DNA from: a virus
Taxonomy: Duplodnaviria > Heunggongvirae > Uroviricota > Caudoviricetes
DNA length: 27,448 nt
IMG/VR virus record: IMGVR_UViG_2558860288_000005
Strand: one strand, 5' to 3'
Shown: piece after piece, positions 1-27,448 of the stretch
How positions within the stretch are numbered: the first letter of the stretch is position 1
Layout: each line of letters begins with the position of its first letter
The notes under the pieces: model-generated
What the model saw: the letters and a program-made list of their open reading frames with translations, nothing else
What the model was told of the DNA's origin: nothing
The model's database searches: none
Translations under genes and position numbers: made by a program

Positions 1-432
1 GTGGGTGAAGTCTTCAACAGCATCTGGGACTGCAAACAACTGATTGAAGAGCAACTCATCGATTATATCCGCACCACGCTGACCCATGCAGGCGGAATTA
101 CCGGTATGCGCCGGATTGCCGATTTTGCTTCGCTGTATCAGGTACGTACTGGCTCACACGGTCCTTCCGATTTGTCACCAGTCTGCATGGCTGCGGCGCT
201 GCACTTTGATCTGTGGGTCCCCAATTTCGGTGTCCAGGAATACATGGGTTATTCCGAACAAATGCTCGAAGTCTTCCCGCACAACTGGACTTTCGATAAC
301 GGCTATATGCATCCGGGAGACAAACCGGGTCTTGGTATCGAATTCGATGAAAAGCTGGCGGCGAAATATCCCTATGAACCTGCTTATCTACCAGTCGCAC
401 GTCTGGAAGATGGCACGCTGTGGAACTGGTAA
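1..432 (+). CDS. rspA: Starvation-sensing protein RspA (enolase-superfamily dehydratase), C-terminal part; 5' end lies outside the window
   Basis: ORF runs from the window edge; C-terminal sequence ...[38 protein letters not shown] recognised as RspA; immediately upstream of rspB as in K-12. Confidence 0.8.
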
Positions 433-443
433 GGAGTAAGATA

Positions 444-1463
444 ATGAAAAGCATATTAATTGAAAAACCGAATCAACTGGCGATTGTCGAACGTGAAATA
501 CCCACCCCGTCAGCGGGTGAAGTACGAGTAAAAGTGAAACTTGCCGGAATTTGTGGTTCAGATAGCCATATTTATCGTGGGCATAATCCTTTTGCGAAAT
601 ATCCGCGCGTCATTGGTCATGAATTCTTTGGCGTCATTGATGCAGTGGATGAAGGCGTGGAAAGCGCCAGAGTCGGTGAACGTGTTGCTGTCGATCCGGT
701 GGTCAGCTGTGGGCATTGCTATCCGTGCTCTATAGGTAAACCGAACGTTTGTACGACACTGGCTGTATTAGGTGTGCACGCTGACGGTGGTTTCAGTGAA
801 TATGCCGTGGTTCCGGCAAAAAATGCGTGGAAAATTCCTGAAGCAGTGGCCGATCAATATGCGGTAATGATCGAACCTTTTACCATTGCGGCTAACGTAA
901 CCGGACATGGTCAACCGACTGAAAATGATACCGTTCTGGTTTATGGTGCCGGTCCAATCGGCCTGACGATCGTTCAGGTATTAAAAGGCGTCTATAACGT
1001 TAAAAATGTGATTGTTGCCGATCGCATTGATGAACGACTGGAAAAAGCGAAAGAGAGCGGGGCTGACTGGGCGATTAATAACAGCCAGACACCGCTTGGC
1101 GAGATTTTCACTGAAAAAGGCATCAAGCCGACATTAATTATCGATGCGGCTTGTCATCCTTCTATCCTGAAAGAGGCCGTAACGCTGGCTTCTCCAGCGG
1201 CACGTATTGTATTGATGGGGTTCTCCAGTGAACCGTCTGAAGTGATTCAGCAAGGAATTACCGGAAAAGAACTCTCTATTTTCTCTTCACGCTTAAATGC
1301 AAATAAATTCCCGATCGTTATCGACTGGTTAAGTAAAGGGTTAATTAAACCAGAAAAATTAATTACCCATACGTTTGATTTCCAGCATGTTGCTGATGCC
1401 ATTAGTTTATTTGAACAGGATCAAAAACATTGCTGCAAAGTCTTACTCACTTTTTCTGAATAA
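444..1463 (+). CDS. rspB: Zn-dependent alcohol dehydrogenase family protein RspB
   Basis: 339-aa product from the ATG at 444 (MKSILIEKPNQ...) with AAGGAG Shine-Dalgarno at 431-436; GHEFFG and Cys-rich zinc motifs of the MDR family; the track ORF starts 8 codons earlier. Confidence 0.9.
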   Translation: MKSILIEKPNQLAIVEREIPTPSAGEVRVKVKLAGICGSDSHIYRGHNPFAKYPRVIGHEFFGVIDAVDEGVESARVGERVAVDPVVSCGHCYPCSIGKPNVCTTLAVLGVHADGGFSEYAVVPAKNAWKIPEAVADQYAVMIEPFTIAANVTGHGQPTENDTVLVYGAGPIGLTIVQVLKGVYNVKNVIVADRIDERLEKAKESGADWAINNSQTPLGEIFTEKGIKPTLIIDAACHPSILKEAVTLASPAARIVLMGFSSEPSEVIQQGITGKELSIFSSRLNANKFPIVIDWLSKGLIKPEKLITHTFDFQHVADAISLFEQDQKHCCKVLLTFSE

Positions 1464-1520
1464 TACCAATAACGGCGAGTAAGTAGTACGCATCTTACCT
1501 CTTTTTTAGAGATAACCATT

Positions 1521-1631
1521 ATGACAATAGAAAAACACGAAAGAAGCACTAAGGATTTGGTGAAAGCAGCAGTATCGGGATGGCTGGGCACTGCGCTTGA
1601 ATTTATGGATTTCAAGAGTCATGCGTGTTAA
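1521..1631 (+). pseudogene. ydfJ: 5' fragment of MFS transporter gene ydfJ, severed by prophage insertion (bacterial part ends at the att core near 1613; the ORF then reads into phage DNA to a stop)
   Basis: Short ORF MTIEKHERSTKDLVKAAVSGWLGTALEFMDFKSHAC; its LEFMDF end is duplicated as the MDFQ start of the 26165 ORF, which continues as the rest of the MFS transporter. Confidence 0.6.
1599..1613. other. attL core (prophage left junction) GAATTTATGGATTTC
   Basis: Same 14-15 bp sequence (one T fewer) recurs at 26160-26173; the flanks join to give an uninterrupted ydfJ reading frame. Confidence 0.55.
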
Positions 1632-1650
1632 CTATTTGATAAATATTAAA

Positions 1651-2946
1651 TTAATTTTTCATTGCTTCGTTATGGGGCATGGTTGGGGCAAACTCGCTTA
1701 ACTGTGTATTTAACAAAGCTACCTGTGCATTATTGTTTTCAGACATCCATTTTCCGTATACCTGAAATACCATTTGCGCATCTGCATGGCCCATCTGGTT
1801 TGCTATAAATGCCGGGTTAGCACCAGCTGTCAGCGACCAGCAGGCATAAGTATGTCTCGACTGATATGATTTTCGATGGCGGAGTCCGGCACGTTTTATC
1901 GCTGCGTCCCACATCTGCCTTATTGAGTCAACGGTAAAATGGTCACCATAATTTTTTACTCTCGCTGACACTTCAGGTTGAAAAACAAAGGTGCATTTTT
2001 GTTTTTCTGTTCTGCCATACTCTCTGAGGTGAACATCAATGATATGCTCTTTGCTCAGTCTCGTTAATGTCATCTGACTCCGGAGAGCGTCGATTGCTGG
2101 CTTAATAAGATGAATGACCCGATTGGTTCCCGCCTGTGTTTTTGGTACCGTGAAACGGTCTTTTGCTAAATTTCTCCTGATCATCATTGTTCCATTTTTC
2201 AGATCTATGTCCTCCCATCCAAGTGCACACAGCTCACCAGGGCGAACTCCAGTATAAACAGAAACACACCATAAATTTTTTGCTTGCTGATTTCTGCACG
2301 CATCGATAAGACGGATAAATTCTTCCCGCGAAAGAGGATCCGGAATGGTTCTTGATTCCTTTAATGGCGAGATCCCCTTAAACGGATTATCTGCCAGGTA
2401 ACCGTTATCAACACCAAACTGGAACACGGCGTTAAGATTTGTCATGTAATTATTTACAGTTACAGCCGATCTCCCTGGTTGTGTAACAATATAGTTACTT
2501 TTGGGGATCTGGTATCCAGTCAGTAACTCTTTACGAACCTCCAGTAATTTTTCTTTATTAATCGATGAGGCAAGATTTTTTTCACCGATTATGCTCAGGA
2601 TATTTTTGATGACGGCACGGTATGTGTTGAGTGATGTTTTGGCGACTTCAGTTTCTTTCAGTGCCAGAAATTTTTCAGCCAGTTCTTTTATGGTTAAATC
2701 TTGTCGGGCCTCACCAAATTTTTCCAGATTGCGTGAGGAGGGAAACTGTTTTGCATAGTCGAAAACACCAGTTTTTATTGCGTAACAAACAGAGGAGCGT
2801 AGTTCACCTGCAACGCGCCTGTTTTTTGCTGTGTCAGGAACCCCCAGATTTTCCCTGACTCTTACGTCTTTATAAACAAACCAGATACGTAATTTCCCTC
2901 CATGGTTTTCCACGCCTGTCGGATATTTCATTTCAACTTCTCTCAT
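1651..2946 (-). CDS. intQ: Phage tyrosine integrase (site-specific recombinase), apparently intact
   Basis: 431-aa ORF with C-terminal tyrosine-recombinase catalytic region (R...HxxR...Y; RHTYACWSLTAGANPAFIANQMGHADAQMVFQVYGKWM); stop 30 bp from the att core. A likelier start is the second ATG at 2931 (MKYPTG...), preceded by a purine-rich stretch. Confidence 0.88.
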   Translation of the reverse strand: MREVEMKYPTGVENHGGKLRIWFVYKDVRVRENLGVPDTAKNRRVAGELRSSVCYAIKTGVFDYAKQFPSSRNLEKFGEARQDLTIKELAEKFLALKETEVAKTSLNTYRAVIKNILSIIGEKNLASSINKEKLLEVRKELLTGYQIPKSNYIVTQPGRSAVTVNNYMTNLNAVFQFGVDNGYLADNPFKGISPLKESRTIPDPLSREEFIRLIDACRNQQAKNLWCVSVYTGVRPGELCALGWEDIDLKNGTMMIRRNLAKDRFTVPKTQAGTNRVIHLIKPAIDALRSQMTLTRLSKEHIIDVHLREYGRTEKQKCTFVFQPEVSARVKNYGDHFTVDSIRQMWDAAIKRAGLRHRKSYQSRHTYACWSLTAGANPAFIANQMGHADAQMVFQVYGKWMSENNNAQVALLNTQLSEFAPTMPHNEAMKN

Positions 2947-2965
2947 TAGTTAGTGTGGCTTTTAG

Positions 2966-3217
2966 TCAAGTAAGATGACGTCTTGGTCTCGCTGATGCCT
3001 GGCGCTCAATCCAGCGATCAATTTCTTCCAGGTTGTAAAAGCATGGACTGTTATCCCATGGCATACCGTCATGAGCGACATGCTTATATTCCCTTCCTTC
3101 CATAAACGATTTTTCCCGGGCCTTTTTTAACGTACCTTTTTTTATTCCTTTCAGCGCAATTAACTGCTCTTCGGATACCCATTTGCCGGGAGAGACAATC
3201 ATGATTACTTCGCTCAT
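2966..3217 (-). CDS. Excisionase-like small DNA-binding protein (Xis)
   Basis: 83-aa ORF immediately upstream of and co-oriented with int; small basic protein typical of lambdoid excisionases. Confidence 0.65.
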   Translation of the reverse strand: MSEVIMIVSPGKWVSEEQLIALKGIKKGTLKKAREKSFMEGREYKHVAHDGMPWDNSPCFYNLEEIDRWIERQASARPRRHLT

Positions 3218-3289
3218 CGATTTCTTTATCTCTTACATCAGACGAGCGCCGGTTGCAGAATACCAGTCACAACCGGCGACAGTTGAACA

Positions 3290-5761
3290 TTAAGAATCAG
3301 CCTGACTCGGGATCAGTTTTTGCCAGATAACTGAAACGTATTTTGCCTGGTAACGGGCGTCATCAAGTGCATTATGGCGCTCACCTTCGAATGGAATAGC
3401 CGTTCTGGCATCGAAGTCTATGGCTTTCCCCAGCTCAACGATTGTGCGTACATCGCGATCGTTGTAGTAACGCCACGGGCAGGGGATCCCCTGCCGTTCG
3501 TATGAACGGCGCAAAATCGTGTTGTCGAAGTTGGCTCCATTTCCCCAAACCTGAACAAAAAATTCACCGGAGTTTTCGTCGATAAATTCTCGCAATTGTA
3601 ACAGTGCATCATCTAACGGGATTTCATCGGTCATAATGGCAGATTGCGCTTCGCGTGATTGCTTAAGCCACCATTTAATGGTGTCCCGATCAATGACTCC
3701 GCCAGCAGTTTCCAGATCGATAGTCTTACTAAATTCCGGTCCCATATCTCCGGTTTGCGGATCGAAAAATATTGCACCTATTGAGATGATCGGGGCATCA
3801 GGATTTTTTCCCATGGTTTCAAGGTCGATCATTAGATGGTCACACGTCCTGCTGGTGGATGTGATTTCGTGATGACCGTTCACCTTAATTGGGTGATCTG
3901 CCGTCTCGCCAGTTTCATTATCGCTATTGTGATGCTGATTGCCGCCAGTGTTCTCCTTGTGTGGATGTTCAGCGCCTTCCATTTCCTCCGGATCATCTTC
4001 CTGAACTTCAACCTGATACTCTTCATCGAATGTTTCTTGGTATGTTGCGTCGCCCATCACCGCGCCACAATCAGGGCAGTTGCCGCCGCCGGTCTGACCG
4101 CAGGCGGTGCAGACTTTTTCCACTTCCTGTTGCGCTACTGGTTCAGGCTGTTTCGTTTCTGGCTCGTTTTGTAACGCATTTGGACTGTTTTGTTCCGCTT
4201 TTTGGTAGTTCCGTTCCGATTCATGCTGGTTCTGGTTCACAGAATCGCGGGTCTGGAGCCCCTTAACCCATTTCGGATCATTCGGGTCACTAATCCCTTC
4301 AACAAATTCACCACGTGATGCAGCAAGCAACTTATCGGCGTCAGGCTGGCTGATATTGGCTGCCTGCATAATTTTGTTTACTTCGTCAGCGGTAACTTTT
4401 ATCGGCTCTGGTTGTTCTGAATCTTCAGCGGTATCTACATTTTGCGGTAAGCCCGTGTATGTGCCATTTTTTCGGGCAAAATATTCTTCTTTTGTGATTT
4501 CAGTGGCGCCAGCAGCCAGTGCCTTATCCAGACCAGAGAGTTTGTTTGCGCGACCGTATTTTTCTCCGTCCTTATCTGCGAAGAGGAAATAGAACGGCCC
4601 CTCACGCTCTACAGATGGTTCAGCTTCCGGCGCGGTTTCATTTTTTGGGATATCAGATACCTCAGTTTCCACTGCATCAGTTTGTGTTTCTGATGACTGG
4701 AGAACATCAACAGTGCCCAGGTCTGTTTCTTCATTCTCAAACACGCCCTTTGTCGTCAGGTATTCGCAGATATATTTGTTCAGTGCTACGGGATCTTTGT
4801 GAATGTCGATCGGACGCTCACGGACAAGGCCAAAAATAGTTTGGCGGTCGTAGCGAAGGGCATCAGGCTGTTTGCGCATTGATGCCGAGATACGCTTCCA
4901 GTCTTCGCGGTCGTTGTCGATAACTTCTTTTTTTGCCCAGCGATGGATGCTGCCGTCAATGTTTCCGGCATCCACATCACTAGGCCAGAGAGCGTAGGCC
5001 AGTTCGTCATCCAGTGTTTTCCATGTCTGCTTGTATTCGCGATGAATGGCAGCAATGACCGGGCTGATTTTTCCTGTTGAATTTTCAGTGTACTGTTGAT
5101 TGGCTCTGGCGCGGGCGAGATCAACAACAGACGTGTATTTTCCGGTTTCCTTGCGTTCACCTTCGCGACGTTTTTTCCAGATGCGCATCTCTGCCTGAAT
5201 TTCGGGCCATTTAGCACCAGGAATACATTTATGCTTAACCCACCCAATGGCGTGCAACTTAAGCTCCGGATACATGGCGTTAACTTCTGGCATTTTCATC
5301 AACGCTTCAACGATATGTCCGTCGAATGTTGCCATGTCTTCCTGCAACAATTCCTGTGCGCTAATAACCATATCAACGGTGATGTTTTCACATGTGTCGA
5401 ACTTAACCATGACAGCGTTCTGTACTTCAGGGGCCAGCTTGTCAAAAGTGACGTTCATCGGATCGGATTCAGTCTCAACCGGGACAAAAGAAGCAGACTC
5501 CTCATCCCAGCGGTTTTCCTGCATATATTCAGCATCCCATGAATCGAGGGCAGGGCGGGGTATGCCAGGTTTATCCTCGCAGACAATAAATTTATAAGCG
5601 CAGTCCTGAGCAGCCGGATAATGTTCCAGGAATTGCCAGTGAAATTTTGCTCGAGCACGGCGTTCGTCGCCAGCTTCAATGGCTGTGGCTACAGCCACAG
5701 CGCCTTCTTCCCTTGTTGCCAGTTCGTCAGGAATAGCGGCGCAAATAAAGACTTTACTCAT
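3290..5761 (-). CDS. ydfE: Large prophage exonuclease (full-length YdfE-like; often annotated exodeoxyribonuclease VIII-like) with central CxxC-x7-CxxC zinc ribbon and C-terminal DnaQ-type DEDDh exonuclease motifs
   Basis: Track ORF 3290..5797; likely start is the ATG at 5761 (MSKVFICAAIPD...), preceded by GAGGT. C-terminal motifs MIDLETMG, WGNGANFD, HNALDDARY match Exo I/II/III of DEDDh nucleases; zinc ribbon CTACGQTGGGNCPDCG; long acidic low-complexity linker. Confidence 0.75.
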   Translation of the reverse strand: MSKVFICAAIPDELATREEGAVAVATAIEAGDERRARAKFHWQFLEHYPAAQDCAYKFIVCEDKPGIPRPALDSWDAEYMQENRWDEESASFVPVETESDPMNVTFDKLAPEVQNAVMVKFDTCENITVDMVISAQELLQEDMATFDGHIVEALMKMPEVNAMYPELKLHAIGWVKHKCIPGAKWPEIQAEMRIWKKRREGERKETGKYTSVVDLARARANQQYTENSTGKISPVIAAIHREYKQTWKTLDDELAYALWPSDVDAGNIDGSIHRWAKKEVIDNDREDWKRISASMRKQPDALRYDRQTIFGLVRERPIDIHKDPVALNKYICEYLTTKGVFENEETDLGTVDVLQSSETQTDAVETEVSDIPKNETAPEAEPSVEREGPFYFLFADKDGEKYGRANKLSGLDKALAAGATEITKEEYFARKNGTYTGLPQNVDTAEDSEQPEPIKVTADEVNKIMQAANISQPDADKLLAASRGEFVEGISDPNDPKWVKGLQTRDSVNQNQHESERNYQKAEQNSPNALQNEPETKQPEPVAQQEVEKVCTACGQTGGGNCPDCGAVMGDATYQETFDEEYQVEVQEDDPEEMEGAEHPHKENTGGNQHHNSDNETGETADHPIKVNGHHEITSTSRTCDHLMIDLETMGKNPDAPIISIGAIFFDPQTGDMGPEFSKTIDLETAGGVIDRDTIKWWLKQSREAQSAIMTDEIPLDDALLQLREFIDENSGEFFVQVWGNGANFDNTILRRSYERQGIPCPWRYYNDRDVRTIVELGKAIDFDARTAIPFEGERHNALDDARYQAKYVSVIWQKLIPSQADS

Positions 5762-5853
5762 TTGTTTTAACCTCATGACAGATTTAAGGATGAACAAATC
5801 CCTGCCATTGCTGGCATATAAGAATGAAACCGGATATTTATTACGGAACTGTT

Positions 5854-6045
5854 TTAAAGACCTGCCGGGATTTCGATATTATCCTGGTGAATAACTTTAT
5901 CGACCGGGTAACAGTTACCGGGAATTTTCTGTTCGGTTGCTGCAGTCATACACTCCTGCATTGTCCTGTGAACACTGACTGCAATATCAACTGGCTCTCC
6001 GGAAACAAGAAAAACTGTCAGAACAAGCACAAATGCTGAATTCAT
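5854..6045 (-). CDS. ydfD: Small lysis-associated protein YdfD (63 aa, N-terminal hydrophobic segment)
   Basis: MNSAFVLVLTVFLVSGEPVD...NIEIPAGL from the ATG at 6045; that ATG overlaps the dicB stop (ATGA), indicating translational coupling. Confidence 0.8.
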   Translation of the reverse strand: MNSAFVLVLTVFLVSGEPVDIAVSVHRTMQECMTAATEQKIPGNCYPVDKVIHQDNIEIPAGL

Positions 6046-6230
6046 TGTGCACATCCTTTTGGCATCAGACGTAAACGAGCCAGCATTGAAACAATGCATA
6101 TTTTATTTAATAGCTCCCGTTCTTGTTTTCTCTTGTTAATGGCATCTTCAGTAAATACTGGGTTACTGATAGTGACACCAATTTCAAAACAACCTTCAGA
6201 CGTATTAACGTTTGGTAATAACGTTTTCAT
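6042..6230 (-). CDS. dicB: Cell-division inhibitor DicB (62 aa)
   Basis: MKTLLPNVNTSEGCFEIGVTISNPVFTEDAINKRKQERELLNKICIVSMLARLRLMPKGCAQ; lies downstream of dicF and upstream of ydfD, the canonical operon order. Confidence 0.85.
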   Translation of the reverse strand: MKTLLPNVNTSEGCFEIGVTISNPVFTEDAINKRKQERELLNKICIVSMLARLRLMPKGCAQ

Positions 6231-6399
6231 TATCGCGTCCTCAACAATGAATTTTGTGATGCAGTGCCTGGTGCCTCCAGGTGACGTTAACCAGTTAACA
6301 ATTAACGCCGGATACAGAGAATCCACCCATAACACTGTTTTTGGTTTTAACTGTTCCGCGTGCGCTCAGCCGCATTCACCACATCACAAAATTCACTTT

Positions 6400-6457
6400 A
6401 AAAAGGGCGGCAGAGCAGTCACGGAGTAAAACTGATACCGCCAAACGTCACCAGAAA
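6400..6457 (-). ncRNA. dicF: DicF small RNA (about 53 nt plus terminator U-tract)
   Basis: Minus strand reads TTTCTGGTGACGTTTGGCGGTATCAGTTTTACTCCGTGACTGCTCTGCCGCCCTTTTT, matching DicF as I recall it, ending in a GC-rich stem plus U-run; sits between ydfC and dicB. Confidence 0.85.
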
Positions 6458-6797
6458 ATTGATAACAGAGGGCGTTGCAGCGGGGTTGTCACTTAAGCGT
6501 ATGGTCAACCTGACAACCCGGTGTCCTCAACGGGGAAGGAATAACCCCGCCATACTTACCGCCGCGCCATTTCGCGGGTTGCCACAACCGGAAGCGCACG
6601 GTCGACGAAAATTTAACGACAGGCTATCTATGAACCAGCTACCTCGCCGTGCGCTTTCGCGTTATGGTCTGACTTTTCAGGGAAATATCCTTTCAGTAAA
6701 CTGTCAGTTCCGGATGCGCACCCGTGTCCGGCGCACGCACTCCACCTCACCCGTGGAGAACTCCTTAATTACTAACCTTAGCTTTGTTGATTAGCTA

Positions 6798-7016
6798 CTA
6801 ACGCGGGTATGTAATCATTCTGGCAATGCTTAATGCCGCTGCTTTTTCCAGATTGGTGATATCCTGCTCCAGAGCGGACAGATTTTCAGCCTGCTTAGCC
6901 CTGGCTTCATTAGCCCATTTCAGATCCTGCGCTGCATTAATTTTCTGGCGCATCCACTCATAAAGTTCATCATCGGTATAGTCTGGCGCGATGATGACGG
7001 GTTCTCGTTTCTGCAT
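6798..7016 (-). CDS. ydfC: Qin-family small protein YdfC (72 aa)
   Basis: 72-aa ORF MQKREPVIIAPDYTDDELYEWMRQ... co-oriented in the dicB operon, between ydfB and dicF. Confidence 0.75.
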   Translation of the reverse strand: MQKREPVIIAPDYTDDELYEWMRQKINAAQDLKWANEARAKQAENLSALEQDITNLEKAAALSIARMITYPR

Positions 7017-7045
7017 ACTGATTCCTCGCGGTGCTGTTTCGCTTA

Positions 7046-7174
7046 TCAGCCGTTAGATTTTGCCGAACTGGAAAGCGCCTGTTTAAACTCACTGAAGCTG
7101 AGAGCTTCTTCGCCTTCGGCAAGGCCTTCGAAGTATTCTTCGTAAGCCTTTTCCATGATTGTGTCGAAATCCAT
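7046..7174 (-). CDS. ydfB: Small protein YdfB (42 aa)
   Basis: Below the track's length cut-off; my translation gives MDFDTIMEKAYEEYFEGLAEGEEALSFSEFKQALSSSAKSNG with AGGTGAG 7 nt upstream of the ATG at 7174; tightly packed against the ydfA stop. Confidence 0.6.
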   Translation of the reverse strand: MDFDTIMEKAYEEYFEGLAEGEEALSFSEFKQALSSSAKSNG

Positions 7175-7175
7175 A

Positions 7176-7331
7176 TCACTCACCTGAGTTTCTTTCCAGC
7201 CAGCGACGGGCACCATTTTCGGTTTTAAACGTTTTGCTTTTGGTATACGTCATTGCGGTGAACGTGCCGTCCTGGTTTGGAAACACGCCGTACACCAGAG
7301 ATTCGTTGTTGCCAAGATCGATAGTATCCAT
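7176..7331 (-). CDS. ydfA: Small protein YdfA (51 aa), first gene of the dicB operon
   Basis: Internal ATG at 7331 of the 7176..7409 track ORF gives MDTIDLGNNESLVYGVFPNQDGTFTAMTYTKSKTFKTENGARRWLERNSGE (51 aa). Confidence 0.7.
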   Translation of the reverse strand: MDTIDLGNNESLVYGVFPNQDGTFTAMTYTKSKTFKTENGARRWLERNSGE

Positions 7332-7411
7332 GCTGACCTCATTTCCCCTTAACGCTGGGGTAGCGGAACTGTTTGCTGAGAACACCGTGCGGTGTGTTGA
7401 TGCAAACAAGA

Positions 7412-7425
7412 TTAGCCATGACTAA
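7412..7425. promoter_or_regulatory. Candidate DicA operator at the dicB-operon promoter (TTAGCCATGACTAA; TTAG-N6-CTAA)
   Basis: Near-palindrome between dicA and ydfA; same architecture as two sites in the dicA-dicC intergenic region. Confidence 0.4.
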
Positions 7426-7497
7426 CATATCGGTCAAGTGATTTTGTATGCTATAGCTAACATAATTGATGTGGTAAAAGATAACTCATTGATGATG

Positions 7498-7905
7498 TTA
7501 TCTTTTATTTGTCCGCTGACGGGCTTTTAGTAATTCTTCAAAGAGTTTATTGAAGTTTTTTACTCGAGCTCGCATTTCGGCGAGCTGGGTATCCTGTTCT
7601 GATTCTGGCAGTGCATTAAACAGCTCAAGGAGCTCTAGTTCTTTGGGGGATAAGGCAACTGGCTTCTCAACAGGTGGTGTTGGTTGCTTGTCTTCATCGC
7701 CAAATAGAATCCATGTTGGTGAGCATTGCAATACTTTGCTGAGGGCAAAAAGGTTCTTCCCTGTAGGTTCACTATCACCCCGTTCCCATTGTGATACAGA
7801 CACATGGGAGATTTTCAGGGCTTTAGCAAGAGACCTTTGGGTGTGTTTGAGGTTTTTCCGACGATACCTGATGCGTTCGCCGATAGTTAAATTTTTTGTT
7901 TCCAT
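7498..7905 (-). CDS. dicA: HTH (XRE-family) repressor DicA, cI-like repressor of the dicB operon
   Basis: 135-aa ORF; N-terminal HTH QRSLAKALKISHVSVSQWERG; divergent from dicC. Confidence 0.9.
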   Translation of the reverse strand: METKNLTIGERIRYRRKNLKHTQRSLAKALKISHVSVSQWERGDSEPTGKNLFALSKVLQCSPTWILFGDEDKQPTPPVEKPVALSPKELELLELFNALPESEQDTQLAEMRARVKNFNKLFEELLKARQRTNKR

Positions 7906-7907
7906 AG

Positions 7908-7971
7908 TTAGCTAATGCTAAATCGTATTGACTATGTTTTTGTTAACATCTATCTTGTTAGTTATGACTAA
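7908..7971. promoter_or_regulatory. dicA/dicC divergent promoter-operator region with two TTAG-N6-CTAA palindromes (TTAGCTAATGCTAA at 7908-7921; TTAGTTATGACTAA at 7958-7971)
   Basis: Two near-perfect palindromes in the 83-bp gap between divergent repressor genes, analogous to OR sites of lambdoid immunity regions. Confidence 0.5.
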
Positions 7972-7988
7972 CAATAAAGGTGTTTTAA

Positions 7989-8237
7989 ATGCTTAAAACT
8001 GACGCTCTTTTGTATTTCGGTTCAAAAACAAAACTTGCACAAGCAGCAGGTATTCGTTTGGCTTCGCTTTATAGCTGGAAAGGGGATTTAGTTCCCGAAG
8101 GTCGCGCGATGCGTCTATTCGGCAGGTTAAACGTCTGGTGCAACGGTATAGAAATGAAGGGCCTTCTGGTCTGGTTTCCCACCGACGTGGAAAGCGTCCT
8201 AATAATTCCTTTTCTACTGAATTCAGAGCAACAGTAA
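7989..8237 (+). pseudogene. dicC: dicC (Cro-like regulator) whose 3' part appears replaced by transposase-derived sequence
   Basis: N-terminal ~43 aa (MLKTDALLYFGSKTKLAQAAGIRLASLYSWKGDLVPEGRAMRL) match DicC as I recall it; from about 8117 the same DNA encodes, in another frame, a transposase HTH segment, so the ORF tail is probably out-of-frame read-through. Confidence 0.5.
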
Positions 8238-9340
8238 TTTCACTCCTCAAAGGCCGTTACGCTGATTTTGGACCTACGTTTGCGTGCGAAAAATTGCGCG
8301 AGATACACGGTTTATCTTTATCCGTTGAAACTCTCAGAAAGTGGATGATAGAAGAGGGGTTATGGCGTGAACGCCGTCGTAAAATTGCCCGTATATATCA
8401 ACGCCGCATGCGACGACCATCTTACGGTGAACTGATCCAGATTGATGGCTCACCTCATGACTGGTTTGAAAATCGAGGCCCCAGATGTACACTGATCGTT
8501 TTCATTGATGATGCCACCAGTGCGTTGATGGCGTTGCGTTTTGTGCCTGCTGAAACAACCCGGGCTTACATGGAAACCCTCCGGGGTTACCTTAATGATC
8601 ATGGCGTACCGCTCGCTCTCTACTCTGATAGACACAGTATATTCAGGGTAAATAACCCAGAGCGGGAAGGTGAGCTGACCCAGTTCACTCGTGCGATAAA
8701 GACACTGGGCATCGAGCCAATCCATGCCAACAGCCCGCAGGCAAAAGGGCGGGTAGAGCGCGCCAATCAGACACTACAGGACAGGCTGGTCAAAGAAATG
8801 CGGCTTCAGAATATCAGTGATATTGAAACAGCAAATGCATGGTTGCCGACCTTTATTGAAGCCTATAACAACCGGTTCGCTACGTCGCCTCGTACTACTG
8901 ATAATGCTCATCTTGATGTGCACCATTCTGAAGAGGAACTGGGTTATATCTTCAGCCTACAGGCGAAGCGCGTTCTGTCTAAAAATCTCACTTTCCAGTA
9001 CAAAAGCAGTGCGTTTCAGGTACGCAGTGAGGGCCGGGGATATCGACTTAGGCATTCGGTTGTTACTGTATGCGAGAACTTTGACGGTGAAATTAACGTT
9101 CTGTATGACGGGAAAGCGCTGGGCTGGGAAAAGTATGTTGATGGCCCGGAGCCTATACCACTGGATGATGAAAAGAGTGTCCATGAACGAGTGGATAATG
9201 CCCGTATTGATTTACGCTCAAAATACTATGTTAAACCTAAAGCTGACCATCCCTGGCTTACGCGCCGAACGCAAAGTCATCAGCAAGTTAAGCCCCCGAA
9301 GTTACCTAAAAAGAAGCCTGATCCCGATAAAAAAGATTGA
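8138..9340 (+). mobile_element. DDE integrase-core (rve-type) transposase gene, IS481/ISNCY-like, apparently 5'-truncated; homologous to the K-12 ydfW/ydfX (intK) remnants
   Basis: 400-aa ORF from a GTG; in-frame upstream peptide ...SIRQVKRLVQRYRNEGPSGLVSHRRGKR resembles a transposase HTH but has no ATG; integrase-core motifs IDGSPHDWF, ALYSDRHSIF, GRVERANQTLQ. IS ends not identified. Confidence 0.65.
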
Positions 9341-9734
9341 AACCAAGATCGATTCGGTTGAGTGCATATCCATTCATAGGGTAGATTCTTAAGTCGCGTT
9401 TCTGGTGTTCATTTTCGGGTGGTTTGTTACTTGTTTTACCGGGGATATGCCAGAAACGCGCTGAGTCAGTCTGGGCGGTGCGCGTAATGAGGCGTTATGG
9501 TAAATAGCCTATGCTAATGTCCGCTAAGAGCAAGAAGCGGAAGTTGGCAGTTTTGTGGACTGTCCCCACAAAAGTGACTACAGAAATAGTTGCAATTCAT
9601 AATTGATCATGGGTTGTCAGTTAAACTCGTGGCGATTTAAATAGACTAATTGGGAGTGCGTCCATTACTTATATCTTGTAATGTTAACTATCAGAAATGA
9701 TACAAAGATAATATGTCTTTAAAGAAAAGGCTGA

Positions 9735-9762
9735 TGGCGAAAAGTGGCCCGATGAGGGCCAC
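9735..9762 (-). terminator. Probable intrinsic terminator of flxA
   Basis: Stem GTGGCCC/GGGCCAC (9744-9750 / 9756-9762) with 5-nt loop, followed on the minus strand by a TTTT run, just past the flxA stop. Confidence 0.45.
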
Positions 9763-9776
9763 AATACGGCTGTCAC

Positions 9777-10109
9777 TTAGACGTAAATATCAATGGTGCC
9801 AGCGGTATTTGTATCGTCTTTTTTCTCTTCTTTTTTATCAGGCTGAACTGTCGCGTCTTCATTCTTTTTCTCTGCCTGCTGCCTTAACAACTGCTCCAGT
9901 TGAGCCCAGAGGCTTTCAATTTGCTTCTGTACCAATGCAGCCATTTCTTTTTTCTGCTGTGTCGTCATCCCCTCTTCCGATGAGATTTTCCCAAGCTTTT
10001 CAGTCAGCACCTGAATTTGTCTTGTGATTTTGGCTATTTCTGATGTTCCTTCCGGGGCGGAGTTGTTTGAAATAACGGTTGAGGTATTTCCCTGAATTGT
10101 GACAGACAT
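9777..10109 (-). CDS. flxA: FlxA (FliA-regulated prophage protein, 110 aa)
   Basis: 110-aa ORF MSVTIQGNTSTVISNNSAPEGTSEIAKITRQ...; a sigma-28 consensus promoter lies immediately upstream. Confidence 0.85.
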   Translation of the reverse strand: MSVTIQGNTSTVISNNSAPEGTSEIAKITRQIQVLTEKLGKISSEEGMTTQQKKEMAALVQKQIESLWAQLEQLLRQQAEKKNEDATVQPDKKEEKKDDTNTAGTIDIYV

Positions 10110-10132
10110 AGATTTCTCCTTTTAAAAAAGCA

Positions 10133-10159
10133 CTATCGGCATGCACAAAAAAATCTTTA
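10133..10159 (-). promoter_or_regulatory. Sigma-28 (FliA) promoter of flxA
   Basis: Minus strand reads TAAAGATT-N11-GCCGATAG, a close match to TAAAGTTT-N11-GCCGATAA, about 25-50 nt upstream of the flxA ATG. Confidence 0.6.
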
Positions 10160-10311
10160 ATCGTATTTCTTGTGTCATTAATTGTTTGATGTTCAGATTG
10201 TTTTCCTCGCGGGCTGGCGCGCCTCAGAAAGTAAAGCTTGTTGACAGGGGTAAACGTTCGGCAATAATTTTCTGCCGCATGCGGGTGTTGCATAAAACGT
10301 GTTACGTTCCT

Positions 10312-10617
10312 TTATCGACAGGTCAGGTCACCGCTCACCCGCCGACGAGAAAGCAACACTGACATGCTAAAGCAAAAAATAGATGAATAAGTTGAGTTGT
10401 GCATATGTAGCCTGACCGTCACAAAGTATATGGTGTCTGTACCAGTAAGATGATGGCCGGACTCTTTAAAAACGAGCTGACCTGCACAATACAGGATGGA
10501 CTTAGCAATGGCTGCTCCTGGCACAAAGCGGACAGTGATCACCGTTCTTACGACTACTTTCTGACTTCCTTCGTGACTTGCCCTAAGCATGTTGTAGTGC
10601 GATACTTGTAATGACAT
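10312..10617 (-). CDS. ydfV: Hypothetical protein, YdfV-like (101 aa)
   Basis: ORF at the K-12 ydfV position between flxA and relB; no recognisable domain and it overlaps the relBE operator region, so coding status is uncertain. Confidence 0.35.
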   Translation of the reverse strand: MSLQVSHYNMLRASHEGSQKVVVRTVITVRFVPGAAIAKSILYCAGQLVFKESGHHLTGTDTIYFVTVRLHMHNSTYSSIFCFSMSVLLSRRRVSGDLTCR

Positions 10618-10632
10618 TTGTAATTACAAGAG
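10600..10632 (+). promoter_or_regulatory. relBE promoter/operator (relO) with TTGTAAT / ATTACAA inverted hexads
   Basis: CTTGTAATGACATTTGTAATTACAAG directly upstream of the relB start codon and its AGAGGTG Shine-Dalgarno. Confidence 0.6.
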
Positions 10633-10641
10633 GTGTAAGAC

Positions 10642-10881
10642 ATGGGTAGCATTAACCTGCGTATTGACGATGAACTTAAAGCGCGTTCTTACGCCGCGCT
10701 TGAAAAAATGGGTGTAACTCCTTCTGAAGCGCTTCGTCTCATGCTCGAGTATATCGCTGACAATGAACGCTTGCCGTTCAAACAGACACTCCTGAGTGAT
10801 GAAGATGCTGAACTTGTGGAGATAGTGAAAGAACGGCTTCGTAATCCTAAGCCAGTACGTGTGACGCTGGATGAACTCTGA
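10642..10881 (+). CDS. relB: RelB antitoxin
   Basis: 79-aa product MGSINLRIDDELKARSYAALEKMGVTPSEALRLMLEYIADNERLPF...; stop overlaps the relE start. Confidence 0.95.
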   Translation: MGSINLRIDDELKARSYAALEKMGVTPSEALRLMLEYIADNERLPFKQTLLSDEDAELVEIVKERLRNPKPVRVTLDEL

Positions 10882-11168
10882 TGGCGTATTTTCTGGATTT
10901 TGACGAGCGGGCACTAAAGGAATGGCGAAAGCTGGGCTCGACGGTACGTGAACAGTTGAAAAAGAAGCTGGTTGAAGTACTTGAGTCACCCCGGATTGAA
11001 GCAAACAAGCTCCGTGGTATGCCTGATTGTTACAAGATTAAGCTCCGGTCTTCAGGCTATCGCCTTGTATACCAGGTTATAGACGAGAAAGTTGTCGTTT
11101 TCGTGATTTCTGTTGGGAAAAGAGAACGCTCGGAAGTATATAGCGAGGCGGTCAAACGCATTCTCTGA
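10881..11168 (+). CDS. relE: RelE mRNA-interferase toxin
   Basis: 95-aa product MAYFLDFDERALKEWRKLGSTVREQLKKKLVEVLESPRIEANKLRGMPDCYKIKLRSSGYRLVYQVIDEKVVVFVISVGKRERSEVY... Confidence 0.95.
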   Translation: MAYFLDFDERALKEWRKLGSTVREQLKKKLVEVLESPRIEANKLRGMPDCYKIKLRSSGYRLVYQVIDEKVVVFVISVGKRERSEVYSEAVKRIL

Positions 11169-11239
11169 ACCAAAGCATGACATCTCTGTTTCGCACCGAA
11201 GGTGACACTTCTGCTTTGCGTTGACAGGAGAAGCAGGCT

Positions 11240-11395
11240 ATGAAGCAGCAAAAGGCGATGTTAATCGCCCTGATCGTCATCTGTTTAACCGTCATAGTGA
11301 CGGCACTGGTAACGAGGAAAGACCTCTGCGAGGTACGAATCCGAACCGGCCAGACGGAGGTCGCTGTCTTCACAGCTTACGAACCTGAGGAGTAA
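11240..11395 (+). CDS. hokD: Hok-family membrane toxin HokD/RelF (51 aa)
   Basis: Below the track cut-off; my translation gives MKQQKAMLIALIVICLTVIVTALVTRKDLCEVRIRTGQTEVAVFTAYEPEE; directly downstream of relE. Confidence 0.9.
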   Translation: MKQQKAMLIALIVICLTVIVTALVTRKDLCEVRIRTGQTEVAVFTAYEPEE

Positions 11396-11463
11396 GAGAC
11401 CCGGCGGGGGAGAAATCCCTCGCCACCTCTGATGTGGCAGGCATCCTCAACGCACCCGCACTT

Positions 11464-11490
11464 AACCCGCTTCGGCGGGTTTTTGTTTTT
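11464..11490 (+). terminator. Intrinsic terminator after hokD
   Basis: AACCCGC-TTCG-GCGGG followed by TTTTTGTTTTT. Confidence 0.6.
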
Positions 11491-11611
11491 ATTTTCAACG
11501 CGTTTGAAGTTCTGGACGGTGCCGGAATAGAATCAAAAATACTTAAGTAGCGCGCAGGGATAAGAGGGATGGTCCCTTAAAGGGGAGAGCTAATTATCCG
11601 GAAGGATTCTG

Positions 11612-12328
11612 ATGATGAACATCGAAGAACTGCGTAAAATTTTTTGTGAAGATGGCCTCTATGCTGTGTGCGTTGAAATGGCAGCGCAGGGGATGGTGCA
11701 GTCGAAAGCACCACTTGGGTTGGCCTTATTTCTGGCAAAAGTTGGTCTTCAGGACCCTCAGTTTGCGATTGAAGGCCTGCTAAATTACGCGATGGCACTG
11801 GATAACCCGACATTGAACAAATTGAGTGAAGAAATCCGGTTACAGATTATTCCTTACCTCGTGAGTTTTGCCTTTGCTGATTACTCCAGGTCTGCGGCAA
11901 GTAAGGCTCGCTGTGAGCATTGTTCAGGTACGGGATTTTATAATGTATTGCGCGAAGTGGTGAAACACTACAGACGCGGGGAATCTGTAATCAAGGAAGA
12001 ATGGGTGAAGGAACTATGTCAGCATTGCCATGGTAAGGGCGAAGCCAGCACAGCGTGCAGAGGGTGTAAGGGTAAAGGGATTGTTCTGGATGAAAAAAGA
12101 ACCCGGTTTCATGGCGTACCGGTATATAAGATTTGTGGGCGTTGTAATGGAAACCGGTTTAGTCGTTTACCGACCACGCTGGCACGACGTCATGTCCAGA
12201 AGCTGGTACCAGACCTGACCGATTATCAGTGGTATAAGGGGTATGCGGACGTCATTGGTAAACTGGTAACAAAGTGCTGGCAGGAAGAAGCATACGCGGA
12301 AGCGCAATTGAGGAAGGTGACGAGATAA
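11612..12328 (+). CDS. quuQ: Late-gene antitermination protein Q (Cys-rich zinc-binding Q family)
   Basis: 238-aa ORF with CxxC clusters (CEHCSGTG, CQHCHGKG, CRGCKGKG, CGRCNG); located upstream of the late/lysis region. Confidence 0.85.
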   Translation: MMNIEELRKIFCEDGLYAVCVEMAAQGMVQSKAPLGLALFLAKVGLQDPQFAIEGLLNYAMALDNPTLNKLSEEIRLQIIPYLVSFAFADYSRSAASKARCEHCSGTGFYNVLREVVKHYRRGESVIKEEWVKELCQHCHGKGEASTACRGCKGKGIVLDEKRTRFHGVPVYKICGRCNGNRFSRLPTTLARRHVQKLVPDLTDYQWYKGYADVIGKLVTKCWQEEAYAEAQLRKVTR

Positions 12329-12359
12329 ATGATTTTTGCTGAAGATGGCGACATGATGT

Positions 12360-12388
12360 TTGCATTTTTCAAAAAATATGGATAAAAT
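12360..12388 (+). promoter_or_regulatory. Candidate late promoter (PR'-like) downstream of Q: TTGCAT-17 bp-TAAAAT
   Basis: -35/-10 hexamers with 17-bp spacing, 30 bp after the Q stop and about 50 nt before an intrinsic terminator. Confidence 0.4.
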
Positions 12389-12435
12389 TTTTTCAACGAT
12401 GGGCTTTGTATACCCGACGTTAAGAAAAAGTAGAA

Positions 12436-12460
12436 AACCCGCTGATGAGCGGGTTTTGTG
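12436..12460 (+). terminator. Intrinsic terminator (tR'-like) downstream of the Q-side promoter
   Basis: ACCCGC-TGATGA-GCGGGT followed by TTTTGTGCTTT. Confidence 0.5.
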
Positions 12461-12749
12461 CTTTAAATGGGGCAATGGTAATGTTGAATCTCATCCCGGG
12501 ACTCATGTCTGTTAACTTATTATTTAGCTGGTGACTTGGTTATTTGCCTGATGTTTAAAATGTTTTCTTCCAGTACAATGTCCCTAAACACAATGAGTCT
12601 GCTTATTATATTATTAGCAGAGCTATTACGGCCAAAGTACAGCATAAGCTTTTAAAGCCAATCAACCAGTCATCAAGACAGACGGGGTTATTCATAAAAA
12701 CTCTCCATGTGTGATCCGATGGGGCCTGAAATTAAAGCTTTAATATAGC

Positions 12750-12962
12750 TCATGAAAGGTAAACATTGGCAGCTGAAGGGCCACGCAGACCATTTATCCG
12801 GCAAAATTCCACGCGTAATCCGGTGGTAATTTCTTCTGCATCGCGGAGATTGAGCGCTGAAACATGAAGCTGGACATCGATACGACCATCGGATGGGGTG
12901 ATAAGACCCTTGCCGCTTTTGCCGTCAAAGGTTTTGACAATTCCTGTCATTTTACGGGACAA
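12750..12962 (-). CDS. cspF: Cold-shock protein family (CspA-like) paralog
   Basis: 70-aa [29 protein letters not shown]... with the cold-shock-domain fold signature. Confidence 0.9.
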
Positions 12963-13262
12963 AAAAATTCCTTAATACTGATAACTTGGCGCACTATACA
13001 CACGTTCCTGAAGAAAGCTATAGTTTTTTGATGGGGTTGAAGATGGCTGGATGTCTAAAATAAACATTGCTTCATATGTTCAACTATGCGTTAATGATTG
13101 CGTCGGTTTGAAGAACAGACGATATACGAAGTAGTTTACTAAAGCAGTTCTCATTTCAGGTGTTATTCACTTATTCCTTCTTTGAGTCTCTCCAATTAAG
13201 TACGAAGTCGTTTCTGTTATGCAAACCATTTATGCCGAAAGGCTCAAGTTAAGGAATGTAGA

Positions 13263-13478
13263 ATGTCAAATAAAATGACTGGTTTAGTAAAATGGTTTAA
13301 CGCTGATAAAGGTTTCGGCTTTATTTCTCCTGTTGATGGTAGTAAAGATGTGTTTGTGCATTTTTCTGCGATTCAGAATGATAATTATCGAACCTTATTT
13401 GAAGGTCAAAAGGTTACCTTCTCTATAGAGAGTGGTGCTAAAGGTCCTGCAGCAGCAAATGTCATCATTACTGATTAA
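13263..13478 (+). CDS. cspB: Cold-shock protein CspB
   Basis: 71-aa [41 protein letters not shown]... (RNP1/RNP2 motifs); long 5' leader typical of cold-shock genes. Confidence 0.9.
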
Positions 13479-13760
13479 AATTCATCGCTCGTCCGTATAC
13501 GATAACGAAGAAGGCTGATGCCTGAGTAGAGATACGGACAGAGTAGTGAATATTGGATCTCTTTAATAAAAAGTAAGGAGGTCCAATACATGAAACAATG
13601 GCTAGCATATTTGGCAAAATCTTAATCAGGAAAAGTATGCTAACCATTGTGGTGAAGTGCAGGTTTGCTGCATGAATAGTTTTACAGCAGAAGCTAACTG
13701 CTGGCATGGCAAAACAAAGTGCGTAAGTGGATGACTCCCACAAAAAGCACCACAATCTCA

Positions 13761-13784
13761 AACCCGCTCAGGCGGGTTTTTTAT
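13761..13784 (+). terminator. Intrinsic terminator downstream of cspB
   Basis: AACCCGC-TCAG-GCGGG followed by TTTTTT. Confidence 0.55.
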
Positions 13785-13841
13785 TATCTGCTTTAAATAT
13801 ATTATTAAAATATAAAAAATACTTGTTACTAATAAAATCAA

Positions 13842-14012
13842 TCAGGCTACAGCTTTAAGATTTGTCTGGAATACTTTGTTGCAATGAGGGCAGATCAAAA
13901 GGGCACCTTTTTGTACTCTTGAAAAACTGTGTTCTGACTCTTGGGTGCAGTTTGGGCAGGAACATTTAACGAGATAATTACGGCGTGATTTTGAGTTTTT
14001 ACGTTCTGACAT
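13842..14012 (-). CDS. Small zinc-ribbon protein (56 aa; CxCPxC...CPHC), possibly YnfU-like
   Basis: Internal ATG at 14012 of the 73-aa track ORF, preceded by AGGAAAAG; gives MSERKNSKSRRNYLVKCSCPNCTQESEHSFSRVQKGALLICPHCNKVFQTNLKAVA. Confidence 0.5.
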   Translation of the reverse strand: MSERKNSKSRRNYLVKCSCPNCTQESEHSFSRVQKGALLICPHCNKVFQTNLKAVA

Positions 14013-14231
14013 AGGCTTTTCCTGTATAAATGGCCGTATACAGTACACTAAATATGAAAACATTTCTCGTATTATTATTTTATATATGACTTTCTTTCAA
14101 AATAATTACCCACATTTTTAATGTGTATGTTTTTTTAGCGCCGTTGAGAACAACGTGTGCTGTCAAAACTACCCCGTAGACTCCGATCTTTTCAAACATA
14201 TTGCACCATCCGTGTACATCGGGGTGAGGAT

Positions 14232-14447
14232 ATGAAATCAATGGATAAGTTAACAACAGGTGTTGCCTATGGCACATCGGCGGGTAATGCTGGTTTCTGG
14301 GCATTGCAGTTACTCGATAAAGTAACTCCGTCACAGTGGGCTGCAATCGGTGTGCTGGGTAGCCTGGTTTTTGGCCTGCTGACGTATCTGACAAATCTTT
14401 ATTTCAAGATTAAAGAAGACAGGCGTAAGGCTGCGAGAGGAGAGTAA
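14232..14447 (+). CDS. essQ: Class II holin (phage 21 S21-type pinholin) with MKSM dual-start motif
   Basis: [71 protein letters not shown] (71 aa), two transmembrane segments, strongly similar to S21 as I recall it. Confidence 0.85.
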
Positions 14448-14451
14448 TCCA

Positions 14452-14759
14452 ATGACTCAAGACTATGAACTGGTTGTGAAAGGAGTCCGTAATTTTGAGA
14501 ATAAAGTTACGGTAACTGTAGCCTTACAGGACAAAGAACGCTTTGACGGTGAAATTTTTGACCTGGATGTCGCCATGGACCGTGTTGAAGGAGCTGCGCT
14601 GGAGTTTTATGAGGCAGCAGCCAGAAGGAGCGTCCGGCAAGTCTTCCTGGAAGTAGCAGAAAAATTGTCAGAAAAAGTTGAGTCTTATCTGCAGCATCAG
14701 TACTCCTTTAAGATTGAAAATCCTGCCAATAAGCACGAGCGTCCTCATCATAAATATCT

Positions 14760-14763
<4 letters not shown>
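14452..14763 (+). CDS. ydfR: YdfR-like protein of unknown function, inserted between holin and endolysin
   Basis: 103-aa ORF tightly packed between essQ and the lysozyme gene (stop overlaps the lysozyme start). Confidence 0.75.
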
Positions 14764-15787
<1,024 letters not shown>

Positions 15788-16149
15788 GGTAATATTAAAT
15801 CGGAACATTTACATCGCGGAATGTAAAATTTAAATAAAAAGGACTCTTCCATGAGCCAAAATTCCTGAAATCTTAAGGGTAAGATAAAAGGTCTTAATCA
15901 GAATGACACGTTTTATTAATAAATAAAGCTATTCTTTCATTGCTGTGTTTTTCTTTACAAAAGTAATCCTTGCTATGGGTGGTTAATCATGCGTTAATGG
16001 TGTTCTGGTTTGTTACAAATTTATCTGAAGCAGTCATTGTTATAATTTTATTATTTGTACCTCTTGAGATTTCCTTGTTGGTTTTTCTCTCTGATATTTT
16101 TTTTCGGACCATTCTGCCCAAGGGCTAATTTCTTCAAAAGGTAATAATT

Positions 16150-16362
16150 ATGTCTAACAAAATGACTGGTTTAGTGAAATGGTTTAACCCTGAAAAAGGT
16201 TTTGGTTTCATCACGCCGAAAGATGGCAGCAAAGATGTGTTTGTCCATTTCTCAGCAATTCAGAGCAACGATTTCAAAACATTAACTGAGAATCAGGAAG
16301 TTGAATTTGGTATTGAGAACGGACCTAAAGGTCCTGCCGCTGTTCATGTAGTGGCGCTTTGA
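16150..16362 (+). CDS. cspI: Cold-shock protein CspI
   Basis: 70-aa [48 protein letters not shown]... Confidence 0.9.
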
Positions 16363-16372
16363 GGTAGACAAT

Positions 16373-16561
16373 ATTACAAACCATATTCACTTTAGATGCC
16401 CGTGTTGTCATGGTTCCCAGTATAGAACATCATCTTTTGATGTTTCTGACATGAATCCTTTCGGGGCAAAATGTATCTTTTGTAAATCAATGATGATTAC
16501 ATTTGATAATATTTCACAATACTTAAATGCCAGCCGTCTGTCGTTGGATTTAAAAAAGTGA
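16373..16561 (+). CDS. Putative small zinc-ribbon ORF (CPCC...CIFC) downstream of cspI, YnfN-like; start codon uncertain
   Basis: Open frame 16352-16561 encodes ...HIHFRCPCCHGSQYRTSSFDVSDMNPFGAKCIFCKSMMITFDNISQYLNASRLSLDLKK; only in-frame ATG is at 16451, but GAGGT at 16360-16364 sits 8 nt before an ATT codon at 16373; intrinsic terminator right after the stop. Confidence 0.3.
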   Translation: MTNHIHFRCPCCHGSQYRTSSFDVSDMNPFGAKCIFCKSMMITFDNISQYLNASRLSLDLKK

Positions 16562-16568
16562 AAATGAA

Positions 16569-16589
16569 GGCTCCTTCGGGAGCTTTTTT
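16569..16589 (+). terminator. Intrinsic terminator after the cspI/zinc-ribbon unit
   Basis: GGCTCC-TTCG-GGAGC followed by TTTTTT. Confidence 0.55.
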
Positions 16590-16633
16590 GCTTGGTGTCT
16601 ATTCGATGGATACTCACATACTACGGTAACATC

Positions 16634-16864
16634 ATGAAAAAAATCATAGTTTTTTTTAACTCTGAACCAGCAGTGGTAGTGCCAGCGATGACTGGAGTTA
16701 ACACCATCATGCGTGAATATCCAAATGGCGAAAAAACACACCTTACTGTAATGGCCGCAGGGTTTCCATCTCTGACCGGAGATCATAAAGTCATTTATGT
16801 AGCCGCGGATCGACATGTTACTTCAGAAGAAATTCTGGAAGCAGCAATAAGGCTCTTGAGTTGA
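16634..16864 (+). CDS. Hypothetical small protein (76 aa)
   Basis: Internal ATG at 16634 of the 16592 track ORF (MKKIIVFFNSEPAVVVPAMTG...); no domain recognised. Confidence 0.45.
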   Translation: MKKIIVFFNSEPAVVVPAMTGVNTIMREYPNGEKTHLTVMAAGFPSLTGDHKVIYVAADRHVTSEEILEAAIRLLS

Positions 16865-17035
16865 TTTGATGCTATTGCATTGATAATTCAGGAAAATTCT
16901 CTTTGTCTGTTTGTGTAAAATTTAGACTATCGTATGTTGATTATTGCGATGTTTCATCTTATCTTTTACACGTTTGCACCATATAATCGACTTACTGTGT
17001 AACTGGAAAGTCATAACAGACTAAAAGAGGAAATG

Positions 17036-17209
17036 ATGAATATTGAAAACTTAAAAACAAAAGCAGAAGCAGATATTTCTGAATATATAACAAAAAAAAT
17101 TATTGAACTTAAGAAAAAGACCGGGAAAGAAGTTACCAGTATTCAGTTTACCGCACGGGAAAAAATGACGGGTCTTGAAAGCTATGATGTCAAGATTAAT
17201 TTAATCTGA
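17036..17209 (+). CDS. gnsB: GnsA/GnsB-family small protein (57 aa)
   Basis: Below the track cut-off; my translation gives MNIENLKTKAEADISEYITKKIIELKKKTGKEVTSIQFTAREKMTGLESYDVKINLI with AGAGG Shine-Dalgarno at 17026-17030. Confidence 0.8.
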   Translation: MNIENLKTKAEADISEYITKKIIELKKKTGKEVTSIQFTAREKMTGLESYDVKINLI

Positions 17210-17360
17210 TGTATTCAATAATAAAATTTATCCATAAACCTCGTTTTTACGGGGTTTTGTTATATTTGAATGGTTCCGAATATCTAAATCACAATTGTTG
17301 ATGGTTTTTATTAAACCAATGCAGTCCGGCTCAGGAGTGAGAGAAGCCGGACGTTATGGT

Positions 17361-17771
17361 TTAGCGTGGTAAGATCTGTGTAGTTTTCTGGATGCTTTCA
17401 GTAAATAGTAATGAATTATCAAAGGTATAGTAATATCTTTTTTGTTCGTGGATATTTGTAACCCACCGAAAAACTCCTGCTTTAGCAAGGTTTCTTCTGT
17501 ATTCCTGAAATGTGATCTCTCTGGATTTCAGCTTATTAGAGGTCGTTTCTATAAGATGCCTATCCTTTGAAAATTTGACAGACACAATGTTTTTTAGGCC
17601 CTTTAATAACACTGTATTATCATTTTTTAATACAATATGAACATTCTCTGTGGCTAAATAGTAAATGTAATGTGAGACATTGTGACGTTTTAGCTCAGAA
17701 TAAAACCATTGATAGTTTAAATCGTTTCGAACTTTATCAAATATTTGTTTAAAAATGACTACCTGATCCAT
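17361..17771 (-). CDS. ydfO: DUF1398-family protein YdfO (136 aa)
   Basis: Internal start [45 protein letters not shown]... within the 141-aa track ORF. Confidence 0.8.
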
Positions 17772-17828
17772 AGATAAACCTTCCATGTGATATGAGGGGG
17801 CGTAGTCTGCACGATTATCTAAATTGCT

Positions 17829-18062
17829 TCAATCTGGTCTGACCTGTTTTCTGAGCAATTCAGTAATGTCACTCTTTTCTTTGTTTGCTTCAGAAGAAAC
17901 TCTTTTTTCTGAGCACAGTCTCCGGCGGCAGGCTTCAATGACCCAGGCTGAGAAATTCCCGGACCCTTTTTGCTCAAGAGCGATGTTAATTTGTTCAATC
18001 ATTTGGTTAGGAAAGCGGATGTTGCGGGTTGTTGTTCTGCGGGTTCTGTTCTTCGTTGACAT
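17829..18062 (-). CDS. Small ribbon-helix-helix-like DNA-binding protein (YlcI/DUF3950-like) upstream of ydfO
   Basis: 77-aa ORF; basic N-terminus (MSTKNRTRRTTTRNIRFP) then an RHH-like segment NQMIEQINIALEQKGSGNFSAWVIEACRRRL; co-oriented with ydfO, 57 bp upstream of it. Confidence 0.5.
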   Translation of the reverse strand: MSTKNRTRRTTTRNIRFPNQMIEQINIALEQKGSGNFSAWVIEACRRRLCSEKRVSSEANKEKSDITELLRKQVRPD

Positions 18063-18229
18063 GAGGTTGCCCCGTATTCAGTGTCGCTGATTTGTATTGT
18101 CTGAAGTTGTTTTTACGTTAAGTTGATGCAGATCAATTAATATGATACCTGCGTCATAATTGATTATTTGACGTGGTTTGATGGCGTAGATGCACGTTGT
18201 GACATGCAGATGATAATTATTATCATTTT

Positions 18230-18440
18230 GCGGGTCCTTTCCGGCGATCCGACAGGTTACGGGGCGGCGACCTCGCGGGTTTTCGCTATTTATGAAAATT
18301 TTCCGGTTTAAGGCATTTCCGTTCTTCTTCGTCGTAACTTAATGTTTTTATTTAAAATACCCCCTGAAAAGAAAGGAAACGACAGGTGCTGAAAACGAGC
18401 TTTTGGGCCTCTGTCGTTTCCTTTCTCTGTTTTTGGCCGT
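18230..18440 (+). other. Lambda-type cos region: cosN 12-nt cohesive-end sequence GGGCGGCGACCT at 18262-18273, with cosQ/cosB flanks
   Basis: ...CGACAGGTTACG|GGGCGGCGACCT|CGCGGGTTTTCGCTATTTATGAAAATTTTCCGG... matches the lambda right-end/left-end junction as I recall it, immediately upstream of the Nu1 gene. Confidence 0.8.
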
Positions 18441-18450
18441 GGAATGAACA

Positions 18451-18996
18451 ATGGAAGTCAACAAAAAGCAGCTGGCTGACATTTTCGGTGCGAGTATCCG
18501 TACCATTCAGAACTGGCAGGAACAGGGAATGCCCGTTCTGCGAGGCGGTGGCAAGGGTAATGAGGTGCTTTATGACTCTGCCGCCGTTATAAGATGGTAT
18601 GCCGAAAGGGATGCTGAAATTGAGAACGAAAAGCTGCGCCGGGAAGTTGAAGAACTGCGGCAGGCCAGCGAGACAGATCTCCAGCCAGGGACTATTGAGT
18701 ACGAACGCCATCGACTTACGCGTGCGCAGGCCGACGCACAGGAGCTGAAAAATGCCAGAGACTCCGCTGAAGTGGTGGAAACCGCATTCTGTACTTTCGT
18801 GCTGTCGCGGATCGCAGGTGAAATTGCCAGTATTCTCGACGGGATCCCCCTGTCGGTGCAGCGGCGTTTTCCGGAACTGGAAAACCGACATGTTGATTTC
18901 CTGAAACGGGATATCATCAAAGCCATGAACAAAGCAGCCGCGCTGGATGAACTGATACCGGGGTTGCTGAGTGAATATATCGAACAGTCAGGTTAA
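18451..18996 (+). CDS. nohA: Terminase small subunit (lambda Nu1-type), essentially lambda-identical
   Basis: 181-aa ORF MEVNKKQLADIFGASIRTIQNWQEQGMPVLRGGGKGNEVLYDSAAV... with winged-HTH N-terminus. Confidence 0.9.
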   Translation: MEVNKKQLADIFGASIRTIQNWQEQGMPVLRGGGKGNEVLYDSAAVIRWYAERDAEIENEKLRREVEELRQASETDLQPGTIEYERHRLTRAQADAQELKNARDSAEVVETAFCTFVLSRIAGEIASILDGIPLSVQRRFPELENRHVDFLKRDIIKAMNKAAALDELIPGLLSEYIEQSG

Positions 18997-20455
18997 CAGG
19001 CTGCGGCATTTTGTCCGCGCCGGGCTTCGCTCACTGTTCAGGCCGGAGCCACAGACCGCCGTTGAATGGGCGGATGCTAATTACTATCTCCCGAAAGAAT
19101 CCGCATACCAGGAAGGGCGCTGGGAAACACTGCCCTTTCAGCGGGCCATCATGAATGCGATGGGCAGCGACTACATCCGTGAGGTGAATGTGGTGAAGTC
19201 TGCCCGTGTCGGTTATTCCAAAATGCTGCTGGGTGTTTATGCCTACTTTATAGAGCATAAGCAGCGCAACACCCTTATCTGGTTGCCGACGGATGGTGAT
19301 GCCGAGAACTTTATGAAAACCCACGTTGAGCCGACCATCCGCGATATTCCGTCGCTGCTGGCGCTGGCTCCGTGGTATGGCAAAAAGCACCGGGATAACA
19401 CGCTCACTATGAAGCGTTTTTCCAATGGTCGTGGCTTCTGGTGCCTGGGCGGTAAAGCGGCAAAAAACTACCGTGAAAAGTCGGTGGATGTGGCGGGTTA
19501 TGATGAACTTGCTGCCTTTGATGAGGATATTGAACAGGAAGGCTCTCCGACGTTCCTTGGCGACAAACGTATTGAAGGCTCGGTCTGGCCAAAGTCCATC
19601 CGTGGCTCCACGCCCAAAGTGAGAGGCACCTGCCAGATTGAGCGTGCAGCCAGTGAATCCCTGCATTTTATGCGTTTTCATGTTGCCTGCCCGCACTGCG
19701 GGGAGGAGCAGTATCTTAAATTTGGCGACAAAGAGACGCCGTTTGGCCTCAAATGGACGCCGGATGACCCCTCCAGCGTGTTTTATCTCTGCGAGCATAA
19801 TGCCTGCGTCATCCGCCAGCAGGAGCTGGACTTTACTGATGCCCGTTATATCTGCGAAAAGACCGGGATCTGGACCCGTGATGGCATTCTCTGGTTTTCG
19901 TCATCCGGTGAAGAGATTGAGCCGCCGGACAGTGTGACCTTTCACATCTGGACGGCGTACAGCCCGTTCACCACCTGGGTGCAGATTGTCAAAGACTGGA
20001 TGAAGACGAAAGGGGATACGGGAAAACGTAAAACCTTCGTGAACACCACGCTCGGTGAGACATGGGAAGCGAAAATCGGCGAACGTCCGGATGCTGAGGT
20101 GATGGCGGAGCGGAAAGAGCATTATTCAGCGCCCGTTCCTGACCGTGTGGCTTACCTGACCGCCGGTATCGACTCCCAGCTGGACCGCTACGAAATGCGC
20201 GTATGGGGATGGGGGCCGGGTGAGGAAAGCTGGCTGATTGACCGGCAGATTATTATGGGTCGCCACGACGATGAACAGACGCTGCTGCGTGTGGATGAGG
20301 CCATCAATAAAACCTATACCCGCCGGAATGGTGCAGAAATGTCGGTATCCCGTATCTGCTGGGATACTGGCGGGATTGACCCGACCATTGTGTATGAACG
20401 CTCGAAAAAACATGGGCTGTTCCGGGTGATCCCCATTAAAGGGGCATCCGTCTAA
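18971..20455 (+). pseudogene. A: Terminase large subunit (lambda gpA), 5' portion only (494 codons); ends ...RVIPIKGASV then a stop created at an inversion junction
   Basis: N-terminal sequence MNISNSQVNRLRHFVRAGLRSLFRPEPQTAVEWADANYYLPK... recognised as lambda A; the missing C-terminus lies inverted at 22565-23008. Confidence 0.85.
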
Positions 20456-20763
20456 TGCCGTTGTAACCGGTCATCCCCGAGTACGGCTGCAGCGCCCGCG
20501 TCCGGCTGACCAGCGTGCCGGACACCGGCAGCACGGCGATGCCGTTCATGACCTGATAACTGCGGGCCTGTCGTGGTCCGTCATCATCACCGGATAATGC
20601 CAGCGTCGCGAGTGCCTCCTGGGCAGTCAGGCTGTCGCCGGACACCGCATCCGTCAGGCGGCTGATCCCAAGCTGGCCTGCAAGCGCACAAAAGAAAACC
20701 CGCGCATAGGCGGGTTCAAGCATCAGCGGCTCATTAAAAGCCATGCTGGCAATATGCGGGAGA

Positions 20764-20783
<20 letters not shown>
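20454..20783 (-). pseudogene. C: Head protease/scaffold gpC, 5' fragment (about 110 codons), inverted and truncated
   Basis: Minus-strand ...VTAELRNLPHIASMAFNEPLMLEPAYARVFFCALAGQLGIS...GMTGYNGI matches the lambda C N-terminus; start overlaps the B stop by about 20 nt as in lambda; similarity ends at the junction near 20454. Confidence 0.8.
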
Positions 20784-23008
<2,225 letters not shown>

Positions 23009-23009
23009 T

Positions 23010-23565
23010 GCGTGGCTGGACGATTAAGGGCAAGCCCGCCAGTGGTCGGGCCGTATTATCTCAGGAACAGGACGGCATTAAATCGCACACCCACAGCGCC
23101 AGCGCATCCAGTACGGATTTGGGGACGAAAACCACATCGTCGTTTGATTACGGAACCAAATCCACGAATAACACCGGGGCGCATACCCATAGTATTAGCG
23201 GGACCGCAAATAGTGCCGGTGCGCACCAACACAAGAGTTCCGGTGCATTTGGTGGCACGAACACGAGCATTTTCCCTAATGGTTATACCGCGATTTCAAA
23301 TCTAAGCGCGGGGATTATGAGCACAACAAGCGGTAGTGGCCAGACTCGTAATGCAGGGAAGACATCATCAGATGGTGCTCATACCCACTCGCTGTCCGGC
23401 ACTGCTGCAAGCGCAGGCGCACATGCACATACTGTCGGTATTGGTGCTCATACGCACTCCGTTGCGATTGGTTCACATGGACACACCATCACCGTTAACG
23501 CTGCTGGTAACGCGGAAAACACCGTCAAAAACATCGCATTTAACTATATTGTGAGGCTTGCATAA
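23010..23565 (+). pseudogene. stfQ: Side tail fibre gene, 3' fragment only (His-rich HxH repeat tip domain)
   Basis: The 22981..23565 ORF is tail-fibre-like from about 23010 ([30 protein letters not shown]...GAHTHSISG...[28 protein letters not shown]...[11 protein letters not shown]); upstream part is antisense of the A fragment. Confidence 0.7.
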
Positions 23566-24140
23566 TGGCATTCAGAATGAGTGAACAACCACGGACCATA
23601 AAAATTTATAATCTGCTGGCCGGAACTAATGAATTTATTGGTGAAGGTGATGCATATATTCCGCCTCATACAGGTCTGCCAGCAAACAGTACCGATATTG
23701 CACCGCCAGATATTCCGGCTGGCTTCGTGGCTGTTTTCAACAGTGATGAGTCATCGTGGCATCTCGTTGAAGATCATCGGGGTAAAACGGTTTATGACGT
23801 GGCTTCCGGCGACGCGTTATTTATTTCTGAACTCGGTCTGTTACCGGAAAATGTTACCTGGTTATCGCCGGAAGGGGAGTTTCAGAAGTGGAACGGCACA
23901 GCCTGGGTGAAGGATACGGAAGCAGAAAAACTGTTCCGGATCCGGGAGGCGGAAGAAACAAAAAACAACCTGATGCAGGTAGCCAGTGAGCATATTGCGC
24001 CGCTTCAGGATGCTGCAGATCTGGAAATTGCAACGGAGGAAGAAATCTCGTTGCTGGAAGCATGGAAAAAGTATCGGGTATTGCTGAACCGTGTTGATAC
24101 GTCAACTGCACAGGATATTGAATGGCCAGCACTGCCGTAG
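23565..24140 (+). CDS. tfaQ: Tail fibre assembly protein (Tfa)
   Basis: 191-aa [61 protein letters not shown]...; start overlaps the tail-fibre stop. Confidence 0.85.
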
Positions 24141-24237
24141 GGTAAAACATATAAATTCTATAATTAGATGTATCTTTCCATTTACGGCAAGGAAGGGGGC
24201 TTGGAAGACGTAAAGCATCTCACACCGAGATTATTTT

Positions 24238-24828
24238 TTATATGTCAGGTGTCTGAAGTTTTGCTTTGGCTCTTAAAATGGTTTGCCGCGAGGTTTTGAA
24301 TTCCCGGGCAATGGCACTTATACTTACACCTGACTTAATTCGTTCGAATACCGCCTGTTTCTGTTCTTCATTTAACACAGGTGGTCGACCAAAACGTTTC
24401 CCTGCGCCGCGGGCTCTTACTATCCCGGAATGAGTGCGTTCAAGTAAAAGGTCTCGTTCAAATTCAGCGACTGCTGAAATTACTTGCATCATCATTTTTC
24501 CTGTTGGACTGGTCAGGTCAATGCCCCCCAATGCTAAGCAATGCACTCTGATACCTGTTTCGGTCAGTTGTTCCACTGTTTTCCTGATATCCATTGCATT
24601 ACAACCAAGGCGATCCAGTTTTGTCACAATCAATTGATCACCACATTTCAGGCGAGCAAGCAACCGGTTAAAACCAGGACGCTCACTGGTTGCTGCTGAG
24701 CCGCTAATGTGTTCTTCGATTATTTGCTGAGGTTTGATTTTAAAACCTGCACTTTCGATTTCCCGGCGTTGATTTTCGGTGGTCTGATCCAGCGTTGATA
24801 TCCGACAGTAAGCAAAAATTTGAGACAT
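24238..24828 (-). CDS. pinQ: Serine DNA invertase (Hin/Gin/Pin family)
   Basis: 196-aa ORF; N-terminal resolvase catalytic domain (YCRISTLDQ with the active-site Ser) and C-terminal HTH ([20 protein letters not shown]). Confidence 0.9.
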
Positions 24829-25144
24829 AGTGAGACTCTATACGAAATTGGTGTTCATATCATAATGCATCTCAGAAAATAATTATGATTATTTTTGTGC
24901 ATATTTGTATGTACACGTTCGAAAATAAACGAATGCGTATGCAACCCCGTAATTTTGGTGAGACCCAAAATCGATTTTGTGAAAAATGGCTTTAACTCGG
25001 TTTGTTTTTCGAGTTCCGGGCGGACTCAAGGAAGAAGAATAGTGTTGCGTGTTATTTTAACCAGATTTCAAGTTGTTTGGTCGTGGAAAAGTGGAGCAAA
25101 ATGTTGTTAAAGTGGAAAAATGATAAAAAAGTAAGTTTATTATA

Positions 25145-25378
25145 TTACATTTTACCATTTAAATTTTGGTTGTCTTTAAGAACTGATATCGCTGTTTGTA
25201 ATAATTCTTTGTTATCCAGCCATGATTTTTTCTTTATGTTTCCTTCAATGTAATCAAGCAATGTTCTGGTATTGATAGGTCTTCCCTGTTTTGCTACTTC
25301 CACTACAGCATCCCCTAGGATAATTCTTACTTCAGGAAGCTGCGCAGGGAACCACTTTAGGGTGTCTTTTGATTTCAT
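25145..25378 (-). CDS. ydfK: YdfK/YnaE-family small protein (77 aa)
   Basis: Internal start MKSKDTLKWFPAQLPEVRIILGDAVVEVAKQGRPINTRTLLDYIEGNIKK... preceded by AAGGAA; track ORF is 11 codons longer. Confidence 0.8.
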   Translation of the reverse strand: MKSKDTLKWFPAQLPEVRIILGDAVVEVAKQGRPINTRTLLDYIEGNIKKKSWLDNKELLQTAISVLKDNQNLNGKM

Positions 25379-26159
25379 GAAGATATTCCTTAAAATATTA
25401 TTGATTTTCATTGCGATATTGTATGTCTGATTCAGGATATGTTGACTTATACATCGGTTTTGTCTGGGTTATTGGATATGCCAATCCCTAATTTTATTAG
25501 GGCATGACTAAAAATGCTGAATATGATAAGGAGAGATGTGATTATCAGTATGCTGTTCATATAGCCTCGAATTAGTAATGTGTTATATATGATATAGTTG
25601 ACAATTTTTATCTTGGGTGTTCTTAAAGTTCGTAGATAAACATTGTCGTTTCAGGTATACAGGAATGCTAACAGGTGGCAGCAAAAATCAGGCGGTTTAT
25701 GGCGCAAGCTGAAGCGGCAACTGCAAACTATCTTATGCAGAGACTCTACACGGATTGGGTTTAAAAGTATACATAGATAACAGTTTTTATCTGAAAAAGA
25801 AAAATATCAAGGTGATATAGCCTATATGCCTTTGATGCGGAGGAATGAATGTGATGGGAGTGATGTATCTGAATAGTTGAAAAACCGCAGACACGCCTTA
25901 TGCAAGAACGTGCTGCGATTGGCTGGTAAATTTTTCGATAGTGTGAGTATTGAATGATTTCCAGCCGTTCTTGATTTTACGCATAAATCCATGAAAAAAC
26001 TACTTATCTGTTGGGGAGTTTTTTTGGGGCATATATGGGACAGAAATAGGCCCCAGATAGACACTGAGATCGAACTTAGGATGCTTTTTAAAAAAATGCA
26101 ACTATCTGAAAAAACCTAGAAAACGCCAAGGAAACCACAGGATGGGAAAAAACACCTGT

Positions 26160-26173
26160 GAATTATGGATTTC
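26160..26173. other. attR core (prophage right junction) GAATTATGGATTTC
   Basis: Duplicate of the 1599-1613 sequence; marks the resumption of the ydfJ coding sequence. Confidence 0.55.
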
Positions 26174-27448
26174 CAGTTATATTCGCTCGGCGCAGCGTTA
26201 GTGTTTCATGAAATATTTTTTCCTGAATCATCAACGGCAATGGCGTTAATTCTGGCAATGGGAACCTACGGTGCAGGTTATGTGGCGCGTATTGTCGGAG
26301 CATTTATTTTCGGCAAAATGGGCGACAGAATAGGGCGTAAAAAAGTGCTCTTTATTACCATCACCATGATGGGGATCTGTACCACCTTAATTGGTGTGTT
26401 ACCGACCTATGCACAGATTGGTGTTTTTGCACCCATCTTGCTGGTGACGTTGCGTATTATTCAGGGGTTGGGTGCAGGTGCGGAAATTTCCGGTGCCGGT
26501 ACGATGCTGGCGGAATATGCGCCAAAAGGTAAGCGCGGAATTATCTCCTCATTTGTGGCTATGGGAACTAACTGCGGAACCTTGAGCGCAACGGCAATCT
26601 GGGCCTTTATGTTCTTCATTCTCAGTAAAGAGGAACTGCTGGCGTGGGGATGGCGTATACCGTTCCTGGCGAGTGTTGTCGTGATGGTCTTTGCTATCTG
26701 GTTGCGTATGAATCTGAAAGAAAGCCCGGTCTTTGAGAAGGTTAACGACAGTAACCAACCGACAGCAAAACCTGCACCTGCTGGTAGCATGTTCCAGAGC
26801 AAATCCTTCTGGCTGGCAACAGGGCTGCGTTTTGGTCAGGCGGGTAACTCCGGGTTAATTCAGACTTTCCTTGCAGGCTATTTAGTGCAGACGTTATTGT
26901 TTAACAAAGCAATTCCAACAGATGCATTGATGATCAGTTCGATTCTCGGCTTTATGACCATTCCGTTCCTTGGTTGGTTATCCGATAAAATTGGTCGCCG
27001 GATCCCGTATATTATTATGAATACCTCCGCGATTGTGCTGGCATGGCCAATGCTTTCTATCATTGTAGATAAAAGCTATGCCCCGAGCACCATTATGGTT
27101 GCACTGATTGTGATTCATAACTGTGCGGTGCTGGGATTATTTGCTCTGGAAAACATTACCATGGCAGAAATGTTCGGCTGTAAAAACCGCTTTACCCGGA
27201 TGGCTATTTCTAAAGAAATTGGTGGTCTTATCGCTTCCGGTTTTGGTCCTATCCTGGCGGGTATTTTCTGCACCATGACGGAATCCTGGTATCCGATCGC
27301 CATTATGATCATGGCATATTCAGTGATTGGTTTAATCTCTGCGCTGAAAATGCCAGAGGTGAAAGACCGTGATTTAAGTGCGCTGGAAGACGCTGCGGAA
27401 GATCAACCGCGTGTTGTAAGAGCTGCGCAACCTTCCAGAAGTCTGTAA
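26165..27448 (+). CDS. ydfJ: MFS transporter YdfJ (metabolite:H+ symporter family), 3' majority of the gene; 5' end displaced to 1521-1613
   Basis: 427-codon ORF with MFS signature GDRIGRKK and multiple transmembrane segments; begins inside the att core, so the native N-terminus is missing. Confidence 0.8.
   Translation: MDFQLYSLGAALVFHEIFFPESSTAMALILAMGTYGAGYVARIVGAFIFGKMGDRIGRKKVLFITITMMGICTTLIGVLPTYAQIGVFAPILLVTLRIIQGLGAGAEISGAGTMLAEYAPKGKRGIISSFVAMGTNCGTLSATAIWAFMFFILSKEELLAWGWRIPFLASVVVMVFAIWLRMNLKESPVFEKVNDSNQPTAKPAPAGSMFQSKSFWLATGLRFGQAGNSGLIQTFLAGYLVQTLLFNKAIPTDALMISSILGFMTIPFLGWLSDKIGRRIPYIIMNTSAIVLAWPMLSIIVDKSYAPSTIMVALIVIHNCAVLGLFALENITMAEMFGCKNRFTRMAISKEIGGLIASGFGPILAGIFCTMTESWYPIAIMIMAYSVIGLISALKMPEVKDRDLSALEDAAEDQPRVVRAAQPSRSL

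Follow-up and report, generated by a model that had tools for sequence, protein, structure and literature searches.

The window, i.e., the entire 27,448-base stretch of DNA analyzed here, contains between positions 5854 and 7971 what is, judging from its sequence, the well-studied and already known DicA-repressed dicBF cell-division-inhibitor operon of the Escherichia coli Qin prophage. The genes ydfA, ydfB, ydfC, dicF, dicB and ydfD, along with the repressor gene dicA, all lie on the minus strand and are co-oriented (Table 1). A sequence-only reading of this DNA, in which the strand was not mentioned, had reported all the operon genes as present and co-oriented, and the open reading frames, the RefSeq annotation, and the Pfam and Rfam matches confirm each of them at the reported position. 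Downstream of ydfD, the exonuclease, xis and int genes follow in the same orientation, separated by gaps of 34 to 92 bp. The element is the immunity-proximal "left arm" of an E. coli Qin-type lambdoid prophage that is integrated beside rspB. Work on the operon, on its repressor, on the processing of DicF, and on what DicB and YdfD do dates back to the 1980s.

Table 1. Features of the dicBF operon, its control region and the flanking genes (positions in the window)
Feature	Position	Strand	Description and evidence
integrase (int), intact	1651-2931	-	Pfam Phage_integrase and Arm-DNA-bind_2; RefSeq site-specific integrase on identical DNA
excisionase (xis)	2966-3217	-	Pfam DUF1233, putative excisionase, 1.6e-31; RefSeq annotation
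3'-5' exonuclease, 823 aa	3290-5761	-	full-length version of K-12 ydfE; Rv2179c-like exonuclease domain (Pfam, 2.4e-67)
weak 5-bp hairpin, then GGGATTTGTT	5803-5816	-	only terminator-like feature between ydfD and exonuclease; pattern scan
ydfD	5854-6045	-	63-aa lysis protein (IspG inhibitor); Pfam DUF1482, 91.1 bits; WP_001083297.1, as in K-12
dicB	6042-6230	-	62-aa division inhibitor; Pfam DicB PF05358, 1.9e-40; WP_000854559.1, as in K-12
dicF sRNA and U-tract	6400-6457	-	53-nt RNA 6457-6405, U-tract 6404-6400
long stem, ydfC-dicF spacer	6582-6667	-	includes published RNase III cut position (~6589/6590); folds
ydfC	6798-7016	-	ORF; RefSeq WP_001171942.1
ydfB	7046-7174	-	ORF; RefSeq WP_000344964.1
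ydfA, first operon gene	7176-7331	-	Pfam DUF1391, 1.7e-28; RefSeq annotation
dicBp	7409-7437	-	-35 TTGACC 7437-7432, 17-nt spacer, -10 TAATCT 7414-7409
palindrome TTAGCCATGACTAA	7412-7425	.	in dicBp spacer, overlaps -10; pattern search
imperfect palindrome TATGCTATAGCTAA	7447-7460	.	35 bp upstream of 7412 site; 2 mismatches to GTTAG-N6-CTAAC
dicA, repressor, 135 aa	7498-7905	-	Pfam HTH_3 and Phage_CI_repr; WP_000448564.1, as in K-12
palindrome TTAGCTAATGCTAA	7908-7921	.	adjoins dicA start codon; pattern search
dicC promoter-like site	7928-7956	+	TTGACT, 17 nt, TATCTT; pattern scan
Oc, 20-bp inverted repeat	7955-7974	.	core TTAGTTATGACTAA at 7958-7971; exact match to cloned Oc
dicC remnant	7989-8117	+	43 of 76 codons, then unrelated sequence; alignments with MG1655 and NCTC9008
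rem remnant, ~23 codons	11612-11681	+	in-frame fusion to ydfT, ORF 11612-12328; BLAST against NCTC9008

Alignment of the segment 5700-8117 with E. coli K-12 MG1655 reveals two base differences in 2.4 kb. One of these, at 7738 within dicA, is silent, and the other, at 6649, keeps the stem pair (C-G vs U-G), so that both leave the gene products unaltered; dicF (identical in sequence to that of MG1655) and dicB, for which the earlier reading had proposed a check for inactivating changes, carry none. The gene set, gene order, promoters, palindromes and RefSeq protein accessions are all shared with K-12 Qin, many complete E. coli genomes match the stretch 5854-7971 at 100% identity, and the dicBF module is present at 95% identity or higher in thousands of E. 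coli genomes. Given this near base-for-base identity with K-12, the operon is ordinary, and its functions in the present strain would be those known from K-12. The differences from K-12 lie on both sides of the operon: the exonuclease, xis and int genes are intact here, whereas in MG1655 ydfE is cut by IS2 and the integrase is represented by a pseudogene fragment, intQ; conversely, dicC (cut after codon 43) and rem (cut after ~23 codons) are truncated here and intact in K-12. A record labelled DH5alpha was considered as a stand-in for K-12 and rejected because, unlike in MG1655, the exonuclease and integrase genes in that record are intact; hence the use of MG1655 in these comparisons.

The DicB protein matches PF05358 along its entire length (136.8 bits over residues 1-62 of 62). 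The TGA of dicB overlaps the ATG of ydfD as ATGA at 6045-6042, as had been read before; this arrangement suggests translational coupling of the gene for the division inhibitor with that for YdfD, the lysis protein that inhibits IspG (PMC8835842). The ydfD gene also has an AAGGA Shine-Dalgarno sequence of its own, 8 nt upstream. An Rfam search places DicF (RF00039) on the minus strand, at 6405-6456, over the full length of the model (1-52) with a score of 76.7 bits, compared to the gathering score of 48, and the 3' end of this RNA forms a hairpin (-15.9 kcal/mol) followed by five U at 6404-6400, an apparent Rho-independent terminator. The description of dicF as a 53-nt RNA with its own terminator agrees with these features. 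The long stem in the ydfC-dicF spacer, which carries the RNase III cut site reported in K-12 as 813/814 together with a 190-nt DicF species (PMC10448788), is conserved relative to K-12; the dicF-dicB spacer, by comparison with shuffled sequence, folds no better than expected.

The operon is known to be repressed by DicA and to have a lambda-PL-like layout (PMC10448788), and both parts of this identification, which the sequence-only reading had made, hold for the present sequence, which is essentially that of K-12. From the promoter elements of dicBp, a transcription start is inferred at about 7402, in agreement with the published 813/814 cut and with the 190-nt species ending at the U-tract. 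Counted from the same start, a transcript of 1,608 nt would end near 5795 (arithmetic on the figures of PMC10448788), and one of the published length of 1,146 nt would miss the dicF 3' end, so that the latter figure was left unused. Repression of dicBp by DicA is 22-fold, and operator sequences are described in both intergenic regions (PMC10448788). The pattern TTAGNNNNNNCTAA (TTAG-N6-CTAA) has exactly three matches in the 27,448-base window, at 7412, 7908 and 7958, compared to the expectation of 0.26, and none of 100 shuffles reaches three; these palindromes, which had been noticed previously, are the only perfect ones in the window, and all belong to the immunity region. At dicBp, TTAGTCATGGCTAA occupies the spacer and the -10 element within TTGACC-17-TAATCT, and the palindrome at 7412 is a probable candidate operator for both DicA and DicC; the published entry for a DicA site at dicB is of low evidence and has no assigned location (PMC7567609). 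The palindrome at 7958 is the core of Oc, TTGTTAGTCATAACTAACAA, which binds DicA in vivo in K-12 (PMC3441716) and is unchanged at 7955-7974 here; among the three palindromes, published evidence of DicA binding is confined to this one. The palindrome at 7908 fits "Oa" by position. DicA was reported to bind neither of the cloned sites Oa and Om in vivo (for Oa, as data not shown), and putative -10 and -35 elements of dicC are given in the same study (PMC3441716).

The imperfect palindrome at 7447-7460, which was missed by the earlier reading, is a candidate second operator of dicBp, although insignificant alone. Searches of the window with relaxed patterns detect no enrichment: with one mismatch allowed, 5 palindromes were found compared to 9 expected, and when up to 3 mismatches were permitted in the 16-bp form the numbers are 71 and 77, i.e., at the chance level. 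The case for this site accordingly comes from its position and from the analogy with the phage mEp460_ev081, where the PL region contains a pair of that phage's own palindromes 36 bp apart, and not from statistics.

The inducible lambdoid phages PhiR42_1, Tritos and mEp460_ev081 share the gene order int-xis-exo-ydfD-dicB-dicF-ydfCBA-repressor-cro. For PhiR42_1, identity to the window is 99.9% across the entire region; for Tritos, it is 98.3% within 5854-7369. In the latter phage, the repressor is only 29% identical to DicA, and in mEp460_ev081, the repressor is 57% identical and the HTH has diverged; TTAG-N6-CTAA is absent from both, and both have an intact cro and other operator palindromes, e.g., TGAGAAAACTCA, which in mEp460_ev081 takes the corresponding places at PL and PR. 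Thus, in this comparison of phages, repressor type and palindrome covary, and the palindromes at the PR-like and PL-like promoters are specific for the immunity type. The control region of lambda is organized likewise, with the repressor gene located between divergently controlled promoters, palindromic operators for CI and Cro overlapping the promoters, and a leftward operon that ends in exo, xis and int, an analogy that has been drawn in the literature (PMC10448788). Unlike in lambda, however, the early leftward genes here encode division inhibitors and an sRNA, no N gene was recognized, and the Cro analogue is truncated. The repressors differ as well: in Pfam, DicA matches HTH families only, with no S24 peptidase domain, and its 135-aa translation contains no AG dipeptide, consistent with the published account in which DicA lacks the RecA-cleavable Ala-Gly and repression is relieved by an antirepressor (PMC10448788).

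Taken together, the sequence identity and the published K-12 results establish the following mechanism, which would hold in the present strain as well. The non-cleavable HTH repressor DicA acts on dicCp via the Oc palindrome, to which binding has been shown in K-12, and on the PL-like dicBp presumably via the spacer palindrome. Once repression is lifted, dicBp directs expression of ydfA-ydfB-ydfC, the structured untranslated spacer, dicF, dicB and ydfD. The long spacer stem is then cut by RNase III and the product trimmed by RNase E to the 53-nt DicF, whose 3' end is at the hairpin and U-tract described above, with dicB and the overlapping ydfD being carried on transcripts that read past this point. 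Translation of ftsZ is blocked by DicF, MinC is directed against FtsZ by DicB, and lysis results from YdfD unless division is blocked.

The sequence-only reading had described the operon as complete. This is the case for the operon itself and not for its control circuit, in which dicC is cut at 8117 and what is left of rem forms a fusion with ydfT. The Pfam P22_Cro match of the dicC remnant covers only positions 2-41 of 60, and in the annotation of strain N61 the gene is a pseudogene, as is the rem-ydfT fusion, whose junction is common only to that strain. Hence the intact divergent Cro-like gene that a lambdoid bistable switch requires is absent, and the second inducer, Rem, which is the DicA antirepressor (PMC10448788), is truncated. 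We infer that both known routes to full derepression have been lost, which would leave the operon at basal, DicA-limited expression. Stationary-phase production of DicF and spontaneous switching at ~1% are independent of Rem (PMC10448788), so that the operon would be "locked off" at most partially, and the 43-residue DicC remnant, which keeps the HTH, could retain some DNA binding. Overall, the observations are best explained, with very high probability, by a Qin-type left arm in which the operon and dicA are unchanged, dicC and rem are truncated, and expression would be basal and limited by DicA.

Within this framework, several alternative or additional readings have to be weighed. The proposal that all three perfect palindromes are DicA operators acting like the lambda OL/OR sites is compatible with the absence of further perfect matches from the window, with their location at the two immunity-region promoters, with the operator sequences described in both intergenic regions (PMC10448788), and with the covariation of palindrome and repressor across phages. 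However, binding has been demonstrated for Oc alone, and the report that DicA binds neither Oa nor Om in vivo (PMC3441716) makes this proposal doubtful in its full form: it stands for 7958, is plausible for 7412, and conflicts with the available result for 7908. The latter site may instead require cooperative binding that would be invisible to a single-site assay. Furthermore, the motif derived from ChIP-seq of DicC is this same palindrome, TT(A/C/T)G...C(G/A/T)AA, and DicC signal flanks dicA on either side (PMC11430063), so that the 7908 site might serve mainly DicC, in the same manner as OR3 serves Cro. A single long PL-type transcript, running from dicBp through dicF, dicB and ydfD into the exonuclease, xis and int genes, is somewhat easier to entertain although still short of an even chance. 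The co-oriented layout, with its short gaps, is real and recurs in inducible phages, for which expression of exo, xis and int is a requirement. The statement that there is no obvious terminator is fair for the ydfD-exonuclease gap, given that only the weak 5-bp hairpin with a poor T-tract is found there and that the fold of 5762-5856 is no better than those of shuffles (z = -0.28); what that statement overlooked is the apparent terminator of DicF, internal to the operon. In addition, the window yielded no recognizable N-like antiterminator and no nut/put element, and in Northern analysis of K-12 the longest RNA was the species assigned to ydfABC-dicFB-ydfD, seen alongside one assigned to ydfABC-dicF (PMC10448788), which leaves read-through into exo-xis-int a candidate; as the downstream genes are disrupted in K-12, this negative result may not transfer to the present element. 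With its left arm intact through the integrase gene, the window is a better place than K-12 for testing whether dicBp transcripts reach exo-xis-int.

The truncations themselves can be read in two further ways. It appears improbable that this is a prophage remnant in decay, functionally silent and with an operon that no longer matters. The pseudogene state of dicC and rem, the deletion of ~4.1 kb including replication genes, and the fragmented and rearranged packaging genes all point in this direction, but the operon, dicA, promoters and operators are unchanged relative to K-12, where the operon is expressed in stationary phase with demonstrated effects, and the module is conserved across E. 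coli as described above. Rather unlikely as well, but less so, is a reading in which the DicA switch became one-way in the lineage comprising the window and N61, with both known derepression routes, DicC and Rem, lost by deletion and dicA, the operators and dicBF unchanged. If true, the lineage would offer a natural case in which a host has frozen a toxic prophage module in its repressed form yet retained low-level DicF and DicB-mediated phage exclusion. Returning to the basal, DicA-limited operon favored here, its discovery value is small, given that the operon has long been studied and that the sequence is that of K-12; as a natural variant it is of modest value, and the loss of both known inducers provides a ready-made background for asking how dicBF depends on DicC and Rem.

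The closest relative of the element is the Qin prophage carried by E. coli N61 from bovine mastitis (NZ_AP028880.1), which is identical over window positions 1-8117 and again, in one piece at 100% identity, over 11600-27448, with the same rem-ydfT fusion and with the break in dicC at the same base. There, the dicC stump runs into a ydaT-like gene and genes of the replication region are still present, whereas in the window a further 3.76 kb is missing and the stump is joined to an ISNCY transposase pseudogene via a TCTAT repeat. The dicC-ISNCY junction has no contiguous match in 5,426 complete E. coli genomes, and its exact form is also absent from a one-genome-per-species set, a result that says little because that set includes few E. 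coli. Thus, two different deletions begin at the same dicC base, which could reflect either a hotspot for deletion or selection that acted repeatedly against DicC. Overproduction of DicC is growth-inhibitory.

The dicBF operon of this Qin-type prophage is confirmed: ydfA-ydfB-ydfC-dicF-dicB-ydfD are present and co-oriented, as had been read from the sequence, and the minus strand carries all seven features of region 5854–7971. Pfam matches identify DicB, YdfD (DUF1482), YdfA (DUF1391) and the HTH domain of DicA, and other strains with identical DNA have exactly these gene names in RefSeq. The region is matched at 100% identity by many complete E. coli genomes, and at least 80% of it is present in 808 of 5,426. 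Alignment of window 5700–8117 with the K-12 reference MG1655 reveals two base differences, one at 7738, in the third position of a dicA codon, which is silent and leaves the protein accession the same, and one at 6649 in the ydfC-dicF spacer, the sole non-coding difference in the operon. Because there are no others, dicF and dicB carry no inactivating change. The operon is already known, and its interpretation in the sequence-only reading largely retells known Qin biology, with three overstatements, namely the number of DicA operators, the run-on into the exonuclease, xis and int genes, and completeness.

Features of the operon and of the adjoining left arm
Feature	Coordinates	Strand	Remark
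dicA	7498-7905	minus	
ydfA	7176-7331	minus	
ydfB	7046-7174	minus	
ydfC	6798-7016	minus	
dicF	6405-6457	minus	Rfam
dicB	6042-6230	minus	Pfam
ydfD	5854-6045	minus	Pfam DUF1482
exonuclease	3290-5761	minus	co-oriented with operon; intact
excisionase	2966-3217	minus	co-oriented with operon; intact
integrase	1651-2931	minus	co-oriented with operon; intact

The three palindromes of the form TTAG-N6-CTAA (7412, 7908 and 7958) exist and are exactly three, compared with 0.26 expected, a number reached in none of 100 shuffled sequences. The one at 7958 is the core of the site Oc: Yun et al. cloned a 20-bp sequence that coincides exactly with 7955–7974. Oc binds DicA in vivo in K-12, and binding is lost on one base change (PMC3441716). 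The palindrome at 7412 lies in the spacer of the minus-strand promoter dicBp (TTGACC-17-TAATCT, graded good) and overlaps the -10 element, a position at which a repressor would block RNA polymerase. In K-12, DicA represses dicBp 22-fold (PMC10448788); according to one paper, the DicA site for dicB is of low evidence and unknown location (PMC7567609). The third palindrome, at 7908, abuts the dicA start codon and its position fits Oa, but Oa, like Om, was reported not to bind DicA (data not shown; PMC3441716), so that "three DicA operators" overstates the evidence. A preprint describes a ChIP-seq motif for DicC, the Cro analogue, of the same palindrome kind, TT(A/C/T)G...C(G/A/T)AA, with binding on both flanks of dicA (PMC11430063). 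Given this motif and the unequal DicA evidence across the sites, the palindromes are most aptly described as operators that DicA and DicC share and that differ in affinity. No Shine-Dalgarno sequence can be recognised for the dicA start codon (7900–7910), and no consensus dicA promoter is described in the literature (PMC3441716, PMC7567609); by analogy with lambda cI transcribed from PRM, the dicA mRNA could possibly be leaderless.

The left arm, with its gene order retained, also occurs in inducible lambdoid phages, among them two with other repressors. The repressor of mEp460_ev081 is 57% identical to DicA with a diverged HTH; a search of this phage for TTAG-N6-CTAA finds none, and another palindrome, TGAGAAAACTCA, occupies the equivalent places, namely between the -35 and -10 elements of the leftward promoter, 36 bp upstream of that copy, and in front of cro. 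The Tritos repressor is 29% identical to DicA, and the motif is likewise absent from Tritos. Thus, palindrome and repressor type change together, as expected of operators. The pair 36 bp apart in mEp460_ev081 singles out an imperfect palindrome, TATGCTATAGCTAA, at 7447–7460, 35 bp upstream of the 7412 site; on statistics alone it is indistinguishable from chance, and by this analogy it is a candidate second dicBp operator. The operon body (window 5854–7369; 3501–5016 in comparison record L005) is 96–98% identical in Tritos and vB_EcoS-689R5, which are inducible and have unrelated immunity repressors. Judged from these alignments, it behaves as a cassette that occurs under several immunities and would be exchanged between types, since homology to Tritos ends at 7369, roughly 33 nt past the inferred start of dicBp transcription.

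The DicF match scores 76.7 bits against an Rfam gathering score of 48. As had been claimed, the RNA is embedded in the operon with an apparent terminator of its own; that the 3' hairpin (-15.9 kcal/mol) followed by five U is Rho-independent is our own reading. The untranslated spacer of about 340 nt between ydfC and dicF is predicted to fold into a long stem, and the fold of the whole spacer is equalled by none of 100 shuffles. A published RNase III cut at 813/814 of the K-12 operon transcript (PMC10448788) maps, if +1 is at ~7402, to 6589/6590, among the predicted pairs of this stem, and a 190-nt species counted from there ends exactly at the DicF U-tract. The pair at 6649 in the same stem is C-G in the window and U-G in MG1655, with the predicted structure unaltered.

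The dicB stop and ydfD start do share the ATGA at 6045–6042, and ydfD has an AAGGA Shine-Dalgarno sequence of its own 8 nt upstream. Partial overlap of these genes has been reported, with YdfD-induced lysis offset by DicB (PMC8835842); from the overlap we infer translational coupling. Continuation into the exonuclease, xis and int genes had also been proposed. The co-oriented PL-like layout, stated in the literature (PMC10448788), stands, and the exonuclease side, destroyed by IS2 in K-12, is intact here. The sole terminator-like feature past ydfD is a 5-bp hairpin with a poor T-tract (5816–5803), and the ydfD-exonuclease gap folds no better than shuffled sequence. However, the DicF hairpin and U-tract form a barrier inside the operon, left out of the earlier summary, and K-12 Northern blots revealed species assigned to ydfABC-dicF and ydfABC-dicFB-ydfD (1,608 nt), none longer (PMC10448788). 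Counted from +1, a 1,608-nt transcript would by our calculation stop near 5795, at the tail of the 5816–5803 hairpin. A single long transcript from dicBp through exo-xis-int is therefore unproven. In the comparison record NZ_CP026085.1, labelled DH5alpha, the exonuclease, excisionase, integrase and replication-region genes are intact, unlike in MG1655, and its K-12-derivative label looks doubtful.

The operon was called complete, and all its genes are indeed unaltered, but the control circuit is broken outside region 5854–7971, with dicC and the antirepressor gene rem truncated. In dicC (window 7989–8237), the K-12 sequence extends to 8117, codon 43 of 76, and is followed by foreign sequence from within an ISNCY transposase pseudogene, joined via TCTAT microhomology (junction 8114–8118). 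About 4.1 kb is missing there relative to E. coli NCTC9008, including a ydaT-like gene and replication-region genes. This junction is absent from the 5,426 complete E. coli genomes; in the nearest relative, strain N61, dicC breaks off at the identical base, where a ydaT-like gene is joined to it instead. The rem gene is reduced to about 23 codons, which continue in frame into the antiterminator gene ydfT/quuQ (ORF 11612–12328), with an 8-bp overlap at the junction (11674–11681) and about 1.7 kb deleted, including ydfU; only the window and N61 have this junction. Intact regions are the norm (dicC in 841 genomes, rem in 2,259). Rem relieves DicA repression; spontaneous switching depends on DicC, as does strong induction in response to urea and high temperature (PMC10448788). 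Expression of the operon in this strain would then probably be held at a basal, DicA-limited level.

Elsewhere in the prophage, cspA-thermoregulator Rfam matches (13102–13520 and 16004–16389; 161 and 113 bits) lie over the cold-shock genes cspB and cspI, and a full-length IS009 match (220.9 bits) lies at 23908–24106 inside the tail-fibre assembly gene tfaQ. The annotation of identical N61 DNA shows the packaging and head genes at 18971–22996 as fragments that face both ways: the plus strand has part of the terminase large-subunit gene, and the minus strand then has a peptidase fragment, the portal and head-tail joining genes and a terminase fragment. This arrangement points to an inversion or rearrangement of the region.

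Follow-up and report, generated by a model that had tools for sequence, protein, structure and literature searches.

Insertion sequences of the IS1202 family are bounded by imperfect inverted repeats, about 22-29 bp long, with 5'-TGT...ACA-3' ends, and a target duplication of more than 15 bp is among their described features (Harmer & Hall 2023, PMC10132070). ISEsa1, which stands for one subgroup of the family, has a published length of 1,609 bp, with no target duplication and no target reported (PMC10132070). Members of the ISAjo2 group, which target dif/pdif, insert in a specific orientation and keep a constant distance to a short conserved site, on the XerC side of dif, 5 bp away and with a 5-bp duplication, and the transporter IS (tIS; ISKpn21, ISKpn65, ISRel10) are IS1202-family elements with passenger ORFs, which in the published cases are single ORFs of unknown function. 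In the Qin prophage of E. coli K-12 the genes dicA-dicC-ydfX-ydfW(intK)-flxA-ydfV-relBE-hokD follow one another, and integration of relBE beside hokD, with shortening of an ancestral mok/hok unit, was proposed earlier (Ramisetty & Santhosh 2016, as related in PMC6379469). DicA and DicC resemble the CI-Cro switch of lambda and P22 in that divergent repressor genes are arranged with operators. According to a preprint on dicBF regulation (10.1101/2023.04.14.536235), a ΔdicC strain has unchanged basal dicBp activity, spontaneous stable induction is down to 0.04%, and induction by urea and heat is weaker.

The window analysed here, a stretch of 27,448 nucleotides from a virus (IMGVR_UViG_2558860288_000005), contains the same prophage and the same insertion at hokD as K-12, with 99.9-100% DNA identity wherever the two have sequence in common. 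In K-12, dicC is intact and only ydfX and ydfW are left between it and flxA, whereas in the window the 3' end of dicC is lost and 407 codons of a transposase gene (tnp) are kept. We believe, with a probability of roughly 85%, that the feature joining these two genes is the scar of a deletion, left in a Qin-type lambdoid prophage that is decaying and carries an IS1202-family transposon sited at hokD.

The left part of the fusion, dicC' (7989-8117, plus strand), consists of codons 1-43 of the Cro-like repressor gene, and opens a chimeric ORF of 82 aa (7989-8237, plus strand) in which DicC residues 1-43 are followed by 39 codons of the transposase gene read out of frame. The initial annotation had noted a likeness to DicC over about 43 residues; this proved to be exactly 43 of 43 identical residues against K-12 DicC, beyond which protein alignment showed no relation. 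Alignment to K-12 dicC covered codons 1-43 only, so the gene is 3'-truncated and the 82-aa ORF is not a normal full-length DicC. In profile searches with the 82-aa ORF, the DicC model NF007282 scored 70.4 bits against a cutoff of 130 and was covered at positions 1-42 of 75 only, while Pfam P22_Cro was covered at model positions 2-41 of 60, and neither search gave a full-length match to the DicC model or the Cro fold. Full-length DicC aligns with P22 Cro (PDB 1RZS) over residues 1-59, which places the final third of the fold outside DicC'. Since this last third of the P22-Cro-like fold is gone and 39 unrelated residues stand in its place, DicC' is probably inactive.

The right part is a 5'-truncated IS1202-family (ISEsa1-like) transposase gene (8117-9340, plus strand), recognised by model NF033594 and by alignment, and its C-terminus is intact. 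The frame is open from 8075, directly past a TAG stop at 8072-8074, and matches a transposase model with E=9.6e-133. Its first possible start is a GTG at 8138, which gives an ORF of 400 aa ending at 9340, and its first ATG is found at 8345, which bears out the earlier description of a startless, 5'-truncated transposase running in another frame from about 8117 and closed upstream by the stop at 8072. Homology to full-length relatives begins at S14 of the frame opened at 8075, corresponding to window base 8114-8117; 30 codons are thus missing at the 5' end compared with the 437-aa form found in Qin, and 39 compared with the 446-aa form. Relatives in databases have 446-447 aa, and the 437-aa copy in N61, a bovine mastitis isolate from Japan, has an in-frame gap of 9 residues in the N-terminal HTH. 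D124, D185 and E228 are invariant in the alignment to the 437- and 446-aa relatives, in the contexts IQIDGSP, LYSDRHS and GRVERANQ, and from this motif context would form the catalytic triad. The C-terminal tail of the window ORF is conserved in the 446-aa relatives. The 'missing C-terminus' flag given by PGAP is therefore an artefact, which arises because the last 49 codons, keeping the frame and stop of the ORF, are annotated separately as ydfW. This ydfW equivalent is located at 9191-9340 (plus strand) in the window and was identified through the PGAP ydfW at L004 7256-7405, whose frame and stop are common to the 437-aa ORF. Transcription of the transposase remnant, if any, would be expected only as read-through from the dicC promoter (dicCp).

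As to family, the gene had been called IS481-like, and this had to be revised. The IS481 equivalog model NF033577 scored 113.6 bits (E=1e-32), below its cutoff of 224, whereas the ISNCY model NF033594 scored 442.9 bits against a cutoff of 250 and matched at model positions 22-365 of 368, with the N-terminus missing. PGAP labels the same gene in other genomes as 'ISNCY family' or 'IS1202-like element ISEsa1 family' transposase. The IS481 family, to which the window transposase is distantly related, likewise has an rve-type DDE core and an N-terminal HTH, but the window transposase is larger, with a C-terminal extension, and the ends and target duplication of its element are of the IS1202 type. 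The IS1202/ISEsa1 subgroup (ISNCY in ISfinder) agrees with it in that a full-length relative has 437-446 aa, N-terminal HTHs, a DDE core and the conserved C-terminal tail.

The transposase gene is the left-hand gene of a longer unit of 3,274 or 3,301 bp, in which it is followed by a 3' module of about 200 bp, flxA, ydfV and relBE; the 3,274-bp form results from an in-frame deletion of 9 codons in the transposase. The module, a conserved non-coding part of the IS (9341-9562, plus strand; right limit tentative, within about 15 bp), contains two hairpins, a long one (GCGTTTCTGG...CCAGAAACGC) and a terminal one (ATGTCCGC...GCGGA), together with an internal right repeat that is degenerate. It is common to independent copies (L010, L011, L014, L017, L024, L033, L023 and L036), which diverge just past the hairpin, and the long hairpin is conserved, with compensatory change in only 2 of 29 pairs. 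The same region (9366-9545) was also considered as a degenerate hok ORF and rejected, as its translations were not Hok-like and a BLAST search against a plasmid hok locus was empty. The cargo was identified from the ORF list and from the PGAP annotation of N61, whose sequence is identical, and comprises flxA (9777-10109) and ydfV (10312-10617), both on the minus strand, and the conserved right-hand genes relB (10642-10881) and relE (10881-11168) on the plus strand.

Beyond relE, the outer right inverted repeat, ending in GCGTTGACA-3' (11197-11226, minus strand), matches the left repeat of N61 at 22 of 30 positions, the best match in the window on both strands (background mean 7.6, sd 2.4; next-best 18). 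The left repeat, which begins with TGTTAACACC, is seen in N61 and is deleted from the window. The two ends are imperfect TGT...ACA inverted repeats, in keeping with the IS1202 family. In the flanks of the transposase gene a simple scan found no inverted repeats, the true right repeat being 1.9 kb further downstream. Among the 76 IMG/VR prophage contigs containing the right end, most have the same duplication, with units of 3,274 or 3,301-3,303 bp; the 446-aa transposase is uninterrupted in 14, and one unit of this kind is 99.9% identical to the window remnant. The window retains positions 193-3301 of the 3,301-bp unit together with the right repeat, the right copy of the duplication and hokD. 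As the left end, the transposase start codon and the start of the N-terminal HTH region are absent, this remnant would be unable to move by itself.

The right copy of the target duplication, GGAGAAGCAGGCTAT (11227-11241, plus strand), covers the Shine-Dalgarno sequence of hokD and the AT of its ATG, and leads into an intact hokD of 51 codons (11240-11395, plus strand), which the transposon has parted from its sok/mok leader. This leader, in N61, has GGAGAAGCAGGCTAT at its end, directly followed by TGTTAACACC, and in the window GCGTTGACA, GGAGAAGCAGGCTAT and GAAGCAGC follow one another into hokD; a direct repeat of 15 bp, or 16 bp where the left flank reads AGGAG, brackets the segment of 3,274 bp. 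Uninterrupted sok-hokD loci (L097 and L098) have one copy of GGAGAAGCAGGCTAT, with the leader contiguous with hokD, and the 15-16 bp duplication measured against these empty sites belongs to the target-duplication classes described for IS1202 (3-5 bp, more than 15 bp, or none). In thousands of E. coli genomes the leader likewise runs directly into hokD (...GGCAAGGAGAAGCAGGCTATGAAGCAGC). The IS-specific sequence of N61 starts with TGTTAAC right where the sok leader ends, and a full-length match to the Rfam sok/hok-leader model (RF01794, 104 bits) stops precisely where the left repeat begins, with 3.27 kb between it and the downstream hokD. In the window, no RF01794 match was found in 7400-11600, so the leader is not directly 5' of its hokD; the Rfam scan of this interval returned only a sub-threshold isrK-like match, downstream of hokD. 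A hok-leader-like stretch (L010 67-129) was also considered as a part of the IS. This was rejected, since distant members of the family lack the stretch, its divergence is independent of that of the IS body, and in empty sites it runs on into hokD without a break.

The junction between dicC' and the transposase gene was placed at 8114-8118 by BLAST breakpoints and junction sequences. By BLAST, the window corresponds to LR-03 minus 695 bp and to N61 minus 3,761 bp. [quoted passage not shown] N61 is 100% identical to the window over 1-24000 except for its 3,761 extra bases at this site, and in N61 dicC already breaks off at the nucleotide where it does here. There the gene is annotated as truncated at codon 43 and is joined to the 3' end of ydaT (GCGTCTA/TCCGG), after which come replication and nin-region genes and then the IS. 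TCTATCCGG at the N61 junction and TCTATTCGG in the transposase gene, where it forms codons 29-32 of the 437-aa Qin form, are direct repeats agreeing at 8 of 9 positions, and deletion between them gives exactly the GCGTCTATTCGG of the window. Microhomology at the junction is TCTAT inside this repeat when compared with N61, and TCTA when compared with LR-03.

Given the identity of N61 with the window over 24 kb and the matching cut in its dicC, we favour two successive deletions as the quite probable origin of the junction. The ancestral prophage would have had the order dicA, dicC, ydaT, replication genes, nin-region genes, sok leader and hokD. An IS1202-family transposon of 3,301 bp or 3,274 bp would have inserted at the hokD start codon, duplicating 15-16 bp of target and parting hokD from its sok/mok leader. 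In the lineage that the window shares with N61, a 363-bp deletion would then have taken dicC codons 44-76 and most of ydaT, and in the lineage of the window a 3,761-bp deletion between the imperfect repeats, TCTATCCGG at the earlier junction and TCTATTCGG, would have removed the ydaT tail, the replication genes, the sok leader, the left copy of the duplication, the left inverted repeat and the first 30 transposase codons. We infer this order of deletions from sequence relationships, junctions, inverted repeats, a target duplication and empty sites that are directly observed. The fusion of dicC and the transposase gene is in itself ordinary prophage decay. Deletion end points in independent lineages repeatedly follow a CTA, and plain microhomology-mediated deletion does not fully explain this recurrence.

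A single deletion of 695 bp in an LR-03-like ancestor, by way of the 4-bp TCTA and independent of the truncation in N61, would produce the same junction, as the window equals LR-03 without this segment and TCTA is present at both end points. We regard it as unlikely, because it has to leave aside that N61, with its 100% identity over 24 kb, has dicC cut at the same nucleotide, and that the repeat available at the N61 junction is better (8/9 against 4 bp). Between LR-03 and the window, moreover, there is one SNP in 2,087 bp, and an IS421 close by in LR-03 is missing from the window. It would also be less parsimonious to have dicC cut twice at one base, independently in two sister lineages, than to have two successive deletions. 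As for the reality of the junction, its absence from all 5,426 complete RefSeq E. coli genomes examined, many of which hold either half, might suggest an artefact of assembly or a chimera. Independent samples (ENA, Logan and NCBI), however, have yielded at least 24 contigs that encode the exact chimeric protein of 82 aa, some of them longer than 1 Mb and all with the same neighbours, and this protein has been deposited as EST62521.1 from the mastitis isolate E. coli ECC-Z; an artefact is accordingly very improbable, and the junction is taken as real.

The initial annotation also implied that the IS had been inserted into dicC, with subsequent loss of its 5' end. Only the adjacency of dicC' and the truncated transposase gene speaks for such an insertion at codon 43, and we consider it highly improbable. 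The search for IS ends and target duplications near 8100 found none, and in relatives the left repeat is situated 165 bp upstream of the break, beside the sok leader and not beside dicC, in DNA that is deleted here; the same insertion at hokD, with its duplication, is also present in strains with intact dicC. A functional fusion, in which frameshifting would join the DicC DNA-binding domain to the transposase core, or in which a domesticated transposase would be made from GTG 8138 or ATG 8345, has in its favour that both frames are open over 8075-8237, where a -1 shift would join them, and that gene callers predict a 331-aa product from ATG 8345. Programmed frameshifting was rejected, as inspection of the overlap revealed no slippery heptamer. 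The HTH region moreover is without its N-terminal part, the allele is so rare that none of the complete genomes has it, and the junction is a recent deletion whose sequence is unchanged since N61, all of which leaves a functional product scarcely credible. Successive deletions in a prophage with the transposon at hokD are therefore the reading that we retain.

K-12 Qin has undergone a different deletion, of 1,368 bp, which extends from the ydaT fragment to about transposase codon 377 (window 9156) and leaves ydfX and ydfW. Both of these had been taken for remnants of the element, which holds for ydfW, made of the last 49 transposase codons, and fails for ydfX, a fragment not of the IS but of the YdaT-family gene that follows dicC. 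The accompanying suggestion that the window copy is closer to the ancestral element can be kept insofar as more of the transposase is retained than in K-12; on the other side, it no longer has its left inverted repeat, the duplication to the left or the sok leader, and other prophages hold intact 3,301-bp copies whose transposase has 446 aa. The transposon context accounts for three oddities of K-12 together, namely the orphan ydfW, the co-transcription unit of relBE and hokD, and a hokD without antisense control.

Other copies of the element are also found at hok genes. The plasmid pWL374-mcr-10 has the same left repeat with transposase, and relBE with the right-repeat end, around a different cargo consisting of an IS110 element and genes for a cytochrome b and a CDF transporter. 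Its right end is 98.9% identical to window 10514-11231, with RelB and RelE accessions the same as in K-12, and its duplication is a different sequence of 16 bp, GGAGATGTATGGGTCC, which again begins at the GGAG of a sok leader. At a third hok locus, TGGAGGGGCTATGATG is present at the left junction in one contig (L175) and at the right junction in another (L158). The same left repeat is joined, no more than one base away from the hok start codon, to about ten diverged hok leaders (Qin, L017, L018, L021, L024, L037, L011, L099, L175 and L036), and in the copies tested the Rfam sok matches end at the left repeat. Because five copies (L020, L022, L023, L033 and L131) have left flanks that are not hok, with a flanking repeat of only 6 bp in L131, hok targeting is not a rule; it is a preference, strong but not absolute.

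In comparison with the elements described so far, this transposon resembles the ISEsa1 subgroup in its imperfect TGT...ACA ends, its score above the NF033594 cutoff, its PGAP name and a basic IS of about 1.61 kb, the latter being implied by the internal degenerate right repeat near 9545-9562, whose limit is tentative. It departs from ISEsa1 as published in having a distal right repeat past about 1.7 kb of cargo and a duplication of 15-17 bp, usually at a hok start codon. Since the length bounded by the internal repeat matches the 1,609 bp of ISEsa1, the ISEsa1-type IS of databases may, tentatively, be only the left part of a mobile unit. This transposon and the ISAjo2 group of the same family are alike in inserting in a specific orientation and at a set distance from a short conserved site, although the site here is the hok Shine-Dalgarno sequence and start, with a duplication of 15-17 bp. 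Like the tIS it has passenger genes, but instead of single ORFs these are relBE and a variable cargo, which is flxA-ydfV in Qin, and cytochrome b and CDF transporter genes on the plasmid.

In the literature searched, including two papers on the IS1202 family and a 2026 survey of Hok loci, we found no description of the transposase, inverted repeats, duplication or hok-start specificity. We thus put forward, as a proposal with slightly less than an even chance of being correct, that an apparently undescribed, relBE-carrying transposon of the IS1202 family inserts precisely at hok start codons in prophages and plasmids, in a single orientation and with duplication of 15-17 bp. If this is true, the relB-relE-hokD (relBEF) operon of K-12 and the loss of sok/mok control of hokD would be products of insertion, and the absence of a duplication and a target for ISEsa1 would be explained by the 1.6-kb 'IS' being the left part only. 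From the context, relBE, a model toxin-antitoxin system, is seen to travel as transposon cargo, and a second mode of site-specific targeting in the IS1202 family is suggested, directed to hok translation-initiation regions and not to dif sites.

On the other side of the junction, dicA (7498-7905, minus strand) encodes an intact CI-like repressor of 135 aa, recognised by the DicA model NF007257 with 234 bits against a cutoff of 101, and over 7401-8117 the DNA identity is 100% with LR-03 and 99.86% with K-12. In contrast to the lambda and P22 switches, the Cro-like partner in the window is cut at residue 43 of 76, and a one-sided switch is to be expected. Based on the published ΔdicC phenotype and the intact dicA, the dicC' allele should bias the switch toward stable repression of dicBF and not toward its release; the same data predict lower, not higher, dicBF induction. 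The fusion in itself would matter only as a natural dicC-null allele, which should damp induction of the toxic dicBF operon. A promoter-like site, TTGACT-17-TATCTT (7928-7956, plus strand), was found 5' of dicC by consensus scan only, and its position agrees with that of the published dicCp (10.1101/2023.04.14.536235).

The deletion break points between dicC and the 3′ end of the transposase gene (positions 8117 and 9155 of the window; 3668, 4033, 4363 and 5401 of locus L001) are all directly preceded by CTA, and the contexts in the window and L001, each ending at the break, are GCGTCTA, GGAGGCTA, ATTTCTA and GGAGCCTA. The break site in ydaT, the gene downstream of dicC, was used independently in the lineage of N61, the bovine-mastitis E. 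coli strain, and in that of K-12, and the target of the relBE-carrying transposon was likewise cut after GGCTAT. These CTA-adjacent break points may represent a hot spot, or they may have arisen by chance together with imperfect repeats.

Immediately 3′ of the transposase stop codon lies a conserved non-coding module of about 200 bp (window 9341-9562), which is common to IS copies with an overall identity of just 70-78%. Two hairpins occur in it: one is long-range, with 10-12 bp, GCGTTTCTGG...CCAGAAACGC, while the other is terminal, ATGTCCGC-loop-GCGGA. Covariation in the module is weak (2 of 29 pairs). The module may provide transposase-binding sites, serve as an internal right repeat or form a 3′ UTR structure. 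On the IncY plasmid pZPK-H29 (L014, 1400-1660), a 153-bp right part of this module occurs on its own, its left side cut by an IS26 end, and this solo part explains the unannotated plasmid matches with 89% identity to window 9382-9546.

Other mobile elements were found within the IS1202-family copies. In several plasmid copies, the 3′ module carries an IS110-family element exactly within its terminal hairpin, inserted after GAGCGAGAT (L010 1749/1750; L099 about 3075-4600; L018 and L019), resembling the targeting of other transposons' inverted repeats by IS1111/IS110. At the opposite end, the IS481-like ISKpn28 sits about 10 bp within the left end of the element in many Klebsiella plasmids (L010 139/140; L016 381-1500; plasmid matches H119-H130), so that the left tip remains on the hok leader, split from the remainder of the element.

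The two copies in Scandinavium hiltneri H11S7 (L022 and L033) have only 1,441 bp in common, extending from TGTTAAG to about 30 bp beyond the stop codon. Comparison of the two showed that both are without the 3′ module, and revealed no obvious target duplication and no obvious right inverted repeat. The common stretch possibly represents a shorter version of the element, or else its end marks a recombination boundary.

A further inverted-repeat-like sequence at window 10524-10553, matching the left repeat of the transposon at 17 of 30 positions with the core GCGGACAG, is placed exactly at the start (10514) of the relBE segment common to the plasmid copy. An ancestral right end may thus have had two sites for transposase binding, with the relBE cassette situated between them.

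In the 3′ region of hokD, an isrK-like Rfam match at window 11404-11485 scored 25 bits, below the gathering score of 50, and probably reflects nothing other than the 3′ stem-loops and terminator of the hok mRNA. Further downstream (window about 11612-11680), the PGAP annotation of the identical N61 sequence (L004 9677-9742) has rem ending after 22 codons, where it is joined to an antiterminator Q gene with a truncated 5′ end. This is a further internal deletion of the prophage, 3′ of hokD. The rem product is the DicA antirepressor, and loss of rem would therefore likewise favour dicBF repression.

Follow-up and report, generated by a model that had tools for sequence, protein, structure and literature searches.

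The closest described counterparts of the locus analysed here are ynfO (b4533) and ydfO (b1549) of the Qin prophage of Escherichia coli K-12. They are the same genes as those described below, with no material difference, and were already catalogued. Homologous genes are found in DLP12 (ylcI-ybcW-ybcV) and at the right end of lambda. The N-terminal 54 residues of the DUF3950 protein encoded there are about 98% identical to those of YnfO, and the DUF1398 protein (YbcV, lambdap78) is 79% identical to YdfO and is encoded in the same orientation next to cos. Unlike our locus, DLP12 and lambda carry a 68-aa gene on the opposite strand (ybcW/lambdap79) between the two genes, which are parted by about 530 bp, and the YnfO tail is also different. 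The reference annotation of lambda omits its DUF3950 ORF (48142-48303).

Arc and Mnt of P22 (PF03869) are, like YnfO, small phage proteins with an N-[IL]-R-[FWM]-P motif, and P22 immI sits inside the late region, as ynfO does. In YnfO the arm is longer and more basic than in Arc and Mnt and the tail varies, and no operator, target promoter or antirepressor partner to set beside theirs was found for it. Type II toxin-antitoxin systems of the ribbon-helix-helix (RHH) kind, such as RelBE in the same prophage, share with our locus the order of a small RHH gene (a putative one in ynfO) and a larger second gene on one strand. Unlike such systems, ynfO and ydfO are not co-inherited, they are 57 bp apart with a separate ribosome-binding site for ydfO, and YdfO is unlike any toxin family. 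The lambdoid morons bor and lom offer another likeness, as AT-rich inserts between conserved modules that run antisense to the late operon and vary among related phages. Like morons, the locus is dispensable for lytic growth, as shown for lambda gp78 in a CRISPRi map (PMC10695390). The position of DUF3950 is, however, far more constant than that of typical cargo and, unlike for bor and lom, no promoter has been demonstrated and no host phenotype is known for ynfO or ydfO. A literature search gave no paper that assigns a function to ynfO, ylcI, ydfO or ybcV, in agreement with an earlier note on this DNA, which had called both genes functionally uncharacterised.

The window, that is, the whole stretch of 27,448 nucleotides that was analysed, is a Qin-like cryptic lambdoid prophage. 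It contains DicF, two cspA-type thermoregulators, the antiterminator Q and a Pin-type invertase, and it is rearranged, with gpA truncated and the portal gene inverted. Compared with K-12 Qin, the window has its own rearrangements downstream of cos. The two genes and their neighbours are as follows.

15290-15787, plus strand: Rz-like gene (DUF2514).
16150-16362, plus strand: cspI.
17033-17209, plus strand: gnsB.
17361-17771, minus strand: ydfO, encoding a soluble, basic 136-aa DUF1398 protein with an (alpha-alpha-beta-beta-beta)x2 orphan fold.
17829-18062, minus strand: ynfO, a 77-aa ORF (protein start MSTKNRTRRTTTRN) with a basic N-terminal arm, a putative Arc-like RHH core and a variable tail.
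17901-18062, minus strand: codons 1-54 of ynfO, the conserved part and the sole stretch common to all family members.
18262-18273, plus strand: cosN cohesive-end sequence GGGCGGCGACCT, read directly from the sequence.
18451-18996, plus strand: Nu1 (Pfam Phage_Nu1, E 2.4e-101).
18971-20455, plus strand: terminase gpA, truncated.

The sequence GGGCGGCGACCT, which is that of the lambda cohesive end, lies 200 bp upstream of the ynfO start. The ynfO stop codon is separated by 57 bp from the ATG of ydfO. Both genes are on the minus strand, antisense to the flanking lysis and packaging genes (Rz-like, cspI, gnsB, Nu1 and gpA, all on the plus strand). The earlier note had described this pair, with its lengths, gap and orientation opposite to the late and packaging genes, exactly as found here. 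It had also placed the pair at an accessory position near cos, which agrees with the GC content of 31-39% across 15700-17800, against 50-55% in the flanking genes, with the antisense genes and with the content of the Rz-cos interval, which varies among phages.

PGAP gives the names ynfO and ydfO to identical genes in Qin prophages, and the 1151 bp spanning the two genes are shared at 100% identity by phage PhiR42_1 and by Qin prophages in many genomes of E. coli. Of 5426 complete E. coli genomes, 4700 have copies related to this region, and the directly adjacent Qin-type pair was found in at least 2633 complete genomes. Compared with diverged copies, ynfO and ydfO showed pN/pS values of 0.15-0.24 (0.15-0.22 for ynfO against Stx-phage copies), which points to purifying selection. 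Because of these low values, of the Pfam and NCBIfam matches and of the identity to PDB 2HH8 described below, we regard both as real genes and not as chance ORFs. The result thus re-identifies two named genes, one of which has a solved structure.

YnfO belongs to DUF3950 (PF13132, E 2.7e-21, 75.6 bits against a Pfam cut-off of 25) and also scored above the cut-off of the NCBIfam family YlcI_YnfO_N (NF041551, 36.6 bits against 30). When 18 tail variants of DUF3950 were aligned, residues 1-49 were nearly invariant, with 34 invariant columns, and beyond about residue 54 the tails were unrelated between members. The AlphaFold model of YnfO has helices at residues 19-32 and 34-72, with a pLDDT of about 80 over residues 21-50. 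The core of YnfO could be aligned by eye, and free of gaps, with P22 Arc and Mnt. In this alignment N14-I-R-F-P18 of YnfO corresponds to N11-L-R-W-P15 of Arc, the distance from the motif Asn to the loop Gly is 20 residues in all three proteins, a Ser opens the second helix, and the core hydrophobic positions of YnfO are in register with Arc (YnfO 11-33 and Arc 8-30).

The Arc sequence used as query was verified through its database matches, which were all PF03869. Comparison of the YnfO and Arc profiles with hhalign returned the expected register as a weak match (P 0.0089, probability 4.5%); the match of trimmed YnfO to Arc was also weak (P 0.0049, probability 7%), and 7 of 300 column shuffles reached the observed Arc score. 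No RHH family was matched with HMMER among PDB sequences and Pfam at E up to 10, using either the single sequence or the profile. The RHH-like nature that the earlier note had given to the 77-aa protein agrees with the Arc register, for which the statistical support is weak (P 0.005-0.009, 7/300 shuffles, no HMMER match). Judging from the aligned motif and spacing, YnfO is probably a small Arc-like DNA-binding protein with a putative RHH fold. A tblastn match of YnfO to a Pasteurella phage was rejected as spurious because it lies on the opposite strand of an annotated repressor gene.

The identification of the second gene as the DUF1398 gene ydfO was confirmed. The protein matches PF07166 over all of the profile (positions 1-119 of 119, E 1.5e-46, 157.7 bits against a cut-off of 22), is identical at 135 of 136 residues to PDB 2HH8 ('hypothetical protein ydfO') and has the fold of that structure. 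It is hydrophilic and basic, with a pI of 9.75, a net charge of +9 and no membrane segment. An internal duplication is seen in the model and is undetectable in the sequence. A BFVD fold search with YdfO gave nothing at E below 0.001, and in the fold comparison no toxin fold resembled YdfO, whose fold is an orphan. YdfO probably acts by binding protein or nucleic acid rather than by catalysis. DUF1398 has inherited the names 'putative envelope protein' and 'head protein' (PHROG 413), both of which are unsupported. An alternative reading of ydfO from an upstream ATG at 17786 would give 141 aa. The 136-aa start is favoured because the Shine-Dalgarno-like GGAAGG lies 7 nt ahead of the ATG at 17771 and because K-12 YdfO has 136 aa; the same GGAAGG supports independent initiation of ydfO translation.

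The two genes lie in different blocks of the phage mosaic. Positions 17342-17845, which hold ydfO and 75 bp upstream of it including the PdhR box described below, align to the lambda gp78 block (84%), and positions 17900-18261, which hold ynfO codons 1-54 and the cos-proximal DNA, align to the lambda right end (95%). The 54 bp between these two blocks are not common to lambda. In Stx-type loci the homology to ynfO begins exactly at the ATG, and the region upstream is not common to them. The GC content is 31.6% in ydfO versus 49% in the ynfO core. The YnfO tail after residue 54 is encoded by the mosaic segment that happens to adjoin the core, and a tail supplied by neighbouring DNA cannot be a conserved toxin-binding segment.

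The co-inheritance of DUF3950 and DUF1398 was followed in viral loci drawn from the best 80 IMG/VR contigs for each of five DUF3950 tail variants, from which we kept 218 distinct loci flanked by at least 1.5 kb on either side. DUF1398 was present downstream of DUF3950 in 88 of these loci and absent from 130. When both genes were present they were directly adjacent in 86 of 88 cases, with p79 between them in the other 2. A packaging gene was found divergently upstream of DUF3950 in 211 of the 218 loci (Nu1 in 172, HK97-like HNH/TerS in 39). In the loci without DUF1398, the next gene to DUF3950 was usually Rz/Rz1 on the other strand, and mostly nothing co-oriented followed. Since a packaging gene accompanies DUF3950 in 211 loci and DUF1398 in 88, what stays constant next to DUF3950 is the packaging-module end of the late region, and not DUF1398.

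The same picture emerged from other collections. DUF3950 was present in 155 records of the phage collection, against 43 for DUF1398. Stx-type phages, YYZ-2008 for example, have DUF3950 by itself in the interval from Rz to HNH-TerS-TerL, and DUF1398 was undetectable in them. The ynfO core was counted 9861 times in the 5426 complete E. coli genomes, 4184 of which carry it, some in as many as 12 copies. In E. coli lambdoid phages YnfO is probably an almost constant part of the right end. In a scan of one genome per species with a 6-sequence DUF1398 alignment as query, distant DUF1398 genes with 32-49% identity were found in E. coli (ycgX), Citrobacter, Kluyvera, Pseudocitrobacter, Raoultella and Salmonella diarizonae, and DUF3950 was not found within 4 kb of any of them. 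Many non-enterobacterial 'hosts' of DUF1398 were set aside as lambda DNA contamination or a 3.5-kb sequencing control. The earlier note had named a lack of conserved co-occurrence as a result that would refute its two-gene module, and co-occurrence was mostly not conserved, in either direction.

The regulatory elements found around the two genes are the following.

17324-17352, minus strand: stable hairpin directly after the ydfO stop codon (-20.3 kcal/mol, z -5.1; 0 of 200 shuffles as stable).
17779-17784, minus strand: Shine-Dalgarno-like GGAAGG, 7 nt before the ydfO ATG at 17771, read directly from the sequence.
17814-17819, minus strand: GATAAT, candidate -10 hexamer of a weak ydfO promoter, from a relaxed consensus scan (8/12 matches); its -35 region overlaps the PdhR box.
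17832-17848, no strand assigned: PdhR-box-like palindrome ATCTGGTCTGACCTGTT, in the last ynfO codons and 64-73 bp upstream of ydfO.
18063-18261, no strand assigned: DNA between the ynfO start and the right cohesive end, with 95% identity to the right end of lambda.
18132-18164, no strand assigned: inverted repeat (8-bp) ATCAATTA-N17-TAATTGAT, from a repeat search, conserved in lambda.
18210-18226, no strand assigned: 17-bp palindrome ATGATAAT-T-ATTATCAT, from a repeat search, conserved in lambda.
18232-18238, no strand assigned: cosQ-like GGGTCCT.

The PdhR-box core TGGTCTGACC occurs once in the window, versus 0.04 expected. It is also present 65-74 bp upstream of ybcV in DLP12, the box being equidistant from the DUF1398 start in DLP12 and in the window. 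By genomic SELEX, PdhR sites were found at both the ydfO and the ybcV loci, and ybcV mRNA was down 10-fold in a pdhR mutant (PMC7660256). The GATAAT candidate falls within the block conserved with lambda gp78 (17342-17845), and ydfO may have its own PdhR-dependent promoter there. Because ydfO has its own ribosome-binding site and a conserved upstream segment with a PdhR box, it is probably controlled by host metabolism through PdhR, the direct data being those for its homologue ybcV. The hairpin after ydfO, which has no clean U-tract, may be where the leftward transcript ends or is terminated. No terminator was predicted in the ynfO-ydfO spacer, so that in the Qin arrangement transcription could run on from ynfO into ydfO. 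Promoter scans upstream of ynfO gave no strong sigma-70 promoter, only weak promoter-like sites. The repeats at 18132-18164 and 18210-18226 are candidate operator repeats, and they are absent from Stx-type DUF3950 loci.

On balance, we lean towards reading ynfO and ydfO as two adjacent, independently mobile accessory genes of a Qin-type prophage and not as one two-component system. YnfO would be a DNA-binding protein of the Arc/MetJ ribbon-helix-helix type, small and dimeric, with its basic arm and beta-strand (residues 1-18) reading the DNA and its two helices (19-32 and about 36-49) making up the dimer core. What constantly accompanies YnfO is the right end of the late region, where the packaging module adjoins, rather than YdfO. 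That ynfO is read against late transcription suggests that it is expressed in the lysogen or before late transcription. YdfO would be separate cargo: soluble, basic and cytoplasmic, its fold an orphan, and showing no signature of a catalyst or toxin.

A looser link, in which YnfO represses whatever gene follows it, in Qin ydfO as part of a ynfO-ydfO operon, seems to us rather unlikely. The direct adjacency in 86 of 88 viral loci with both genes and the lack of a predicted terminator between them fit such a pairing. So does a rare 233-aa YnfO-YdfO fusion, created on 6 contigs by a single TGA-to-TGG change, from which it follows that the spacer is open in frame; as proof of a functional link this fusion was rejected, since its cluster consists mostly of ordinary YdfO. 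Nothing co-oriented follows DUF3950, however, in most loci without DUF1398, and Rz/Rz1 comes next on the opposite strand. In lambda the ydfO homologue keeps its own upstream block, with YnfO 530 bp off across another gene. The region upstream of ynfO also differs between lambda-type and Stx-type loci, so that there is no conserved operator.

It is unlikely that YnfO has a core phage function at the end of the late region, in transcription through cos or as a packaging aid, with YdfO as unrelated cargo. The distribution of DUF3950 speaks for such a function: 211 of 218 loci have it divergently beside packaging genes, which belong to two unrelated terminase types; lambda itself carries it, as do 4184 of 5426 E. 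coli genomes (up to 12 copies each); and its first 50 residues hardly vary. Yet one near-invariant DNA-binding domain is unlikely to recognise both lambda-like and HK97-like cos regions, lambda packaging has been reconstituted from defined components without a YnfO-like factor, and no phenotype has been reported.

We hold equally doubtful the bolder proposal that DUF3950 is an unrecognised Arc-like repressor, standard in E. coli lambdoid phages including lambda and always set against the late operon next to the packaging module, which would control lysogen cargo (ydfO) or transcription through cos. YdfO, basic and pseudo-dimeric with its orphan fold, could then be an effector that binds nucleic acid or protein and is directed at the host or at incoming phages. 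If YnfO truly is a DNA-binding repressor, an unstudied regulator would lie 200 bp from cos in lambda and in most E. coli lambdoid prophages, a modest but genuine gap in our knowledge of the best-known phage.

We consider it very improbable that the pair is a toxin-antitoxin or anti-phage module, to which the earlier note had likened its layout, with the small RHH protein acting as repressor and/or neutraliser of a harmful YdfO. The order of the genes is suggestive, a small, basic, putative DNA-binding gene being followed after 57 bp by a larger co-oriented one with no predicted terminator, in the accessory-gene interval of lambdoid prophages. Furthermore, ydfO was without insertions in one TraDIS study (PMC5821084), but the table of that study lists it as essential by TraDIS only, and our guess is that the signal is an artefact of a multi-copy, AT-rich gene. 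Such a pair is unlikely because each gene moves around independently: co-occurrence is conserved in neither direction, an opposite-strand gene splits the pair in lambda and DLP12, and ydfO, with its own ribosome-binding site and upstream block, is a separate homology block. The YnfO tail, usually the toxin-binding part in RHH antitoxins, is swapped entirely between loci whose DUF1398 proteins are 79% identical. PADLOC-DB 2.0 gave no family at E up to 1 for YnfO, YdfO, GnsB or YnfN, and YdfO has no toxin-like fold. That YdfO was made alone for the NMR structure 2HH8 would also argue against strong toxicity. The layout alone is no reason to count ynfO-ydfO as a toxin-antitoxin or defence candidate.

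It is scarcely credible that the two ORFs are decaying leftovers in a cryptic prophage that now serve no function, since, for all the rearrangement of the window prophage with its truncated terminase and inverted portal genes, both are intact with pN/pS of 0.15-0.24 and both are retained in functional phages such as lambda and PhiR42_1.

Published observations on these genes call for some caution. The ydfO RNA was found to rise after ionic-liquid shock (PMC4077768), and induction of ydfO on DicC overexpression has been reported; both rises could be antisense late transcription if the assays were not strand-specific. The sole published phenotype of YdfO, oxidative-stress resistance on overexpression (PMC4077768), is a mix-up with YfdO of CPS-53 and needs correction: Wang et al. 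2010, the source of the claim, reports YfdO of CPS-53 and nowhere mentions ydfO. A similar slip between yfdO and ydfO was seen in PMC9181523. The ylcI 'mutations' listed in evolution studies give no functional information and possibly come from mis-mapping between the paralogues ylcI and ynfO.

The gene lambdap79, which is absent from the window, is the reported trigger of the Vulcan NADase defence, and phages that escape Vulcan lose it by recombining with Qin (bioRxiv 10.64898/2026.09.04.749371). These recombinants thereby gain the arrangement seen in the window.

The gene ynfO, which encodes the 77-aa DUF3950 protein of the window, has a counterpart in phage lambda (NC_001416.1), where positions 48142-48303 on the minus strand correspond to window 17901-18062. 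The DUF3950 ORF of lambda is 64 aa long and its residues 1-54 are 98% identical to YnfO. No feature covers this ORF in the annotation of the reference lambda record, unlike in other lambda-like records, where it is annotated. Both lambda and the prophage DLP12 carry a 68-aa gene between their DUF3950 and DUF1398 genes:

L002 (lambda locus) 3216-3422, plus strand: p79
L006 (DLP12 locus) 3509-3715, minus strand: ybcW

The window lacks this p79/ybcW gene at the corresponding place, 17846-17899. According to a 2026 preprint, it is p79 that activates Vulcan, an NADase defence, and phages escaping Vulcan have lost p79 via recombination with Qin (bioRxiv 10.64898/2026.09.04.749371).

In the window, the 141-aa reading frame of ydfO is in frame with the ynfO stop, and the spacer from that stop to the upstream ATG of ydfO (17786-17831) is open in this frame. 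A TGA-to-TGG variant, found on 6 contigs, gives a 233-aa YnfO-YdfO fusion (protein record P0122).

Two repeats stand immediately left of a cosQ-like GGGTCCT, and both are kept in lambda:

18132-18164: inverted repeat ATCAATTA-N17-TAATTGAT
within 18199-18226: palindrome ATGATAAT-T-ATTATCAT

The palindrome is overlapped by a promoter-like site on the plus strand, GTGACA-16-TATCAT (10/12 matches), which is oriented towards cos and Nu1.

DUF1398 proteins, namely that of ydfO (window 17361-17771) and its phage homologues, are labelled 'head protein' in PHROG 413 and RefSeq phage records, with 'putative envelope protein' as an alternative label. Both labels look like propagated errors, since YdfO is a basic, soluble protein without a membrane segment and the DUF1398 gene is non-essential in lambda. 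The sole phenotype ascribed to YdfO, oxidative-stress resistance, is really that of YfdO of prophage CPS-53 (PMC4077768 citing PMC3105296); ydfO is mentioned nowhere in the cited source, PMC3105296. The names yfdO and ydfO are swapped in a second paper too (PMC9181523).

The neighbours of chromosomal DUF1398 paralogues differ from those of the prophage copies. E. coli ycgX is found downstream of bluR, a gene for a MerR-type regulator, at a distance of 220 bp (L045 3049-3780 and 4001-4405). Beside the Kluyvera-type copies, a divergent 74-aa ORF with no Pfam match is conserved (L050, L062 and L068, around 3500-3830, minus strand). Where DUF3950 occurs without DUF1398, the place of ydfO in the Rz-cos interval is often taken by a 148-aa ORF (MITFVYYLVF...AERWAKVM...), located on the opposite strand 85-531 bp downstream of DUF3950 in L235 and 46 other such loci. 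Its product may resemble PerC/Pch-type regulators.

An AT-rich cargo block on the plus strand (window 15800-17300) includes small ORFs matching ynfQ/ynfR/ynfN. The block also includes cspI and gnsB, with these positions:

16004-16389, plus strand: cspA-type thermoregulator, together with cspI
17033-17209, plus strand: gnsB, Pfam heading 'GnsA/GnsB toxin of a toxin-antitoxin system'

The better candidate is gnsB, if the interval holds any toxin-antitoxin-like gene.

The terminase gpA gene (window 18971-20455, plus strand) ends after 494 aa, inside the nuclease domain, and the lambda-family portal gene after it (20764-22365, minus strand) is on the opposite strand. The packaging region is therefore inverted or otherwise rearranged, which fits a cryptic prophage. 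Two RNAs matched in Rfam are further marks of a Qin-type prophage:

6405-6456, minus strand: DicF RNA
23908-24106, plus strand: IS009 RNA

In the genome scan (loci L008-L047), the lambda-type DUF3950/DUF1398 region was matched in dozens of 'genomes' from unrelated bacteria, including Pseudomonas, Bacillus relatives, Flavobacterium and candidate phyla; the matching contigs are either 3.5 kb or about 48 kb long. These contigs are almost certainly lambda control DNA remaining in the assemblies.
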